Assembly: GCA_016869515.1 (NCBI GenBank) | Contig: VGDZ01000006.1 | Location: forward strand, 12,592 to 76,591 | Source: Alphaproteobacteria bacterium | GTDB taxonomy: Bacteria > Pseudomonadota > Alphaproteobacteria > VGDZ01 | Length of the DNA stretch: 64,000 bases | Direction of reading: 5' to 3' | In this document: positions 1-64,000 of the stretch, one piece after another | Numbering within the stretch: the first letter of the stretch is position 1 | Layout of the letters: the number at the start of each line of letters is the position of its first letter | Position numbers and translations under genes: made by a program | The notes under the pieces: model-generated | Seen by the model: only the letters and a program-made list of their open reading frames with translations | Told to the model about the DNA's origin: nothing | The model's database searches: none

Positions 1-1278
1 GATGCGGATCGCGCCCTGGGTGGCGTCGTAGAAGCGGAACAACAGCCGCGACACGGTCGACTTGCCGGCGCCCGAGGGACCGACGATCGCCAGCGTGTGC
101 CCGGCCGGAATCCGGAAATCGATCGCCTCCAGGATCGGTCGGCGCGGATCGTAGGCGAAGCCGACCCGGTCGAACTCGACCCCGCCGCCCGTCACCGCCA
201 GCGGCTTGGCGTCGGGCGCGTCGCGGATCTCGGCCTGTTCGCGCAGGAGCCCGAACAGCTTTTCGATGTCGACCAGCGCCTGCTTGATCTCGCGATAGAC
301 GAAGCCGAGGAAATTGAGCGGCAAATAGAGCTGGATCATGAAGGTGTTGACGGCGACGAAGTCGCCCAGGGTCATGCTGCCCTCGACGATGCGCAAGGCC
401 GCCATCAGCATCACCGCCGACAGCCCGCAGGCGATGATGAAGCCCTGGCCGATGTTGAGCATCGACAGCGACACCTGGCTGCGCACCGCCGCGGTCTCGT
501 AGCGCGCCAGCGATTCGTCGTAGCGCCGCGCCTCGTGCCCCTCGTTGCCGAAATACTTGACGGTCTCGTAGTTGAGCAGGCTGTCGATCGCCTTGGTGTT
601 GGCCTCGCTGTCGGTCTCGTTCATGGCGCGGCGGAACTTGGTGCGCCACTCGGTCACGGTCAGGGTGTAGACGATGTAGCCGCCGATGGTCAGCAGCGTC
701 GCCAGCGCGAAGCCGACGTCGTAGACGATCATCAGCAGCGCGCAGACCAGCGCCACTTCGAACAGCGTCGGAATGATGTTGAGGACTGTGAACTGGACCA
801 TGAACTGGATGCCGGCGGTGCCGCGCTCGATGGCGCGGCTGATGCCGCCGGTCTGCCGCTCGAGATGGAAGCGCAGCGCCAGGCCATGCAAGTGGCGAAA
901 GGTGCCCAGCGCGACCCGGCGCTTGGCGTTCTGCACCACCTTCGAGAACACCGCATCGCGCAACTCGCCGAAACCCTGGCCCAGCACGCGCGCCAGGCCA
1001 TAGGCGAGGATCAGGCCCAGCGGCAATTGCACCATCAGGCCGGGCGCGTTCATGGCGTCGACCGCGCCCTTGAACAGGAAGGGCACCGACACCGTTGCCA
1101 GCTTGGCGGCGATCAGGCAGGCGAAGGCCAACAGCACGCGGCGCTTGAGTTCCGGGCGATCCGCCGGCCAAAGATAGGGCAGGAGGGTACGAACGGTGTC
1201 CCAATCGGCGCGGCGGCGCTGGGCCGCCGGATTGGCAGGAGCGGCCGGGGCGGCGCGTTCGCTGGCTGCAACGGTCAT
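1..1278 (-). CDS. ABC transporter ATP-binding/permease, ATM1/HMT1-like exporter; 3' end truncated by the window edge
   Basis: Minus-strand translation gives an N-terminal 6-TM domain followed by an NBD. The Walker A motif (IVGPSGAGKST) is encoded at ~60-100. Start ATG at 1276-1278. The track ORF 97..1326(+) is a wrong-frame artefact. Confidence 0.8.
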   Translation of the reverse strand, partial: MTVAASERAAPAAPANPAAQRRRADWDTVRTLLPYLWPADRPELKRRVLLAFACLIAAKLATVSVPFLFKGAVDAMNAPGLMVQLPLGLILAYGLARVLGQGFGELRDAVFSKVVQNAKRRVALGTFRHLHGLALRFHLERQTGGISRAIERGTAGIQFMVQFTVLNIIPTLFEVALVCALLMIVYDVGFALATLLTIGGYIVYTLTVTEWRTKFRRAMNETDSEANTKAIDSLLNYETVKYFGNEGHEARRYDESLARYETAAVRSQVSLSMLNIGQGFIIACGLSAVMLMAALRIVEGSMTLGDFVAVNTFMIQLYLPLNFLGFVYREIKQALVDIEKLFGLLREQAEIRDAPDAKPLAVTGGGVEFDRVGFAYDPRRPILEAIDFRIPAGHTLAIVGPSGAGKSTVSRLLFRFYDATQGAIRI

Positions 1279-1339
1279 GGTCCGGGACACCTTGGCTCTG
1301 GCGGGACGAAAGCGGGCGTAGTATAGGCGCGGGACGCGT

Positions 1340-1792
1340 TTGTCGAGATATGGGATGAGCGAACCCGCTTCGCAAGCCGCTTTCGAGCGTGCCCGCAGCC
1401 TGGTGACCCTCGAGCCGCTATTGCCGGCCGGGCTGGTGTTTACGTGGCATGGTCGGCGCTGCGGCTGCCGCATTGCCGAATCGCGCGGCCGGGTGATGGC
1501 CGAGATCACGGTCGAGCTGGGGGCTATGCCCTTTTCGGCCGAGGACGGTGGCGCGCGCATGCGGCTCTTGGAGATCCTGCGCCATGGCGGCGGCGATGCC
1601 ACCGGGCACTATCGTCTGTCGGATCGCGGCCGCTTCCAATATCGCGGCGAGGAGCCGATCGAGCGGCCGGTCTCGGGTGCCGGCATCGTCGCCGCCGTCA
1701 CCCGTTTCATGCTGCGCGCCAGGCCGTTCCTCTTGCTGGCGGCCGAGAACGGCCCCCGCCGCCGGCCCAACCCCTATCGCCGCCGCGCCTGA
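1340..1792 (+). CDS. hypothetical protein, ~150 aa
   Basis: Open frame lying between two minus-strand genes. No family recognised; possibly YbjN-like, but that is a guess. High GC makes spurious ORFs common. Confidence 0.4.
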   Translation: MSRYGMSEPASQAAFERARSLVTLEPLLPAGLVFTWHGRRCGCRIAESRGRVMAEITVELGAMPFSAEDGGARMRLLEILRHGGGDATGHYRLSDRGRFQYRGEEPIERPVSGAGIVAAVTRFMLRARPFLLLAAENGPRRRPNPYRRRA

Positions 1793-1802
1793 GAGCGCGG
1801 CC

Positions 1803-2945
1803 TCACAGTCGGATCAGCTTGACCCGGCGGCCTTCGGCCGCAAGCGACAGCCTTCCCGCCTTCAGCGCCAACGCATCGTCGCCGAACAGCGCTCGCCGCC
1901 AGCCATGCAGCGCCGGCAGGTCGGGCGCGTCCTCGGCCGCAAGCGCCTCCAGGTCCTCGGCGTCCGCGACCAGCCGTGGGGCCACGCCCTCGGCCTCGCA
2001 CTTGGCCTTGAGCAGCACCTTGAGCAGATCGACCAAGGGGCCGAGTTCGGCGCCGTTGGTCCGCCGGCCATTGCGCTCGACCGCGGGTGCAGGCGCGGCC
2101 AGCCCGGCCTTGACCGCGGCCAAGAGCGGTTCCGCCAGCCGGCTTTCGGAGAAGCCGCGCGGCAAGAGGCGCACCGAGCGCAAGTCATCGGTCACGCGCG
2201 GCGGGTGTGCTGCGATCTCGATCAGCGCCTCGTCCTTGATCAGCCGGCCGCGCGGCAGATCGCGCGCCTGGGCCTCGCGCTCGCGCCAGGCGGCGATCGC
2301 CGCCAGCACGCCCAACATGCGCGGATTGCCGCCCCGCACCCGCAGCCGCTTCCAGGCCTCGGCCGGATCGGCGCGATAGAGTGCGGGATCGACCAGCGCC
2401 GCCAGTTCCTCGCCCACCCAATCGGCGCGGCCCGACTGGCCCAGCATCTCGGCCAGGCGCTCGTAGACCACGCAAAGATGGGTCACGTCCGACAGCGCAT
2501 AGGCGATCTGGCGCTCGGACAGCGGGCGCCGCGACCAGTCGGTGAAGCGCGCCGATTTGTCGATCTGGGCGCGCGCCAGCCGCGCCGCCAGGGTCTCGTA
2601 GGACGCGGCCTCGCCGAAGCCGCAGACCATGGCGGCGATCTGGGTGTCGAACAGCGGCGCCGGCACCCGGCCCGAGCGGTGCACGAACACCTCGATGTCC
2701 TGGCGTGCGGCGTGAAAGACCTTGAGTACCGGCGCCGCCATCAACTGCCACAAGGGCGCAAGATCGATGCCGGCGGCCAGGGGATCGATCGCCGCCGCCT
2801 CGCCCGGCACCGCCAGCTGGACCAGGCACAGTTTCGGCCAATAGCTGTTGTCGCGCATGAATTCGGTGTCGATCGCGACATAGGGCGCGGCGGCCAGGCG
2901 GGAACACAGCGCCGCGACGGCGGCGGAATCGGTCAACACGGTCAT
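1803..2945 (-). CDS. rnd: ribonuclease D
   Basis: 380-aa ORF with 3'-5' exonuclease and HRDC-type architecture (DTEFMR...YWPKLCLVQL...YAALDV-like motifs). Typical RNase D length. Confidence 0.88.
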   Translation of the reverse strand: MTVLTDSAAVAALCSRLAAAPYVAIDTEFMRDNSYWPKLCLVQLAVPGEAAAIDPLAAGIDLAPLWQLMAAPVLKVFHAARQDIEVFVHRSGRVPAPLFDTQIAAMVCGFGEAASYETLAARLARAQIDKSARFTDWSRRPLSERQIAYALSDVTHLCVVYERLAEMLGQSGRADWVGEELAALVDPALYRADPAEAWKRLRVRGGNPRMLGVLAAIAAWREREAQARDLPRGRLIKDEALIEIAAHPPRVTDDLRSVRLLPRGFSESRLAEPLLAAVKAGLAAPAPAVERNGRRTNGAELGPLVDLLKVLLKAKCEAEGVAPRLVADAEDLEALAAEDAPDLPALHGWRRALFGDDALALKAGRLSLAAEGRRVKLIRL

Positions 2946-3034
2946 GCGCGCCGGAAACTAGGCAAGCGCCGCGCGCTTGACAAGCCGCGGCGGCCGTGCG
3001 TTTTTCCGGCCGCTTTCGCCACGCGAGTTCCGCC

Positions 3035-4819
3035 ATGCATGCCTATCGCACCCATACCTGCGGCCAATTGCGCGCCGAGCATGTCGGCCAAAAGGTCCGC
3101 CTCTCGGGCTGGGTCCATCGCAAGCGCGACCACGGCAACCTGCTGTTCGTCGATCTGCGCGACCATTACGGGCTGACGCAATGCGTGCTCGAGACCTCGA
3201 GCCCGCATTTCCGAGCGGTCGAGGCGGCGCGGCCCGAAAGCGTGGTGCGGATCGACGGCGAGGTGGTGGCGCGTTCGGCCGAGACCGCGAACGCGAAGCT
3301 GCCGACCGGCGCGGTCGAGCTGCGCATCCGCGATTTCGCGGTGCTGTCGGCGGCCGAGCCGCTGCCCTTCCCGGTGGCGCAGGAACACGATTATCCCGAG
3401 GACCTGCGGCTGCAATACCGTTTCCTCGATCTGCGGCGCGAGCCCCTGCATTCCTACGTCGTGCTGCGATCCAAGGTCATTTCCTCGATCCGTCGGCGCA
3501 TGATCGAGCAGGGTTTCGTCGAGTTCCAGACCCCGATCCTGACCGCCTCCAGCCCCGAGGGCGCGCGCGATTTTCTGGTTCCCTCGCGGCTGCATCCCGG
3601 CAAGTTCTACGCCCTGCCGCAGGCGCCGCAGCAGTTCAAACAGTTGCTGATGGTGGCGGGGTTCGACCGCTATTTCCAGATCGCGCCCTGTTTCCGCGAC
3701 GAGGATGCGCGCGCCGATCGCTCGCCGGGCGAGTTCTACCAGTTGGACCTGGAGATGAGCTTCGTCACCCAGGAGGACGTGTTCGCCGCGGTCGAGCCGG
3801 TGATCGCCGGCGTGTTCAGGGAATTCACCACGCGTCAGGTCACCGCCTCGCCCTTTCCGCGCATTCCCTATCGCGAGGCGATGCTGAAATACGGCTCGGA
3901 CAAGCCCGATCTGCGCAACCCGCTGGTGATCGCCGACGTCACCGAGGCCTTCAAGGGCGGCGGCTTCGGCCTGTTCGCCAAGGCGATCGAAAACGGATCG
4001 GCGGTGCGCGCCATTCCCGCGCCGGGTGCGGCGTCGCGGCCGCGCTCCTGGTACGACAAGCTCAACGAATGGGCGCGGGCCGAGGGCGCGGGCGGGCTCG
4101 GCTACATCGTCTACGAGGCCGCCGGCGCCAAAGGCCCGGTGGCGGGCAAGCTGGACGCCGAGCGCCTGGCCAGGATCAAATCGGCCTGCGGGCTCAAGGA
4201 CGGCGATGCGGTGTTCTTCGCCTGCGCCAAACCCGATGCCGCCGCCAAGTTCGCCGGCCTGGCCCGCACCCGCATCGGCCAGGAACTGGACCTGATCGAG
4301 AAGGGCGCCTATCGCTTCTGCTGGGTGGTCGACTTCCCGATGTTCGAATGGAACGAGGACGAGAAGAAGATCGACTTCTCGCACAATCCGTTCTCGATGC
4401 CGCAGGGCGAGCTGGAAGCGCTCAAGACCAAGGACCCGCTCGAGATCCTGGCCTTTCAATACGACATCGTCTGCAACGGGGTCGAACTCAGCTCGGGCGC
4501 GATCCGCAACCACAAGCCCGAGGTCATGGTCGAGGCCTTCCGCATCGCCGGTTACGGCGAGGACACGGTCAAGGCCAAGTTCGGCGGCATGTACAACGCT
4601 TTCCGCTTCGGCGCGCCGCCGCATGGCGGCTCGGCGCCAGGCATCGACCGCATCGTCATGCTGATCGCCGACGTGCCCAACTTGCGCGAGGTGGTGGCGT
4701 TCCCGATGAACCAGCAGGCGCAGGACCTGATGATGGGCGCGCCGACCGCGCCCAGCGAGCGCCAGCTGCGCGATGTCCATATCCGCGTCAGCCTGCCGCC
4801 GAGCGTGAAGAAGGAGTAG
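3035..4819 (+). CDS. aspS: aspartate--tRNA ligase
   Basis: Class II aaRS with N-terminal OB fold and bacterial insertion domain. Full-length similarity to AspRS, with motifs such as [24 protein letters not shown] and GLDRIVML. Start taken at the internal Met ([13 protein letters not shown]). Confidence 0.95.
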
Positions 4820-4842
4820 GGGATGCGGCCCTGGGAGGGAGT

Positions 4843-4918
4843 GGTGCCCAGGGACGGAATCGAACCGCCGACACGGGGATTTTCAGTCCCCTGCTCTACC
4901 GACTGAGCTACCTGGGCA
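4843..4918 (-). tRNA. tRNA-Phe (anticodon GAA)
   Basis: The reverse complement reads GCCCAGGTAGCTCAGTCGGTAGAGCAGGGGACTGAAAATCCCCGTGTCGGCGGTTCGATTCCGTCCCTGGGCACCA. Cloverleaf with T-loop GGTTCGATTCC and a 3' CCA; coordinates within ±2 nt. Confidence 0.9.
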
Positions 4919-4968
4919 CGGGCGCGCTGTTTATTCGAAAAGCGCCGCACTGTCCAGGAATTCGCGCG

Positions 4969-5154
4969 TCACTCGGTGCGGTCCTCGTCGTCGTTGTCGG
5001 CGCGCGGCGCATCCAAGGGCGGTCCCGGAATGACATAGCCCTCGCCCAGCCAGCGGCCGAGATCGAGCTGCTTGCAGCGCGGCGAGCAGAACGGCCGTGC
5101 CGCGTCGGATGCGGGCTTGCCGCAGATCGGGCAGGGGGAGGGGGCGTGGCTCAT
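4969..5154 (-). CDS. yacG: DNA gyrase inhibitor YacG (zinc-ribbon)
   Basis: 61-aa protein: CPICGKP...[14 protein letters not shown] four-Cys zinc ribbon followed by an acidic tail. Confidence 0.85.
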
Positions 5155-6236
5155 CGCGGGCGCGCGACGATCCTATCGCCGCCGGCATCTTCGATCCAGG
5201 TGACGACACAGCCGGCGCGGCGGGCGAGCTGTTCGCGCCGGTCGGATGGAATCGCCGCCAGCACCTCGGCCGTGGCGTGGATCGCAAGGCCCGCGGGCGA
5301 ACGCCCCCGCGCCTCGCGCAGGGCCGCGCGCAAAAGGTCATGGGCGCGCGTCGCCGGACTGGGCACGAAACGGGTCTCGATGCCGCCCAGCCGCTCGGCC
5401 AGCGTCGCCCCCTCGCGGCGGCGAGTCAGCTCGATCAAGCCCATGGGCGAAAAGCCCAGCACGTCGCTGGCCAGGGGATCGTCGGCCAGCGCGCGCGCCA
5501 GCCGCTTGAGCAGGGCCTGGCGGCGCGGCAGGCGCGGCGGGTCGATCGCCACCTGGCCGCCGATGCGCCGCAGCCGCAATTGCCGGGCGATCATGTCCAT
5601 CGCCGCCAGCGCCGCTTCGGCCGGTTTGCGGCCTTGGGAGTCGATGTCGATCGCGGTCAGCGCGGCCGCGGTCTCGATCGCGATCCGCCCGCCGCCGGGG
5701 ATCGCCAGCACAGGCACGAGCGCGGCTTCGATCGCGGCATCGACGCCGCGCGCTCGGAACAGCGGCTCGACCTCGCGCCAGAGTTTCGCCGCCGGCGCGC
5801 GCGCCAAATCCTCGGCATCGTCGACCCAGATCGCGGTCGCGCCATCGGCGCGATCGCGCAGCATGCGGTCGATCTCGTCCGCTGCCGGCACCAGCACGCT
5901 GCCGGGGCGCGCTGCGCCGGGCGAGGTTTCGGCGGCGATAGCGACCCGCGCACCCTTGCCGGCGGCTTGCGGGCGACGGATGCGCAGCGCCAAGCGCCGG
6001 CCTTCGGGCGGATAAGGCGGGGCGCAGCGCAAGAAACCCGGCAGGTCCTGGCCGATGTCGACAAAGGCGCCGCCGAGATCGGGCGCCGCCGCCAGCACGC
6101 GGCCGGCGATCACGTTGCCGGCGGGCGGCGGATCGTCCTCGCGCGCGATCGCCAGTTCGACGGTCTCGCCGTCGATCAGCAGCGCGGCGCGGGTCTCGCC
6201 CAAGCCGCGTTCGATCAGGATCTCAGTCGCCGGCAT
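5151..6236 (-). CDS. rng: RNase E/G family ribonuclease (RNase G-like)
   Basis: 361-aa protein with S1-like N-terminus and RNase E/G catalytic-core similarity. Sits in the conserved infA-maf-rng-yacG synteny. Confidence 0.75.
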
Positions 6237-6801
6237 CGGCCAAAAGCGCGCGCACGTCGTAAAGCGGCAGGCCGACCACGCCGGAATACGATCCCGCCAG
6301 CCAGCGGATCAGTCCGGCGGCGGCGCCCTGCACGGCATAACCGCCGGCCTTGCCCTTCCATTCGCCGCCGGCGAGGTAAGCCGCGATCTCGTCTGGCGTC
6401 AGGCGCTTGAAGGCAACCACGCTTTCGGACAGGCGGCAGCGCGGCGCGGCGCCGGGCGCGATCAGGCAGAGGGCGCTGAACACGCGATGGCGGCGGCCGG
6501 ACAGCAACTCGAGGCAACGTCGCGCCTGGGTCTCGTCCTCGGCCTTGGGCAGGATGCGGCGGCCGAGCGCGACCACGGTATCGGCCGCCAGCACGCGCGC
6601 CTCGGGCCGCAGCGCCGCTACCGTCTCGGCCTTGCGGCGGGCCAGGCGCAGCGCGTGCGCGCGCGGTGGTTCGTCGCGCAAGGATGCTTCGTCGATCGCC
6701 GCCGGCAGGACCTCGTCGGGAATCAGGCCGATCTGGCGCAAAAGATCGAGGCGCCGGGGCGAGGCCGAGGCCAGGACCAGGGGCGTCCGGCCGGGCGCCA
6801 C
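6223..6801 (-). CDS. maf: Maf-like nucleoside triphosphate pyrophosphatase (septum formation protein)
   Basis: 192-aa protein with LVLASASPRR N-terminus and GKAGGYAVQG motif. Confidence 0.85.
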   Translation of the reverse strand: MAPGRTPLVLASASPRRLDLLRQIGLIPDEVLPAAIDEASLRDEPPRAHALRLARRKAETVAALRPEARVLAADTVVALGRRILPKAEDETQARRCLELLSGRRHRVFSALCLIAPGAAPRCRLSESVVAFKRLTPDEIAAYLAGGEWKGKAGGYAVQGAAAGLIRWLAGSYSGVVGLPLYDVRALLADAGD

Positions 6802-6808
6802 GCGCGGC

Positions 6809-7027
6809 CTATTTGTAACGGAAGGTGATGCGGCCCTTGGTCAGATCGTAGGGCGTCATTTCGACCAGGACCTTGTCGCCGGCCAGGACGCGGATGCGGT
6901 TCTTGCGCATCTTGCCCGAAGTGTGGGCCAGGACCATGTGGTTGTTTTCGAGCCGGACGCGGAACATGGCATTGGGCAGAAGTTCGGTGACGACCCCGGG
7001 AAACTCGATCAGCTCTTCCTTGGCCAT
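6809..7027 (-). CDS. infA: translation initiation factor IF-1
   Basis: 72-aa protein, near-canonical IF-1 sequence ([53 protein letters not shown]...). Confidence 0.97.
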
Positions 7028-7090
7028 TCGCGCTCCTTGGACTGGCGGCAGGGCGGAGATATGCGCCCGGGACCGGCCCCGGTCAAGGGT

Positions 7091-7288
7091 TTAGCGCGAA
7101 GTCGCGGTCTCGCGTTGGGCCAAGCGGGCGCGGATGGCTTCGACGATCAGATAAGGGGAAAATTCCCGCACTTCGCGGCCGTGGTTCCGTACCAACTGTT
7201 CATAGACCGAAAGCACGGTCATCGCTGGTAACGCTTCCAACACCGCGTCGATCAGACGCATGATCTCTTCATTGGTTGCAATGCTCAC
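7091..7288 (-). CDS. small hypothetical protein (65 aa), probably GTG start
   Basis: ORF with GGAGG 5 nt upstream of GTG. Co-oriented upstream of infA. No family recognised. Confidence 0.45.
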   Translation of the reverse strand: MSIATNEEIMRLIDAVLEALPAMTVLSVYEQLVRNHGREVREFSPYLIVEAIRARLAQRETATSR

Positions 7289-7439
7289 TAGACCTCCCCC
7301 AGGCCTGGTTCACGCGAGTCGGATATTGCCTCTCAACCTATGGTCGCGTCTACTCCTTTATGAGGATTGTGCCGCTGCGGGGCAGGTTTCAGATTTGGAT
7401 GCAGGATTCGGCCGGACAGAGTTTCCCACCCATGCCTTC

Positions 7440-7740
7440 GCAGCGGCCAAGAGCCCCAAGACCAAGGCAAAGCCGCCCAACTGCTGCCGGTGCCAAGGCA
7501 CCGGTAGTGGTTGGGCAGAGGTCGGCCATGGTCGCCTATTGCATTGCCGCCGAATTTTTCCCCATCGATCGTGCCCTAGGCCTCCGCCAAGCTGGGCATC
7601 ACCGTCGGCAGGGCGCGCACGCGGCTCAAGACCCTGTTCCTCAAGACCCGTACGAGGCTGCAATTCGAGATGCTGCTCTTGCCGACCGGCGGGCTGACCG
7701 GGCTCGACTTGGGCCGATGGCGGATCAGACCGTCGGTCCG
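7440..7740 (+). pseudogene. possible remnant of an ECF sigma factor C-terminus (region 4-like HTH), interrupted by a stop
   Basis: The translation ...SAKLGITVGRARTRLKTLFLKTRTRL resembles the sigma-70 region 4.2 consensus (ILGVPVGTVKSRLHRARKRL). It is preceded by an in-frame stop, and no intact ORF with an RBS exists. The region is otherwise gene-free. Confidence 0.25.
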
Positions 7741-8168
7741 CCGGACATGTCGAAGCGGCGCTTGATCTTGGCCATCAGCTGATCGCGCAGCGCGCGATAG
7801 CCCTCCAGCACCGTCTCGCGCCCGCCCTCAACCGCCGAGGGATCGGGCGTCGGCCAGTATTCGACCTCGCAGGCCGAGGTGCGGGTCATCTCCATCGCCT
7901 TGTGATGCGCCTCGGGCGATAGCGAGACAATGAGGTCAAAGGACCCGTCCTGCAAATCGTCGAAGCTTTTGGGACGGTGGCGCTGGAGGTCGATGCCGAT
8001 CTCCTCCAGCACCGCCACCGCGAACGGATCGAGCGGTCCCGGGCGCACGCCTGCCGAATCGACGAACACCCGCCGCGCCAGCAGGTGCTTGGCGATGGCT
8101 TCGGCGATCGGCGAGCGGATGGCGTTGCGGCTGCAGGCGAACAGCACGCTGGCCGGCGCGCGGCCCAT
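7725..8168 (-). CDS. low-molecular-weight protein tyrosine phosphatase / arsenate-reductase-fold protein
   Basis: 147-aa protein with VLFACSRNAIRS P-loop (CX5R) near the N-terminus. Confidence 0.8.
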   Translation of the reverse strand: MGRAPASVLFACSRNAIRSPIAEAIAKHLLARRVFVDSAGVRPGPLDPFAVAVLEEIGIDLQRHRPKSFDDLQDGSFDLIVSLSPEAHHKAMEMTRTSACEVEYWPTPDPSAVEGGRETVLEGYRALRDQLMAKIKRRFDMSGGPTV

Positions 8169-8169
8169 C

Positions 8170-8658
8170 TCACGGCCCCTTGGCGTAAAGCGCGCAGATC
8201 AGCGTGAACAGCCGCCGCGCGGTGTCGAAGTCGATCTCGATCTTGCCCAACAGGCGCTGGCGCAGCAGTTCCGAGCCTTCGTTGTGCAGGCCGCGGCGGC
8301 CCATGTCGATCGCCTCGATGCGCGATGGGCTGGCGGTCTTGATCGCCTGAAAATAGCTGTCGCAGATGTCGAAGTAGTCCTTGACCACGCGCCGGAACGG
8401 CACCAGCGACAGCATCACCGCCCGCAGCGGCCGGTCGCTGTCGTCGCGGATGTCGAACACCAGCCGGCCCTCGGCCACCGCCAGGCGAAGATGGAACGGG
8501 CCGTCGCCGCCCTCGGCCAGGCCCTCGGGCCGGAAGCTGTTGTGCTCGATCAGGTCGAAGATCGCCACCCGCCGCTCGTGGTCGACGTCGGCGTCGCGCC
8601 AGCCGATCGAGGCCTCGTCCAGCGTCAGCTTGACGATGCGACGGCGGTCCTCGGCCAT
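8170..8658 (-). CDS. UPF0262 family protein
   Basis: 162-aa protein. Conserved alphaproteobacterial family; its usual position is next to hisD, as here. Confidence 0.75.
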
Positions 8659-8661
8659 CGC

Positions 8662-9963
8662 CTAGCGCTTGGTCGAGTTGAGCCGCAGCGTCACCGACAG
8701 CGCGTGCGCGGCAAGGCCCTCGGCCTCGGCCAATGCCGCGGCGGCGGGGCCGATGCGCCGCATCGCCTCGGCATCGCAGCCCATGATGCTGGAGCGCTTG
8801 ACGAAATCCAGCACCGACAGGCCCGAGGCGAAGCGCGCGGCGCGGCTGGTGGGCAGGACGTGGTTCGAGCCGGCGACGTAGTCGCCCAGCGCCTCGGGGG
8901 CATGGCGGCCGAGGAAGATGGCGCCGGCATGGCGAATGCGCGGCAGCAGCGTGTCCGGCCGCGCCACCATCAGCTCGACATGCTCGGGCGCCAGCCGGTC
9001 GACCAGCTTGCAGCCGGCCTCGAGATTGCCGACGCGCAGGATGGCGCCGTGATCGGCCCAGCTCTTGGCGGCGATCGCGCGCCGTGGCAGGGTCTCCAGC
9101 AGCCGCGCCACCGCCTCGTCGACCGCATCGGCCAGCTCGCGGTCGTCGGCGATCAGCACCGCCTGGCTGGATTCGTCGTGTTCGGCCTGCGACATCAGGT
9201 CGGCCGCCACCCAGCGCGGATCGGCGGCGCGATCGGCCAGCACCACGATCTCGGACGGGCCGGCGATCAGGTCGATGCCGACCTGGCCGAACACCAGCCG
9301 CTTGGCGGCGGCGACATAGGCGTTGCCGGGACCGACGATCTTGTCGACCGGGGCGATGCTGGCGGTGCCGTAGGCCAGCGCCGCCACCGCCTGGGCGCCG
9401 CCGACGCGCCAGATCTCGTCGATGCCGAGCAGCCGGGCGGCGGCGCAGACCAGGGGGTTGAGCCTTCCCTCGGGCGTCGGCATGGCCACCGCCAGCCGGC
9501 CGACGCCGGCGACCCGGGCGGGGATGGCGTTCATCAGCAGCGAGGAGGGGTAGGCCGCGAGCCCGCCCGGAACGTAAAGCCCGACCGAGTCCAGCGCCGT
9601 CCAGCGCCAGCCCAGCCGCACGCCGTCGGCATCGACGAAATCCTCGTCCTCGGGAATCTGGCGACGGTGATAGGCCTCGATCCGCCGCGCCGCCAGCTTC
9701 AGCGCCTCGACCGCGGCCTCGGGCGCCTGCTTGGCGGCGGCCTCGATCTCGCCGTCGCTCAGCCGCAGCGTGGCCTCGGTCGGCTCGATGCGATCGAGCC
9801 GCCGCGTGTGCTCGATCAGCGCGGCATCGCCGCGCGCTCGCACGTCGGCGACGATCTCGGCGGCGACGCGGTCGACCGCCTCGGCGGTGTCGCGCTTCTT
9901 CGCCAGCAGCGCGGCGAAACCGGCGTCGAAATCCTTGGCGGAGGCGTCAAGTCGCCTGACCAT
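8662..9963 (-). CDS. hisD: histidinol dehydrogenase
   Basis: 433-aa protein, full-length HisD similarity (zinc and NAD-binding motifs, e.g. QAEHDE, SNHVLPT). Confidence 0.95.
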
Positions 9964-10606
9964 CGGTGGCCTCCTTGAAGCGCGCGATCCAGCGGTTGAT
10001 CTCGTCGGAGCGGGTCTTGAGCGCGGCGCGGTTGACCGCCAGCCGCGCGCTGACGTCGAGGATGCGTTCGACCTCGACCAGGCCGTTGTCGCGAAGCGTG
10101 CGGCCGGTCGCGACCAGATCGACGATGCGCCCGCACAGGCCCAGCGCCGGCGCCAGTTCCAAGGCGCCGTTGAGCTTGATGCACTCGGCCTGGACGCCGC
10201 GGCGGGCGAAATGGCGCCGGGTCAGGTTGGGATACTTGGTGGCGACGCTGACGTGGCTCCAGCGCCGGGGATCGTCGCCGGCCCGCATCGCCTCGGGCAC
10301 CGCCACCGCCAGGCGGCAATGGCCGATGCCGAGATCGAGCGGGGCGTAGATCTCGGAATAGTCGAACTCGGCCAGCACGTCCGAGCCGGCGATGCCCAGT
10401 TGCGCCGCGCCGAAGGCGACGAAGGTGGCGACGTCGAACGAGCGCACCCGCACCAGCTCGATCTCGGGCCGGCTGGTGCGGAACAACAGCCGGCGCGATT
10501 CCTCGTCGGCCAGTTCGGGTTCGGGCTCGATGCCGACGCGCGCCAGCAGCGGCAGCGCCTCGGCCAACAGCCGGCCCTTGGGCAGGGCGATGATCAGGCG
10601 ATCCAT
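9947..10606 (-). CDS. hisG: ATP phosphoribosyltransferase, short form (HisGs)
   Basis: 219 aa from the internal Met ([14 protein letters not shown]...). Overlaps the hisD start by 17 nt. The N-terminal extension in the track ORF is non-coding. Confidence 0.9.
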
Positions 10607-10613
10607 GACGCGC

Positions 10614-11063
10614 TCAGCCGCCGGCTTCGAGCTTGTGCTCGGGACGCGGCGCCGCGTGCAGCGTATCCGGCCGGTCGGCCAGATAGGCCGCCAGCCGATC
10701 CGCCTCGATGCGCAGTTCGGCGCCGCCGGCGAAATCGAGCGACACCGCGACGCCGCCATCGGCCAGCGGTTCGCAGCGCAGCGACAGAAGTTCCAGCGTG
10801 GCGTGGCGGTGTTGGCGCGGGATGCCGATCGACTTGACGCCGCGCACGAATTCGAAATGCAGCCCCGCCAGCACGCGCTGGCCGACCGGCCCGCCCTTGC
10901 AGCATTCCCAGCAGTAGCGCGAGACCAGAAGCGCGAAGCGGCGCTGCTCGGCCAGCCAGGCCAGGTCGCCGACCTGGGTCACGGCATCCTGCAGCATCGA
11001 GGACATGACCGTGAGGTCCTCGACGTCGCCGGCGCGGAGCTTGAGGGTGCCGGGCGTGGCCAT
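10614..11063 (-). CDS. DUF2948 family protein
   Basis: 150-aa ORF ([28 protein letters not shown]...) lying between murA and hisG. This family occupies that position in many alphaproteobacteria. It is hidden inside the wrong-frame 597-aa track ORF. Confidence 0.7.
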
Positions 11064-11065
11064 GC

Positions 11066-12349
11066 TCAGCCCCGCTCGCGCAGACGCTCGACCTCGGCGC
11101 CGGCGGCGGCCAGCTTGGCCTCCAGCCGCTCGTAGCCGCGATCGAGGTGATAGACCCGGTTGACCACGGTCTCGCCCTCGGCGGCGAGCCCGGCCAGCAC
11201 CAGCGAGACCGAGGCGCGCAGATCGGTCGCCATCACCGGCGCCCCGCGCAGCACCGCCACGCCGCGGACAATGGCCGAGGCGCCGTGGACGGTGATGTTG
11301 GCGCCCATGCGCGCCAACTCCGGCACGTGCATGAAGCGGTTCTCGAACACGGTCTCGGTGATCATCGAAGCGCCCTCGGCGATGGCCGCCAGCGCCATCA
11401 TCTGCGCCTGGACGTCGGTCGGGAAGCCCGGAAACGGTTGGGTCATGACATCGACCCCGCGCGGACGCGTGCCGTTGCGGGCGATGCGCAGGCCGTCGGG
11501 CAGTTCCTCGATCTCGGCGCCGGCGGCCTGGAGGCGCTCCAGCACCGCGCCGAGATGGAGCGCGCTTGCGCCCCGAAGCGTGACCTCGCCGCCCGCCACC
11601 GCCGCCGCCAAGGCATAGGTCGCGGCTTCGATGCGGTCGGGCAGGACGCGGTGCGCGGCGCCCCCGAGGCGTTCGACGCCGTCGATGACGATGCGGTTGC
11701 CGCCCGCGCCTTGGACGCGCGCGCCCATGGCATTCAGGCACTCCGCCAGATCCTCGATCTCGGGCTCGCGCGCGGCGTTGTCGAGCACGGTGCGGCCGCG
11801 CGCCAAGCTGGCGGCCATCATCAGGTTCTCGGTCGCGCCGACCGAGACCTTGGCGATCTGGATCTCGGCGCCGACGAGACCCTTGGGCGCCGCGGCGACG
11901 ACATAGCCGTCGGTCAGCTCGATGCGCGCGCCCAATTGCTGCAGGCCGGCGAGATGCAGGTCGATCGGCCGCGTGCCGATGGCGCAGCCGCCGGGCAGCG
12001 AGACCTTGGCTTTGCCGAAGCGTGCCAACAGCGGCCCCAGCACCAGCACCGAGGCCCGCATCTTGCGCACCAGGTCGTAGGGCGCGACCAGGCTTTTGAC
12101 GTCGCGCGCCGCCAGCCGCAGCCCGCGATCCGCGCCTTTGCCCTCGGCCTCGATCTCGATCTCGACCCCAAGCTCGGCCAAGAGCCGCGCCATGGTGTCG
12201 ATGTCGGCGAGATTCGGCACGCCCGCCAGCGCCAGCGGCCGCTCGGACAACAGCGCAGCCGCCATCAGCGGCAGGGCCGCGTTCTTGGCGCCGCTGATCG
12301 GGATCGTGCCGGAGAGCGGCCGACCACCCTTGATGCGGATGCGATCCAT
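11066..12349 (-). CDS. murA: UDP-N-acetylglucosamine 1-carboxyvinyltransferase
   Basis: 427-aa protein, full-length MurA similarity (active-site Cys in LPGGCAIG). Confidence 0.95.
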
Positions 12350-12450
12350 GCTGTCCTGCCGGGAGACGAACGGCGCGGGTTTTAGAGCAATCCCGCGCGC
12401 GCCTCAAGCCTGGCGCCGAAATCGGGCGGATCCCGGCGCCGTCGGCGCGA

Positions 12451-13590
12451 TCATTCGGGGGCGTGGAGTCCCGTCGGCGCCCGGATCGCGATGCGGGCGG
12501 TTACGCTCAGGGATGCGGGATCCAGCGCCAGGACTTCGTCGGCGGCGGTCAGCGCGACCATGATCCGGCCGCCGCTCCGGTCGAGCGCCGCCGCTCCCAA
12601 GGCGCGGCCCGGGCGCGGAGTCGCGGCGGCAACAACGCGCCGACGAGCAAGGTCGAGCACCTCGATGCGATCGCCGGCGATGGCGATGGCATGGCCGGGT
12701 TGGGGATGCGCCAAGAGCCGGCCTCCGGGCCGGCTTAGCGGCATTTGTCCGACCAGGCGCCAGTCGACGGCGGAAACCAGGGCGATGGCGGCGGGTTCGA
12801 CGATCGGAATCGCCACCAGTTCCGCGCCGGCCGCCAAGGCCTTGCCGGCGGCGTATTGCCCCTTCAGGGCTACGGCCGCGAACACCCGCCCGATATAGAG
12901 ATCGAGCCCGCGAGCGACGGAAGCGCCAGGTCCGAGGCCGAGCAAATGCTCGCCGTCGGGCAGGGCGACGATCTCGGTCATGACGTCGGGCAGCGGCATC
13001 CGGCGCGGAAGAAAGCGCGGCACGGCGGCGGGCGGCCCGTCATTGCGATAGTCGTGCACCCAGCCGCGATGGGGCGGGTTGTCGCCAAGCGGTATCTCCC
13101 AAACCTCGGCAAGATCGGAAAAACCGACCAAGAAACTCTTGCGCGCGGGCAAGGCAAGCACCGCCGCGGGCGTCGGCGTATGGCCGCCCTCGATGCGCAG
13201 CGGAATGGAATGTCGCTCGGTCAAATCGGCCATCGCCAAGATCGACAGCGAGGGCGGCGCGAGGGTCGCAACCACGACCAGATCGCCGTCTCCCGAGGCC
13301 GCCAAGCCTGCCGGCCGGCCGCGCAGCCGCACCTGACCGACGATCCGGCCGGCGGCCAGGTCGATCCTGACGGCATGGCCGTCTTCAGTGGCGAGGACGG
13401 CCTGGCGTCCGGCCGGGTCGAAGCGGACGCTCGCGAGCGGCGCGGGCAACTGACCGATGTCGATCGCCTGGTCGTCGGCGATGACCGCGAGGTGGCCATG
13501 CTCGCCCATGGCCAGGACGGCCGCCGAGGCGGGCTGGACGAATGCCAGTGCCGCTAACATCGTGACGGTGCGCGACAGCGCTTGGGTCAT
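12451..13590 (-). CDS. nirF: cd1-like 8-bladed beta-propeller protein without a heme c motif (NirF-like)
   Basis: 379-aa protein with signal peptide and no CxxCH. Beta-propeller-like repeats. Positioned in a nirS locus. Confidence 0.55.
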   Translation of the reverse strand: MTQALSRTVTMLAALAFVQPASAAVLAMGEHGHLAVIADDQAIDIGQLPAPLASVRFDPAGRQAVLATEDGHAVRIDLAAGRIVGQVRLRGRPAGLAASGDGDLVVVATLAPPSLSILAMADLTERHSIPLRIEGGHTPTPAAVLALPARKSFLVGFSDLAEVWEIPLGDNPPHRGWVHDYRNDGPPAAVPRFLPRRMPLPDVMTEIVALPDGEHLLGLGPGASVARGLDLYIGRVFAAVALKGQYAAGKALAAGAELVAIPIVEPAAIALVSAVDWRLVGQMPLSRPGGRLLAHPQPGHAIAIAGDRIEVLDLARRRVVAAATPRPGRALGAAALDRSGGRIMVALTAADEVLALDPASLSVTARIAIRAPTGLHAPE

Positions 13591-13604
13591 GATCGGTCCC
13601 GTCT

Positions 13605-13738
13605 AGGGCATGATCGATCTGTCTTGAACCATAGAGTTCAAGACAGATCGCGGATCATGCCCTCGTATCCTGCTCTGGACCGCGATTCACGGTTCATAGG
13701 GAATCGCGGCCGTGATTCCCAATGAACCGATCGCGGTC
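13605..13738. repeat. MITE/REP-like intergenic repeat, copy A (two hairpin modules)
   Basis: Module 1 is an inverted repeat GGGCATGATCGATCTGTCTTGAAC...GTTCAAGACAGATCGCGGATCATGCCC. Module 2 is a nested palindrome GACCGCGATTCACGGTTCATAGGGAATCGCGGCCGTGATTCCCAATGAACCGATCGCGGTC. The same element recurs at four other sites. Confidence 0.85.
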
Positions 13739-14144
13739 TAGGGCCGGACAACGACCGAGCCGACCATGCCCTCCTGTTGCCAATGCGGGCCGCAAAGATA
13801 GCCATGCGTCCCCGGCGGCAAGTGTCGACATGCTCGCCGCCGAAGAGGCGGGCCGATTCCTCGCGTCCGGCGGCCTTGAACCAGACGCTGTGCGACGTCC
13901 GCCGATCGACATTGACGAAGCGCAGCGTGGTGCCGGGCGCGACCGCGATGCTGAGCGGGCAGAAGCTGTGCTTGTACATGGTCACGACCGGAACGCCGGC
14001 GGCGGAACTGGGTTGGCCGAAAACCTCCCGGTAGCGCTGCTCGGCCTCGGCGCAAATCTCGCGCTGCAGCGCGGCCTTGTCGGCCTGGGCGGCGGCGCCC
14101 ATCGCCATCAGGCACCCGACCACGGCCGCGATCGCCCGCTCCAT
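13738..14144 (-). pseudogene. cupredoxin (amicyanin/pseudoazurin-like blue copper protein) with an apparent single-nucleotide frameshift
   Basis: The N-terminal part (signal peptide MERAIAAVVGCLMAMGAAAQA, then ...HSFCPLSIAVAPGTTLRFVNVDRRTSHSVWFKAAG) is in one frame. The C-terminal copper-ligand motif GTHGYLCGPHWQQEGMVGSVVV is in another frame. The junction lies at ~13805-13835, in a G4/C4 run. Confidence 0.55.
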
Positions 14145-14164
14145 GACGCCGCGATCCCGCGGAC

Positions 14165-15868
14165 CTATCGCTTGCGGGCGTTGATGTCCGCCCCCGGCGT
14201 ATCGAGACCGAAGCGGTAGTCGACCGAGACGTGGTGGAAGCGCGCGGCGCTGAAGTCGTCGTGGACGGCGAAGCCAAGGGTGTATTCCTTGCCCGGTTCC
14301 AGGCTCACGTCGCCGGGCTGGTCCGACCGCAACGGCCGCCGCAGCATCACCGTCCAGACGCCGTTTTCGAGCCCGCCTTGGCCTTCGATCTTGACGCCGC
14401 CGGTCATCACGCGCTCGGCCATGACGTGGCCGTTCTCGACCGTGCCGTCGGCCGACCAGCGCATCAGATCCATGAAGGTCCCGCCCTTGAGCAGGGCTTC
14501 GAGATCCGCCGCCGGCTTGAGCTTGTCCCAGCCGCCGCGCGGGCCGTCGCTGCCTTGGATTTCGATCGCGGTCCGCGATTCCGGAATGTATTTGGTGACC
14601 ACCTTGCCGGCGGGCGCCGAGGGCATCGATCGCGAATCGTGATGGCACGTCGCCCAACAGCTCGATTGGTCGACGCGCTCGATGCCGGTGCCGGCGATCA
14701 TGATCGCCAGCTTGGTCGCATTCTTGGCATCCATCTTGCCGCCGGGCACGAAGGGCGCGGGGGCATGCGGCGTGTCCGGCCACTGGAAGCGCAGGCTCAG
14801 GGTCTGGCCGTCGTGCATCGCTTGGACCTTGAGATCGATGAAGGGCCGCTTGCCTGGGATCGGCGTCGCCTCGACCTTCTGGCCGGAGACGATCTTGGCG
14901 CCCATTTCCTTGGCTTCCTTGGCGTGGCAGGTCGAGCAGCGATCGCCGGCGCGCAGGAAGGCGCGGGCGCCGCCATGATCCTTGCCGGTCAGCAGCCACT
15001 CGTAGGACGCCTGCCCGGGATAGAACAGCGGCACGGTGACCGCCTCGACATCGCCCCAGGCGCCGGCCGAAGCGGGGGCGGTGGAAGCAGCGGCGGCGGT
15101 CGCCGCAGGGGCCGAGGCGGCGGAGGCGACCGGGGCGGCGGCGGGGGGCGATGCCGGCATGGCGGCCTGCGCCTTCGCTGCCTTCTCCTTGGCGGCGATG
15201 CGATCGAGGCTGTCGAGGAATTCCCTCGGCACCGGCCGCGCATCGGCGGGAATCGGCCGCTCGAGTCTCTCGAGCTCGGCCTCGGCCAGGCGGTCGCGGA
15301 CATTCTTGTGGGCGATGCCCTTGTGGCAGTCGATGCAGGTGTTGCCGGCCTGCATGGCATCGAGATGCGGCTTGCGCGCGCGGGGGCGCTGAAGTTCGGG
15401 ACTCATCGACTGCAGGGTGTGGCAATTGCGGCATTCGCGGCTGTCGGTCTGCTTCATCGAAGTCCAGACCCGCTTGGCGAGCTCGAGGCGCCGGGCCTCG
15501 AATTTCTCGGGCGTGTCGACCGTGCCGAGCGCCCAATGGAACAGCTCGTTGGTGGCCTGGATCTTGCGCGCGACCTTATGAACCCAGGGATTGGGGACGT
15601 GGCAATCCGAGCAGGTGGCGCGAACGCCGGTGCGGTTTTGAAAGTGTATGGTGTCGCGATACTCGGCGTAGACGTTGTCCCGCATTTCGTGGCAGGAAGT
15701 GCAGAATCCCATGGTGTTGGTGGCTTCCATCGCGGTGTTGAAGCCGCCCCAGAAAACGATGCCGCCGAAAAATCCCACGGCCAGGATCGCCAGCAGCGAG
15801 TAGCGGGAACTCGGCCGCGTCAGGACGCCCCACAGCGCGGCCAGGCCGCTGGTGGATGGTTGGGACAT
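14165..15868 (-). CDS. nirT: membrane-anchored multiheme c-type cytochrome: NapC/NirT tetraheme domain fused to a C-terminal two-CxxCH (NirB-like) domain
   Basis: The N-terminal ~200 aa are typical NirT/NapC (TM anchor, four CxxCH: CTSCHE, CSDCHV, CRNCHT, CIDCHK). An Ala/Pro-rich linker follows, then ~280 aa carrying CSTCHAK and CWATCHHD. Confidence 0.8.
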   Translation of the reverse strand: MSQPSTSGLAALWGVLTRPSSRYSLLAILAVGFFGGIVFWGGFNTAMEATNTMGFCTSCHEMRDNVYAEYRDTIHFQNRTGVRATCSDCHVPNPWVHKVARKIQATNELFHWALGTVDTPEKFEARRLELAKRVWTSMKQTDSRECRNCHTLQSMSPELQRPRARKPHLDAMQAGNTCIDCHKGIAHKNVRDRLAEAELERLERPIPADARPVPREFLDSLDRIAAKEKAAKAQAAMPASPPAAAPVASAASAPAATAAAASTAPASAGAWGDVEAVTVPLFYPGQASYEWLLTGKDHGGARAFLRAGDRCSTCHAKEAKEMGAKIVSGQKVEATPIPGKRPFIDLKVQAMHDGQTLSLRFQWPDTPHAPAPFVPGGKMDAKNATKLAIMIAGTGIERVDQSSCWATCHHDSRSMPSAPAGKVVTKYIPESRTAIEIQGSDGPRGGWDKLKPAADLEALLKGGTFMDLMRWSADGTVENGHVMAERVMTGGVKIEGQGGLENGVWTVMLRRPLRSDQPGDVSLEPGKEYTLGFAVHDDFSAARFHHVSVDYRFGLDTPGADINARKR

Positions 15869-15906
15869 GCGCGAGGCTCTTTCCGTCGTCGCGGGTGGAG
15901 GAAAAC

Positions 15907-15935
15907 GGGGCGCCGGGGAGAGATCCCGGCGCCCC
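15907..15935 (-). terminator. stem-loop (11-bp GC stem) between nirS and nirT, followed by GUUUUCC on the transcript; possible attenuator
   Basis: GGGGCGCCGGG-gagagat-CCCGGCGCCCC perfect inverted repeat. Partial U-tract only. Coordinates approximate. Confidence 0.35.
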
Positions 15936-15942
15936 GCCGGTC

Positions 15943-17664
<1,722 letters not shown>

Positions 17665-17688
17665 TTAAGAACGCGGTGACGCACGTCA

Positions 17689-17702
17689 TTGATTCAAGTC
17701 AA
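17689..17702. promoter_or_regulatory. FNR/NnrR-type box TTGATTCAAGTCAA upstream of nirS
   Basis: TTGAT-N4-GTCAA reads TTGAC-N4-ATCAA on the nirS strand. It lies ~100 bp upstream of the nirS start codon in an AT-richer stretch. A second weaker half-site pair is at ~17754-17768. Confidence 0.45.
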
Positions 17703-18247
17703 AACGACTTGGCGAAATCGCGGTTTTCGGGTCGGGAGCGGAAATAAATTCGATCCGCTTGATGCAGCGACAAGTTTCCATATGTCGACGGTCAAATTTC
17801 GATCCCGGAAAACGACAAGATCGATATCGGCGCGACTATGGGGCGATCTGACCGCTCCCGAGCTGACCCCTGCCGAAAAATCGAGAGGACGGATGCGCTC
17901 GATCGATTCGAATCGATGCGCCTCGGGAACCGATCTTGCGCCGCTGCGCGCACGGCGGTTCTTTCGCTTCGCGCTTTGTCATGCGCGCCGAAATTTTCGG
18001 CAGTCCGCTAATCGGACTCCGACCGGCGGGGAGGGCGGGTCGCCGCGATCGGCGCCGCGGCGGATGCGGTGCGCTCGGCGCGGGCGCGGGCCTGATCCTT
18101 GCGGCGGACGAGATTGCGCCGCAGCGCTTCCGCTCGGCGCTCGGTCTTGGCGGCGGTGCGGTCCGCCGCGCCTTGCTTTGGGCGATCGACCATGGCCTTG
18201 CCTCGTGCCGGCCACTATGGCATGAAACGGCCCCTTTCGGTCGGTTT

Positions 18248-18322
18248 GCCCACATAGCTCAGAGGTAGAGCACCCCCTTGGTAAGGGGGAGGTCGAAGGT
18301 TCGATTCCTTCTGTGGGCACCA
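18248..18322 (+). tRNA. tRNA-Thr (anticodon GGU)
   Basis: GCCCACATAGCTCAGAGGTAGAGCACCCCCTTGGTAAGGGGGAGGTCGAAGGTTCGATTCCTTCTGTGGGCACCA: anticodon loop CTTGGTAAG, T-loop GGTTCGATTCC, 3' CCA. Coordinates ±2. Confidence 0.9.
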
Positions 18323-18348
18323 GCTTTCCAACTTCATCGGCGGCCCCC

Positions 18349-18380
18349 AAAAAAAACCGCGCGGGGTTGCCCCCGCGCGG
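18349..18380 (-). terminator. rho-independent terminator downstream of livJ
   Basis: CCGCGCGGGG-ttgc-CCCCGCGCGG perfect hairpin, followed on the minus strand by an 8-U tract (plus-strand A8 at ~18349-18356). Confidence 0.65.
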
Positions 18381-18405
18381 CGTCAGGCTTGAACCCCGAC
18401 TTGGG

Positions 18406-19527
18406 TTACATCTGCGCGTACTTGCCGTCCTTCCAGACATAGAACACGTATTGCGGGTTGCGGCGATCGCCCTTGGCGTCGAACTGCAGCTTGCCCAGCA
18501 CCGTGTCGAAGGTCTTTTCGCGCAGGTTCTTGGACAGGTCGGCGACCTTGGTCGACTTGGCCGAGTTGACCGCCTGCGCCCAGACCTGGATGGCGGCGTA
18601 GGTGTAGAGGGTGTAGCCCTCGGGATCGAACTTCTGGGCCTTGAACTTCTCGACCACGGCGGCGGCCGAGGCATACTTGCGCGGATCGGGCTCGAAGGTC
18701 ATCAGCGTGCCCTGGCCGGCCGGACCCGAGATCTTCCAGAACTCGTCGGTCACCAGCGCGTCGCCCGAGACCATCACCGCCGTGTTCATGCCCTGCTCGC
18801 GCGCCTGGCGCACGATCAGGCCGGCCTCGGTGTGATAGCCGCCGACGTAGATGACGTCGACCGCGGCCGCCTTCATCTTCGACACCAGCGCGTTGAAGTC
18901 CTTGTCGCCCTGGGTGTAGGCCTCGTACATCACCTCTTTCTTGCCGCGCTTGTTGAACTGCTTCTTGAACTCGTCGGCCAGGCCTTTGCCGTAGGCCGAC
19001 TTGTCGTGCAGGATCGCCACCTTCTTGTCGCCCATCTTGTCGGCGATGTAGTTGCCGGCGGTGATGCCCTGATAGTCGTCGCGGCCGCAGACGCGGGCGA
19101 CGTTCATCCACTTCTTCTGCGCCGCGTCGTCGGTGAACTTGGGATTGGTCGAGGCCGGCGAGATCTGCATGATGCCGGCTTCGTTGTAGACCTCGGAGGC
19201 CGGGATCGAGCTGCCCGAGCAGAAATGCCCGCCGACGAAGGCCACCTTCTTCGAGACGAAGGAGTTGGCCACCGCCACCGCCTGCTTGGGATCGCAGGCA
19301 TCGTCGCCGATCTCGAGCTTGATCTTCATGCCGCCGACGCCGCCGACGGCATTCAGGTCCTTGACCGCCATTTCGGCGCCGCGTTTCATCTGCTCGCCGA
19401 AAGCGGCGTATTGGCCGGTCATCGGCCCGGCCACGGCGATGGTGATCTCCTTGGCCTGCGCCAGCGCCTGGCCGCCGGCCAGCGCCAGAGCGGCGATCGC
19501 CGCGCCGGCCGTCAAATGCTTGAGCAT
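18406..19527 (-). CDS. livJ: branched-chain amino acid ABC transporter substrate-binding protein
   Basis: 373 aa from the internal Met (MLKHLTAGAAIAALALAGG signal peptide). LivJ/LivK periplasmic binding-protein similarity. Confidence 0.9.
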   Translation of the reverse strand: MLKHLTAGAAIAALALAGGQALAQAKEITIAVAGPMTGQYAAFGEQMKRGAEMAVKDLNAVGGVGGMKIKLEIGDDACDPKQAVAVANSFVSKKVAFVGGHFCSGSSIPASEVYNEAGIMQISPASTNPKFTDDAAQKKWMNVARVCGRDDYQGITAGNYIADKMGDKKVAILHDKSAYGKGLADEFKKQFNKRGKKEVMYEAYTQGDKDFNALVSKMKAAAVDVIYVGGYHTEAGLIVRQAREQGMNTAVMVSGDALVTDEFWKISGPAGQGTLMTFEPDPRKYASAAAVVEKFKAQKFDPEGYTLYTYAAIQVWAQAVNSAKSTKVADLSKNLREKTFDTVLGKLQFDAKGDRRNPQYVFYVWKDGKYAQM

Positions 19528-19630
19528 GTGGGTCTCCCTTTTGTCCCCAGCTAGGTCGCGGCAGCCCCCTGGCCCCCGCCGATGGAACCGATTAAGCCAT
19601 GCCGCGCGGCGGGCGACAAGGGTGCCGATT

Positions 19631-19969
19631 CTACCCGCGCGAGCGGTAGCGCCATGCACCGTCGCGCTCGTAAAGCCAGGGATACTGACCAATCATCCGC
19701 GCGACATGAGTCAGCCGCCACGAGGCGAGTGCGATTCCGCCCAGCGCCAGATAGGCGATGCCAAGCCCGCTTGCCGACAAAAGTTCGCCGCCGAACAGCG
19801 CAAAGGCGAGAAAGCGGTCGGCCAAGGTCAACAGCAAGGCATAGAGCGCCGCCAGGCGCGCCGGCTTCCAGCCCATCGCCACCGCCTGCCCGGTCATGAA
19901 GGCGGCGAAGCCCATGAACGGCAAGGTGAACAGCAGGAAAGCGAGGGGCGGGGTGCCGAGCCAGTCCAT
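19631..19969 (-). CDS. small hydrophobic membrane protein (112 aa), hypothetical
   Basis: Three or four predicted TM helices. Starts 1 nt after the livF stop, with GGAG upstream, so it appears translationally coupled within the liv operon. Confidence 0.55.
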   Translation of the reverse strand: MDWLGTPPLAFLLFTLPFMGFAAFMTGQAVAMGWKPARLAALYALLLTLADRFLAFALFGGELLSASGLGIAYLALGGIALASWRLTHVARMIGQYPWLYERDGAWRYRSRG

Positions 19970-19970
19970 G

Positions 19971-21476
<1,506 letters not shown>

Positions 21477-21484
<8 letters not shown>

Positions 21485-22744
21485 GCAGCCGCACCGTCGG
21501 CGCGCGGTCGGCGACCAGGCCGTGCGGCCGCAACACCATGATCAGCACCATGCCGGCGCCGAACACCAGCATGCGGTATTCGGCGAAGGCCCGGAACCAT
21601 TCCGGCAGTACCACCAGCACCAAGGCCGCCACCACCACGCCGACCTGGCTGCCCATGCCGCCCAGCACCACGATCGCCAGGATCAGCGCGGATTCGAAGA
21701 AGCTGAAGCTTTCCGGGCTGATGAAGCCCTGGCGGGTGGCGAAGAAGGCGCCGGCGAAGCCGCCGAACATGGCGCCGATGGCGAAGGCCGAAAGCTTGGT
21801 GTTGGTCGGATTGATGCCGAGCGCGGTGCAGGCGATCTCGTCCTCGCGCAAGGCCTCCCAGGCGCGCCCCAGCGGCAGGCGCCGCATGCGCTGGGTGAAG
21901 TAGTTGGTCACCAGCGCCAGCGCCAGGATGACGAAATAGAGAAAAACGATGCGGTGCATGGGATTGAAATCGAGCCCGACCAGCTCGTGAAACGAGGTGC
22001 TGCCCTCGGGCGGGTTGGCGGTGAAGGGAAAGCCGAAGAACGACGGCCGCGGAATCCCCGACAGCCCGTTGGGCCCGCCGGTCAGGTCGACCCAGTTGGT
22101 CAGGACGATGCGGATGATCTCGCCGAAGCCCAGCGTGACGATGGCCAGGTAGTCGCCGCGCAGCCGCAAAACCGGAAAGCCCAGCAGGACGCCGGTGAAG
22201 GCCGCCAGGATTCCGGCCAGCGGCAGGCAGATCCAGAACGAGAAACCGAAGGTCTTGGCCAACAGCGCATAGGAATAGGCGCCGACGGCGTAGAAGGCGA
22301 CGTAGCCCAGGTCCAGCAGCCCGGCCAGTCCGACCACCACGTTCAGACCCCAGCCCAGCATGACGTAGATCAGCACCTGGATGGCGGTGTCGACGACGTA
22401 GCGATCGGCGAAGGGCAGGGCCGGCAGCGCCAGAGCGAATCCCAATCCGAGCCAGATCAGCCAGCCCATGCGGCGATCCAGCGCCGCCGCCGCCGGCCGC
22501 CATTTCTCCGCCAACCCGGGACCCGGATCGTGCCGCCGCCAGAACAGGATTCCGACCCGTCCCAGCGCCGCCAGCGCCGCGCCCATCGCCACCACTTGCA
22601 TCCGCCATTCGATGGCGAGATGGCCTCCGCCGTCGTCGAAGGTGCGGGCGCCGACGATCAGCACCCCCAGCACGAACACCATCAGCGCCGTGGCCGCGGC
22701 TTCCTTGGCGGCGCGCGGCAGGAAGTCGTCGGCTGCGGCCGCGC

Positions 22745-22748
<4 letters not shown>
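21477..22748 (-). CDS. livM: branched-chain amino acid ABC transporter permease LivM
   Basis: 423-aa polytopic permease with LivM-family similarity. Confidence 0.88.
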
Positions 22749-23659
<911 letters not shown>

Positions 23660-23731
23660 GCGGCCGGGGAACCCCGAGGAGACTAGCGGGGCTTCAGCCT
23701 AGACCATGATCGACGTCAATGGAATTGCCTA

Positions 23732-23866
23732 GACCGCGATCGGTTCATAGGGAATCGCGGCCGCGATTCCCTATGAACCGTGAATCGCGGTCCAGAGCAG
23801 GATACGAGGGCATGATCCGCGATCTGTCTTGAACTCTATGGTTTAAGACAGATCGATCATGCCCTA
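23732..23866. repeat. MITE/REP-like repeat, copy B (inverted relative to copy A); a short fragment also at ~24011-24034
   Basis: Contains the perfect 38-nt palindrome GGTTCATAGGGAATCGCGGCCGCGATTCCCTATGAACC plus the GGGCATGATCCGCGATCTGTCTTGAAC module. Confidence 0.85.
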
Positions 23867-24034
23867 ACCGCGCCGAACGCGATGGGCGGCGATTCGGGCC
23901 CCGCCCTCGAAAGGCGATCGATCGGCAGGGAACCGCGCGAGCGATCCTTTCGGTTCGCAAATCGCGCGCCCGAAAAGGATTGGGCGGAGATTTGCCGCGA
24001 TCCGCCCGAAACCTCGCGGTTCAAGACAGATCGA

Positions 24035-24583
24035 TCAGGCTTTGGCTTCCTTGGCCTTGCGTTCGGCCATCTCGGCCACCTGGCGCAGGGTGGCCATCAA
24101 CACCTTGCCGGTGGCGTCGGTCGAGCTCTTGAGGTCCTTGGCCACCACCACGCGCAGGGTCTCGGCGAACTTGTCGGCGATCTCGACCGTCTCCTGGGCG
24201 TCCTTGGGGGCGGCGTCGAGATAGTCGCAGCCCAAATCGCAGATCGTGCTGACCAGCGGATAGCCCATGGTCGAGCCCTTGCCGCGCAGATCGTGCCAGA
24301 TGCCGCGCAACCGCGCCAATTGCGCCGCGCGCTTGCCGGGCTCGGCCTTGGCGATCTGCAAGGCCTTTTCGCCGCGGGTCGCTTCCTTGGCCAGAATCTG
24401 GGTGAATTCGCCTTGCAGCGTCGCCACGGCCTTTTCGGCGCGGGCGAACAATTCCTCGACCATCCGGCCCGGCATCGGCGCGGCCTTGAGGGACACCGGA
24501 TTGGGGTTCGGAATCAGTTCGTGGTTGGGCGGTTCGGATTGCGGTCCGGGACCGGCGGGTTTGGGTGAATCGCTCACGGCCAT
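24035..24583 (-). CDS. Hpt (histidine phosphotransfer) domain protein
   Basis: 182-aa protein with HDLRGKGSTMGY (HxxKG...G HPt signature). Immediately downstream of a receiver-domain gene. Confidence 0.65.
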   Translation of the reverse strand: MAVSDSPKPAGPGPQSEPPNHELIPNPNPVSLKAAPMPGRMVEELFARAEKAVATLQGEFTQILAKEATRGEKALQIAKAEPGKRAAQLARLRGIWHDLRGKGSTMGYPLVSTICDLGCDYLDAAPKDAQETVEIADKFAETLRVVVAKDLKSSTDATGKVLMATLRQVAEMAERKAKEAKA

Positions 24584-24586
24584 CGA

Positions 24587-25132
24587 TTATACCTTGGCCG
24601 GCTCCGGTTTGGCATTGCCGGCGTCGATCGAAAGATCGTTGGCATCCTCGGCACGACGGAAGGGGCCTTCGAATTTCTCGTCCTTGCGCCGGCGACGGTC
24701 GGGACCGAAATAGCTCTTGGTGCGGACGAACTGGCGGGGCGCCTCGATCACCTCGACCACGCGAGAGTAGACCGTCTGCGCCGAGACCGGCTTGGCCAGG
24801 AACTCGGTGATGCCGGCGTCGCGCGCCTCCATCACCGCCGCCAGCTTGGTGTTGGCGGTCAGCATGATGATCGGCAGCATGCGTTCGCCGATCTCGCCCT
24901 TGCGGATCATCTTGACCATGTCGAGGCCGCTTTTTTCGCCGCCCAGGACCCAGTCGATCATGGCGATGTCGTAGGCGCTGACGCGCATTTCGTCGATCGC
25001 GGCATCGACGCCGTCGCAGGCCATGACGCTCTTGAAGCCAAGCCCGCGCAGCATCTGCAACAGCAGGCTGCGCATGAACTTGTCGTCATCGACCATGATC
25101 AGCGAGACTTTGCTGAGATCGTAGGCTTTCAT
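24587..25132 (-). CDS. response regulator, receiver domain with short C-terminal extension
   Basis: 181-aa protein. CheY-like receiver (LIMVDDD...D...LTANTKLAAVMEARDAGITEFLAKP) plus a C-terminal tail YFGPDRRRRKDE. GAGGGT RBS. Confidence 0.85.
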   Translation of the reverse strand: MKAYDLSKVSLIMVDDDKFMRSLLLQMLRGLGFKSVMACDGVDAAIDEMRVSAYDIAMIDWVLGGEKSGLDMVKMIRKGEIGERMLPIIMLTANTKLAAVMEARDAGITEFLAKPVSAQTVYSRVVEVIEAPRQFVRTKSYFGPDRRRRKDEKFEGPFRRAEDANDLSIDAGNAKPEPAKV

Positions 25133-25302
25133 GTCACCCTCAAAGCCCGTTCATAGCTATAAAATATGGTTGACGTCTTGATCACTGATAAGTCGTATGG
25201 TTTCGTACGCATGGCTACCTATAATACTCGAATTATAGATATACAACAGGAACATGCCGTAGTTTCGCGGCCGTTGCCCAAAATCGATATGATGAGCGCC
25301 TC

Positions 25303-26016
25303 ATGGCCGATGGCCCCAAATTCCTCCCCGCGGGCGAAAGCGGCCTCTTGGTCGAACTGGGAGATGCCATTGACCCGGCGTTGAACGCCCTGGTGCATCG
25401 GTTGGACGGGCTGATCGGCCAGGCCCGCCTAGCGGGGGTGATCGAGACCGTGCCGACCTATCGTTCGCTGTTGGTGGTGTTCGATCCGCTCGCAACCGAA
25501 AGCGCGCGATTGGAGGATTCGGTCCGCGCGCTTTGGCCGCGCGCCCAGGCAAGCGAGGCGGGCGGGCAAGGGCGGCGCTGGTTCGTCCCGGTGGCATTCG
25601 GCGGCGAACTCGGCATGGATCTGGACGATGTCGCACGCCGCACCGGGCTGAGCGCGGCCGAAGTCGTCGCCCGCCACGAGGCCACCGACTACATCGTCTA
25701 CATGCTGGGCTTCGCGCCCGGTTTCGCCTATCTCGGCACGCTCGACGAAAAACTTCGCCTGCCCCGGCGCGAGACGCCCAGGCTTGCGGTGCCGCCGGGC
25801 GCGATCATGCAGGGTGGAGCGCAGGCCTGCGTCTCGACCCTGGAGATGCCGTCGGGCTGGCATGTGCTGGGGCGGACGCCAAGCCCGATCTACGATCCCG
25901 GGCGCGAGCGGCCCTTTCTGTTGGCGCCCGGCGACCGGGTGCGGTTCGTCTCCATCCCGGCCGGCGAGTTCGAGAACCGGGCCAAAGCCTTGCCCGACAG
26001 CGAGGCTTTGGCATGA
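25303..26016 (+). CDS. pxpB: 5-oxoprolinase subunit B (allophanate hydrolase subunit 1 / KipI family)
   Basis: 237-aa protein with PxpB/KipI-family similarity. Confidence 0.85.
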   Translation: MADGPKFLPAGESGLLVELGDAIDPALNALVHRLDGLIGQARLAGVIETVPTYRSLLVVFDPLATESARLEDSVRALWPRAQASEAGGQGRRWFVPVAFGGELGMDLDDVARRTGLSAAEVVARHEATDYIVYMLGFAPGFAYLGTLDEKLRLPRRETPRLAVPPGAIMQGGAQACVSTLEMPSGWHVLGRTPSPIYDPGRERPFLLAPGDRVRFVSIPAGEFENRAKALPDSEALA

Positions 26017-27035
26017 GCCCGCATCTGGCGGCGATCGCGGCCGGGCCGATGTCGACCGTGCAGGATCTTGGCCGGCGCGGCTATCAGCGCTTCGGGGTGT
26101 CGGTGGCCGGCGCGCTCGATCCGCTGCGGCTGGCCGTCGCCAACGCCCTGGTCGGCAATCCGCCCGATATGGCCGGGATCGAGATCACCCTGGCGGGCGA
26201 TCGCTACCGGATCGAGGCGGACAATTGTCTTCTGGCGCTGGCCGGCGATTTCGACCTGGCGATCGACGGCCGGCCGGCCGCGCCCTGGCGCGGGCATAGG
26301 CTGGAACGCGGTCAGGTCTTCGCGGTAGGCGCGGCACGAGCCGGCGCGCGCGGCTATGTCGCCGTCGCCGGCGGCCTCGGCTTCGCCCCCATGCTGGGCA
26401 GCCTGTCCTGCCACGTGCGCAATCGCCTGGGGCCGCCGCGACTTTTGGCCGGGGCGGTGCTGCCCCTGAGCCGCGACCGCGCGCCCAAGGGCCCGGCGCA
26501 GGCGATCGACCCTTCGGCCATTGCCGCGGGCGAGGGACCGCTGCGCGTCGTGCTGGGACCGCAGGACGATTATTTCACCGCCGCCGGAATCGAAACCTTC
26601 CTGGCCGTCGAATACCGCGTCAGCCGCGCGGCCGACCGCATGGGCTATCGCCTGGAAGGCCCCAGGATCGAGCACGCCAAGGGCTACAACATCGTCTCCG
26701 ACCCGATCCCGGCGGGCGCCATCCAGGTGCCGGGCGCCGGCACGCCGATCGTGCTCTTGGCCGATCGCCAGACCACCGGCGGCTATCCCAAGATCGGGAT
26801 CGTGATCGCGCCCGATCAGGGACGGCTGGCGCAGATGAAGCCGGGGGATGCGGTGCGCTTCGCCGCCATCGGCCGGGCCGAGGCGGCCGAGGCGCATCGC
26901 GCCTGGCGGGCGCGGATCGCGGCGCTGCCGGGTATGCTGCGGCCGGCGGTCGAGGATGCGACGAAGCTGCTGGACAGCGCGCGGCTGCTGAGTCTCAATC
27001 TGATCGACGGGGCGGTGGCCGAGGATCGGGCATGA
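26013..27035 (+). CDS. pxpC: 5-oxoprolinase subunit C (allophanate hydrolase subunit 2 / KipA family)
   Basis: 340 aa from the internal ATG, overlapping the pxpB stop (ATGA). Cyclophilin-like KipA domain. Confidence 0.85.
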
Positions 27036-27826
27036 GCAGGAACGTGGCGACGGTGGACCTGAACTCGGACATGGGCGAGGGGTTCGGGGCGTGGAAGATG
27101 GGCGACGACGGGGCGATGCTGGACATCGTCACCTCGGCCAACATCGCCTGCGGCTTCCATGCCGGCGATCCCTCGATCATGACCGCGACCGCGCGCGCCG
27201 CCCGGCAGAAGGGCGTGGCGATCGGGGCGCATCCCTCCTTCCTCGATCTGTGGGGCTTTGGCCGCCGCCAGATCCGCGGCGACAGCCCGGCCGAGATCGA
27301 GGCCATGATCGCCTATCAGGTCGGCGCCTTGCAGGCGACGGCGGCGCTGGCCGGACACCGCGTCAGCCACGTCAAGGCGCATGGCGCGCTGTCGAACATG
27401 GCCTGCCTCGAACGCGAGCTGGCACTGGCCATCGGCCGCGGCATCAAGGCGGTCGATCCCAAGCTGTTGTTCGTGGTCATGCCGGGGACCGAATTGGAGA
27501 AGGCCGGCGAGTCGCTGGGCCTGCCGATGGCGCGCGAGATTTTCGCCGACCGCACCTATGGCGAGGACGGCAACCTGACCCCCCGCAAGCAGCCGGGCGC
27601 GGTGATCCATGACGCCGCCCTGGCGGCGCGGCGCGCCGTCGCCATGGTGCGCGAGGGGGCGGTGACCTCGACCTCGGGCAAGCGGCTGCCGATGGCGATC
27701 GACACCATCTGCGTCCATTCCGACACGCCCGATGCGGTGGCGATGGCGCGTGCCGTGCGCCAGGCGCTGGAGGCCGCCGGCATCGCCATACGGCCGATGC
27801 ACCTTGCCCTGGGGTTGGCCGCGTGA
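27032..27826 (+). CDS. pxpA: 5-oxoprolinase subunit A (LamB/YcsF family)
   Basis: 264-aa protein with LamB/YcsF similarity ([11 protein letters not shown]... N-terminus). Confidence 0.9.
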
Positions 27827-28587
27827 CCGACGCCATCCATTTCTGCGCCAGCGATTCCCCGCCCGCCCAGGCGGCCTTGGTGCGGCTCAAGCGGCGCTAT
27901 GGCGGCGTCGCGGTCGAACGCGCGCGGGTCATCGTCGCGCTGGGCGGCGACGGTTTCATGCTGCAAACCTTGCACCGGCACATGAAGCGCGGCTTGCCGA
28001 TCTTCGGCATGAACCGCGGCCGGGTCGGATTCCTGATGAACCGCTTTTCCGAAGGCGGGCTTGCGGCGCGCATCGCCCGCGCCCGGCCGGCGGTGGTGCA
28101 TCCGCTGGCGATGGAGGCCAGCGACGCCAAGGGCCGGGTCAGTCGCGCGCTGGCGATCAACGAGGTGGCGCTGCTGCGCGCCGGGCGCCAGACCGCGCAT
28201 CTGGCGATCAGCGTCGATCGCAAGCTGCGGGTCAAGGAACTGGTCTGCGATGGCGTGCTGGTGGCGACTCCGGCCGGATCGACCGCCTACAATTCCTCGG
28301 CCCATGGGCCGATCCTGCCGCTGGGCGCGGGCGTGCTGGCGCTGACCCCGATCTCGGCCTTTAGGCCGCGGCGCTGGCGCGGCGCCATCCTGCCGCGCGA
28401 CAGCCAGGTGCGGATCGAGGTGCTGGAGCCCGAGCGCCGGCCGGTCAACGTCGCCGCCGATTTCGTCGAGGTGCGGCGGCCGGTGCGGGTGACGGTGCGC
28501 GAGGCGCGCGATCTGCGCTTGACCTTGCTGTTCGATCCCGAGCACGACCTGGAAGACCGCATCATCAACGAACAATTCGCGCCCTGA
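27823..28587 (+). CDS. nadK: NAD kinase
   Basis: 254-aa protein with GGDGFML and NEV...[12 protein letters not shown] motifs. Confidence 0.9.
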
Positions 28588-28599
28588 CTGGCGCCCGCA

Positions 28600-29565
28600 T
28601 TGGGGGATACCATGTCGAGATTCTTGCTGCTGGCCCTTGGCCTGATCCTGGCGGCGCCGGCTTGGGCGCAATGGCCCGACCGCACCATCCGCATCGTCGT
28701 GCCCTTCGCCGCCGGCGGGCCGGCCGACATCTATGCCCGCGTGCTGGCGGCGCACCTCAAGGACCCGCTCGGCCAGAGCGTGGTGGTCGAGAACCGCCCC
28801 GGCGCCGGCGCCATCGTCGGCACCGACGCCGTCGCCAAGTCGCCGGCCGACGGCTACACGCTGCTGATGATGAGCAATACCCACACCGTCAACGAGACCC
28901 TGGTCGCCAACAAGCCCTATCAGTTGATGCGCGATTTCGTCCCGGTGGCGCCGGTCAACGAGTCCGAGTTGCTGCTGGTGGTGCATCCTTCGGTGCCGGT
29001 CGCTTCGCTCAAGGATCTGCTGGCCCACGTCAAGGCCAATCCCGGCAAGCTCAACTACGCCTCATCCGGTATCGGCACGCCCTATCACATGGCCGGCGAG
29101 CTGTTCAAAGCCATGGCCGGGCTGGACATCGTCCACGTTCCCCATCGCGGCAGCTCGGGGGCGCGCGCCGACGTTCTGGCCGGCCATCAGCACATGATGT
29201 TCGACGCCATCACCACGATGGCGCCCAATGTCCAGGCCGGCACGCTCAAGGGCCTCGCCACCACCGCCAAGGCGCGCTCGCAGATCCTGCCCAACGTGCC
29301 GACGGCGGACGAGGCCGGCGTGCCCGGTTACGAGGCGACCATCTGGCTGGGCGTGATGGCGCCGACCGGCACGCCCAAGCCGGCGGTCGATCGCCTCAAC
29401 CGGGAGATCGGCAAGATCATCGCCCGCAGCGACGTCAAGAGCGATTGGAGCAAGCAGGGCGCCGCCGGCATGGTCATGACGCCCGATGCCTTCGATCGCT
29501 ATCTGCGGGCCGACATCGAGAAATGGGCCAAGCTGATCCGCTCGGCCAACATCAAGCCGGAATGA
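28600..29565 (+). CDS. tctC: tripartite tricarboxylate transporter substrate-binding protein (Bug/TctC family)
   Basis: 321-aa protein with signal peptide and Bug-family similarity (RIVVPFAAGGPADIYARV...). Confidence 0.85.
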   Translation: MGDTMSRFLLLALGLILAAPAWAQWPDRTIRIVVPFAAGGPADIYARVLAAHLKDPLGQSVVVENRPGAGAIVGTDAVAKSPADGYTLLMMSNTHTVNETLVANKPYQLMRDFVPVAPVNESELLLVVHPSVPVASLKDLLAHVKANPGKLNYASSGIGTPYHMAGELFKAMAGLDIVHVPHRGSSGARADVLAGHQHMMFDAITTMAPNVQAGTLKGLATTAKARSQILPNVPTADEAGVPGYEATIWLGVMAPTGTPKPAVDRLNREIGKIIARSDVKSDWSKQGAAGMVMTPDAFDRYLRADIEKWAKLIRSANIKPE

Positions 29566-30014
29566 TCGTCAACGGCCGGGCGCGGACGGTCGCCGCGCCC
29601 GACGAGGCCTCGCTGCTGCATGTCCTGCGCGGCGAGTTGGGCCTGGTCGGCACGCGCCATGGCTGCGGCAGCGGGCAATGCGGGGCGTGCTTTGTGCTGC
29701 TGGACGGCGAGGTCAAGGCCGCCTGCGAGTTGACTGTCGGCCAGGCCCGCGGCCGGAGCGTGACCACGATCGAAGGTCTCGGATCGCCCGAGCGGCCGCA
29801 TCCGATCCAGGCCGCGCTGCTGGAAGAACAGGCCGGGCAGTGCGGCTATTGCCTGTCGGGCATCCAGATCGCGGCGGCGGCGCTGCTGGCGCGCCGGCCC
29901 GATCCCGACGAAGGCCAGGTGCGCGCGGCGCTGGCCCGCAATCTCTGCCGCTGTGGGGCGCATGGCCGCATCGTCCGTGCCGTGCTGCGCGCGGCCAAGG
30001 CGATGCGGGTATGA
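29562..30014 (+). CDS. (2Fe-2S)-binding subunit of a xanthine dehydrogenase-family molybdoenzyme (IorA/CoxS-like)
   Basis: 150 aa from the internal ATG. Ferredoxin-type cysteine motifs (CGSGQCGAC...) and a second helical 2Fe-2S motif (CGYC...CRCG). Confidence 0.85.
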   Translation: MIVNGRARTVAAPDEASLLHVLRGELGLVGTRHGCGSGQCGACFVLLDGEVKAACELTVGQARGRSVTTIEGLGSPERPHPIQAALLEEQAGQCGYCLSGIQIAAAALLARRPDPDEGQVRAALARNLCRCGAHGRIVRAVLRAAKAMRV

Positions 30015-32104
30015 GCAAGCTGCCGCAAAGCCTGGCCAACAACCCGAAGCTGGGCCAGTGGCTCGATTTCGCCGCGCCCGGACGGGTAACGGTGCGCATC
30101 GGCAAGGTCGAGATCGGCCAGGGCATCAAGACCGCGCTGGCGCAGATCGCGGCCGAGGAACTGGACCTGGCCTTCGCCCAGATACGGATGGCGGCGCCGG
30201 CCACCGACACCGCGCCCGACGAGGGCGTGACCTCGGGTTCGCTTTCGATCCAGGACTCGGGCTCGGCGCTGCGGCTGGTCTGCGCCGAGACCCGCGCCCT
30301 GTTCCTGGCCCAGGCGGCGCAGCGGCTGGATGCCGCGCCCGAAACGCTGACCGTGGCGGATGGCGTGTTCCGGGCCGCCGACGGCCGCCGCACCGATTAT
30401 TGGGCGCTGGCGGCGGCGGTGACCCTCGACCGCGCCGCGTCAGGTCTAGTCGCTCCCAAGCCGATAACGGCGCATCGCGTGGTCGGCCAGTCGCAGCCCA
30501 GATCGGATTTGCCCGACAAGGTGTTCGGACTGCGCCGCTTCATCCACGATCTCGACCTGCCGGGCATGGTTCATGGCCGGGTGCTGCGCCCGCCTTCGAC
30601 CGGGGCCAGCCTGGTTTCGGCTCCCGAGGCGATGGCGGACGGGATTGGCCTGGTGCGCGACGGCAATTTCCTGGGCGTGGTGGCCGACAGCGAGCAGGCC
30701 GCCGAACGCGCCGCCGAGCGCCTGGCGTCGCGGTTGGAATGGCGGGAGCGCGACGCGCTGCCCGATCCGGCGCTGCTGTTCGATTGGCTCAAGACCGCCA
30801 AGGCCGAAATGCAGATCGTGGCCGAGCGCGGCACGCCCGCGTCCGGCGCGCGCACGCATGGCGCCGAGTTCCGCAAGCCCTATCTGGCCCACGCCTCGAT
30901 CGGACCCTGCTGCGCCATCGCCCGCTGGGAAGACGGCGCGCTGCGGGTCTGGAGCCACACCCAGGGCATCTTCAACCTGCGCGCCGATCTGGCGATCGCG
31001 CTGGGCATCGGCCGCGAGCGCATCGCGATCGAGCATGTCGAGGGCGCCGGCTGCTACGGCCATAACGGCGCCGACGACGTGGCGCTGGATGCGGCGCTGT
31101 TGGCGCGCACCATGCCGGGGCGACCGCTGCGGGTGCAGTGGTCGCGCCGCGACGAACTGGCCGCCGCCGCGTTCGGTCCGGCGATGGCGATCCGTCTGGA
31201 AGCCGATCTCGACGCCAAGGGCGGCGTGCTGGCCTGGCGGCACGAGGTCTGGAGCAACGGCCACAGCTCGCGCCCGGGCCGGGCCGAGACGCCGACCCTG
31301 CTGGCCGCCAGCGACCTGGCCAAAAGCTTTCCGCGCCGGCTTTCGATCAACGTCGCGCCGGCGGCGGGCGGCGGCGCCGAGCGCAACGCCGTGCCGCCTT
31401 ACGACCTGCCGGCACTCAAGGTCGCCAGCCACCGCGTGCTGGACATGCCGATCCGTGCCTCGGCGCTGCGCGGGCTGGGCGCATTCGCCAACGTCTTCGC
31501 GATCGAAAGCTTCGTCGACGAATTGGCGGCGCTGGCGGGCGAGGACCGCCTGGCGTGGCGGCTGGCGCGCTTGGCCGATCCGCGCGCCCGCGCCGTGATC
31601 GAACTGGCGACCGCGCGCGCCGGCTGGTCGGGACGCGCGCGCCGGCCCGGTCGCGGCATCGGTCTCGGCTATGCGCGCTACAAGTCCAACGGCGCCTATT
31701 GCGCGGTGGTGGCCGAGGTCGAGGCCGAGCGCGAGATCCGCGTCGAGCGCCTGACCGTCGCCGCCGATGTCGGCCTGGCGATCAATCCCGACGGCATCGC
31801 CAACCAGCTGGAAGGCGGCGCGGTCCAGGCCGCCAGTTGGACGCTGCTGGAGGAAGTCCGCTTCGATCGCCGCCGCATCGCCATCGCCGGCTGGGAGGAC
31901 TATCCGATCCTGCGTTTCCCCGAGGCGCCGGCGGTCGCGGTGCATCTGATCCGGCCAGGCGACCAGCCCAGCCTGGGCGCGGGCGAGGCTTCGCTGGGGC
32001 CGACCGCGGCCGCGATCGCCAACGCATTGCACGACGCGCTGGGTCTCAGGGTCCGCCAACTGCCGCTCGACCGCGCGCGCCTGGCACAGGCCGCCTTGGC
32101 CTGA
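30011..32104 (+). CDS. molybdopterin-binding subunit of an aldehyde/N-heterocycle oxidoreductase (IorB-like)
   Basis: 697-aa protein with xanthine dehydrogenase-family MoCo-subunit similarity. Two-subunit organisation with no FAD subunit. Confidence 0.85.
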   Translation: MSKLPQSLANNPKLGQWLDFAAPGRVTVRIGKVEIGQGIKTALAQIAAEELDLAFAQIRMAAPATDTAPDEGVTSGSLSIQDSGSALRLVCAETRALFLAQAAQRLDAAPETLTVADGVFRAADGRRTDYWALAAAVTLDRAASGLVAPKPITAHRVVGQSQPRSDLPDKVFGLRRFIHDLDLPGMVHGRVLRPPSTGASLVSAPEAMADGIGLVRDGNFLGVVADSEQAAERAAERLASRLEWRERDALPDPALLFDWLKTAKAEMQIVAERGTPASGARTHGAEFRKPYLAHASIGPCCAIARWEDGALRVWSHTQGIFNLRADLAIALGIGRERIAIEHVEGAGCYGHNGADDVALDAALLARTMPGRPLRVQWSRRDELAAAAFGPAMAIRLEADLDAKGGVLAWRHEVWSNGHSSRPGRAETPTLLAASDLAKSFPRRLSINVAPAAGGGAERNAVPPYDLPALKVASHRVLDMPIRASALRGLGAFANVFAIESFVDELAALAGEDRLAWRLARLADPRARAVIELATARAGWSGRARRPGRGIGLGYARYKSNGAYCAVVAEVEAEREIRVERLTVAADVGLAINPDGIANQLEGGAVQAASWTLLEEVRFDRRRIAIAGWEDYPILRFPEAPAVAVHLIRPGDQPSLGAGEASLGPTAAAIANALHDALGLRVRQLPLDRARLAQAALA

Positions 32105-32148
32105 GGCCGGGCCTCGCCTAAACTCGCGTCCAAACTCAGGGGGATGTC

Positions 32149-33117
32149 ATGATTCGATTCGCATTCGCGGCGATCCTGGCCGCGCTGGCGGTGCCGGCCT
32201 TGGCGCAGGGCGCCTTTCCCGACCGGCCGATCGCCATGATCGTGCCCTTTCCGCCCGGCGGCGTGGCCGATCAGACCGCGCGGCCGGTGGCGGCGGCGAT
32301 GGAGAAGGCGCTCAAGCAGCCGGTGGTGCTGGCCAATCGCCAGGGCGCGGGCGGCGCGGTCGGCATGGCCGCCACGGCCGCGGCGCGGCCCGACGGCTAT
32401 ACCATCATGACCGCGCTGTCCTCGATCTCGGTCATCCCCGAGGCCGACAAGCTGTTCGAGCGCAAGCCGGCCTACACCATGGACCAGTTCGCGCCGCTGG
32501 CGCTGATCTCCTCGGACCCGACCGTGCTGGTGGTCAACGCCGAGCGGCCGTGGAAATCGGTCGCCGAGCTGGTGGCCGACGCCAAGGCGCGGCCGGGGCA
32601 GATCTCGTTCTCGTCCTCGGGGGTCTACGGCACGCTGCACATGGCGACCGAGATGTTCGCCCACGCCGCCCAGGTCAAGTTCAAGCACGTGCCCTTCAAC
32701 GGCGCCGGGCCGGCGATGACCGCGCTGCTGGGCGGGCATGTCGACATCCTGGCATCGGGTCCGGGCGTGGTGCTGCCGCAGATCAAGGCCGGCAAGGTGC
32801 GGGCGCTGGCGGGCTGGGGGGCGAAGCGGCTGGACGTCATGCCCGAGCTGCCGACCTTCAAGGAACTCGGCTTCGACATCGAGTTCTACATCTGGGCCGG
32901 CGTGTTCGCGCCGGCGGCGACGCCGGCGCCGATCCTGGAGACGCTGCGCCGCGCCATCGCCCAAGGGGTCAAGGATCCCGATTTCGTCGCGGCGATGGAA
33001 AAGGCCGGAACGCCGGTGGCCTATCTCGACGCGCCCGAGTTCAAGAAGTTCTGGGACACGGATGCGGCGCGGCTGGCCAAGGCCTTGCGGGCGATCGGCA
33101 AGGTCGAGGGCGGCTGA
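32149..33117 (+). CDS. tctC: tripartite tricarboxylate transporter substrate-binding protein (Bug/TctC family), second copy
   Basis: 322-aa protein with signal peptide and Bug-family similarity. Confidence 0.85.
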   Translation: MIRFAFAAILAALAVPALAQGAFPDRPIAMIVPFPPGGVADQTARPVAAAMEKALKQPVVLANRQGAGGAVGMAATAAARPDGYTIMTALSSISVIPEADKLFERKPAYTMDQFAPLALISSDPTVLVVNAERPWKSVAELVADAKARPGQISFSSSGVYGTLHMATEMFAHAAQVKFKHVPFNGAGPAMTALLGGHVDILASGPGVVLPQIKAGKVRALAGWGAKRLDVMPELPTFKELGFDIEFYIWAGVFAPAATPAPILETLRRAIAQGVKDPDFVAAMEKAGTPVAYLDAPEFKKFWDTDAARLAKALRAIGKVEGG

Positions 33118-33142
33118 GCCGCCGAACGTCGCAGCCTTGGGC

Positions 33143-33580
33143 GTGAGCGCGGATCGCGCCGCCGGTCTGGTGCTGGCGGCGCTGGCGGCCGGCATCGCCG
33201 CGATCGCCCTGGCCGAATTGCCGATGGGAAGTTGGGCGCGGCCGGGCGCGGGCGCGGCACCCTTGGGCCTCGGTTTGATCCTGGGCGGGTTCGGGCTGGC
33301 GCTGGCATGGCAAGGCGGCGGCGCCTGGGAGGCGACCGACCGCGCCGAAGCCGGCCGGGCGCTGGCCATCCTCGCCGCGGCGGGCTTCGCCGCGCTGGCC
33401 TTCGAGGCCCTGGGCTATCGCCTGACCATGGCGGCGATGCTGGCCTTCCTTTTGCTGGCGGTCGAGCGCAAGCCGGTGCTGCCGGCGCTGGCCTGGAGCG
33501 CGCTGCTCAGCCTCGGCAGCTTCCATGCCTTTTCGGTCTGGCTGCGCGTGCCCTTGCCGCGCGGGCCGTTCGGGTTCTGA
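33143..33580 (+). CDS. tctB: tripartite tricarboxylate transporter TctB small membrane subunit
   Basis: ~145-aa protein with four TM helices. Positioned between tctC and tctA. Start (GTG) uncertain. Confidence 0.6.
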   Translation: MSADRAAGLVLAALAAGIAAIALAELPMGSWARPGAGAAPLGLGLILGGFGLALAWQGGGAWEATDRAEAGRALAILAAAGFAALAFEALGYRLTMAAMLAFLLLAVERKPVLPALAWSALLSLGSFHAFSVWLRVPLPRGPFGF

Positions 33581-35050
33581 ATGACCGAGACGCTGGCCAA
33601 CCTGGCGCTGGGCTTTTCGGTCGCGCTGTCGCCCCAGGTGCTGATCTATTGCGTGATCGGCTGTTTCATCGGCACGCTGGTCGGCATGCTGCCGGGGCTG
33701 GGGCCGCTGGCCGGGATTTCGCTCCTTCTTCCGGTCAGCTTCGGCCTCAGCCCGACGGTGGCGCTGGTGATGCTGGCCGGAATCTATTACGGCGCGATGT
33801 ATGGCGGCTCGACCACCTCGATCCTGATGCGGCTGCCGGGCGAGGCGGCCTCGGTGATGACCTGTATCGACGGCCATGCCATGGCGCGCCAGGGGCGGGC
33901 GGGGGCGGCGCTGGCCATCGCCGCCATCGGCTCGTTCGTCGCCGGGACCTTGTCGCTGGTCGGGCTGATGCTGCTGGCGCCGCCCTTGGCCAGCCTGGCG
34001 CTGAAGTTCGGTCCGCCCGAGCAATGCGCGCTGTTGGTGCTGGGGCTGGTGGTGCTGGCGGCGATGGGCGGCGGCTCGGTGCTGAAGTCGCTGGCGATGA
34101 CGGTGCTGGGGCTATGGCTCGGCACCATCGGCATCGACCAGATGAGCGGTTTTTTCCGTTTCCAGTTCGGCCTGGTCGAACTGGGCGACGGCATCGGCCT
34201 AGTGCCGGTGGCGGTCGGCCTGTTCGGCATCGCCGAGATCCTGGCCTCGGCCGGCAAGCCGCAACTCGAACGGCCGCGCACGCCGGCTTTTCGGGAATTA
34301 TGGCCGAGCCGCCGGGAGTTCGCGGACTCGGCCGGCGCCATCGGCCGCGGCACGGTGCTGGGGTTCCTGATCGGCATTATCCCGGGCTCGGCCCATATCG
34401 TCGCCAGCTTCGCCAGCTACGGCATCGAAAAGCGCGTCTCCAAGACGCCCGAGCGCTTCGGGCAGGGCGCGATCGCCGGCGTGGCCGGGCCGGAAAGCGC
34501 CAACAACGCCGCCGCCTGCGGCGCGCTGGTGCCGATGCTGGCGCTGGGCGTGCCCTCGGGCGCGATCCCGGCGGTGATGATCGCGGCCCTGGTGGTGCAT
34601 GGCGTCGCCCCCGGGCCGACGCTGATCCAGGACCAGCCGGCGCTGTTCTGGGGTTTCGTCGCGGCGATGTATGTCGGCAATCTGGTGCTGTTGGCGATGA
34701 ACCTGCCGCTGGTGGGCGTGTTCGTGCAGTTGCTGCGGATTCCCTACGCCTATCTCTATCCGGCGATCCTGGCGTTCTGCGTGCTGGGGGTCTATGCCGC
34801 CAGCCAAAGCGCGGTCGATCTGTGGATCATGGCGGGGGCGGGCGCGGTCGGCTACGGCCTGCGCAAGGCCGGGTTCGAGACCGCGCCGGTGGTGTTGGGG
34901 CTGGTGCTGTCGCCGATGCTGGAAAACGCCTGGCGCCAGTCGCTGGCGATGTCCGACGGCAGCTACGCCGTCTTCGTCCAGCGCCCGATCGCGGCCGGCT
35001 TCATGCTCGCCGCCGCGGTCATGCTGGCCTGGGGGATGCGCCGGCGATAG
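33581..35050 (+). CDS. tctA: tripartite tricarboxylate transporter TctA large permease
   Basis: 489-aa protein with TctA-family similarity. Confidence 0.9.
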   Translation: MTETLANLALGFSVALSPQVLIYCVIGCFIGTLVGMLPGLGPLAGISLLLPVSFGLSPTVALVMLAGIYYGAMYGGSTTSILMRLPGEAASVMTCIDGHAMARQGRAGAALAIAAIGSFVAGTLSLVGLMLLAPPLASLALKFGPPEQCALLVLGLVVLAAMGGGSVLKSLAMTVLGLWLGTIGIDQMSGFFRFQFGLVELGDGIGLVPVAVGLFGIAEILASAGKPQLERPRTPAFRELWPSRREFADSAGAIGRGTVLGFLIGIIPGSAHIVASFASYGIEKRVSKTPERFGQGAIAGVAGPESANNAAACGALVPMLALGVPSGAIPAVMIAALVVHGVAPGPTLIQDQPALFWGFVAAMYVGNLVLLAMNLPLVGVFVQLLRIPYAYLYPAILAFCVLGVYAASQSAVDLWIMAGAGAVGYGLRKAGFETAPVVLGLVLSPMLENAWRQSLAMSDGSYAVFVQRPIAAGFMLAAAVMLAWGMRRR

Positions 35051-35180
35051 ACGAGAGAGACCGGCTCACCCAGTCGCCTCCAACCCCAACGCCGCGATGG
35101 CGTTTTGTTTCAGGATCAGGTCGCGGACTTCGGGTCTGAAGCCGGCCTTGAAGTATTTGCTGGCGGCGGCCTGGACCGGT

Positions 35181-35915
35181 TCAGCCGCGTTTGGGCGGCC
35201 TGGGAATCAGCATCGATACCCGGGCGCGATAGTCGAGATAGGTTTGACCGAACAGGGCGACCAAATCGCGCTCTTCCAGCCAGGCGCCGATCAGGATGTA
35301 GCCGGTGGCGGCGGCGGCGAACAGCGCATGGCCGAACGTCATGGTCGGCGTCGCCCAGAACGCGAGCAGGAAGCCGACATAGATCGGGTGTCGTACCACC
35401 TTGTAGAACAGCGGCGCGCGGAAGGCGGGTTCGGGCCGGGCCGCGCCCCGCCATGCCGCCCACACCTGCGCCAGGCCGAAGAGGTCGAAATGGCTGATCA
35501 GGAAAGTGCTGAGAAAGGCGATGCCCCAGCCGATCCAGAACACCGCCAACAGCACGGTGGACCAGGGATCGCCGACGCTCCACACCGAGCCGGCGATCGG
35601 CCGCCACTGCCAGAACAGCAGCGCCAGCGACGCGGCCGCGGCCAGCACATAGGTGCTGCGTTCGATCGACTGCGGCACGATGCGTGTCCAAACCGCCTTG
35701 AATTCGCGGCGCGCCATCACGCTGTGCTGGACGGCGAATACGCCCAGCAGCACGAGGTTGATCAGCACAGCCTCCAGCGCCGAGGAAGCGGCCGGACCGC
35801 CGGCATCGACCGATCGCGGCGCGAAGCCGCCGACAAAGCAGATGGAATAGAGAATGACCGCCATGGCGCAGGCGTAGCTCGCCGCGCCGAAGGCCAGAAT
35901 CGCAAATCGAGCCAT
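35181..35915 (-). CDS. membrane methyltransferase of the isoprenylcysteine carboxyl methyltransferase (ICMT)/NnrU superfamily, possibly MddA-like methanethiol S-methyltransferase
   Basis: 244 aa from the internal Met (strong GGGGGAG RBS). Polytopic, with C-terminal RHPIYVGFLLAFWATP...E..L...FG..Y.DY motif typical of ICMT-family SAM-binding sites. Confidence 0.65.
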   Translation of the reverse strand: MARFAILAFGAASYACAMAVILYSICFVGGFAPRSVDAGGPAASSALEAVLINLVLLGVFAVQHSVMARREFKAVWTRIVPQSIERSTYVLAAAASLALLFWQWRPIAGSVWSVGDPWSTVLLAVFWIGWGIAFLSTFLISHFDLFGLAQVWAAWRGAARPEPAFRAPLFYKVVRHPIYVGFLLAFWATPTMTFGHALFAAAATGYILIGAWLEERDLVALFGQTYLDYRARVSMLIPRPPKRG

Positions 35916-36159
35916 GACGTTTTTCTCCCCCTGGATTGAAACACCAGTCGGCCCGATCGGACCGGAGTCGACACGAAGCTGGTGAAGATGATCGAAAGCA
36001 AAGATCGGATCGAAACTTTGAACAAAGTCGGAGACGCAACCTCGCTCCCGAAAAGCTCCGCGGTTCGAGGCTGCCGCCAAATGCAAATCGGAATTAGAAT
36101 CTATCGCTTCTCGGCGACGGCGGCAATCGGCCTCGGCGCGGGATGCGGTGTCGCCGAGG

Positions 36160-36291
36160 ACATGATCGATCTGTCTTGAACCGCATGATTCGAGACAGAT
36201 CGCGGATCATGCCCTCGCATCCCGCTCTGGACCGCGATTCGCCGTTGGCATGGAATGGCGCCCGCGATTCCATGCCGACCGATCGCGGTCC
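36160..36291. repeat. MITE/REP-like repeat, copy C (diverged module 2)
   Basis: CATGATCGATCTGTCTTGAAC...GAGACAGATCGCGGATCATGCCC, followed by GGACCGCGATTCGCCGTTGGCATGGAATGGCGCCCGCGATTCCATGCCGACCGATCGCGGTCC. Confidence 0.8.
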
Positions 36292-36324
36292 ACGCTGGAC
36301 TTGCATCGAGGAACGCGGGCGGGC

Positions 36325-37956
36325 TCAACCCGCCGCGAACTTGCCGAATTCCCAGTTGCGGCCCGGCGCCGCGGCGAACAGCGCCTTGGTGTAGTCGTGG
36401 CGCGGCGCGCCGAACACCTGCGGCGCGGTGCCGTATTCGACCACCTGGCCCTGGCTCATCACCGCGACGTAGTCGCAGACCTGCGCCGCCACCCGCAGGT
36501 CGTGGGTGATGAACAGCATGGCGAGGTCGAGCTTTTGGCGGATGTCGTCGAGCAGTTCCAGCACCTGGGCCTGGACCGAGACGTCCAGCGCCGACACCGC
36601 CTCGTCGGCGATCAGCAGCTCGGGCTCCATCGCCAGCGCGCGGGCGATGCAGATGCGCTGGCGCTGCCCGCCCGAGAACTGGTGCGGATAGCGATCGAGC
36701 GATCCCGGATCGAGCCGCACCGTCTCCATCAGCGAACGCGCCCGCGCCAAAGCCTCGGCCCGGCCGAGGCCGTAATTCATCGGTCCTTCGACGATGGATT
36801 CGCCGACCGTGCGGCGGGGATTGAGCGAGCGATAGGGGTCCTGGAACACGATCTGGATCTTGCGGCGGTGCGGGCGCAGCCGGCCGGCGCTCAGCCCGGC
36901 GATGTCGTCCCCGGCCAGCCAGATGCGGCCGGCGCTGGGCTCGATCAGCCGGGCGACGCAGCGCGCCACGGTCGACTTGCCCGAGCCCGACTCGCCGACG
37001 ATGCCGAGGGTCTCGCCGCGGCGCACCTCGATCGACACGCTTTCGGCCGCCTTGACGGTGCGCGATTTGCGGAACCAGGCGGCATCGGCATAGGTCTTGC
37101 CCAGCGCCTCGGTCTTGAGCACGGTCGGCCGCGCCGTCTCGGGCCGCGGCCGGTGGCGCGGCACGATCCCCGGCACCGAGGAGATCAGCATCTTGGTGTA
37201 GGGATGCCGCGGGCGCTTGAGCACGTCCTCGGTGGTGCCGAATTCGACCAGCTTGCCCCATTGCATCACCGCGACGCGATGCGCGATCTCGGCCACCACC
37301 CCGAAATCGTGGGTGATGAACAGAACGCCGGTGGCGTGGTCGCGCTGGAGGTCCTTGATCAGCTCCAGGATCTGCGCCTGGGTGGTGACGTCCAGCGCCG
37401 TGGTCGGCTCGTCGGCGATCAGCAGCGCGGGCTCCAGCACCAGCGCCATGGCGATCATGATGCGCTGGCGCTGGCCGCCGGAAAGCTGGTGGGGATAGGC
37501 GTCGATCAGCCGCTCGGGCTCGGGCAGGCGGACCTGGTTCATGATGTCGAGGATGCGCGCCCGCCGCGCCGCCGGATCGAGGCTGGTGTGGACCGCCAGC
37601 ACCTCGTCGATCTGCGCGCCGCAGGTCATCACCGGGTTGAGCGCGGTCATCGGCTCCTGGAAGATCATGCCCATGCGGCTGCCGCGCAGATCGCGCAGCC
37701 GCTCGGGCGGCGCGCTCAACAAGTCCTCGCCCGCCAGCGCGATGCGGCCCGCCACCGGCCGCAGCGCCTTGGGCAACAGGCCCATGACGGTGAAGGCCGC
37801 GACCGACTTGCCCGAGCCGGATTCGCCGACCAGGCAGACGATCTCGCGCGGCCGCACCTGGAACGACATCGCCTCGATGGCGAATTTGCGGTCGGCCCCG
37901 GAAGGCAATTCGACCGACAGGCCCGCAACCTCCAACACCGGCACGCTGTCGTTCAT
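36325..37956 (-). CDS. peptide/nickel-type ABC transporter ATP-binding protein, fused double ATPase (DppD-DppF fusion, GsiA-like)
   Basis: 543-aa protein with two Walker A motifs (GESGSGKS twice), two LSGGQRQR signatures, and C-terminal oligopeptide-ATPase extensions. Confidence 0.9.
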
Positions 37957-37957
37957 C

Positions 37958-38812
37958 TCACACCCGCTTCGACATGCGCGGATCGAGCGTGTCGCGCATG
38001 CCGTCGCCCATGATGTTGATCGCCAGCACGGTCAGGCTGAGGAAGATGCCGGGATAGAGGATGTTGTGCGGGTAGACCCGGAACACGGTGCGGCCCTCGG
38101 CCATGATGTTGCCCCAGGTCGGGATCTCGGTCGGGATGCCGATGCCGAGGAAGCTGAGGATGGCTTCGACCAGAATGGCCGAAGCGCAGATGAAGGTGCC
38201 CTGGACGATCAGCGGCGCCACGGTATTGGGCATGATGTGGCGGACCAGGATCAGGGGCAAAGGCGTGCCGACCGAAATCGCCGCCTCGACATAGGGTTCC
38301 TCGCGGATGGTCAGCACCACCGAGCGCACCAGCCGCACCACGCGCGGCACCTCGGGCACGACGATGGCGATGATCACCGTGCCCAGGCCCGCGCCCCACA
38401 GCGACACCAGCGCGATCGCCAGCAGGATGCCCGGGATCGCCATCAGCCCGTCCATCACCCGCATCACCACCGCGTCGACCCAGCGGATGTAGCCGGCGAT
38501 CAGGCCGATCAGAAGCCCGATCGAGACCGAGATCGCGGCGACGCTGAGGCCGACGATCAGCGACACCCGCGTGCCGTACAGCACGCGGCTGTAGACATCG
38601 CGGCCCAGGCTATCGGTGCCCAACCAGGCGGTGCGCACCAGGCGCGAGCCGTCATCCTGGCGCAGCGAGACCTCGGTGCCCGGCACCTTGTTGCGCATGG
38701 TCGGGTCGATCCGCGCCGGGTCCATCGTCCCCAGCAGCGGCGCCGTCAGCGCGATCAGCAGCATGACGATAAGGATGACGCCGCCGATGATCACCGAGCG
38801 GTGCCGCAACAT
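37958..38812 (-). CDS. dppC: peptide ABC transporter permease (DppC/OppC family)
   Basis: 284 aa from the internal Met. The start may lie up to ~70 nt further upstream at an alternative codon. The upstream portion of the track ORF is non-coding. Confidence 0.85.
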   Translation of the reverse strand: MLRHRSVIIGGVILIVMLLIALTAPLLGTMDPARIDPTMRNKVPGTEVSLRQDDGSRLVRTAWLGTDSLGRDVYSRVLYGTRVSLIVGLSVAAISVSIGLLIGLIAGYIRWVDAVVMRVMDGLMAIPGILLAIALVSLWGAGLGTVIIAIVVPEVPRVVRLVRSVVLTIREEPYVEAAISVGTPLPLILVRHIMPNTVAPLIVQGTFICASAILVEAILSFLGIGIPTEIPTWGNIMAEGRTVFRVYPHNILYPGIFLSLTVLAINIMGDGMRDTLDPRMSKRV

Positions 38813-38889
38813 GCGGCCGATCGCCGAGGGCCGCTTGACCTGGGCGGCGGCGCTGGCGGCAAAATCGACTTCGATGCGGGCCTCGGCGC

Positions 38890-39831
<942 letters not shown>

Positions 39832-39871
39832 CGCGTTTCGCCGCCCGCCGTCTAGAGACTCCTGACTGGAC

Positions 39872-41461
39872 TCACTTCTTGACGATGTTCCAGAACACCG
39901 GCACCGGGGCGGTCAGCATGCCCTCGATGTTGGTGCGCATGGCGATCGGCTGGTACCACTGGCCGAGATTGGCGTGGGTGCCGATTTCCATGGCGCGGGC
40001 CTGGACCTGGGCGACCAGCGCCTTCTGCTTGGCGGCGTCGGTCTCGCGGCTGTAGTCGTCGCGCAGCTTCTCCATGCGCTCGTCGCACGGCCAGCCGAAC
40101 ATCGCCTTGTCGCAGCCCGAGTTGAAGAACCCGGCCATGACCGGATTCAAGATGTCGGCCGCCACCCACGAGGTCAGGAAGGCGTTCCAGCCGCCTTGGG
40201 CGGGCAGTTCCTTCTTGGTGCGGCGCGCGACCAGGGTCTGCCAGTCCATCGACACCATGTTGACGTTGAAGCCGCCGCGCTCGAGCAGGCTCTTGGCGAC
40301 CGGCGCCAAATTGGTCAGCACGTGCAAGTCGGTCGAATGCATCAGCAAGACCGGCGTGCCGTCGTAGCCGGCTTCCTTGAGCATGCGCTTGGAGTCCTCG
40401 AAGCGCGAGTCGTAGATGCCGTCCATGCCCGCCATGGTCTCGTTGGGCGTGTCGCAGACGAACATCGCCTTGCAAACCCGATAGTACTTCGGATCGCCGA
40501 TGACGGCGTCGAGGAAGTCCTTCTGGTTGAAGGCCACCAGCGCCGCGCGGCGGATCGCCGCCTTGTCGAAGGGCGGGTGGGTCCAGTTGAAGCGGAAGGT
40601 GTACTGGTTGCCGAGCGGGTTGGTGTTGACCAGCTTGACGTTCTTGTCCTTCTCGATGACCTTGAGCAGGTCGTGCGGCGGGGTTTCCATCATGTCGATC
40701 TCGCCCGCCAAAAGGGCGTTGATGGCCGATTGGTGATCGGCGATCCACAGCCACTCGACGCGGTCGAGATGCGCCACCTTGCCGCCGGCCATGCCCGAGG
40801 CCGGCTCGGAGCGCGGCTTGTACTTCGGGTTCTTGACCCAAACCTGCTTTTCGCCCGGCTTCCATTCGTCCTTCTTGAAGACGAACGGGCCCGAACCGGT
40901 GGTGTCGGAAAGCTGCTCCATCGGATTGCCGTCGGCGACGCGCTTGGGCATCATGAACGGCACGTTCGAGGACGGCTTGCCCAGCGACATGATCACCAGG
41001 CCGTAGGGCTCGTTGAGCACCAGCTGGAAGGTCTTGGCGTCGACCGCCTTCATCTCCTTGGTGAAGGTCATCAGCTTCTGGCCCATCGAATCGCGCGCGC
41101 CCCAGCGCTTGATCGAGGCGATGCAGTCCTCCGACGTCACCGGCGTGCCGTCGTGCCATTCGAGGCCGTCGCGCAGCGTGAAGGTGTAGGTCAAGTTGTC
41201 GGGGCTGACGCTGTAGCGCTCGACCATCTGCGGCTTGAGTTCGAGCTTCTCGTCCATCGCGAACAGCGTGTCGTAGACCAGATAGCCGTGATTGCGCACG
41301 ATGTAGGCGGTGGTCCAGATCGGATCCAGGATTTTGAGATCCGAATGCATCACCACCTTCAGCGTCTTCTGCTGCGCCGCGGCCGGTGCGGCCGCGAAGC
41401 CGGCGCCCAGCGCCAGCGCGGCGCCCGCCGCCGCCAAACCCAAACTCCGAACGAAGCTCAT
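39872..41461 (-). CDS. dppA: peptide ABC transporter substrate-binding protein (SBP family 5)
   Basis: 529-aa protein with signal peptide and SBP_bac_5 similarity. Confidence 0.9.
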   Translation of the reverse strand: MSFVRSLGLAAAGAALALGAGFAAAPAAAQQKTLKVVMHSDLKILDPIWTTAYIVRNHGYLVYDTLFAMDEKLELKPQMVERYSVSPDNLTYTFTLRDGLEWHDGTPVTSEDCIASIKRWGARDSMGQKLMTFTKEMKAVDAKTFQLVLNEPYGLVIMSLGKPSSNVPFMMPKRVADGNPMEQLSDTTGSGPFVFKKDEWKPGEKQVWVKNPKYKPRSEPASGMAGGKVAHLDRVEWLWIADHQSAINALLAGEIDMMETPPHDLLKVIEKDKNVKLVNTNPLGNQYTFRFNWTHPPFDKAAIRRAALVAFNQKDFLDAVIGDPKYYRVCKAMFVCDTPNETMAGMDGIYDSRFEDSKRMLKEAGYDGTPVLLMHSTDLHVLTNLAPVAKSLLERGGFNVNMVSMDWQTLVARRTKKELPAQGGWNAFLTSWVAADILNPVMAGFFNSGCDKAMFGWPCDERMEKLRDDYSRETDAAKQKALVAQVQARAMEIGTHANLGQWYQPIAMRTNIEGMLTAPVPVFWNIVKK

Positions 41462-41559
41462 GGTGGATTCCTCCCTTGCGGATTTTCCCCGGGACAGTCC
41501 GTCCCCTTGGCCTGAACGTTAGCGCAAAGCGGCCGTGCCGGGCTACCGGAATCGGGACC

Positions 41560-43182
41560 TCACGACCGCCGGCGGTAGACCACGTAGCGGTCGAACTGGT
41601 CGATCTGCTCGTAGGCCTTGAAGCCCTCGGCGAAGCGCGCATCGCGCGCGAAATAGTCGAGATAGTTGAACGGCCGCGCCAAGCAGCGCGGGATGCCGGG
41701 GAAGGTGTCGAGGATCACCAGCTTGGGCCGGAATTTGAGGAAGTCGGCGATCACCGCCTCGTAGGCGAAGGCCTCGCCCTTGGGCATCTGCGCGGGCTCG
41801 CGATAGAGCCGGCCCGAGGCCAGGCAGTCCTTGTAGGCGCCCTGGACCATCCACATGGTCTGGAAGCGCATCGCCATCGGCGATTCGGTGTAGTTCAGCA
41901 CCGGATAGAACGGCGAAATGCCGGGCGAGAGCGGCAGCACCGGCTGGCGGTGGGATTCCAGCCGGATCAGGCGTTCCAGCCGGGCATCGACTTGCGCCAC
42001 GTATTCGAAATAGCGGAAGCCGGGGGTGAAATAGGTCGCGGTGGCGCCGTAGACCAGGCCGAGCACGCTCAGCACCGCCAGCGCGTGCGCGCGCGGATCG
42101 ATCCGTGCCTCGCCGCCGCTGCCGGCCAGCCGCTCGATCGCGCGCCCCAGCACCACCGCGAACAGCAGCAGCGCCGCGATGTAGCCCGGCAGGATGTGGT
42201 ACATCCAGCCCTTGGCCTGGGCGGCGCCGATCAGCAATGCCGCCAGGCCGAAACCGGCGTAGATCGCGCCCAGCCGGTCGCGCAGCACGAACCACGCCAC
42301 CGTCCCCAGCGCCAGGATGCCGATCAGCGCCGGCACCACCTGCCGGCCGAACAGCACGCCCGCAATCGAGCCTTGGCCGAGCTTGAGGTAGTAGTCGGTC
42401 AACAGCGGCAAGGTGTGCCGGAAATAATCCGGCATCGCCACGAACACGAACAGCGCGTAGGCCAGGAACAGCCCCAGCATCGCCCAGGGCTCGACCTGGC
42501 GCAGCCAGGCCCGCGGACCGCGGCGCAGCAGCACCAGCCCTTCGCCCAGCACGGCATAGGCCAGGAAATGCGGCTTGAGGGCGATGAACAGCGCGGCGGT
42601 CAGCGCCGTCGCCAATGCTTCGCGGCGTTCGAGCCGGACCCCTTCGGCGCGCAAGGCCAGCGCCGACAGCCAGGGCAAGAGCGCGATCGCCAGCAGATGC
42701 TCGCGCTGGCCGTATTCCCAGCGCGGCACCACGATCAGGGCATAGGCCGCCAGCGCCGGCAGCAGCAGCGCCAGCACCGAACCCGGCGCCAGCAGCCGGC
42801 GCCAGATCTTCTCCGACTGCCACAGCGACCACGCCGTCAGCGCCAGCACCAGCGGCACATAGACCGCGGCCGAGGTCAGGCCCGTGATCTTGCCCAGCGC
42901 GACCGGGACCAGGCCCAAAAGGAAAATCAGCGGCGGGTTGACGTCGATCAGATCGACATAAAGCCGTTCGCCCGCCCACCAGCGCTCGGAATAGGCCAAG
43001 AGCGACGCCACGTCGTAATTCAGCGGCGGCAGCAGGTACCCGACCGCCCACAGCGCCGGCAGGCCGTAGGCGGCGATCCGCGTCCACTGCGCCAAGTCGA
43101 GCCCGCGCCACGCCAGCCCCGGCCGGGCCTCGGCGGCGGCGGCTTCGAGTTGTGGACTACGCGGCTTTTCGGAGTTGGGCAT
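41560..43182 (-). CDS. large polytopic membrane protein, GT-C-fold glycosyltransferase-like (ArnT/PMT-like), hypothetical
   Basis: 540-aa protein. About 10 TM helices in the N-terminal 370 aa, with an acidic motif (DLIDVNPP) in the first periplasmic loop. C-terminal ~170-aa soluble domain. No precise family recognised. Confidence 0.5.
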   Translation of the reverse strand: MPNSEKPRSPQLEAAAAEARPGLAWRGLDLAQWTRIAAYGLPALWAVGYLLPPLNYDVASLLAYSERWWAGERLYVDLIDVNPPLIFLLGLVPVALGKITGLTSAAVYVPLVLALTAWSLWQSEKIWRRLLAPGSVLALLLPALAAYALIVVPRWEYGQREHLLAIALLPWLSALALRAEGVRLERREALATALTAALFIALKPHFLAYAVLGEGLVLLRRGPRAWLRQVEPWAMLGLFLAYALFVFVAMPDYFRHTLPLLTDYYLKLGQGSIAGVLFGRQVVPALIGILALGTVAWFVLRDRLGAIYAGFGLAALLIGAAQAKGWMYHILPGYIAALLLFAVVLGRAIERLAGSGGEARIDPRAHALAVLSVLGLVYGATATYFTPGFRYFEYVAQVDARLERLIRLESHRQPVLPLSPGISPFYPVLNYTESPMAMRFQTMWMVQGAYKDCLASGRLYREPAQMPKGEAFAYEAVIADFLKFRPKLVILDTFPGIPRCLARPFNYLDYFARDARFAEGFKAYEQIDQFDRYVVYRRRS

Positions 43183-43256
43183 GACGCCGGACCAAAGCCG
43201 ATTTTCGTGGAGGAATCAATAGACTAAACCGCATCGTCGTCCTAATAAGGTCGGCC

Positions 43257-44009
43257 ATGGAACGGGGCGAATACCAGGCCATGAGCCGGGCCGAGGACGG
43301 CATGTGGTGGTATCGCGGCTTGCACGAAAACGTGCTGGCGGCGCTGGCCGGGCTCGACCTGCCCAAGGGTGCCAAGCTGTTGGACGCAGGCTGTGGCACC
43401 GGCCGGCTGTTGGCCAAGATCGGCGCGCGCTTTCCCGATTTGGAGCGGGCCGGGATCGACATCGATGCCGAGGCCTGCACCCTGGCGCAGGCCAAGACCG
43501 GGCTGGAAATCGCCCGCGCCTCGGTCCAGGCGCTGCCCTTCGCCGATGCCAGCATCGCCGTCATGCTGTCGATCGACGTGCTCTATCACCGCGCGGTCGA
43601 TCCCTATCTGGCCCTGGTCGAGGCCAAGCGCTGCCTGGCGCCGGGCGGGGCGCTGATCGTCAACCTGCCGGCCTACGAATGGATGCGCTCGGCGCATGAC
43701 GTCGCCATCCAGACCGGCCGGCGCTTCACCAAAGGCGGGGTGGTGACGCTGCTGCGCCACGCCGGCTTTGCTCGCATCGAGGCCCATTACTGGAACAGCC
43801 TGCTGTTTCCGCTGATGGCGGCGCATCGCTGGCTGCGGCGGGGCAGTCAGGCTCGCAGCGATGTGATGGACTTTCCGCCGCTGCTGGACCGTCTGTTCGG
43901 CATGGCGCTGGGGATCGAGCGCGGCATGGGGCGGATGGGCTTGCGCCTGCCCTTCGGCGGCTCGATCCTGGCGGTGGCGCGGAAGGCGAGCTTGGGACCG
44001 GAACGATGA
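43257..44009 (+). CDS. class I SAM-dependent methyltransferase
   Basis: 250-aa protein with LDAGCGTGRL motif I. Confidence 0.8.
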   Translation: MERGEYQAMSRAEDGMWWYRGLHENVLAALAGLDLPKGAKLLDAGCGTGRLLAKIGARFPDLERAGIDIDAEACTLAQAKTGLEIARASVQALPFADASIAVMLSIDVLYHRAVDPYLALVEAKRCLAPGGALIVNLPAYEWMRSAHDVAIQTGRRFTKGGVVTLLRHAGFARIEAHYWNSLLFPLMAAHRWLRRGSQARSDVMDFPPLLDRLFGMALGIERGMGRMGLRLPFGGSILAVARKASLGPER

Positions 44010-45007
44010 GCGATGGCGCGGGCAAAACTCTTGGGCTGAGCGTGGTGGTGCCGGTCTACAACGGCGCGGCCACGGTCGGCCGGCTGGTGGCGGCGCTCGA
44101 CTCGCTGCCGATCGAGCGCGGGCTCGAGATCGTGCTGGTCTACGACGGCAGTCCCGACGGCAGCCTGCAGGCCTGCAAGGACGCGGCCGAGCGCGCGCGC
44201 TGCCCGGTGACGGTGGTCGAGCACGCCCGCAATTTCGGCGAGCACAATGCGGTGATGAGCGGGCTGCGCCTCGCCCGCGGCGAATGGATCGTCACCATGG
44301 ACGACGACCTGCAGAACCCGCCCGAGGAAGTGACGCGGCTTTACGACTATGCCCGCATGTCGGGCAAGGACGTGATCTACACCTTCTACGCCGAGACCGA
44401 GCACGCCTGGTGGCGCGTCGCCGGCAGCCGCTTCGCCAATTGGATCGCCGACCAGGTGATCGACAAGCCGAAGGGGCTTTATCTCTGCTCGTTCCGCTGC
44501 ATGTCGGCCTTCGTCGCCCGCCAGGTGTGCGACTACCGCGGGCCGTTTCCCTATGTCGACGGGCTGATCTTCCAGGCGACGGAATCGGTCGGCACGCTCG
44601 AGGTGCGGCATCTGCCGCGCGCGGTCGGGCGCTCGAACTACACCCTCAAGCGCCTGGTCCGGCTGCTGACCAGCATCGCCGTCAACTTCTCGATCAAGCC
44701 GCTGCATCTGGCGACGCTGGCCGGGGCCGGGCTGTCGGCGCTGGGGGTGCTGGGGTTCCTGGTGGTGGTGCTGGAAGCGATCTTCTGGGAACCGCCGCCG
44801 GGCTGGGCGTCGTTGCTGGCGGCGACGCTGCTGCTGTCGGGCACGCAGCTTTTGCTGCTGGGGATCATCGGCGAATATCTCGGCCGGCTCTACCTGATCG
44901 CGTCGGGCAAGCCGCAGACCGTGGTGCGCAACGTCTTCTTGCCCAACGCAAAGCCTGCCGCCGAAGTCATCCGCCTGCCCGAGATCGACGGCCGCAAGGC
45001 CGGGTAG
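44006..45007 (+). CDS. GT2 polyprenyl-phosphate glycosyltransferase (ArnC/GtrB/DPM1-like) with C-terminal TM helices
   Basis: 333-aa protein: LSVVVPVYN...DDDLQNPPEE catalytic motifs plus two C-terminal TM helices. Start overlaps the methyltransferase stop. Confidence 0.85.
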   Translation: MSDGAGKTLGLSVVVPVYNGAATVGRLVAALDSLPIERGLEIVLVYDGSPDGSLQACKDAAERARCPVTVVEHARNFGEHNAVMSGLRLARGEWIVTMDDDLQNPPEEVTRLYDYARMSGKDVIYTFYAETEHAWWRVAGSRFANWIADQVIDKPKGLYLCSFRCMSAFVARQVCDYRGPFPYVDGLIFQATESVGTLEVRHLPRAVGRSNYTLKRLVRLLTSIAVNFSIKPLHLATLAGAGLSALGVLGFLVVVLEAIFWEPPPGWASLLAATLLLSGTQLLLLGIIGEYLGRLYLIASGKPQTVVRNVFLPNAKPAAEVIRLPEIDGRKAG

Positions 45008-45166
45008 GGGCGCGGCACCGGCGCGGCATCTTGCGGCCTGACCGCGCCGCCGCTTTACATCCTTGCCTTCGTCCCCTATGCAAGCGCCATGCTGCGCCGC
45101 GCGTCCCCGACCCCGACCAAGCCCGCCGCCCGAAAGCCGCGGTGGCTGGGGGTTTGCGCGCGCTGA

Positions 45167-46342
<1,176 letters not shown>

Positions 46343-46353
46343 GGCAGGGCGGC

Positions 46354-48360
46354 TCAGCCGATCCGGAAGCGATTGCGAAGGCCGAGGCCGATCAGGAACA
46401 GCAGGACGCCCGAGACGATCTGCTGCGACAGAACCCACAGGCGCATGCCGAAGGGAAGGTCCAAGTCGCCGTCGAAATCCCGCAGCCCCAGGTTCTTGGT
46501 GACGGTCTTGTAGCTTTCTCCCGCCGGCCCGGCGATCGGGACGGAATTGAGGAGGGCGAAATCGATCAGCGCCTCGGCTTTCTTGGCATTCTCGACATCG
46601 TGCGCGATCAACGGGCTGGGCGGGAATTGGCCGGCGCCATGAATGGCGATGCCCCCCACCGTAAGCAGGACGATCATGGTCGCTATTCGGTTTTCCCAAC
46701 TCCACTTGCCGCGCGTAAAGGGCGGCCGGCGGACGAATGGGACATACACCGCGACAAGGGACAGAGCCCACAACACGCCCCAGTGATCGAACATGGCGAT
46801 GTTTTTCGAGTCGTAAAATGCGGCAAAACCCAGGATAACGGCACCGAGCCATAGCATCGGCCGCATCACCGACCGTCCGCAATCCGAAAGCAGCCAATAA
46901 ATGCCCAGCATGAAACTGGACGCGATCAGCGCGCCATGGCGCCCGCTGGCATGGAACGCCCCGCGCTCGGCGTGCTTTTCCAGCACGAACAGATCGCGCG
47001 CCGTATCGTGCGCCGCGTTCGTTTCCATGATCGCCCGCAGGCGCCGGATGCGGGTCAGTTTCAAACTGTCCTTGGTCCAGTCGATCCGCATGCCCTTGGG
47101 AATGAACCAGGGCAGATCTTTGGCCGGGTCCCTTGCCCGAAACGTGGTCCCGACCATGTCGATGCGGTGAAGATTCTCGGCATCGCCGAACTCGGGCGGC
47201 TGCTTGAACACCGCATCGCGAAAACTCAACGCGCCGTTCAGTTTCCTGCCGCTGAAATTGATCGTCCCGTTGAATCGGGCGCCAGTGAAATCCATGTCGG
47301 GCAGCGTGCGATACGATTCGGAATCCTCACGCCGCATGATCTCTTTTTCCCATGCGTCGTTGCCAGTGGGATTTTCCCGGCGCATGTTCTCGACAAATTG
47401 CTTCCACTCCGATTCGGTCCAGCCGCGAAACTGGCAATTGTGAAATTCGGCGGAATTGAATCGGGCAAAACCAAGAAATATGGTTCCGGAGAAATCGGCG
47501 TAGTCGCCGAACCGCGCGCCGGAGAGATCGGCTCCATTGCCGAACCGCGCGCCGGAGAGATCGGCGAGATTGCCGAACTTCGCGCCGGAGAGATTGGCCC
47601 GTAAGTCGAATTGCGCGCCGGAGAGATTGGCGCTGTCACCGAACCGCGCGCTGGAGAGACCGGCCCTAAAGCCGAACCACGCGCCGGAGAGATTGGCTCT
47701 TTCGCCGAACTGCGCGCCGGAGAGATCGGCGAAATTGCCGAACTTCGCGCAGGAGAGATTGGCGTCGTCACCGAACTGCGCACCGGAGAGATCGGCACCG
47801 TCACCGAACTGCGCGCCGGAGAGATTGGCACTATAGCTGAACCGCGCGCCGGAGAGATCGGCCTCATGGCCGAACTGCGCGCCGGAGAGATTGGCCGCAA
47901 AGCCGAACTGTGCGCCGGAGAGATTGGCCCATACGCCGAACTGTGCGCCGGAGAGATTGGCCGCAAAGCCGAACTGTGCGCCGCGGAAACGGATTGCCTC
48001 ATTCTCGGTCCGTCGAAAATCGACACTAGATAGATTGACCGGTTTGAATAGAGCGAGGCGGGCGGCCTCGTCGCTGCTTTCCAGACCGAAGTGCTCGCTC
48101 TTATGCAGGATGTCGGAAAGTCGGGTGTTTTTTGCCAGGGCGGCTTCGATTATTGGTAGCGCTTCGTCATCCGTAAGTTTTCGCCACTTGCGGCCCGCTC
48201 TTATTAGGCTCGTATCTTCGATCTCCTGTCTGGCTTGCTCCGTCCCCTTCATCCACTCGTTCCACGTCTCCACCCCCAGCCGCGCCAAAGCGAGCCAGAG
48301 TTTTTGCGGCATCTGGTCGCTGGTGTCCTGGTCCGGGGGCGGCGGGGCGGGCGCGCTCAT
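46354..48360 (-). CDS. pentapeptide-repeat protein with C-terminal multi-TM domain
   Basis: 668-aa protein. N-terminal ~110-aa domain, then ~17 near-identical 10-residue units (A[ND]LSGA[QR]FGx, two pentapeptide coils each), a ~200-aa linker, then ~5 TM helices. Visibly lower GC than its surroundings. Confidence 0.85.
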   Translation of the reverse strand: MSAPAPPPPDQDTSDQMPQKLWLALARLGVETWNEWMKGTEQARQEIEDTSLIRAGRKWRKLTDDEALPIIEAALAKNTRLSDILHKSEHFGLESSDEAARLALFKPVNLSSVDFRRTENEAIRFRGAQFGFAANLSGAQFGVWANLSGAQFGFAANLSGAQFGHEADLSGARFSYSANLSGAQFGDGADLSGAQFGDDANLSCAKFGNFADLSGAQFGERANLSGAWFGFRAGLSSARFGDSANLSGAQFDLRANLSGAKFGNLADLSGARFGNGADLSGARFGDYADFSGTIFLGFARFNSAEFHNCQFRGWTESEWKQFVENMRRENPTGNDAWEKEIMRREDSESYRTLPDMDFTGARFNGTINFSGRKLNGALSFRDAVFKQPPEFGDAENLHRIDMVGTTFRARDPAKDLPWFIPKGMRIDWTKDSLKLTRIRRLRAIMETNAAHDTARDLFVLEKHAERGAFHASGRHGALIASSFMLGIYWLLSDCGRSVMRPMLWLGAVILGFAAFYDSKNIAMFDHWGVLWALSLVAVYVPFVRRPPFTRGKWSWENRIATMIVLLTVGGIAIHGAGQFPPSPLIAHDVENAKKAEALIDFALLNSVPIAGPAGESYKTVTKNLGLRDFDGDLDLPFGMRLWVLSQQIVSGVLLFLIGLGLRNRFRIG
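47497..47990. repeat. tandem 30-bp direct repeat array (about 16 units) inside the pentapeptide-repeat CDS
   Basis: Plus-strand consensus GCCGAACTGCGCGCCGGAGAGATTGGCnnn repeated head-to-tail at high identity. Coordinates approximate. Confidence 0.8.
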
Positions 48361-48454
48361 GGCGCCATTTCAAGCCGCGCAACCTATGCGCGCAAGAAGA
48401 ATCTGGCAGCTATGCGCCGACCGGCGGACCCGGCTTTCGGGCGACGGGGCTAGG

Positions 48455-48585
48455 CCGCGATCGATTCATAGGAAATCGCGGCCGCGATTCCCTATGAACC
48501 GTGAATCGCGGTCCGGAGCGGGATGCGAGGGCATGATCCGCGATCGGTCTTGAACCCAGTCGTCCAAGGCCGATCAATCATGCCC
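48455..48585. repeat. MITE/REP-like repeat, copy D (copy-B orientation)
   Basis: GATTCATAGGAAATCGCGGCCGCGATTCCCTATGAACCGTGAATCGCGGTCC...GAGGGCATGATCCGCGATCGGTCTTGAAC. It overlaps the 3' end of vapC. Confidence 0.8.
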
Positions 48586-48994
48586 AAGGATCGATCACCG
48601 CGATGCCGCAGCCGGTGTAGTCGGCGGCGTTGCGGGTGGCGACCGCGGCGGCATGGGCGCGGGCGATGGCGGCGATCTGGCAGTCGATCTGGCCGATCGG
48701 CCGACCGGCGGCGCGGCGCCCGGCGGCGATGACGGCATAGGCGCGCGCGGCGGCGCGGTCGAAGGGCAGGATGCGGTCGCGGAAATCCTGTTCCAGCATG
48801 GCCTCGATCGCCTCGGCCAATGCGCGGCGCCTGCGGCCCGCCGGCAGGATGGCGACGCCATGGCGCAATTCGACCTCGCTGAGCGTCGTCAGCCAGATCG
48901 CGTCCCCGTCCTGGGCCGAAAGCCAGGCCGCGACCGGGGGCGCCGGCGCCGGCCGGAGCATTTCCGAGACCACATTGGTATCCAGCACGATCAT
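48578..48994 (-). CDS. vapC: type II toxin VapC (PIN domain ribonuclease)
   Basis: 138 aa from the internal Met (MIVLDTNVVSE...). PIN acidic residues present. Overlaps vapB by 4 nt. Confidence 0.85.
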   Translation of the reverse strand: MIVLDTNVVSEMLRPAPAPPVAAWLSAQDGDAIWLTTLSEVELRHGVAILPAGRRRRALAEAIEAMLEQDFRDRILPFDRAAARAYAVIAAGRRAAGRPIGQIDCQIAAIARAHAAAVATRNAADYTGCGIAVIDPWA

Positions 48995-49245
48995 CGCCGC
49001 CGGCCCTTGAACCGGGGCGGGGCGCGCATCGGCGCGCGCGCCGGCAGCTCCAACTCGACTCCGCCCAAGGGCGCGATGCGGGCACGGATCGCCGCCGCCA
49101 AATCGCGCGGGGCCGCGCCCCGCCCGACGGCGCGGCGAAGGATTTCGCGGGCTTCCTCTTCCATCGAGCGGCCGCATTCGGCCGCCCGCACCCTCAGGCG
49201 CCGCTTCAGCCCGTCGTCAAGATTGCGGATGGTGATGCTGGCCAT
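48991..49245 (-). CDS. vapB: type II antitoxin VapB (FitA/ribbon-helix-helix-like)
   Basis: 84 aa from the internal Met (MASITIRNLDDGLKRRLRVRAAE...). The classic antitoxin-before-toxin pair. Confidence 0.75.
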   Translation of the reverse strand: MASITIRNLDDGLKRRLRVRAAECGRSMEEEAREILRRAVGRGAAPRDLAAAIRARIAPLGGVELELPARAPMRAPPRFKGRRR

Positions 49246-49367
49246 GGCGACGCTCCCGATCTCAGCGCATTTTAAGCATTGATGGCATTGCAATCAATGC
49301 AATCGAAACGGCGCCGTCACCGCGCCGCGTCGATCGGCCGGCGGGAAGCTGGGCGGCGCGAAGCCGG

Positions 49368-49748
49368 TCAGCGCCGGCGCGGGGCGAGGTCGTCGAGCGC
49401 GACCCCGAGCGCGCGAGCCAGGGCGGCGAGGGCGCGCATCGATCCGGGCTTTTTGCCGGTCTCGATCTCGGACAGATAGGTGGGCGCGATCTTGGCCTTG
49501 GCGGCAAGCACCCGGGCCGACAGCTTGCGCCGCTGCCGCCACAGCCGGACCGGGCTTTCGCCCGCCGCCAGGCGCTTCACCATCTGCCACGGCAGGAACT
49601 CGGTCTCGCCGGCGGCAAGGCGCGCATCCAGCGCCCGGACATCGGCCCGGTCGCGCGCTTCGTCCAGCGCCTCGATCAGCGCCTCGTAATCGTCCCGCGC
49701 CAGGGTCACGGTCTTGGCGGTGCGGGCCAGCGGCCGGATGGCGTTCAT
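49368..49748 (-). CDS. XRE-family HTH antitoxin (HigA-like)
   Basis: 126 aa from the internal Met. HTH reads LSARVLAAKAKIAPTYLSEIETGKK. Located downstream of, and overlapping, a RelE/ParE toxin gene. Confidence 0.75.
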   Translation of the reverse strand: MNAIRPLARTAKTVTLARDDYEALIEALDEARDRADVRALDARLAAGETEFLPWQMVKRLAAGESPVRLWRQRRKLSARVLAAKAKIAPTYLSEIETGKKPGSMRALAALARALGVALDDLAPRRR

Positions 49749-50002
49749 CGATAAGCCTCCCCGCGCGGAGCGATCTTGAGCACCCGCAACGTGGCGCTCG
49801 ATCGCTCGATCCGATAGATCGCCCGCCAATCGCCCAACCGCAAGCGATAGCAGTCCTTCATGCCGGCCATCGGCGCGACATTGGCGTGCAGGGCGAAAGG
49901 CGCTTCGGCGATGGCTTCGAGACGTCGCATCATGCTGGCCTGCATCTTGGGCGGCAGATCGAGCAGCCGCCTCGCGGCCGCGCGTTCGATCTCCAATTGC
50001 AT
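49745..50002 (-). CDS. RelE/ParE-family toxin (HigB-like; the toxin gene precedes its antitoxin)
   Basis: 85-aa protein with ...KDCYRLRLGDWRAIYRIE...LRVLKIAPRGEAY, as in RelE/ParE cores. Confidence 0.75.
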   Translation of the reverse strand: MQLEIERAAARRLLDLPPKMQASMMRRLEAIAEAPFALHANVAPMAGMKDCYRLRLGDWRAIYRIERSSATLRVLKIAPRGEAYR

Positions 50003-50246
50003 GATCCATATTCGCCGATAGCGAAGCCGATGTCACCTGCCAAGAAAGCGGGGCCTGCGGCCGCTTTCGGCGGAAAGCGGGGTAGAGGCAGGTTCGGGTA
50101 TCGCGTCAGCCCGCCGCGCGCGCGGTCATTGATGCGGGTTGCCCTGCGTGCCCGCTCGGTCGCGCGGGCTCATTTCCCTGCACAAATCGCCGCCGGGCTG
50201 GGCGATAATCCCGTCCACCTCGTCGCAGCCTTCGCAAGGAGCCCCC

Positions 50247-50708
50247 ATGTCCGCCGAATCGAAGCTCAAGCAGCTCGGCATCGTCCTGCCTTCCGTTCCG
50301 ACGCCGGTCGCGAATTACGTCCCCTTCCGCATCCACGGCAACACGCTCTATCTCTCGGGCCAGGGGCCGCGCACGCCCGAGGGCGGCTTCAAGACCGGCG
50401 TGGTCGGCCGCGACGTCGACGTCGCCACCGCCTATCAGCACGCGCGCGGCGTCGGGCTTGGCCTGCTGGCGGCGGCGCGCAGCGCGCTGGGCAGTCTCGA
50501 TCGGGTCGATTACGTGGTGAAGCTGTTGGGCATGGTCAACGGCGCGCCCGGCTTCGGCGACCAGCCCAAGGTCATCAACGGCTGTTCGGATTTGCTGGTC
50601 GAGGTGTTCGGCGATGCCGGGCGGCATGCGCGCTCGGCCGTCGGCATGGGCAGCCTGCCCAACAACATCACGGTCGAGATCGAGGCCATCCTCGCCATCA
50701 AGAGCTGA
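50247..50708 (+). CDS. ridA: RidA/YjgF-family reactive-intermediate deaminase
   Basis: 153 aa from the internal ATG (AAGGAG RBS). YjgF/chorismate-mutase-like fold motifs. Confidence 0.85.
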   Translation: MSAESKLKQLGIVLPSVPTPVANYVPFRIHGNTLYLSGQGPRTPEGGFKTGVVGRDVDVATAYQHARGVGLGLLAAARSALGSLDRVDYVVKLLGMVNGAPGFGDQPKVINGCSDLLVEVFGDAGRHARSAVGMGSLPNNITVEIEAILAIKS

Positions 50709-50810
50709 GCGGCCGGCCAGACGCCGGGCGCCCGCCCTGCCGATGCGCCGGCCCGGCCCGGCTGGCGGTCGGGTCGGCGGTGCGGCGGTGCGGCGGCTCA
50801 AGGCGTGGTC

Positions 50811-50839
50811 TTGACAAATACCCCCAAAGACGCCATATT
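50811..50839 (+). promoter_or_regulatory. sigma70-like promoter (TTGACA, 17-nt spacer, CATATT)
   Basis: Perfect -35 hexamer with a 17-nt spacer and a 4/6 -10 hexamer. No convincing ORF follows for ~600 nt. Confidence 0.35.
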
Positions 50840-51450
50840 GTTCTCTCCAATCCATGCTCGCGGCGCCGGCTGCGGGCGTGGATTCGCTGATGGACATGTG
50901 AACGCAGTCGCCAGGGGACCGAGCGTGGCCGGAACCACCGGCCGCTCGCTCGATTCCATATATCAATCCGCGTTGACCGTGACCGGTCAACGCGCCCTCA
51001 GGTGCCGGGCGGGCGCATCCGCGCCCTTGGCTTACGCGCCATAAGGCGCGCGGCCTCAATGGCCGTTTCAAAGGCCGTTCCAAGCTGCGCTGAGCAAGGC
51101 TCATCGCAGCTTGGCATTGTCCTTATGTTGTCTGGACGTTGCCCCGCGGCCGGTCGGGGGCTGAAGGTTAACGCGGGCTGCGCGCAAATCGCGCCCGGAA
51201 TCGGGTCAATGGTCGATTACCCTGTGAAATCAAGGCACTAGCCCAAAACAACTTGGCCATTTGCGCGTATTTGCGCGCCCAATTGGCTCGACTCCGCGCT
51301 TTTGGTGACCGGGTCCGCGCCGCTCCGGCGCCAACTGGCTCCGGCGCGCCCAAATGCGCGCCGCTCTCCACTCTCCTGCGCCAATTTAGGCGCCGACGCG
51401 CCCGAATGCGCGCCTTGCCGCATCAGTTCCGGAGGCTTAGGTTCGCGACC

Positions 51451-51960
51451 ATGACCCGATCCGGCGCGTTGCCCCTTGCCGGGGCGCTGTTGGCGCTCGG
51501 TCTGGGCCTGGGGGCCTGCGCCGACCAGGCCGGGCCGACCGACAGCGCGGCTTCGATGGTCGAGACCGCCGCGCCCAATCTTCTGGGCCAGATCGAGGTG
51601 CGGCCCGGTGCGCGCATCGGCGTGATCTACATCGCCGCCGACAATTGCCCGCCTTGCACCGCCTGGGAGCGCGATATCGGCCGGCGCTCCAAATCCGCCT
51701 TCCTGGCCGAGAACCGGGCCTTGCGGATCGAATGGACCGAGATCCGCGCCCGCAGCTTCGGTCGCACCAATTTGGATGCCGATTGGCCGCCGGAATGGCG
51801 CTTCGTGCGCGAGCGCACCAATGTCCGCAGCGGCACGCCGCGCTATCTCACCTTGGTCGACGGCAAGGTGGTGGCCAACACGCTCGGCACCTACGACTTC
51901 CACGACCGCACTTTGCTGCTGCTGCGCCAGCTCGCCGCCCGCCGCGACGCGCGGAGCTGA
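51451..51960 (+). CDS. lipoprotein with CPPC (thioredoxin-like CxxC) motif, hypothetical
   Basis: 169 aa from the internal Met. Lipobox LGLGAC. Sequence IAADNCPPCTAWERD. Confidence 0.55.
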   Translation: MTRSGALPLAGALLALGLGLGACADQAGPTDSAASMVETAAPNLLGQIEVRPGARIGVIYIAADNCPPCTAWERDIGRRSKSAFLAENRALRIEWTEIRARSFGRTNLDADWPPEWRFVRERTNVRSGTPRYLTLVDGKVVANTLGTYDFHDRTLLLLRQLAARRDARS

Positions 51961-51969
51961 GGCAGGCGG

Positions 51970-52677
51970 CTATTTCCAGCACCACAGCTCGCGGATGAAC
52001 TGGAGATAATAGGCCGCGCCCCAGCGGATCACTTGCAGCTTGCGCGTGCCGCCGCCGACGCGCGGCGGTTCGTCGAAGGCGAGTTCGGTCACCTTGAGCT
52101 TGCGCTTGGCCGCCCGCACCGACAGCAGCGGCTCGATGCCCATGGTGGTGAAGCAGATCCGCTCGTAGGGGACGTAGCTTTCTTCGCGGTGCAGGTCGAG
52201 ATCGAAGAAAATCTGCTTGCGATAGCCGCGCAGGATGACCATAGCGTCGGTGTAATTGCCGCCATGCAGCCGATTGACGGTTCCGGTGAACAGCCAGTTG
52301 CCGAAGCCGGTCACCAGGTCGTCGTCCTGGCTCTTGGCCGGCGGCAGGTAGCGCGAGGCGATGACCATGTCCCAGCCCTCGCGCAATTTGGCGGCCATGG
52401 CCGGGATCGACTCGACCAGGCTGTTGCCGTCGGGGCTGAAGGTGATCATGGCATCGCCGGTAATATGCTCCATCGCCTCGATGTAGCCGTGGCGGATGCC
52501 GCGGCGCTTCTGACGCATGACTTGGTAGCCGTTGGCTTCGCACCACTCGATGCTGCCGTCGGTCGAACCGCCATCGACGATCAGGATCTGGTTGACCCAG
52601 TCGCGGCCGATGGTCGGCATGATCTGTCTCAACCCGTTGACCTCGTTGAGCACAAGAACGACCAGCGAGATTTTCAT
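51970..52677 (-). CDS. GT2 glycosyltransferase (DPM1-like, soluble form)
   Basis: 235-aa protein with LSLVVLVLNE...DGGSTDGS...ASRY motifs. Confidence 0.8.
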   Translation of the reverse strand: MKISLVVLVLNEVNGLRQIMPTIGRDWVNQILIVDGGSTDGSIEWCEANGYQVMRQKRRGIRHGYIEAMEHITGDAMITFSPDGNSLVESIPAMAAKLREGWDMVIASRYLPPAKSQDDDLVTGFGNWLFTGTVNRLHGGNYTDAMVILRGYRKQIFFDLDLHREESYVPYERICFTTMGIEPLLSVRAAKRKLKVTELAFDEPPRVGGGTRKLQVIRWGAAYYLQFIRELWCWK

Positions 52678-52794
52678 GGCGAGCGATCTGAGTCCGGAAG
52701 GCGCGGCGCAGAAATCGGGCCGCGAAGGTGGACGGCCTCAATAGACCAACTCGGCGGCATCGGCAAAGCCAAAATGCGAGGCGGCGCTGGCCTA

Positions 52795-52898
52795 GGGGAT
52801 GTTCGATCGGTATTGAACCATAGGGCCCAAGACAGATCGTGAATCATGCCCTCTTGTCCCGCTCTGGACCGCGACTACCTATGAACCGATTGCGGTCC
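52795..52898. repeat. MITE/REP-like repeat, copy E (degenerate)
   Basis: TTGAACCATAGGGCCCAAGACAGATCGTGAATCATGCCCTC...CTGGACCGCGACTACCTATGAACCGATTGCGGTCC. Confidence 0.7.
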
Positions 52899-52918
52899 AG
52901 CCCCCTGACTCGATCGGT

Positions 52919-54337
52919 TCACCGCCAGCCGAGCTGCTGGGGCGTCGCCCAGCAGGCGTGGAATCCGGCCGGCACGCGCTGCGGGATTTCGAGCCGCACC
53001 ACCGGCCCCAGCGCCAGGTCGCGGGCCTCGAACACCTGGACCTCGGAACCGAGATCCCGGGAGCGCACGGCCAGCGTCACCAGCCAGCCTTCGTCCTCGC
53101 GCACGGCGTCGGGATGGGGAACGAACTGGGCCTCCGAGAACATCAGCCCCGATGTGGTCCAGGCCTCGGACTGGCCGGTGTCGAGGTCGTATTTCAACAG
53201 GCCGGGATGATAGAAGGCCGGCCGGTTGCGGCACAGCATGGCAAAGCCGTAGCGGGTCGGGCGCCCGACCCGCGCCGGATCGACGCAGGGAAACTCGGCG
53301 TTGATCTTGGGATCGAGGTAGAACTCGTTGGCGGTCCCGGTGGCAAGATCGAACTCCCAGCGATAGAGCCGCGCATCCATCTCCAGTCCCGCGATCATGG
53401 CGGCGAAGCGCTCGCAGTCGATCGCGCCCTGGGCGTCGCGCGGCGGCTCGTAGCGGCAGCCGACCATGATCACGCGCTCGCCTTCCTCCCAGGCGTTGAC
53501 GACGTGATAGAGAAAGCAGGGCTCGACCTCGAACCAGCGGATCGCGCCGCCATCGCCATGGCGCGGCAGGATACCGAAGCGGGTCGCGATCTCGGGATGA
53601 AAGCGCAGCTTGTGGCGCCCGGCCTTCAGCGCCTCCGCATCGTGAAACAGCGACAGATCGTGCAGGATCGAGAAGCGCTCGGTGATCGCCATGTCGTGCG
53701 GCAGCCGCGGGCCGGGCAGGTCGATCGGCGTGGCGTGGGTCAGCTTGCCGTCCGCACCCAGCACGCCATGGTGCATGTAGGGCGCCTCGACGCCGTAGCC
53801 GAAGATCATCATCTCGCCGCTGACGGGATCGACCTTGGGATGGGCCGAGATCCTGAACGGCGCGTCGAGCGGCCCGCGCGTGGCGAGCGTCGTCGGGTCG
53901 AGCGCGTAGGAGCGTCCGCACAGATACCAATTCGCCACCAGCCGCCCGCCGTGCATGGCGACGTCGGTATTGGCGGTATCCTTGAGCGGCATGTCCGGCC
54001 GATCGCGCCGCGGCGGGTCCATCACGCCCCGCCACAGCGCGCGGCCGGCGGCCTCTTCCTCGGCCAGCCCGGCGGTCCGGACATAGCGGTTGCGATATGA
54101 GGCCTTGCCGTCGCGGAAGCTGACGGCGTGGATCATGCCGTCGCCGTCGAACCAATGATGCCGTCCGGGCGGATCGAAGCGCGGATTGGGGCCGTTGCGG
54201 AAATAGGCCCCGGCCAGCTCGTCGGGCACGTCGCCCTCGAGCACGCGCAACTCGGCAACGTCGATTTCGGTCTCGATCGGCGCGTAGGCGCCTTCGATAT
54301 AGCGATCGAGCGGCCCCGAAACTGCTGGGCGGGTCAT
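52919..54337 (-). CDS. carotenoid cleavage dioxygenase family protein (RPE65/lignostilbene dioxygenase-like)
   Basis: 472 aa from the internal Met (GGAGG RBS). Four conserved His positions and the CCD beta-propeller pattern (...FDGDGM..., HD, FHAHW-like). An alternative start lies 27 nt upstream. Confidence 0.88.
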   Translation of the reverse strand: MTRPAVSGPLDRYIEGAYAPIETEIDVAELRVLEGDVPDELAGAYFRNGPNPRFDPPGRHHWFDGDGMIHAVSFRDGKASYRNRYVRTAGLAEEEAAGRALWRGVMDPPRRDRPDMPLKDTANTDVAMHGGRLVANWYLCGRSYALDPTTLATRGPLDAPFRISAHPKVDPVSGEMMIFGYGVEAPYMHHGVLGADGKLTHATPIDLPGPRLPHDMAITERFSILHDLSLFHDAEALKAGRHKLRFHPEIATRFGILPRHGDGGAIRWFEVEPCFLYHVVNAWEEGERVIMVGCRYEPPRDAQGAIDCERFAAMIAGLEMDARLYRWEFDLATGTANEFYLDPKINAEFPCVDPARVGRPTRYGFAMLCRNRPAFYHPGLLKYDLDTGQSEAWTTSGLMFSEAQFVPHPDAVREDEGWLVTLAVRSRDLGSEVQVFEARDLALGPVVRLEIPQRVPAGFHACWATPQQLGWR

Positions 54338-54380
54338 GGCGGCATCCTCCCCGGACGCCGCCATGATAGCCCAGCCCGCG

Positions 54381-55847
54381 TTACATCGCGCGGACCTTGA
54401 CCAGGAACTCGTCGACCTGGCCGGACAGCACCGTGGCGTCCTTGGCCAGCTGGTTGGAGGCCTGCAGCACCATGCCGGCGTTCTGGCCGGTTTCGCTCGA
54501 GGCTTGGGTGACCGACTGGATGTTGGAGGCCACTTCGCGCGTCGCCGCGTTCTGCTGCTCGACCGCCGAGGAGATGGCGGTGGTGATCTCGGAGATCTTG
54601 CCGATGGTGTCCGAAATGCCCTTGATCGACACCACCGTGGTGCGGGTCGATTCCTGGATGCCGCCGATCTGCTGGGCAATCTCCTCGGTCGCCTTGGCGG
54701 TCTGGTTGGCCAGGGTCTTGACCTCCGAGGCGACGACGGCGAAGCCCTTGCCGGCCTCGCCGGCGCGAGCCGCCTCGATGGTGGCATTCAGCGCCAGGAG
54801 GTTGGTCTGGCCGGCGATGTCGTTGATCAGCTTGACCACGTCGCCGATCTTGTTGGCCGCTTCGGCCAGGCCGGCGACCAGCTTGTTGGAGCGTTCGGCC
54901 TCTTCGACCGCGGTGCGCGCGATCTGCGAGGACTGGGTGACCTGGCGGCTGATTTCGCCGACCGAGGCCGAGAGCTCTTCGGTCGCCGAGGCCACCACCG
55001 CCGACTGCTTGTTGGCCTGCTCGGCCGCGGCGGCAAGGCTTTGCGAGGTGGCTTGCAATTCGGTCGCGGCGCTGGACACGGTCTCGACCACCTTCTTGAC
55101 CGAGGATTCGAAGTCGTTGGCCAGCTGCACGTTCTGGGTCACCACCGACCAGCTCAGCACCGGGCCGAGATACTGGTTGTTGCGGTCGTTCAGCGCCGAA
55201 ACCCGCAGATCGAGGGTCTCCGGCCCGACCTTGATCTTGGCGGCATGCGGCAGGTTCTTGGGGTCGCCCAGGATGCGGCGCTGGTGCATCGGGTTCTTGT
55301 GGAACACGTCGACCGAGCTGCCCAGGATCTTGTCGGCCGAGACCGGCAGGTATTGCTGCAGCTTGCGCAGGGTCTCCAGGCTGGTGCGGTTGATGTAGTT
55401 GATCTTGAAGTCGGTGTCGCAGCTCATGATGTTGATCGGCAAGTTGTCGATCATCTGCATCAGCCGGTCGTTGTCGTTTTCCTTCTTGACCGTGTCGGTG
55501 ATCAGCGACCAAACCACCATCGGCGCGACGTAGCGCGAGCCTTCCATCAGCGCGCTGACGTGCAAGTCCAGCCATTCGCCGCCGATGGTGATGCGCGCCT
55601 TGTGCGGCAGGTTGCGCGGATCGGCCAGCATGCGGCGCTGGTGCGCCGGGTTCTTGTGGAAGACGTCGATCGTCGTGCCGATCAACTGATCGGCCTTCAC
55701 CGGTAAAAGATGCTCGATCTTGCGCAGCGTCTCGATCGTGGCCCGGTTGGCGTAATCGATCTTGAAGGTCTGCAGGTCGCAGGTCATGACGTTGACAGGC
55801 AAGTCATGGACCATCTGCTGGAAACGATTCGAGCGCGAACCGAACAT
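54381..55847 (-). CDS. cytoplasmic methyl-accepting chemotaxis protein with two tandem N-terminal PAS-like domains
   Basis: 488-aa protein with no TM helices. Two paralogous ~110-aa domains, each containing DVFHKNP.HQRR, then an MCP signalling domain with methylation heptads. Confidence 0.9.
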
Positions 55848-55949
55848 CGGCCTTCCCCCTTGGGTAGTGGTCTAGGTAGTGGCCGCCAATTGACGGATTT
55901 CTATGGGCATTGTCTATAGGCTGAACGGCCTAAGTACCCCAATAACCCG

Positions 55950-56159
55950 TCAATTCATTAAGGTTACGCGGCGATACTTATCCCGATTACCGAGTTCGGT
56001 AACCGGAACCATTTTGCGTGCTCTGGGGTCGTGATTGGGTACGATGACCGCAAGCACTCTACCGTCCCGGCCGCGCTGAAGCTGGGTGACGGTCCAAATC
56101 GTCGCCGCACGATTGCCCTCGAGATAGCGATCGCCGACCGCCACCGGCTTTTCGGTCAC
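55950..56159 (-). CDS. small hypothetical protein (69 aa; GTG start)
   Basis: It is a paralog of the frameshifted ORF immediately upstream. Shared pattern: AVG.R(F/Y)...W.V......DGR.(Y/L)AV......P.......(I/V)..L.....(F/Y)RRV. Confidence 0.45.
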   Translation of the reverse strand: MTEKPVAVGDRYLEGNRAATIWTVTQLQRGRDGRVLAVIVPNHDPRARKMVPVTELGNRDKYRRVTLMN

Positions 56160-56193
56160 ACCGCAACTCGTCCGGGCATGGGATGCTCGGAAA

Positions 56194-56427
56194 TCACGCG
56201 GCGGAACAGGGCGCGGTCGCGCAACGAGCCGATGGCGATGGTCTTGAGATCGGTCGGGGAGTCGACCCGCGACAGGACGGCGTAGCGCCGCCCATCGACC
56301 GCGTCGTAAACCGCGCCACTTCCCAGACGAAGGAATGCCGGTCCGATTGCTGGAAACGCCAGCCGACCGCGATTTCCTCTTTGCGACTCATCCCGCTTGC
56401 CTTCGCCGAACTCCGCGCCCGACGCAA
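56194..56427 (-). pseudogene. second copy of the small paralog, apparently frameshifted
   Basis: MSRKEEIAVGWRFQQSDRHSFVWEVAR is in one frame. ...AVYDAVDGRRYAVLSRVDSPTDLKTIAIGSLRDRALFRRV is in the next. Together they align to the 69-aa downstream ORF. Confidence 0.3.
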
Positions 56428-56511
56428 ATCATGAAAGCCCCGGCGATGAAATTCAAGCGTCGTGACGATGCGCCTGACGATTGCTATTATCGAGACCGCT
56501 CAGGGGGACGC

Positions 56512-56898
56512 ATGACAAAAGAACAGCTGCAGGATTTCGAGCGGCGCACCTTTCCCAAGGGTACCGTGATCTTCAATCGCGGCGATCTGGCCGACTATGC
56601 CTACATCGTCCAGTCCGGCACGATCGACATCTGCCTCAAATTGGGCGGCGAAGAGAAGCCGTTCGAGACCATGGCGCGCAGCGACGTGTTCGGCGAAATG
56701 GCGCTGATCGATTCGCGGCCGCGCTCGGCGACAGCGGTGGCGACCTCGGATGCGGTCTGCCTGGTGGTGACACGCAAGCGGTTCCAGGACGCGCTCGATG
56801 CCGCCGATCCGCTGGTTTACGCGCTGTTGCGGCTGTTGACCCGACGGTTGCGCCACACCACCGAACATCTCGAGCAGGTCACCGCCAAGCCTAGTTGA
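56512..56898 (+). CDS. stand-alone cyclic-nucleotide-binding domain protein
   Basis: 128-aa protein with GGGGGA RBS and a cNMP-binding beta-roll (...FGEMALID..PRSATAVA). No DNA-binding domain. Confidence 0.8.
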   Translation: MTKEQLQDFERRTFPKGTVIFNRGDLADYAYIVQSGTIDICLKLGGEEKPFETMARSDVFGEMALIDSRPRSATAVATSDAVCLVVTRKRFQDALDAADPLVYALLRLLTRRLRHTTEHLEQVTAKPS

Positions 56899-58267
56899 GC
56901 GAGGCGTTGTTGCGCACGAAGGTCAGGTAGGGCAGCCGCGCGACTTCGCGCGCGGCGACGGCATAGCCTACCACCAGGGTCAGCACGGTGGCGATGAAAT
57001 AGCCGTAGCCATACCAGGCAAATCCCATCTTCAACGTCACCCAGCTCAGCACGCCGTTGCTGACCATGAACAGCAACTGCAGCATCAGCATGTGCCGGCG
57101 CAGGTCGAAATAGGCCAGTACGATGCCGACGAACAGCAGCATGACGTGGAACAGCGCCCCCAGCACGCCAAAGCGGAATATGCCCAGCTGCGTGGCTGGG
57201 ATGCCCATGGCATCGAACAGCCCGGGCGCGACCAGGATCGCGGCGCCGGCGATGCAGGCCTGCAGCACGATGACGTTGCGCGCCGAATCGAGCAGGCTTT
57301 GGATCAATGCCTTGTGATTGCGGCGGATGCGGTCGAGGTTGGCGTGGCCCTGGATGTCCTTGTAAAAGCGCTGATAGTGCTCGAAGAAATCGGTCTCGAT
57401 CGAGACGATGAACACCGCCAGCGCCGGCACGATGGTGAGATAGGCCAGGAACATGGCCGAATCGTAATCGGGAAACGAGATCATGCCGCCCATCGCTTCC
57501 TGCTCGGGCGCGAACCACATCACCCATTTGTCGATCCAGATGGCGACGTTGTAGGCCAGGCCGGCCAGCGCCAGATCCCAGTAGCGGCCGAAGTAGCCGA
57601 GGAAGGCGAAGGGCCGCTGGATCGGATAGGGGTATTCGGCGAAGACCCGCGAGATCAGCGAAAACAAGATGACCGCCAGGCCGATGTCGAATCCGCCCAT
57701 CAGGCCAAGCGCGCCGAAACGCTCGACCAACGCGATGCCGCCCAGGAACGACGCCGCCATGCCGATCGCAAAGGCATAGGTGATGGAACGAAAATCCTTG
57801 AGCGCGGTCAGGTAGAGGCCGACCATCCAGATGCCGGAGACGAGGTGGAAATTGACGATGGTCGCGATCCGCATCGGATCGCTCATCTTGGCGACGCTGA
57901 AATAGAACCACGCCACCGGCGGCGTCGACACCAAATACAAGATTCCCAGCCCGGCCAACAGCATGCCGGGCGCCTCGGCGACGCGCTTGGTGTAGATCAG
58001 ATCGGCCAGATAGCGAGTGGCGACGATCACCAATGGCCCCGAAAACACCAGGCTGAAGGCGAAATTGTAGATCAGCGCGATGCGGTAGGTGCCGATCTCG
58101 TTGATGGTGGTGAGCTGGCCGCCGATCAGATTGATGCCGCCGACCGCCAGCACGGTGAACATCCACGGCCCGGCCGAGACCAGGGCCGAATGGGCATAGC
58201 ACTCGATGATGCCGAGCAGATCGTCGCGGCGAGCCAGCTTGCGAAGCGCGAATCCGATGCCGGCCAT
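56891..58267 (-). CDS. pelG: Pel exopolysaccharide biosynthesis protein PelG (MATE-like 12-TM protein)
   Basis: 458-aa polytopic protein with PelG-family similarity and length. Confidence 0.85.
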   Translation of the reverse strand: MAGIGFALRKLARRDDLLGIIECYAHSALVSAGPWMFTVLAVGGINLIGGQLTTINEIGTYRIALIYNFAFSLVFSGPLVIVATRYLADLIYTKRVAEAPGMLLAGLGILYLVSTPPVAWFYFSVAKMSDPMRIATIVNFHLVSGIWMVGLYLTALKDFRSITYAFAIGMAASFLGGIALVERFGALGLMGGFDIGLAVILFSLISRVFAEYPYPIQRPFAFLGYFGRYWDLALAGLAYNVAIWIDKWVMWFAPEQEAMGGMISFPDYDSAMFLAYLTIVPALAVFIVSIETDFFEHYQRFYKDIQGHANLDRIRRNHKALIQSLLDSARNVIVLQACIAGAAILVAPGLFDAMGIPATQLGIFRFGVLGALFHVMLLFVGIVLAYFDLRRHMLMLQLLFMVSNGVLSWVTLKMGFAWYGYGYFIATVLTLVVGYAVAAREVARLPYLTFVRNNASLN

Positions 58268-58268
58268 G

Positions 58269-59789
58269 TCACGCCGCCATTTCGGCCGCGGTCGGCGCCG
58301 GCCGATCCGGCGCCGCCCTCAGCTCGGCATAGATATCGCGATAGATGCGGTCGATGTCGACCTTGTTGTAATAGCGCCGCACGCGCTCGCGGATGGCGTG
58401 GCTGCACTTGGCGCGCCAGGCCGGGTCCATCAACAGCCGCGCCAGCGCCTGGGCGGTCGAAGCCGGGTTCGACAACGAGACGATGGCGCCGGCCGGGCCG
58501 AGCTGAGGTTCTTCGTCGGACCGGCCGAAGATCATCTCGCGGCAGGCGCCGACATCGGTCGCCACGGTTGGCACGCCGGCGGCGCCGGCTTCGAGGATCA
58601 CCAACGGTTGGGCCTCGCTGATCGAGGTCAAGGCGATGGCGTCGAGCTTGCCGAGATGATCGGTCAGCGCCACCCGGCCGAGGAAGATCACGGTCTCGCT
58701 CAGGCCGAGATGGCTCACCATGCCTTCGCATTCCTTGAAGTATTCCTGGTCCTCGTCGGTCGGCCCCATGACGTAGGCCTTCACGTCGGGAATCTGGTCC
58801 TTGAGGATGGCGGCCGCGCGGATGAAGGTCTTGACGTCCTTGATCGGCACCACCCGGCCGATCAGCGCCACCGCCGGCGGCCGCGCCGCGGGATCGGGCT
58901 GGACCTTGGAATAGCGCGCATAGTCGATGCCGTTGGGCACGATCGCCAGCCGTTCGGGCGGCGCGCCGTCGCGGCGCTGGAGGTCCTGGTTGCCGCCATA
59001 GAGGGTGAAGATGCGCTCGCAGGCCTGATAGCAGGCGCGGCTGTAGCCGATGAAGGTGTCGATCCACAGATCGCGCAAGTCGCGCCGCGGCTTTTCGATC
59101 GCCAGTCCGGCGGCCGAGGCATCGGACAACCAATCGGCCATGGCGATCTCGATCCGGCGCTCGTTGGTGTAGATGCCGTGCTCGGTCAAGATGGCGGGAC
59201 GGCCGGTGATCAGGCGCGCGCGCGCGGCATAGAGACCGGCATAGCCGGTCGACACGGCATGATAGAGGCGGCAGGGAGGCAACGGGCAGATCAGGGTCGC
59301 CAACAGCCCGCCGAGCTGCGCCCGCCAGCTCCAGAAATAATCGATGAACGAGGCGCTGGGCATGGCCTTTTCGTACATGTGCGACAGCAGGTTCCAGGCC
59401 GCATCGGAATCGAGCAAAATATGGCGACCGATGTCGCCAGGCCGGTAGCTCCCGAGATGCCCGACCAGTTCGGCCAGATCGGCCAGTCCGCCTCCGGCCT
59501 GAAGGCGGATCAGCGCCGGTTCGAGATCGCGCAGCAGGTTGCGCCGGCCGGGGACCCGGCTGCGGCCGCGCGGCATGTCCTGCAGGCCGACCACCGTCAA
59601 GCCGCAGACGTTCTTGGGGACTTCGTAGCGATGCTGGCGCGGCTTGGCATCCGGCATCAGCGTCAGGAGATGGAAGCTGAGATCGGACTGGGCGCGGATC
59701 AAGTCGTGCACCCAGCTCGACACGCCGCCGGCGACGAAGGGGTAGGTGCCTTCCAGCACCAGGCAGACATCGGCCGGTGCAGTGCTCAT
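58269..59789 (-). CDS. pelF: Pel biosynthesis glycosyltransferase PelF (GT4)
   Basis: ~506 aa from the internal Met (MSTAPADVCLVLEGTYPFVAGGVSSWV...). GT-B/GT4 fold similarity. Start overlaps the pelE stop (ATGA). Confidence 0.9.
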   Translation of the reverse strand: MSTAPADVCLVLEGTYPFVAGGVSSWVHDLIRAQSDLSFHLLTLMPDAKPRQHRYEVPKNVCGLTVVGLQDMPRGRSRVPGRRNLLRDLEPALIRLQAGGGLADLAELVGHLGSYRPGDIGRHILLDSDAAWNLLSHMYEKAMPSASFIDYFWSWRAQLGGLLATLICPLPPCRLYHAVSTGYAGLYAARARLITGRPAILTEHGIYTNERRIEIAMADWLSDASAAGLAIEKPRRDLRDLWIDTFIGYSRACYQACERIFTLYGGNQDLQRRDGAPPERLAIVPNGIDYARYSKVQPDPAARPPAVALIGRVVPIKDVKTFIRAAAILKDQIPDVKAYVMGPTDEDQEYFKECEGMVSHLGLSETVIFLGRVALTDHLGKLDAIALTSISEAQPLVILEAGAAGVPTVATDVGACREMIFGRSDEEPQLGPAGAIVSLSNPASTAQALARLLMDPAWRAKCSHAIRERVRRYYNKVDIDRIYRDIYAELRAAPDRPAPTAAEMAA

Positions 59790-60903
59790 GCCGTGCGGCC
59801 CGCCCACAGCCGCAGCACTTCGCGCATCTCGTGCGGGAACGAGGCATCGGCCTCGGCGCCCTCGAGCCTGTGCGATGCGATCTGCCGCATCTCGGCGAAG
59901 CGACCGAGCCGGAACAGGCATTCCAAGTACCAGTCGTGCAGGCGGCGGTCGCGCGCGCCCGCATTGATCGCCGGCTCGATCGCCTCCAGCGCTTCTTTGA
60001 ATCGGCCGTCGCGCAGCGCGATGCGTCCGACGGCGCTGCGCACGGTGTTGTGTCGGGGATCGAGTTCGAGGCCCGGCGATAATGGGCCAGGGCGCGGTCG
60101 CGGTTGGCGGCGGCACGCTCGGGGTCGAGCAGGCCCGAGAAGGCGTAATCGTCGTAGGCCAACGCCAAGGCCAGAAAAGTATCGAACTCCTTGGCCCCTT
60201 TCGCGATCTCGCCTTCCAGCCGCATGATGTCCTTTTGGAAGCGGTTTTCGATCTGTGCCGCGGCGGTGGCGGCCTGGACGCGAATCGCCGGTTCGCCGTC
60301 CGACAGCGCCATGCGCAGCGCCTCGGCGAAGCGGGGTTTGTAGTGCCGCGCCAACAGCGCGATCACCGCGCGTTTCTGCTCGAGCGTGCCGAGCGAAAGA
60401 ATGTCCGCGAAAGACGCGACCGAGGCCGGTGTCGCCGCGGTGTCGCGGCCGGCGACGATGGTGTCGTAAAGCTCGCGTGCCGAGCCGAGTTCCTCTTCGG
60501 GAAAGAGCGAGGCGTACCACTCCTCGAAGGTGCTGGCGGAACGCCGGAACCAGGCGTGCAGTGCCAGGGTGAACAGCGCCCCGCCGACACCGAAGGGTCC
60601 CAATGCCAACGTCGACAAGGCCAGCAAGGTGGTGAAGCGCGAGTCCTCGCCCGCGGCCTGCCGCCAGGCGGCATGCGCCCCCAGGATCAAGCACAGCCCG
60701 ATATGGGCCAGCGCCACCGGCGCCAGCGTCGTCGGGTCGCGCACCAATGTCACCATCATCACGCTTTCGGCGACGGCGGCAGCGCTACCCAGCATCGCCA
60801 GCTCGGCCCAGCGCAACCGGCCGGCGCTGGCCAGAGTCCGGCGCGGTGCCGCCTCGCCCAGCCCGTGGCCGGCGGCGACGACCGCGGCGTTAAGCCCGCT
60901 CAT
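59786..60903 (-). pseudogene. pelE: PelE (inner-membrane TPR protein) with an apparent +1/-1 frameshift at ~60073
   Basis: The N-terminal TM/TPR part is in the frame starting at 60903 (MSGLNAAVV...ALAHYRRA). The C-terminal TPR part (LELDPRHNTVRSAVGRIALRDGRFKEALEAIEPAINAGARDRRLHDWYLE...) is in another frame. The junction is at CGCCGGGCCTCG (a GGG run). Confidence 0.65.
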
Positions 60904-62305
60904 CGCGCTTGACCTCGTGCAGCACTTGGACCGAAGCCGTCATCTTCAGGTTCGAAGCCGCCGACGGCAGGTTGCGCTTGAGATCGGCCAGCAGCTTGTC
61001 GGCCACGGCGCCGGCGTTGGCGACCGGGGTCGCCGGCAGCATCAGGACGTATTCGTAGCCCTGGCGGCGGAAGTCGAACGCCAGGTCGGTGGTGCGCAGT
61101 TGGCGCTGGACCGCATCCGAGATCGCCTGCGATACCTGGCCGAGCGTGTCGGGATCGAGCCGATCGGCATCCTCGATGCGCAGCACCACCAGCGGCACGT
61201 CGAAACCGACCCGCGCCGCCAGCGAGCGCATGAACTTGGACTGGCGTTCGAAATAGCCGGCCGACATCAGCTGGCCCGCGCCCGACAGAACGCTGGTCTC
61301 CTCGGCCAGCTGGTAGCGCAGCGCGGTGGCGTAGGCGGTGCCGATCCAATCGCACAGCACCCGGAAGTTCTCGATCGCGGCGATGTTGAACTCGCGGAAC
61401 CCCATGCGCTCGATCTTGAGCATGCCGATCAATTCGCCGGTGTCGGGGTTGACCAGCGGTCCCGCCAGCACGCCTTCGCCCGCCAGCACCCGTTCTTCGT
61501 TGGCGCGCGCCGCGCACACCACCTGGCGGCCGGAGACGATGGCCGCGAACAGCGGCGCCGACGCCGCGAAGCGCCGGCCGAACTTGTCCTCTTCGGTCCA
61601 GCCTTCGCACAGCATGGCTTCGAGCGCGTCGCGATTGAGCACGAACACCGAGAACGCCTCCGGCGACAAGATTGCGCGCACCAGTCCGGAGACCCCGGCC
61701 ATGACCTCGCCCGGACCCAATTTCTCGATCCCCTTGGCGGCTTGGTAGGTCGAGATCACGGTGCGCATCTGGCCGGCGACGCGGGCTTCCAGCTGGTCCT
61801 TGGCCAGCGCCATCTGGCGATAGGTGGCGGTGATGACCTGGGTCTCGCGGTTGGCTTCGTCTAGATTGACCGCCAATTCCTCTTCGCGACGGGACTGGCG
61901 CATGCGCAGTTCGCCGAACACCACCGCCGACAGCAGCCAGCCGGTGGGCTGCCAGCTGATCTCGAACAGATAGGCATAGAGGTCCTGCTCGATGCGCTGC
62001 GGCGGCAAGTTGCCGACCAGCAGCACGGCGCTGGAGACCGCGGCCGCGACCAGCCCCTCGTTGGTGCCGTATTGCACCGCCATCAGCATGACGATCAGCC
62101 AAAAGGGATGGGGCGTGACCGAGCGGAAGCGCGTGCCTTCGAAGAAGACGAAGTCGAGCGCCAGCACCAGCACGTAGAATCCAGCCATCTCGATCAAGCC
62201 GCTGCGGCGCAAACCCAAGAAGCGCACCGGCGCGCGGGTCACCGCGGCCGTCCCGCCTGCCTCGGCCGGAGGCGGTTTCGAGGCTGGAGGCGGCGGCGCG
62301 CTCAT
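60890..62305 (-). CDS. pelD: PelD (c-di-GMP-binding inner-membrane protein with GAF and degenerate GGDEF domains)
   Basis: 471 aa from the internal Met. N-terminal TM helices, then GAF-like and GGDEF-like domains. PelD-family similarity. Confidence 0.85.
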   Translation of the reverse strand: MSAPPPPASKPPPAEAGGTAAVTRAPVRFLGLRRSGLIEMAGFYVLVLALDFVFFEGTRFRSVTPHPFWLIVMLMAVQYGTNEGLVAAAVSSAVLLVGNLPPQRIEQDLYAYLFEISWQPTGWLLSAVVFGELRMRQSRREEELAVNLDEANRETQVITATYRQMALAKDQLEARVAGQMRTVISTYQAAKGIEKLGPGEVMAGVSGLVRAILSPEAFSVFVLNRDALEAMLCEGWTEEDKFGRRFAASAPLFAAIVSGRQVVCAARANEERVLAGEGVLAGPLVNPDTGELIGMLKIERMGFREFNIAAIENFRVLCDWIGTAYATALRYQLAEETSVLSGAGQLMSAGYFERQSKFMRSLAARVGFDVPLVVLRIEDADRLDPDTLGQVSQAISDAVQRQLRTTDLAFDFRRQGYEYVLMLPATPVANAGAVADKLLADLKRNLPSAASNLKMTASVQVLHEVKRDERA

Positions 62306-62307
62306 GC

Positions 62308-63846
62308 TCAGAACCGCCACACTCCGAACACGCCGGCGGTGCGTTGAATGCCGTCCGAAGTCCGACTGGTGGTGTGGGCGAAACCGGCGCGCAGGCCGAT
62401 CTCGAATTCCGGGCTCGGTTCGTGCGACCAGGAGAGGTTGAACAGCGGGCCCTTGGCCGAAGTCAGAAAGTCGAGAGCATAGCCGCCGGTCACGGTCAGC
62501 CAGCTGTCGCTCGAATGATCCCAGCGCCATGCGACCTCGGTCGAGTGGGTGGCGCGCGAGCGCAAGTCGAGCGGCGCATAGGAAGCGCGCGCGGTATCGA
62601 AGCGCTCCTGCCGGCGCGGCACCCATTCGTTGTCGGCGATGTAGCCGAGCGAGATCTCGTGGCCGCCGCCCGAATACATGGTCCGCCGCAGTGCCGCCAG
62701 CGCGCGCCAGGAATCGGCCACGTTCTGGTCGTCGCGCACGCCGTAGCGCCGCCGTCCGCCGCCCGCGGTCAGGGACCAGACCTCGGCGAAGCTTTGCTGA
62801 TGTTGGATTTCGAGCTTGTCGACCGTGCCGCCATCGGCCAGGCCCTGGACGATGTCCCAATAGGGCTCGTGATAGGAGGCGGTAAAGCGAGTCTCCCGTC
62901 CCGGCGCGCGTTCGACATGTTCCGCGCCGAGGCCATAGACGTCGCGCGCGCCGAAGGCGCGGATGCGGCTCTGCCCGCCCTCGGTGGTGAAGACGCCGGC
63001 GTTGAGCTCGACCTGGACGTTTTCGTCCGAACGCGAGCCGAGCCGGCCGTCGATCCGCCGCAGCGAGCGCGTATGCAAGGTGCGATGCTCGGCCTTGAAT
63101 CCGATCTCGCGCTCGGCGTCCGGGTAGGCGAAGCCGGCGACTTTGTCGATTGCCTGGCGATCGGCGCCGTGGACCTTCTGATAGCCGAGATCGGCCTTGA
63201 CCTGGGTCTGGCGATCGCGGGCCAGCCGGCGGCGGGCCGCGGCCAGCTCGGGATTGGCGGGATCGGCCTTGATCGCGGTGTCGAGATCGGCCAAAGCGGC
63301 CGCGTACCGACCGCTTTGCTCGTTGAGGCCGGCGCGCTGCGCCAGCACGTCGGCTTCGGGCGGGCGGCCGACGATCAGGCCGTCGAGCACGATGCGGGCT
63401 TCGCCCGGCTGACCGCTTTCGGCCAGCATGCGGGCACGAAGCTGATCGAGCCGGCGCCGGGCGGCGTCGTCGCCAGTGGCCTGGGCGCCGGCCGGAAGCA
63501 AGGCGACCGATACGGCAATCCGGTTCAGGCGTTGATCGACCGCGAACCGCGCCGGGCCCGCGGCCCGAATCAACACCGTGTCATAGCCCGTGCCTATGGC
63601 TTCCAAGACCGGCGGCAAGGCGCGCTGCAGCGCGGCGAAGGCGGTTCCGTCAACCGCGCCGCGATAGGTGATCAGGATTTCGCGGCTGTTCAATTCGGCC
63701 CAGCGCGTCACCTCGATCGGCGATTCGATCGCCAAGTCGAGCCGACTCGGCTCCGAGCGCTCGACCGTCGCCCGCCACGCGGTTTGCGCCAGGGCGGCGC
63801 CGACCGTCATCCCCAAGCCCAGCCCGACCCAAAACCGCCATCTCAT
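62308..63846 (-). CDS. pelB: outer-membrane TPR plus beta-barrel protein, resembling the PelB C-terminal half
   Basis: 512-aa protein. Signal peptide MRWRFWVGLGLGMTVGAALAQ, TPR-like N-terminal region, beta-strand-rich C-terminus ending with the aromatic ...GVFGVWRF. Confidence 0.6.
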   Translation of the reverse strand: MRWRFWVGLGLGMTVGAALAQTAWRATVERSEPSRLDLAIESPIEVTRWAELNSREILITYRGAVDGTAFAALQRALPPVLEAIGTGYDTVLIRAAGPARFAVDQRLNRIAVSVALLPAGAQATGDDAARRRLDQLRARMLAESGQPGEARIVLDGLIVGRPPEADVLAQRAGLNEQSGRYAAALADLDTAIKADPANPELAAARRRLARDRQTQVKADLGYQKVHGADRQAIDKVAGFAYPDAEREIGFKAEHRTLHTRSLRRIDGRLGSRSDENVQVELNAGVFTTEGGQSRIRAFGARDVYGLGAEHVERAPGRETRFTASYHEPYWDIVQGLADGGTVDKLEIQHQQSFAEVWSLTAGGGRRRYGVRDDQNVADSWRALAALRRTMYSGGGHEISLGYIADNEWVPRRQERFDTARASYAPLDLRSRATHSTEVAWRWDHSSDSWLTVTGGYALDFLTSAKGPLFNLSWSHEPSPEFEIGLRAGFAHTTSRTSDGIQRTAGVFGVWRF

Positions 63847-63897
63847 GCGAATCGTACCCCACCGTCCCGGACATTAAGCCGTGCTTTCAAGTCATTG

Positions 63898-64000
63898 ACC
63901 AGTCAGCATTTGACGAGCTTCGGCGGTGCGGCCGGCATCGAGCAGTGCGGCGACGTAATCGGCCCGCAGCGAGGCATCGCGCGGCCGCTCCTCGACCAGA
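63898..64000 (-). CDS. 3' end of a TPR-containing gene (possibly the PelB N-terminal TPR portion); truncated by the window
   Basis: Minus-frame translation ...DASLRADYVAALLDAGRTAEARQMLTGQ*. Only ~34 codons are visible. Confidence 0.35.

Follow-up and report, generated by a model that had tools for sequence, protein, structure and literature searches.

A non-coding repeat of about 135 bp recurs between the genes of the 64-kb window (the whole stretch of DNA analysed here), in either orientation and close to gene ends. The locus thus raises two questions: what kind of element this is, and why it comes to lie against stop codons.

A two-hairpin element in dispersed copies

Five clear copies and one decayed copy, built on a 133-nt core, are found in the window. 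Their positions, the parts of copy A and the stop codons that touch the copies are as follows:

13604-13740 (+): copy A, including both TA flanks (13604-13605 and 13739-13740); core 13606-13738; covariance model 167.9 bits
13606-13662: module 1 hairpin of copy A
13663-13677: linker of copy A
13678-13738: module 2 hairpin of copy A
13738-13740 (-): TAG stop of the cupredoxin-like gene, made of the flank TA (13739-13740) and the terminal base of copy A
23730-23866 (-): copy B, including TA flanks (23730-23731 and 23865-23866); core 23732-23864
about 23914-24039 (-): copy F, full length, old and strongly decayed; found with nhmmer; covariance model 31.7 bits, E 3.7e-5
24035-24037 (-): TGA stop of the 182-aa ORF upstream of copy F, inside the terminus of that copy
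36156-36292 (+): copy C, subfamily II; core 36158-36290; flanks decayed to GA and CA
48451-48587 (-): copy D; core 48453-48585
48578-48580 (-): TGA stop of the VapC (PIN) ORF, which runs 3 codons into copy D
52793-52899 (+): copy E; core 52795-52897; covariance model 61.6 bits

The five clear copies lie where the initial annotation had placed them, with ends shifted by 1-4 nt. A fragment that it had noted near 24011-24034 does consist of repeat sequence; it is, however, the end of the whole decayed copy F, 47 nt from copy B. The copies constitute the longest inverted and direct repeat families of the window in a repeat search. Pairwise identities range from 72 to 98%, the highest being that of copies A and B, which are 98% complementary over 139 nt in an inverted-repeat search. 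When the flanks are included in the alignment, similarity ends sharply at the element termini; since the flanks are unrelated between copies, these are not segmental duplications. Copy C, 33 nt 3' of the stop of a dipeptide ABC ATPase gene, is altered on both arms of the module 2 inner stem, and copy E, 19 nt 3' of the stop of an RPE65-family gene, is an internal-deletion derivative that has lost about 30 nt of module 2 and retained both ends. The two motifs by which the repeat had originally been described (a module 1 motif, at 4 sites with at most 3 mismatches, and a module 2 palindrome, at 3 sites) match at element sites only, and in none of 100 shuffles. Four short ORFs that had been called spurious (13694..13912, 23745..23960, 36094..36306 and 48523..48732) are present and each overlaps a copy. 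Among the properties by which MITEs are recognized, small size (<300 bp), a non-coding sequence and dispersed copies with unrelated flanks are found in the element, and the earlier description of a dispersed, non-coding, MITE-like repeat in both orientations at gene ends is supported.

The core consists of a first hairpin, a linker of 15 nt with conserved sequence (TCGYATCCYGCTCTG) and a second hairpin, which together make up the 133 nt. Module 1 (57 nt) has 24-nt arms, a 6-nt loop and a conserved 3-nt bulge in its 3' arm (GATCG-CGG-ATCATGCCC). Module 2, of 61 nt, forms a nested palindrome whose asymmetry is conserved: TCAC at the 5' side faces G at the 3' side; in copy B its central 38 nt form a perfect palindrome, as originally noted. 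Each hairpin arm resembles a copy of the element end sequence. For copy A, the fold consists of two hairpins with -96.3 kcal/mol (shuffles -45.9 +/- 4; z = -12.6), and the opposite strand folds nearly as well. Two subfamilies can be distinguished by mirrored changes in the inner stem of module 2 (CATAGGG/CCCTATG versus GGCATGG/CCATGCC). In copy E and in a copy on another contig (L4a, locus L004), the inside of module 2 is deleted and both ends are kept.

A profile search of loci from relatives revealed a diverged homologue, termed R23 here (ERZ25514882 contig NODE_23, L023 20470-20602). It is about 60% identical to the window family and shares the 133-nt core, the two hairpins, the bulges and the linker. 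Among nine full copies, 93% of stem cells are paired and two-sided changes occur in 6 pairs. When R23 is added, two-sided changes occur in 17 of the 51 pairs, distributed over all four helices, and 94.9% of cells are paired; neither value is reached in any of 500 shuffles of this set, and slid controls give about 30-46% pairing. The palindromes are thus under constraint, and this could act at the level of DNA (as inverted arms that bind protein) or of RNA. With 15 G.T and 11 A.C, the mismatches in the stems are balanced and show no preference for either strand as RNA. The terminal inverted repeat is weak in the window family, where 12 of 24 positions match (8 of the first 13; core GATCG); in R23, 17 of 24 match (10 of the first 13).

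Two further features of the copies may be mentioned. The 8-mer CCGCGATY occurs four to five times per full window copy in alternating orientation (for example, 13646-13736), with 19 of its 57 window sites inside elements, and is absent as a conserved motif in the diverged R23. Also, the module 1 loop and the module 2 inner stem seem to co-vary by subfamily (CATAG versus GCATG type) in copies C and A/B and in L001 562-694; this is anecdotal, being seen in two to three sequences, and could reflect homogenization or alternative pairing.

TA flanks and neighbouring stop codons

TA is present on both sides of six copies and on one side of three more. The base outside the TA is C or T on the left and A or G on the right (Y-TA-R), and the flanks are otherwise unrelated. 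A 4-bp YTAR duplication was considered and is ruled out by the outer bases of the two flanks, which differ. In seven of the 11 copies, a flank TA and the terminal G of the element form the TAG stop of a real neighbouring gene. Altogether, eight genes with Pfam support to the C-terminus end at such a flank TAG: those for the cupredoxin-like, RR-Hpt, FliJ, FdtA-like and MazG proteins, an alpha/beta hydrolase, a Fer2 protein and muconolactone isomerase. In the last of these the TAG is mutated to CAG, and the ORF continues for 7 codons to a TGA within the element. The codon preceding the stop ends in C or T in all eight genes.

At copy L4b, nothing but the element separates the convergent genes for MazG and the hydrolase, and the flank TAs serve both of them. 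Its reconstructed empty site, GGCCGT-TA-GCTCAT, provides TAG on one strand and TAA on the other, and only a shared TA that was then duplicated explains the double use. Removal of the element together with one TA restores TAA or TAG at every reconstructed site, which argues for a 2-bp TA target duplication. The TA target-site duplication is thus suggested by reconstruction from stop codons in the sequences. Several exact-protein look-ups of window genes had no match; the others yielded filled sites or contigs broken inside the repeat, and no filled-versus-empty site pair.

Outside the elements, stop codons account for 17 of the 676 TA sites and 5 of the 41 YTAR sites in the window. The seven stop-codon insertions among 11 copies lie far above random use of YTAR sites, with an estimated probability of about 1e-4, or about 1e-2 if the comparison is limited to non-coding and stop-codon YTAR sites.

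At copies D and F, the upstream ORF stops at a TGA within the terminal GGGCATGA. The ORF at copy D belongs to a pair of FitA-like antitoxin and PIN (VapC) toxin genes (48578-49293, minus strand), and VapC now ends ..PWA*. Its C-terminus is altered, either by the insertion of copy D or by a later 1-nt change.

The cupredoxin-like gene next to copy A (13738-14144, minus strand) is split over two frames, with the change near 13848. If one base is added at about that position, the product is a protein of 135 aa matching PF00127 Copper-bind (24.4 bits) to its last residues; the split is either a real frameshift, and the gene a pseudogene, or an assembly error. An alternative view, in which copy A splits an ATGA-overlapped gene pair, proved wrong: the true C-terminus of the cupredoxin-like protein ends at the element-flank TAG.

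Distribution, host and genomic context

Confinement to the window, which the initial annotation had named as a ground for rejecting a genome-wide family, does not apply to the element; 6-7 more copies are present on four other contigs, in addition to R23 in a related organism. The four contigs, all from JGI Ga0194120, were found with a conserved 22-nt pattern in one metagenome scan, and the element alone is common to them and the window. Independent short-read Logan assemblies of three SRA runs (L015, L016, L018 and L019) are 100% identical to the window and end inside copies B (23814) and A (about 13629); such breaks are the behaviour expected of a multi-copy repeat. R23 is itself flanked by TA within CTAG, 2 nt 3' of a TGA stop.

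Beyond these sources the family appears to be narrowly distributed. The 22-nt pattern, conserved in five copies, has no match in 185,579 species representatives that include Caulobacter and Brucella, and a module 2 outer-stem pattern has five single matches in the same set, none of them related; such exact-pattern scans would miss diverged or distant relatives. The five outer-stem matches (in Actinomycetota, Kiritimatiellia and Myxococcota) are due to chance according to nhmmer. Likewise, no match was found by blastn in 72,556 PLSDB plasmids, including rhizobial megaplasmids. At the gathering threshold, Rfam matches in the window consist of two tRNAs only, at 4845-4917 (minus strand) and 18248-18319 (plus strand), and a search of the element at E<=10 returned sub-threshold miRNA-hairpin noise only. 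No copies were detected in the 21-kb loci of a sister organism (76% amino acid identity) or of three other relatives, the latter, which include a Reyranella sp., searched with the covariance model.

A weak model match in L020-22 is a different palindromic repeat and not a member of this family. This other long palindrome (GTCATGGCCGGGCTTGATCCGGCCATCCACG...), found in a relative at L020 20511-20595 and again in L021 and L022, seems to represent a further REP-like family in alphaproteobacteria.

A window protein has a counterpart of 100% identity in an NCBI/JGI MAG, and its nearest relatives are 72-76% identical, some of them labelled Reyranella. The affiliation with Rhodospirillaceae that had been proposed is not supported, and the relatives are Reyranella-like. 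The expectation that the copies are not part of a larger IS or prophage is borne out: among the approximately 50 window ORFs, which are ordinary genes of a chromosome (aspS, hisD/hisG, a murA-like gene, a nirS cluster, the transporters liv and dpp, and pxp, tct, asd and pel, among others), there is no transposase, integrase or phage gene. The genes on either side of each window copy are co-directional, on the minus strand, and the copies themselves occur in both orientations.

Some of the neighbouring genes are noteworthy in their own right. Copy A lies inside an apparent operon of the denitrification type (12451-17592, minus strand), whose genes encode a cytochrome cd1 (NirS-like, 549 aa), a NapC/NirT-ethylbenzene-dehydrogenase-like fusion (567 aa), the cupredoxin-like protein and a second cd1-like protein (379 aa). 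The ORF at 46354-48360 (minus strand) encodes a 668-aa pentapeptide-repeat protein and contains, at 47420-48046, at least 13 tandem 33-nt repeats with 64-81% identity to a reference copy.

Origin of the element and its relation to known repeats

The element occurs in multiple copies and both orientations, has given rise to deletion derivatives that keep their ends, is bracketed by Y-TA-R and shows compensatory changes. It is likely to be a non-autonomous MITE whose movement depends on a transposase supplied in trans, one that duplicates TA and is of the IS630/Tc1-mariner or IS711-like type. The known elements of this kind have related targets: IS711 duplicates TA at YTAR (PMC2266754); ISY100 inserts at TA, and IS630/Tc1-mariner elements use TA (PMC2170065); and RUP is thought to be moved by IS630-Spn1, TA termini being the rule for bacterial MITEs (PMC2229807). 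A DDE transposase acting in trans would target Y-TA-R/CTAG and duplicate the TA. TAR on either strand would read as a stop codon, and such sites would be rare inside high-GC3 genes, so that tolerated insertions would pile up on stop codons. Since both element ends start with G, TA plus G would rebuild TAG and leave the protein intact. The insertion target Y-TA-R, and not a terminator role, accounts for the location at gene ends; no terminator-like site was found around copies A, B and F, and no T run in the flanks of copies A-E.

A partner transposase, or a full-length IS with matching ends, was found neither in the window nor in L001-L005, and an IS630 transposase query (tblastn) had no match there. 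The only IS630-family element seen is that of the sister organism (L006 1050-1992), with an HTH orfA, a DDE_3 orfB and an A8 slippery run; it is flanked by TA, and its ends read TA followed by GAGCGGTGTG. As a parent of the hairpin element it is rejected, given the unrelated ends and the negative tblastn result.

Once inserted and co-transcribed, the element would bring a hairpin of -40 to -50 kcal/mol right up to the stop codon. Translation termination and mRNA decay or processing are probably affected, to judge by analogy with REP, Correia and ERIC sequences, as a side effect and not as the reason for the presence of the element. A hairpin that touches the stop may stall ribosomes, as described for E. 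coli REPs within 15 nt of a stop codon (Liang et al. 2015, in the form cited in PMC12306157), and RNase III processing or protection from exonucleases are possible by the same analogy.

Such effects lie at the centre of a different view, in which the element is chiefly a host-selected RNA or DNA module, and not an active mobile element, with copies homogenized by gene conversion. Candidate roles are those of a 3'-UTR stabilizer, an RNase III site, a translation-termination attenuator or a protein-binding array. The strong compensatory covariation in four helices, the 133-nt core length kept exactly between lineages, the placement of all window copies between co-directional genes at or near stop codons and the ribosome stalling cited above for REPs (at most 15 nt from the stop) are consistent with such roles. 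However, the element occurs in both orientations relative to transcription, its mismatch balance favours no transcribed strand, it matches no Rfam family, and signals of a promoter or terminator are absent from it. The genes next to the copies are unrelated in function; the TA flanks, together with copies that have decayed or carry deletions, bear the marks of insertion and decay; and symmetric arm changes are equally expected of inverted repeats bound by a transposase. A host-selected module is accordingly quite improbable. We also regard as unlikely, if less so, an element that homes to stop codons, in which the G termini are kept because they rebuild TAG, and the hairpins, bulges and CcrM (GANTC) sites have been co-opted as stop-codon regulators. 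Were this the case, the element could adjust how operon mRNAs undergo termination, trans-translation or RNase III processing, and the regulation would possibly be linked to methylation or the cell cycle.

The REP label of the initial annotation implies yet another origin, namely hairpins that act as single-stranded DNA and are spread by a RAYT (an IS200/IS605-like tyrosine/HUH transposase), with no target duplication. Both hairpins are imperfect, with conserved asymmetric bulges of the kind by which HUH enzymes tell the strands apart; going inwards from the outside, each hairpin is preceded by 'YTAG'; and REPs are typically located 3' of ORFs (PMC3733652). In addition, an HUH-type element that inserts 3' of YTA and carries its own terminal TA would produce the same flank pattern, which counts against a transposase-borne TA duplication. 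The label nevertheless fails by definition: a REP is a 20-40-bp unit with a GTAG or CGTC head (PMC3733652, PMC2817692), whereas the present units are 57-61 nt with stems of 24-28 bp, and their YTAG head has a variable first base in place of a conserved GTAG or CGTC. The two hairpins also differ in sequence, although a single TnpA would be expected to recognize hairpins that are alike; eight genes have their native stops in the flank TAs, implying that a host TA was duplicated; and no Y1-transposase gene is found among the approximately 50 window ORFs. A REP/REPIN-type origin is therefore extremely unlikely, and the MITE reading is preferred.

The last view, which overlaps with the MITE reading, is that the element is a member or distant relative of the CIR/Bru-RS repeats (Caulobacter CcrM-associated intergenic repeats, and Bru-RS1 and Bru-RS2 of Brucella), perhaps kept for a methylation-linked or other host role. 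CIR elements are about 103-116 bp long and consist of two stem-loop arms and a linker, with TA termini, conserved GANTC sites for CcrM methylation and no ORF, in alphaproteobacteria; they are listed without a TIR, their TSD being unknown and their mobility mechanism likewise (PMC2229807). The present element agrees with CIR in every architectural trait listed, namely the two independent arms and linker, the TA termini, GANTC, the host group and the lack of an ORF. GANTC occurs two to four times per full copy, with 13 of the 149 window sites within 787 bp of elements (about 7 times background density), and two sites are conserved in position in R23 (GATTCAC in the module 2 bulge and GATTCC in the module 2 3' arm). 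Bru-RS sequences are, moreover, hot spots for the YTAR-targeting IS711 (PMC2266754). On the other hand, the pattern scans that included Caulobacter and Brucella, exact as they are and blind to distant relatives, and the blastn search that included rhizobial megaplasmids returned nothing related. The element is also AT-rich relative to its genome (54% versus 68% GC) and its palindromy mirrors each GANTC, so that the enrichment amounts to only two or three independent sites. Kinship with CIR/Bru-RS is possible but doubtful.

Taken as a MITE, the element represents a sequence family that had not been described before, is restricted to its lineage and belongs to a known kind, that of bacterial MITEs, here with an architecture that by description resembles CIR. 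That it lands on stop codons and regenerates TAG is well supported, but is to be expected from target preferences already known. Its copies account for spurious short ORFs, for altered C-termini (VapC and muconolactone isomerase) and for the repeated breaks in assemblies of this MAG lineage, whose annotation should mask the element. It also provides a clean natural example of how target choice and genome composition together set a mobile element on stop codons and leave the genes unharmed.

Several known systems share parts of this picture. The autonomous IS711 (IS5 family) and IS870/IS630 elements resemble it in their YTAR/CTAG target and duplicated TA dinucleotide, but are 0.8-1.2 kb long and encode a transposase, in contrast to a 133-nt passenger with unrelated ends. 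IS870, for its part, reportedly uses its CTAG target to complete a stop codon. Like REP/BIME/REPIN and RIME sequences, the element is a dispersed extragenic palindrome 3' of ORFs, a mosaic of palindromic modules whose hairpin near the stop codon can affect translation and mRNA decay. Unlike them, it has no GTAG/CGTC head and no RAYT was seen; it has far longer stems and TA flanks, and gave no blastn match on rhizobial megaplasmids. The RUP, Correia/NEMIS, ERIC/IRU and Nezha elements are likewise small, non-coding and intergenic, with TA flanks or target and stable hairpins, are co-transcribed and occur in many copies with deletion variants. In RUP-type MITEs, however, the two ends pair into one long stem, whereas the present element has two independent hairpins and a linker; it has no known parent IS whose ends match; and its host is rich in GC, so that insertions concentrate on stop codons, unlike those of RUP-type MITEs.

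The closest resemblance in description is to CIR/Bru-RS, a comparison made by description only: both are intergenic alphaproteobacterial repeats of about 100-135 bp with two long stem-loops and a linker in place of one end-to-end hairpin, TA termini, conserved GANTC and YTAR-type targets. The present element is slightly longer (133 nt versus about 100-120 bp), and its GANTC sites lie in a stem or bulge and not, as in CIR/Bru-RS, in the terminal loop. It extends two-arm repeats of the CIR/Bru-RS type to an uncultured freshwater alphaproteobacterial lineage. Furthermore, unlike CIR, whose mobility was never explained, it allows a TA duplication and a terminal inverted repeat (clearest in R23) to be deduced, and offers evidence for these together with structure-preserving evolution.

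What the first reader, a model, noticed from the sequence alone, without database searches (positions are those of the whole stretch)
46354..48360. Low-GC gene for a pentapeptide-repeat beta-helix fused to a five-helix membrane domain, built from ~16 near-identical 30-bp DNA repeats
The protein has an N-terminal ~110-aa domain. A strikingly regular run follows, about 17 copies of A(N/D)LSGA(Q/R)FGx, longer and more uniform than Qnr/MfpA-type proteins. After a ~200-aa linker, a C-terminal domain carries about 5 TM helices. At the DNA level the repeats form a head-to-tail 30-bp array (~47497-47990) with very high identity. Such arrays are prone to slipped-strand expansion and contraction, so the protein length could vary between cells or strains. 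The gene is visibly AT-richer than its neighbours, with no other family signature. It sits with MITE copies and toxin-antitoxin modules in a small accessory islet. Its function is unknown. A DNA-mimic beta-helix tethered to the membrane is an unusual architecture and could be a membrane-anchored nucleic-acid or envelope-interacting factor.
Basis: partly seen in the sequence, partly recalled or inferred. Interest (0 to 1): 0.7.

Follow-up and report, generated by a model that had tools for sequence, protein, structure and literature searches.

The report
Repeat beta-helix fused to channel-like domain
This is a real 668-residue membrane protein with a cytoplasmic rod of seventeen 11-residue repeats and a membrane part that most resembles HalA, the ion-channel effector of the Hailong anti-phage system; it belongs to a large, unnamed family rather than being a one-off.

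Summary
The ORF (46354-48360, minus strand, 668 aa) and its repeat array are real. The DNA period is 33 bp (11 aa), not 30 bp. The units are about 79% identical, not near-identical. The repeats match Pfam Pentapeptide_3, and AlphaFold models a confident beta-helix with 22 residues per coil.

The "linker" and "TM domain" are the most conserved part of the protein. They form an unnamed C-terminal module found in 1,854 50%-identity clusters, almost always C-terminal and usually behind the same repeats.

No HalB-like or other conserved partner gene exists. Contexts range from conserved housekeeping slots in Beijerinckiaceae to plasmid, transposon and prophage-like regions, often beside toxin-antitoxin pairs. 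Repeat number differs between syntenic orthologues (7-19).

DNA mimicry is not supported, because the net charge is near neutral. Best reading: a stand-alone HalA-like cation channel gated through a cytoplasmic beta-helix sensor. Its biological role is unproven.

The parts
46354..48360 (-). Whole CDS, 668 aa plus stop. Identical to an NCBI protein from an Alphaproteobacteria MAG.
   Evidence: P0001, 100% identity.
47995..48360 (-). N-terminal helical domain, aa 1-122. It carries the family capping motif (KLWLALARLGVETWNEWMK, aa 20-38, matching the family's FFLxLARxGxxxWNxWR). Relative to most homologues it has an insertion of about 65 aa.
   Evidence: Alignment A1. AF2 helices H12-104, pLDDT 60-88. 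The N motif recurs in the representatives.
47434..47994 (-). Array of 17 units of 33 bp / 11 aa (aa 123-309), consensus A(N/D)LSGAxFGxx. Predicted right-handed beta-helix with two units (22 aa) per coil. Positions 1, 3, 6 and 8 form the conserved core; positions 2, 4, 7, 10 and 11 vary.
   Evidence: DNA. (PF13576). (pLDDT about 92, strands every 22 aa). (position entropies).
47296..47433 (-). Helical connector, aa 310-355, poorly conserved.
   Evidence: H315-328, H334-342, low pLDDT.
47140..47295 (-). Second, short pentapeptide beta-helix (aa 356-407), containing the conserved FxxARFxGxxxFSGRxF...F.QPPxF motif. It is present even in the shortest family members.
   Evidence: PF00805 hit at aa 353-377. 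pLDDT 82-96..
46960..47082 (-). Highly conserved cytoplasmic helix pair (aa 427-467). The family consensus is WTxDS..RLRxLRKxAEETKNHDLERDLYIEERKAERG. Inferred coupling or gating element.
   Evidence: Invariant columns in A1, A2, A3 and A4. pLDDT 84-95.
46813..46932 (-). M0-GRSxxRP-M1 hydrophobic hairpin (aa 477-516). This is the region that gives the weak sequence match to the HalA model.
   Evidence: NF051894, HalA positions 236-278.. Charge distribution.
46630..46785 (-). Window-specific insertion of two extra hydrophobic helices (aa 526-577) joined by a basic loop (RRPPFTRGKWSWENR).
   Evidence: Alignment A4. M1-to-filter spacing is 112 aa against a family median of 52. pLDDT below 60.
46519..46587 (-). 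Candidate pore helix and filter-like loop (aa 592-614, AKKAEALIDFALLNS-VPIAGPAG). The family consensus is AVxMxAxGNA-VPFVGPLT.
46357..46446 (-). Last TM helix M2 (aa 639-661) and basic C-terminal tail RNRFRIG (family consensus LALRNYFKIK).
   Evidence: pLDDT 82-87. phrog_25690 matches this end.
48410..48590 (.). MITE-like nested-palindrome element that occupies most of the 217-bp region upstream of the gene. Other copies lie near 13690, 23741 and 52870.
   Evidence: No Rfam match.

Best explanation
The gene encodes an inner-membrane protein of a large, unnamed family.

Inferred anatomy:
- The C-terminal module of about 190-240 aa is a HalA-like, pore-loop-type cation channel: an interfacial helix M0, outer helix M1, a pore helix, a filter-like loop VPFVG(P/A)LT, and inner helix M2. 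By analogy with HalA and KcsA/NaK it is presumably a tetramer.
- Everything N-terminal is cytoplasmic: a helical cap, a rod of about 8.5 coils built from 11-residue Pentapeptide_3 units, a second short beta-helix, and a very conserved charged helix pair lying directly before the membrane.

Proposed working:
- The helix pair and short beta-helix couple the rod to the gate.
- The rod displays variable residues (unit positions 2, 4, 7, 10, 11) that bind an unknown ligand, probably a protein.
- Gain or loss of that ligand opens the pore and dissipates membrane potential.
- There is no HalB-like partner, so sensing would be built into the same polypeptide.
- The most likely role is a stand-alone conflict or stress effector (abortive-infection-like).

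Shown here: the anatomy, the existence of the family, the predicted folds, the absence of a partner gene, and repeat-number variation. Inferred: oligomeric state, ion conduction, gating by the beta-helix, and the biological role.
For: Fold and sequence link to HalA:
- Foldseek, an independent method, also ranks 9nyi_A first of 350,542 chains: E 0.062, probability 0.63. The next hit has E 1.1 and probability 0.05.
- The HalA structure was released in 2025, so to my knowledge it post-dates AlphaFold2's training data and the model cannot have been copied from it.
- Independently, the NCBIfam HalA model is the family hit by the most members (10 of 72, best E 1.5e-4). The hit is always on the M0-M1 region and collinear with HalA's C-terminal positions 236-278 of 338.

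Conservation and topology:
- The module is the most conserved part of the family, with an invariant P/G loop motif.
- K/R-rich segments fall on the predicted cytoplasmic side and acidic loops on the periplasmic side. This holds only if M0 stays on the cytoplasmic side, as I recall NaK's M0 helix does.
- Most members have a conserved Cys pair in the loop predicted to be periplasmic.
- The module is nearly always C-terminal, behind variable lengths of the same repeats.

Context:
- No conserved neighbour gene in about 50 loci.
- Accessory-type contexts include a MOBH plasmid with ISL3 and GIY-YIG genes, transposases with a STAND NTPase, a Prim-Pol element, a terminase/DUF5131 region, and recurrent ParE/ParDE/VapBC neighbours.
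- The module is shared with PHROG families: phrog_25690 is hit by 21 of 72 members.
- Tandem paralogues, frameshifted copies and varying repeat number suggest fast turnover.
- HalA's known behaviour (tetrameric channel, depolarisation when its ligand is lost) is taken from the review PMC13434031.
Against: - All links to HalA are weak individually. The NCBIfam score is 16.5 bits against a cut-off of 250.
- Family profiles do not reach the HalA PDB sequence even at E<=10.
- The modelled protein is the divergent window copy. Its inserted helices are low-confidence. It lacks the Cys pair, and its filter-like motif is altered (VPIAGPAG).
- No multimer model or conductance evidence exists.
- PADLOC gives no hit.
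- In Beijerinckiaceae the gene sits in conserved slots between housekeeping genes: PRTase and L,D-transpeptidase, or UvrD and an MCP. That also fits a physiological channel.
- No match in 50,697 deposited phage genomes.
Confidence: 0.5

Rival explanations
1. It is a physiological ion channel. The same channel-like module serves ordinary ion or osmotic homeostasis or signalling. The cytoplasmic beta-helix acts as a regulatory or scaffolding domain, with no role in conflict with phages or mobile elements.
For: In Beijerinckiaceae and relatives the gene occupies stable chromosomal slots flanked by housekeeping genes: PriA, PRTase, DUF308, L,D-transpeptidase, a sigma-54 regulator and LysRS in one slot, and UvrD and an MCP in the other. 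No partner gene, and no PADLOC hit. The fold evidence for a channel is the same as for the main explanation.
Against: Many copies are in plasmid, transposon or prophage-like contexts or beside TA modules. Frameshifted copies occur in several species genomes. There are tandem paralogues, and the sensor region varies widely in length. The window copy has foreign-looking composition and no close relatives.
Confidence: 0.22
2. The membrane part is only an anchor, and the beta-helix is the working part: a membrane-tethered DNA mimic or a scaffold for nucleic-acid or envelope factors.
For: Strong Pentapeptide_3 match and a confident beta-helix model. From my own knowledge, some pentapeptide proteins (MfpA, Qnr) mimic DNA. 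Other Pentapeptide_3 proteins are fused to TIR or KAP NTPase domains (P0023, P0024), which suggests the repeats can act as adaptor modules.
Against: The membrane module and the helix pair before it are far more conserved than the repeats, with invariant polar and loop motifs that a simple anchor would not need. Short family members keep the module but almost no repeats. The repeat region is near neutral, and its charge is not conserved across the family. Qnr models score 11 bits against a cut-off of 450.
Confidence: 0.12
3. The array is a contingency locus (this does not exclude the other explanations). Slipped-strand or recombinational gain and loss of 33-bp units changes rod length within populations and so tunes function.
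For: The array is head-to-tail, with exact repeats of 39 bp (offset 66) and 28 bp (offset 33). Unit number differs between syntenic orthologues, 7-12 and 7/10/19, and across the family, 0 to about 19.
Against: Units are only about 79% identical, with most third positions and the two variable codons differing. That points to old, diverged repeats rather than recent expansion. Every change is in frame, so there can be no on/off switching. No strain-level data exist: the 90% cluster has a single member and there is no close relative.
Confidence: 0.15
4. It is a decaying or neofunctionalised foreign copy. The window gene is a divergent, horizontally acquired family member that no longer works like the typical members.
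For: It has at most 39% identity to anything else. It has a unique two-helix insertion, has lost the conserved Cys pair and has an altered filter-like motif. Its GC and GC3 are lower than its neighbours'. Frameshifted copies elsewhere show the family is often lost.
Against: The 668-codon ORF is intact, and nearly all invariant family residues are kept. The inserted hairpin preserves topology and obeys the positive-inside rule.
Confidence: 0.06

Closest known systems
HalA, the membrane effector of the Hailong anti-phage system (PDB 9nyi; NCBIfam NF051894)
   Different: No HalB nucleotidyltransferase partner is present. Where HalA has its cytoplasmic region (described in the review as an oligo-dA-binding 'crown'), this family has pentapeptide-type beta-helices plus a family-specific helix pair. 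Sequence similarity is far below the family cut-off (16.5 against 250 bits). No PADLOC hit.
Pentapeptide_3 repeat proteins (Pfam PF13576)
   Same: Strong HMM match (E 8.5e-31, 106 bits) and a predicted right-handed beta-helix.
   Different: Compared with the canonical pentapeptide fold as I recall it (four 5-residue repeats, 20 aa per coil), the unit here is 11 aa (5+6), giving 22 residues per coil. The array is unusually regular and is fused to a membrane module that has no Pfam model.
Two-TM pore-loop tetrameric cation channels (NaK, KcsA, MthK pore)
Qnr / MfpA / AlbG DNA-mimic pentapeptide proteins
   Same: Both have a beta-helix built from A(D/N)LXX-type repeats.
   Different: From my own knowledge, Qnr, MfpA and AlbG are small, soluble, acidic dimers with 5-residue periodicity. 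Here the protein is a 668-aa membrane protein, the repeat region is nearly neutral, and the Qnr models are far below cut-off.
HglK-type cyanobacterial membrane pentapeptide proteins (recalled from memory, not tested)
   Same: They combine TM helices with a pentapeptide-repeat domain.
   Different: As I recall, HglK has N-terminal TM helices and a C-terminal repeat domain, the opposite order, with no channel-like module. No sequence comparison was run here.

Membership tests
Pentapeptide_3 (Pfam PF13576) | HMM score above the gathering threshold | tested here: met
   106.4 bits against a cut-off of 27, E 8.5e-31, 6 stretches.
Pentapeptide repeat fold (canonical Rfr type) | 5-residue periodicity, with four repeats (20 aa) per coil of a right-handed quadrilateral beta-helix | tested here: not met
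   The period is 11 aa. The AF2 strand pattern repeats every 22 aa. Foldseek of the full model gives only weak generic beta-helix hits, with SopA at rank 8. It is a beta-helix, but a 5+6 variant.
Qnr/MfpA DNA mimics | Match to Qnr-family models | tested here: not met
   QnrA scores 11.2 bits against a cut-off of 450.
Qnr/MfpA DNA mimics | Strongly and consistently electronegative beta-helix surface | tested here: not met
   Net charge is -3 over 187 aa. The family ranges from -12.7 to +11.4 per 100 aa. Sequence-level charge only; surface electrostatics were not computed.
HalA (Hailong effector) | NCBIfam NF051894 equivalog score at or above cut-off | tested here: not met
   16.5 bits against 250. 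10 of 72 relatives hit it weakly, best E 1.5e-4.
HalA (Hailong effector) | Fold of the channel subunit | tested here: inconclusive
Hailong system | Adjacent HalB nucleotidyltransferase gene | tested here: not met
   The window neighbours are Asd, PIN/RHH and ParE/HTH. No neighbour is conserved across about 50 loci.
HalA / pore-loop channels | Homotetramer with a central ion-conducting pore | not testable with these tools
   Only single-chain prediction was available, and there is no experiment.
Pore-loop cation channels (Ion_trans_2 type) | Pfam channel-domain hit and a TVGYG-like selectivity filter | tested here: not met
   No Pfam hit on aa 420-668. The loop motif is VPFVG(P/A)LT in the family and VPIAGPAG in the window.
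Pore-loop cation channels | M1, pore helix, M2 fold | tested here: inconclusive
Known anti-phage defence systems (PADLOC-DB 2.0) | Any model hit | tested here: not met
   0 families at E<=10.

The most novel reading that the evidence does not exclude
It is a single-polypeptide 'guard' version of Hailong. A HalA-like depolarising channel has replaced the free oligo-DNA ligand and its synthetase with a covalently attached, rapidly length-varying beta-helix. The helix acts as a bait or decoy for phage proteins. Binding or cleavage of the bait opens the channel and aborts infection. Gain and loss of 11-residue units, together with the variable surface positions, would tune specificity. If so, this would define a large, unrecognised family of one-gene defence channels (more than 1,800 clusters at 50% identity).
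Probability: 0.15. Interest if true: 0.85.

Novelty: new variant of a known kind. Interest (0 to 1): 0.55.

Why it matters
If the C-terminal module really is a HalA-like channel, several things follow.
- HalA-type depolarising effectors would not be confined to the two-gene Hailong system. They would form a much larger family (1,854 clusters at 50% identity, no Pfam or NCBIfam name) in which a different, built-in cytoplasmic sensor replaces the DNA-binding crown.
- That gives a directly testable candidate for a one-gene membrane-depolarising effector.
- It gives a function to a large set of "pentapeptide repeat-containing" or "hypothetical" proteins in soil Hyphomicrobiales.
- It offers a natural series of rods of 0 to about 19 units with which to study how a beta-helix length ruler couples to a channel gate.
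- The 5+6 (11-residue, 22 per coil) Pentapeptide_3 helix has no close solved structure: a PDB sequence search found nothing better than E of about 0.09.

If the channel reading is wrong, this is an ordinary uncharacterised membrane repeat protein.

Tried and rejected
- **Sister-genome test for the islet.** I scanned metagenome contigs with the neighbouring Asd protein. The best relatives are at most 77% identical, and none shares any other window gene within the flanks. Presence or absence of the gene in sister genomes could not be assessed.
- **Strain-level repeat-number comparison.** The 90% cluster has one member. A search with the non-repeat half found nothing above 39% identity.
- **Sequence-level confirmation of the HalA link.** Family profiles A2 and A4, and a single-sequence query of the M0-M1 region, found no HalA chain in PDB sequences at E<=10. 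I had no HalA sequence, so no profile-profile comparison could be run.
- **Primary paper and library gaps.** The primary Hailong paper (PMC12360457) is not held. The afdb50 fold library was not available.
- **Defence libraries.** PADLOC gave no hit.
- **Phage genomes.** tblastn of a typical member against 50,697 phage records found nothing.
- **Conserved partner genes.** Clustering of flanking ORFs over 41 loci found only lineage-specific synteny with housekeeping genes.
- **DNA-mimic idea.** Rejected on charge and on the Qnr model scores.
- **Colicin E5 and DUF6162 Pfam hits.** E 0.12-0.3, ignored as noise.
- **Literature.** Searches for PF13576/Pentapeptide_3, and for pentapeptide plus channel plus abortive infection, found nothing relevant.
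- **Rfam.** Only two tRNAs in the whole window.
Full report
**1. What is in the sequence**

The ORF at 46354-48360 on the minus strand is intact and encodes 668 aa. The identical protein is deposited as "pentapeptide repeat-containing protein" from an Alphaproteobacteria MAG (P0001).

Tandem Repeats Finder reports an array at 47486-47983 with period 33 bp, 15.1 copies, 79% matches and score 454. Periods of 66 and 99 bp score 535 and 534. The repeat finder shows 13 in-register copies spaced exactly 33 nt apart.

In protein register there are 17 units of 11 residues at aa 123-309. Fourteen are well formed as A(N/D)LSGAxFGxx and three at the ends are degenerate. The DNA period is 33 bp, not 30 bp, and the copies are not near-identical:
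- The 14 core units average 78.6% pairwise identity (range 64-94%).
- The longest exact repeats are 39 bp at offset 66 and 28 bp at offset 33.

The gene has lower GC than its surroundings: 0.609 against 0.678 for the window and 0.69-0.73 in the flanks. Its GC3 is 0.75, against 0.89-0.92 in the adjacent asd and glycosyltransferase genes. The dip covers essentially this gene only.

**2. The repeat domain**

Pfam assigns the repeats to Pentapeptide_3 (PF13576, E 8.5e-31). A second short stretch at aa 353-377 matches PF00805.

AlphaFold2 with an 11-sequence alignment models aa ~125-300 as a beta-helix with pLDDT of about 92. The strand pattern recurs every 22 residues, so two 11-residue units make one coil. 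As I recall, the canonical pentapeptide fold has 20 residues per coil.

Across 1,250 units from 113 family proteins, positions 1, 3, 6 and 8 (A, F/L, A, F) are conserved. Positions 2, 4, 7, 10 and 11 are highly variable.

The repeat region is almost neutral, at -3 over 187 aa. In the family its charge runs from -12.7 to +11.4 per 100 aa. Qnr models score 11 bits against a cut-off of 450. The DNA-mimic idea therefore has no support.

Foldseek of the full-length model gives only weak generic beta-helix matches. A PDB sequence search gives nothing better than SopA at E of about 0.09.

**3. The family**

Full-length homologues are 31-41% identical and share all parts of the protein:
- an N-terminal helix motif FFLxLARxGxxxWNxWR;
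- the 11-residue repeats;
- a short second beta-helix with an "ARFxQPPxF" end;
- a strikingly conserved helix pair, WTxDS..RLRxLRKxAEETKNHDLERDLYIEERKAERG;
- a hydrophobic hairpin joined by DYGRSxxRP;
- a loop motif GNAVPFVG(P/A)LT(I/L)(D/E);
- usually a Cys pair;
- a last TM helix ending LALRNYFK(I/L)(K/R).

A profile of the C-terminal module (A2) was searched exhaustively against 1.84 billion cluster representatives. It found 1,854 clusters at E<=1e-3, 315 at E<=1e-10 and 98 at E<=1e-30, with the module almost always at the C-terminus. Most long representatives also have the N motif and 11-residue spacing.

Members form a continuum. The shortest are proteins of about 200-300 aa with only the short beta-helix and the module. 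The longest have up to about 19 units. None has a Pfam assignment on the module.

The window protein is an outlier:
- its non-repeat parts are at most 39% identical to anything in 5.8 billion proteins;
- it has an insertion of about 65 aa in the N-domain;
- it has a unique insertion of two extra hydrophobic helices between M1 and the loop motif (spacing 112 aa against a median of 52);
- it has no Cys pair;
- its loop motif is altered to VPIAGPAG.

Only one copy of the module occurs in the window.

**4. What the membrane module looks like**

With a 72-sequence alignment, the model of aa 345-668 reaches mean pLDDT 75. The short beta-helix scores 94-96, the helix pair and first hairpin 84-95, and the last helix 82-87. 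The window-specific insertion stays low.

Foldseek against 350,542 chains also puts 9nyi_A first, at E 0.062 and probability 0.63. The next hit has E 1.1 and probability 0.05. The TM-score is only 0.22.

Independently, the NCBIfam HalA model gave a weak hit on aa 480-521, matching HalA positions 237-278 of 338. When all 72 aligned relatives were scanned, HalA was the family matched by the most members: 10 of 72, best E 1.5e-4, ahead of every pentapeptide model.

Against this, family profiles do not reach the HalA PDB sequence, and every score is far below family cut-offs.

The distribution of K/R residues fits a specific topology. The pre-M0 segment (+3), the M0-M1 loop (+1), the loop of the inserted hairpin (+4) and the C-tail (+3) would be cytoplasmic. 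The M1-Ia, Ib-P and filter-M2 loops (-1, -2, -2) would be periplasmic. That corresponds to M0 (interfacial) - M1 - pore helix - loop - M2. To my knowledge this resembles the layout of NaK. It also places the family's Cys pair in the periplasm.

According to a review (PMC13434031), HalA is a homotetrameric channel with a cytoplasmic crown. Oligo-dA made by HalB keeps it closed, and it depolarises the cell when that DNA is lost.

**5. Context**

In the window the gene is convergent with asd, with 11 bp between the two stop codons. On the other side lie two toxin-antitoxin pairs (PIN + FitA-like RHH, and ParE + HTH) and then a RidA-family gene. A MITE-like nested palindrome fills most of the gene's 217-bp upstream region. 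It has three other copies in the window.

Among 36 loci from species-representative genomes, nearly all are Hyphomicrobiales: Methylocella, Methylocapsa, Beijerinckiaceae, Rhodoplanes, Pseudolabrys and Xanthobacteraceae. Two synteny groups appear:
- PriA - DUF308 - PRTase - [gene] - (ParE) - L,D-transpeptidase - sigma-54 regulator - LysRS;
- UvrD - [gene] - MCP.

Other copies lie in clearly accessory settings:
- a Prim-Pol/AAA_25 element beside another pentapeptide gene;
- a region with a small terminase subunit, DUF5131 and an HTH gene;
- transposases together with a STAND NTPase;
- a ParDE pair directly upstream of the closest relative;
- a mobilizable Pseudoalteromonas plasmid, next to ISL3, GIY-YIG, DUF4942 and UmuDC genes.

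No neighbour is conserved across lineages, and nothing HalB-like is present. Twenty-one of 72 members match phrog_25690, including at the C-terminal helix. No deposited phage genome matched, and PADLOC is silent.

Syntenic orthologues differ in unit number: 7-12 in one slot, and 7, 10 and 19 in the other. Two genomes have tandem paralogues. Four species genomes carry frameshifted copies, among them the complete Methylocapsa polymorpha RX1 genome, and a fifth copy is split by an apparent internal stop.

**6. Interpretation**

The best-supported reading is a stand-alone, HalA-like pore-loop cation channel. Its cytoplasmic side carries a beta-helical rod of 11-residue repeats as a built-in sensor or regulator. 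The conserved helix pair and short beta-helix would couple the rod to the gate.

The anatomy, the family, the predicted folds, the lack of a partner gene and the repeat-number variation are shown here. Tetramerisation, conduction, gating and the biological role are inferred.

A conflict or stress-effector role is favoured by the accessory contexts, the TA neighbours, the rapid turnover and the HalA analogy. The stable housekeeping slots in Beijerinckiaceae keep a physiological-channel role alive. The anchor-plus-DNA-mimic reading is the least supported.

**7. Novelty**

I found no description of this architecture or module in the searchable literature, in Pfam, or in NCBIfam. It is best classed as a new variant of a known kind: a HalA-type channel module with a different, fused sensor and no HalB. 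The classification is provisional, because the homology rests on weak but concordant evidence.

Noticed in passing
window 13690-13729, 23741-23780, 48462-48501, 52870-52888 (extended elements about 13640-13800, 23690-23850, 48410-48590, 52780-52940): A MITE-like nested-palindrome repeat of about 110-150 bp with four copies in the window (7 half-site matches against 0.01 expected). The copies at 48410-48590 and 52780-52940 are in inverted orientation (84-nt arms, 77% complementary). They bracket the two TA modules, the RidA gene and a GT2 gene. No Rfam family matches.
   Followed up: partly
window 48578-49245 (-) and 49368-50002 (-): Two adjacent type II toxin-antitoxin pairs: PIN/VapC with a FitA-like RHH antitoxin, and a ParE toxin with an HTH (XRE-type) protein. 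ParE or ParDE modules also sit next to family members in L015, L016, L024, L036 and L122/L123.
   Followed up: partly
L037 6969-8604 (Methylocapsa polymorpha RX1 complete genome); also L018, L028, L038, L006: Orthologues of the gene are disrupted. In L037, L018, L028 and L038 (two shifts) the tblastn match changes reading frame inside the gene. L006 aligns in one frame but the ORF calls split it, implying an internal stop. These could be real pseudogenes or assembly indels.
   Followed up: partly
L015 4594-8181 and L016 5427-8720: Tandem paralogous copies of the family gene sit side by side in the same chromosomal slot. Their repeat numbers differ (9 and 11; 16 and about 4), and the upstream copies have different C-terminal ends.
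   Followed up: no
P0023 and P0024: Other Pentapeptide_3 proteins are fused to KAP-family NTPase/AAA domains (P0023) or to TIR domains (P0024). The same repeat type is therefore combined with domains typical of conflict systems.
   Followed up: no
L002 6333-7574 (-): A second, different pentapeptide-repeat protein (413 aa; PF00805 and PF13599) is encoded divergently, right next to the family member P0005, inside a Prim-Pol/AAA_25 element.
   Followed up: no
window 46342-46354: asd and the repeat gene are convergent, with only 11 bp between their stop codons and no terminator-like structure. The last ~15 residues of the window's Asd are not covered in most alignments to relatives, which typically end at query residues 344-346 of 361. 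That could mark an insertion junction.
   Followed up: no
window 55246-55410 and 55603-55767: A 165-nt direct repeat (74% identity, 357 nt apart) lies inside the PAS/MCP chemoreceptor gene at 54381-55847. It is probably an internal duplication of the signalling-domain coiled coil.
   Followed up: no

Follow-up and report, generated by a model that had tools for sequence, protein, structure and literature searches.

A split-PelB, PelC-less Pel operon from a distinct, mostly alphaproteobacterial family in which PelC may be an optional accessory

Gene Content of the Locus

Five co-oriented genes on the minus strand and the 3′ end of a TPR-protein gene lie at the end of the window (the whole 64-kb stretch of DNA analyzed here; Table 1). 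The original prediction had read the five as pelB-like, pelD, pelE, pelF, and pelG; all were recovered where it had placed them, and their identities are correct according to Pfam, NCBIfam, the AlphaFold fold, and comparison with L001. The latter is a 5.7-kb Logan contig (run SRR7985589), an independent assembly carrying the same pore protein and PelD, and is 100% identical to the window over 4845 bp save for a single gap (blastn). PelG is identical in sequence to MBM3567712.1 of GenBank (FJX46_03045), which is encoded on a MAG contig of 77,498 bp.

Table 1. Features of the Pel operon at the end of the window.
Feature	Position	Strand	Evidence
TPR-protein gene, 3′ end (last 35 codons and stop); runs off the window	63892..64000	-	Pfam TPR_19, 8e-5
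PelB-like outer-membrane pore gene, 512 aa	62308..63846	-	AF2 model and Foldseek
pelD, 471 aa	60890..62305	-	Pfam GAF_3, 1e-10; weak GGDEF matches
pelE, broken by a 1-bp deletion	59786..60903	-	blastn against L001
pelF, GT4 glycosyltransferase	58269..59788	-	NCBIfam PelF equivalog; Pfam DUF3492 and Glycos_transf_1
pelG, 458-aa inner-membrane protein	56891..58267	-	Pfam PelG (PF16933), 1e-125

Upstream of position 64000, only 908 nt were recovered, from L001, by exact-protein look-ups with the pore protein and PelD. The same look-up with PelG found no record, neither the TPR fragment nor the pore protein matched anything when scanned against metagenomes, a scan of genome contigs with PelD alone gave no match, and a search with the PelA-deacetylase homolog of the related locus L002 retrieved no protein from the 77,498-bp contig. 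From these look-ups and scans, the end of the contig probably coincides with the window edge or lies close to it.

PelF, the polymerase of the system, matches the NCBIfam PelF equivalog NF038011 at 1.6e-131 (439.7 bits against a cutoff of 100), and its N-terminus matches Pfam DUF3492 at 1.6e-75, alongside Glycos_transf_1. The PelG match is full-length, with residues 1–450 aligned to positions 1–452 of the Pfam profile (1e-125). PelD has a membrane region, a GAF domain, a degenerate GGDEF domain (QGYEY), and a conserved RxxD site (RTTD), the predicted c-di-GMP site, with R404 and D407 unchanged throughout alignment A2. Searches of the PDB with PelD, both as a single sequence and as a profile, returned only generic GGDEF domains and did not match the solved PelD.

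The PelE homolog is a transmembrane and TPR protein, but its frame is not intact: a 1-bp deletion relative to L001 at ~60071/60072, the sole gap in the 4845-bp alignment, had been overlooked. The intact gene reads CGGTGCC at this site, and loss of the T gives CGGGCC. The two halves consequently lie in different frames (N-terminal 277 codons, 60073–60903; C-terminal 94 codons, 59786–60070), and the shifted frame stays open for 925 codons. GenBank annotates only an 85-aa fragment of pelE here (MBM3567714.1). PelE of L001 is intact (372 aa), and that of the window is 100% identical to it apart from the frameshift. Since the independent assembly of SRR7985589 has an intact gene, the deletion is attributable either to an error of the assembly or consensus or to variation inside the population; if real, it would inactivate the window copy. 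A comparable frame break was seen in only one other locus of ~85.

A PelB Split Into Scaffold and Pore

PelB is encoded as two genes, a TPR scaffold and a pore, each with its own targeting signal. The pore gene had been matched to the C-terminal part of PelB; this identity stands, but the gene is an ORF separate from the upstream TPR gene ending at 63892, and PelB is therefore split rather than truncated. The TPR gene is the periplasmic scaffold half of the split PelB. It is lengthened by 908 nt in L001, which gives 338 aa of TPR repeats, and its homologs reach 1018–1308 aa in the related loci L002, L004, and L087.

The AF2 model of the pore protein (pLDDT 92.4) consists of a Sec signal peptide, an AMIN-like beta-sandwich (residues ~25–116), ~2.5 TPRs (122–212), and a 16-strand beta-barrel (215–511) whose strands 7 and 8 are separated by a short helix. 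Foldseek ranks PelB of the PelBC complex (9h80_M, E 7e-16, TM 0.77) first among its PDB matches, followed by BcsC and PgaA. The PelB architecture, a TPR scaffold with a C-terminal 16-strand pore, is present at the fold level and not at the sequence level: Pfam B-barrel_PelB_C (PF24604) did not match the pore protein at E 0.01, and the HMM of the pore family (A1) did not match PelB of Burkholderia thailandensis. When PDB sequences were searched with profile A1, TPR proteins dominated the matches, and nothing was learned about the barrel. The set of pore homologs (n = 549), either stand-alone proteins of ~500 aa or the C-terminus of ~1450-aa proteins, rests on an exhaustive HMMER search, the word-index search being blind to relatives and recovering only the query itself.

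Modeled alone, residues ~25–116 form eight strands and one helix (AF2 pLDDT 87.5). AMIN is the peptidoglycan-binding beta-sandwich of PilQ and AmiC, and the best TM-scores of the domain were to PilQ B2 (4aqz, 0.67) and AmiC (4bin, 0.61), none of them at E ≤ 1e-3 and with small heat-shock proteins similar by E-value; Pfam gave no match to the domain. PelC-positive and PelC-negative pore proteins have the same domain layout, terminal TPRs included. The N-terminal beta-domain was considered as a built-in PelC substitute and ruled out, being equally present in PelC-positive pore proteins; charge compensation in PelC-less pore proteins was ruled out as well, with no consistent difference found.

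Absence of pelC and Affiliation of the Operon

The interval from the stop codon of the pore gene (62308–62310) to the start codon of pelD (62303–62305) measures 2 nt and holds no gene. An HMM built from 42 PelC sequences matched nothing at E < 10, neither in L001 nor among the ORFs of all six frames across the 64-kb window, and tblastn with two PelC sequences gave no match. The canonical PelBC arrangement, in which pelB and pelD flank a gene for a GNA1162-like (PF05643) lipoprotein, is absent from the window, and the predicted lack of pelC at this position is thus borne out. According to the original prediction, pelA and pelC immediately upstream would make this an ordinary pel operon; that refutation fails, as members of this family that have pelC carry it between the pore gene and pelD, with none detected upstream.

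The window ends in a Pel operon of a distinct, mostly alphaproteobacterial, and little-studied family and not in a damaged pelABCDEFG operon. The canonical operon minus one gene, the yardstick first applied to this locus, is the wrong comparator, as in this family PelA is split, PelB is divergent and often split too, and pelC is facultative. Its gene order is (pelX epimerase)-pelA hydrolase (GH114 type)-pelA reductase-like/CE4 deacetylase-pelB TPR scaffold-pelB pore-[pelC]-pelD-pelE-pelF-pelG, and it occurs in Azospirillum, Tagaea, Roseomonas, many alphaproteobacterial MAGs, some Gammaproteobacteria, and Acidobacteriota. The window copy represents the split-PelB, PelC-less form; its nearest relatives with the same order and without pelC are L002 (porin 39% identical), L004, L010, L003, and L006. 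A 169-aa ORF upstream of the L003 operon was considered as a hidden PelC and rejected: its product begins with a signal peptide yet lacks a lipobox and does not match the PelC HMM.

In most related loci that reach far enough, pelA is represented by two upstream genes, encoding a GH114-type hydrolase and a 740–790 aa protein that matches PelA residues ~256–811 of PDB 9cgy (E 1e-56); only the hydrolase was detected in several others (e.g., L044, L057, L060, and L081). In the genome studied here, pelA probably lies beyond the window edge, and by analogy with its relatives pelX would likewise be expected upstream. We found no literature on experimental work with members of this PelC-facultative operon family.

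Distribution of pelC and Selection on PelC-less Operons

Among 73 species-level loci with an identifiable pore gene, pelC is present between the pore gene and pelD in 32 and absent there in 41, in a sample biased by its retrieval with PelD patterns from PelC-less loci and by keeping the best 80 of 166. The PelC HMM matched at E ≤ 1e-55 in every PelC-positive locus and had no match at E < 10 in the 48 PelC-negative loci (locus DNA up to 10 kb on each side). In all 33 of 33 PelC-positive loci, pelC lies directly between the pore gene and pelD and was never found elsewhere within up to 10 kb on each side.

The PelC state is patchy on the PelF+PelG tree, and pelC has been lost recurrently. Azospirillum rugosum and A. 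canadense are collinear across the operon at 90–92.6% nucleotide identity, except that A. rugosum has lost pelC through a clean deletion of 659 bp; their pore proteins share 86.6% identity. Besides A. rugosum IMMIB AFH-6, the PelC-less members include Roseospira goensis JA135, Roseomonas nitratireducens PWR1, and complete Tagaea chromosomes (OZ245864.1 and OZ257249.1). A search with A. canadense PelC (E ≤ 1e-10) had no match named A. rugosum among the best 120 of 137 listed, and the closest match without a species label among these lies in an ordinary PelC-positive operon.

PelD, PelE, PelF, and PelG are each in a single frame in nearly all loci, and dN/dS is 0.03–0.10 for all genes, the pore and TPR genes included (pairs in which both operons lack PelC), which indicates strong purifying selection. 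Because the PelC-less operons are intact and under such selection, they look, judged from their sequences, functional as a class without an adjacent pelC.

Interpretation and Alternative Explanations

We favor, with a probability of roughly 0.6, the reading that this is a Pel operon of a distinct family, present here as a split-PelB and PelC-less copy, in which PelC is an optional accessory and export proceeds without an operon-encoded pelC. By homology to Pseudomonas, PelF would polymerize a GalNAc-rich chain; PelD, PelE, and PelG would transport it through the inner membrane, with c-di-GMP controlling this step via the PelD RxxD site; the PelA enzymes would dock on the TPR scaffold and partly deacetylate it; and the polymer, presumably Pel-like, would leave through the 16-strand barrel of the pore protein. 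The PelC lipoprotein ring would be an optional accessory to this route, and many lineages, including that of the window, would export without an operon pelC. The broader claim, that the ring is dispensable throughout a large, mostly alphaproteobacterial family whose divergent PelB (with an extra AMIN-like domain and often split) exports alone, pelC having been cleanly lost many times, appears to us evenly balanced; that export works without any PelC at all goes beyond the operon sequences and is suggested by them.

The original prediction had left three options for the missing gene, namely PelC-independent export, a pelC elsewhere, or a non-functional locus. For the class, the recurrent clean loss, the intact genes, and the dN/dS values favor, at the level of sequence, the first of these. 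A pelC elsewhere in the genome and acting in trans, which would leave export PelBC-like and change only the position of the gene, is unlikely. The source is a MAG fragment whose completeness is limiting, GNA1162/CsgG-like lipoproteins are common, and the layout shared by pores with and without PelC extends to the terminal TPRs, which in Pseudomonas PelB bind PelC (PMC12141448). Nevertheless, pelC was never found at another place in the locus DNA of PelC-positive relatives (up to 10 kb on each side), the A. canadense PelC search yielded no match named A. rugosum among the best 120 of 137, and loss is a more parsimonious explanation than a gene that moved independently, time and again, in many lineages.

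Decay of the window copy, with a real frameshift in pelE and the missing pelC as part of the same process, is rather improbable. The one point for a non-functional window copy is this frameshift: the MAG contig carries the deletion, the GenBank PelE is a fragment, and the long shifted frame would also upset coupling to pelF, and P. aeruginosa needs all seven of its pel genes (PMC10269871). However, the Logan assembly is otherwise identical and has pelE intact, all other pel genes of the window are intact, and such frame breaks are rare among the related loci; nor is the absence of PelC a sign of decay, because it is shared with intact and selectively constrained relatives. Export of a different polymer through a generic BcsC/PgaA-type TPR-barrel exporter, which would make "Pel" a loose label, is very improbable. 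The pore protein and PelD lack significant sequence-level matches to canonical PelB and PelD, and BcsC and PgaA are the next-best structural matches of the pore; against this, PelF and PelG score far above the cutoffs of their own family models, PelB itself heads the structural matches of the pore, which has the strand 7–8 helix in place, and relatives also encode a PelX-type epimerase, an endo-alpha-1,4-polygalactosaminidase, and a PelA-type deacetylase, some of them with PelC.

PelC has been described as essential in Pseudomonas and as unique to Pel export, and the current PelBC model is built around its 12-mer ring. PelC-less operons are recurrent in diderms and kept by selection, which would mean that the ring is an accessory that export can do without, or that another factor substitutes for it. 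The pair of cultured type strains A. canadense, with pelC, and A. rugosum, with pelC cleanly deleted, constitutes a natural knock-out pair, and the dispensability of PelC is therefore directly testable. Earlier surveys of pel loci in Gram-negative bacteria used PelC as a query (PMC7112168; PMC7890745; bioRxiv 10.1101/2020.05.26.111013), so the PelC-less half of the family would be systematically overlooked; the loci found here show that PelC-seeded surveys undercount pel loci in these bacteria.

Comparison With Known Systems

The locus resembles the pelABCDEFG operon and PelBC of P. aeruginosa (PDB 9h80; PMC12141448) in its clear PelF and PelG, a PelD with GAF and degenerate GGDEF domains and the RxxD site, a PelE with membrane and TPR regions, the D-E-F-G order, and tight gene packing; TPRs precede a 16-strand barrel in both, and the strand 7–8 helix stands where PelB has Plug-I. 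It differs in the lack of pelC, in the split PelB whose pore has its own signal peptide, in a pore family invisible to Pfam B-barrel_PelB_C, and in the PelA of its relatives, which is divided into separate hydrolase and deacetylase genes. Compared with canonical PelB, the pore also has an extra beta-sandwich of ~95 aa before the last TPRs, undetected in PelB of B. thailandensis, the only canonical PelB searched for it.

Gram-positive pel loci (pelDEA_DA FG, Bacillus cereus; PMC7112168) likewise have no PelC, separate PelA deacetylase and glycoside hydrolase, and often an adjacent epimerase, but they have no outer membrane and no PelB. The window encodes a complete TPR-plus-barrel exporter, and its cell is therefore diderm, yet without PelC. 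Fission of pelB, together with gains, losses, and rearrangements of pelA and pelB, is known from aquatic thermophiles (Bundalovic-Torma et al., 2020, PMC7112194, Fig 5iii); these belong to another taxonomic group, and PelC-less diderm operons and the Rhodospirillales-centered family are not described there, neither "Azospirillum" nor "Rhodospirill" occurring in the text. The Azospirillum-type operon with pelC, as in Azospirillum thermophilum (L087, plasmid NZ_CP029356.1), belongs to the same family as that of the window, with an epimerase, a polygalactosaminidase, a PelA-deacetylase, a TPR protein, a pore with the beta-domain, and PelDEFG, its PelG being 54% identical to that of the window. 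Between its pore gene and pelD, where the window has 2 nt, the A. thermophilum operon carries a gene for a 217-aa PelC lipoprotein annotated as "GNA1162 family protein."

Gene content of the pel region

Because the G+C content of the pel region is 62–70%, mechanical ORF lists are full of spurious frames, and the genuine minus-strand genes were told apart by profile searches. The predicted set of a pelB-like gene with pelD, pelE, pelF, and pelG was confirmed by profile matches (PelG, PelF, and PelD) and by the fold of the PelB-like pore protein, with pelE being frame-broken. The genes are tightly packed: the stop codon of the pore gene lies 2 nt from the start of pelD, pelE overlaps pelD by 14 nt and pelF by a few nt, and pelF and pelG are 1 nt apart. 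This leaves no space for pelC, so that the expectation of nothing between the pelB homolog and pelD also held, and a PelC HMM gave no match at E < 10 across the 64-kb window. A tblastn search of the final 14 kb (window positions 50001–64000) returned no homolog of PelA, PelC, or PelX. Upstream of the window edge, 908 nt are known from the Logan contig L001; judged from relatives, pelA and pelX are probably located upstream in this genome.

The 3′ end of pelG overlaps by 8 nt with a convergent cNMP-binding gene, and two cNMP-binding genes immediately precede the pel operon of L002, the closest related locus; such a gene may be a conserved regulatory neighbor.

Features of the pel region and related loci
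Feature	Sequence	Position	Strand	Remarks
GT2 glycosyltransferase	Window	51970–52677	−	Downstream neighbor
RPE65-type carotenoid oxygenase	Window	52919–54787	−	Downstream neighbor
PAS-containing methyl-accepting chemotaxis protein	Window	54381–55847	−	Downstream neighbor
cNMP-binding gene	Window	56335–56898	+	Pfam cNMP_binding, 1e-22
PelG	Window	56891–58267	−	Pfam PelG, 1e-125, full length; MBM3567712.1 (FJX46_03045)
PelF	Window	58269–59788	−	NCBIfam PelF equivalog, 1.6e-131, 439.7 bits (cutoff 100); DUF3492 and GT1 domains
PelE	Window	59786–60903	−	Two pieces, different frames
PelE, C-terminal piece	Window	59786–60070	−	94 codons, starting LELDPRHNTV...
Single-base deletion in pelE	Window	60071–60072		
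PelE, N-terminal piece	Window	60073–60903	−	277 codons, ending ...ALAHYRR
PelD	Window	60890–62305	−	GAF_3, 1e-10; weak GGDEF-type matches at C-terminus
Pore protein	Window	62308–63846	−	512 aa; profile matches to TPR models only (Pfam/NCBIfam)
TPR gene, 3′ end	Window	Ends 63892, leaves window	−	Last 35 residues TPR-like
Two cNMP-binding genes	L002	1682–2493		
Deleted pelC	L007 (A. canadense) vs. L008 (A. rugosum)	9297–9955 vs. 9955–9968		
Tandem pelC	L012; L013; L017; L020; L078	8656–9923; 8734–9956; 8470–9923; 8626–9926; 690–1960		
PelF match split between two frames	L044	About 12594–14075		
Start of PelD match	Tagaea clade	~10001 in most; 3897 in L070; 2828 in L076		

The frame break in pelE was traced with L001, a 5,753-bp assembly contig from run SRR7985589 that was found via exact-protein look-up. 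It is identical to the window across 4,845 bp apart from one base (CGCCGGTGCCTCGAA in L001 vs. CGCCGG-GCCTCGAA in the window) and encodes an intact PelE of 372 aa, relatives having 367–393 aa. The only PelE annotation on the 77,498-bp MAG contig in GenBank is an 85-aa C-terminal fragment (MBM3567714.1), and the deletion therefore belongs to the deposited contig. The shifted frame continues for 925 codons without a stop and crosses pelF. Frame breaks within pelD–pelG occur in two of about 85 related loci, the other being the split PelF of L044. The deletion may stem from misassembly, represent a minor allele, or be fixed, and the frameshift is possibly artefactual.

Organization of the operon family

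In L002, whose pore protein is 39% identical to that of the window, the two cNMP-binding genes are followed by genes for an SDR epimerase, a GH114 hydrolase (290 aa), a 740-aa protein, a 1,147-aa TPR protein, the pore protein (504 aa), and PelD, E, F, and G. L004 and L005 share this arrangement with a TPR protein of 1,308 aa, and the TPR and pore parts are fused in one gene in L003 and L006 (1,456 and 1,083 aa). The 740-aa protein aligns with residues ~256–811 of the solved PelA (9cgy; E = 1.3e-56) and contains the CE4-type motifs HVDADGW and SHTFTHP; PelA is therefore split between two genes, one for the hydrolase and one for a reductase-like/deacetylase protein. Fission of PelB is already known from aquatic thermophiles (PMC7112194).

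The family includes gene-order variants. The GH114 and TPR genes lie downstream of pelD–pelE in L049, L063, and L068, and pelC adjoins pelF in L049. In the Tagaea clade (L070, L071, L074, L076, L079, L083, and L084), the match to the window PelD (471 aa) ends at ~residue 334; the c-di-GMP-binding, GGDEF-like part is absent or too divergent, which suggests that regulation differs there.

Presence and absence of pelC

In the same operon on an Azospirillum thermophilum plasmid, the pore gene and pelD are separated by a gene whose 217-aa product, with the lipobox LAGC, is annotated as a "GNA1162 family protein" and is covered by the GNA1162-like PelC family. We scanned one genome per GTDB species by PelD alignment and took the best 80 of 166 loci, which derive from Alphaproteobacteria (many Azospirillum, Tagaea, Roseospira, Caenispirillum, Roseomonas, "Rickettsiales," and other MAGs), Gammaproteobacteria/Chromatiales MAGs, Magnetococcales, and Acidobacteriota. 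The highest PelD identity to the window among them is 48–52%, so the window organism has no close species-level representative in that scan. Loci were annotated by tblastn with reference proteins, and counts were limited to the 73 with an identifiable pore gene. Between this gene and pelD, pelC is present in 32 loci (PelB split in 29, fused in 1, unassigned in 2), with tandem pairs in five gammaproteobacterial/Chromatiales MAG loci, and is absent from 41 (19, 20, and 2, respectively), where the gap is roughly −100 to +170 nt. The PelC HMM, built from 42 sequences including Burkholderia thailandensis PelC, reached E ≤ 1e-55 in each pelC-positive locus and gave no match at E < 10 in any of the 48 negative loci (locus DNA, up to 10 kb each side).

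The state of pelC is patchy on a PelF + PelG tree. The window clusters with L002, L004, and L010, all split-PelB and PelC-less; PelC-less taxa are nested within PelC-positive Azospirillum, and sister pairs of opposite state occur in Magnetococcales and Chromatiales. The pel loci of Azospirillum canadense and Azospirillum rugosum are collinear (90–92.6% nucleotide identity), with a clean 659-bp deletion of exactly pelC in A. rugosum that retains the region upstream of pelD, and the two pore proteins share 86.6% identity with a single gap. A. rugosum thus offers a naturally occurring pelC knock-out in the form of a cultured type strain.

The original prediction had offered PelC-independent export, a pelC located elsewhere, or a non-functional locus. 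The last reading has the broken pelE in its favor for the window copy and is less likely for the PelC-less class: across the loci, PelD, E, F, and G are almost always each encoded in one frame. Between two PelC-less Tagaea genomes, Nei–Gojobori dN/dS is 0.04–0.10 for all genes compared, those for the pore and TPR proteins included; it is 0.03–0.06 between two PelC-less "Rickettsiales" MAGs and 0.06–0.27 between A. canadense and A. rugosum. These values indicate strong purifying selection, which speaks against the PelC-less state being decay. That pelC is kept elsewhere in the genome and acts from there is the less likely reading. A search with A. canadense PelC recovered 137 proteins at E ≤ 1e-10; the best 120 of these include no protein named A. 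rugosum, and the closest one without a species name lies within an ordinary PelC-positive operon, which argues weakly against it.

Taken alone, the window locus is a rather unremarkable pel cluster of a MAG. The wider pattern, a large diderm pel family in which PelC is facultative, PelB divergent and often split, and PelA split, is of moderate specialist interest and open to experiment. PelC was the BLAST query in Gram-negative pel surveys of the Howell laboratory (PMC7112168, PMC7890745, bioRxiv 10.1101/2020.05.26.111013), and PelC-less diderm loci would thus escape retrieval. An unbiased operon survey found frequent "locus losses" in pel operons, mainly ascribed to Gram-positives, and mentions neither Azospirillum nor Rhodospirillales (PMC7112194). 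Our full-text search, in an incomplete searchable literature, returned no publication on Gram-negative pel operons that lack PelC or on Pel in Azospirillum.

Comparison of the pore protein with known systems

A word-index homolog search with the pore protein matched only itself. When 1.84 billion representatives were searched exhaustively with HMMER, 549 relatives emerged, mostly stand-alone proteins of about 500 aa and some forming the C-terminal third of ~1,450-aa proteins. The protein had no match to Pfam B-barrel_PelB_C at E 0.01, and no match of the family HMM to B. thailandensis PelB was reported; the family is very distant in sequence from canonical PelB.

An AlphaFold model built on a 74-sequence alignment (pLDDT 92.4) predicts a signal-peptide helix, a beta-rich domain (residues 25–116), five TPR helices (122–212), and a 16-strand barrel (215–511) in which a short helix separates strands 7 and 8. 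Modeled alone, the N-terminal domain is an eight-strand sandwich (pLDDT 87.5) with best TM-scores to AMIN of PilQ (0.67) and AmiC (0.61), none statistically significant, and an AMIN-like identity is only a lead. This domain was ruled out as a PelC substitute because it is equally present in PelC-positive pore proteins; no charge difference was found between PelC-positive and PelC-less pore proteins.

Foldseek against the PDB placed PelB first (9h80_M, E = 7e-16, TM 0.77 on target), followed by BcsC and then PgaA. The solved Pseudomonas aeruginosa PelB of the PelBC complex (9h80) is also a 16-strand barrel, and the short helix that follows its strand 7 and precedes strand 8 is named "Plug-I" (PMC12141448); the pore model is alike in both features. 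The canonical pelABCDEFG order, used as the yardstick in the original prediction, does not suit a family with facultative pelC and split PelA: the locus is a variant of a known system, not a broken canonical operon.
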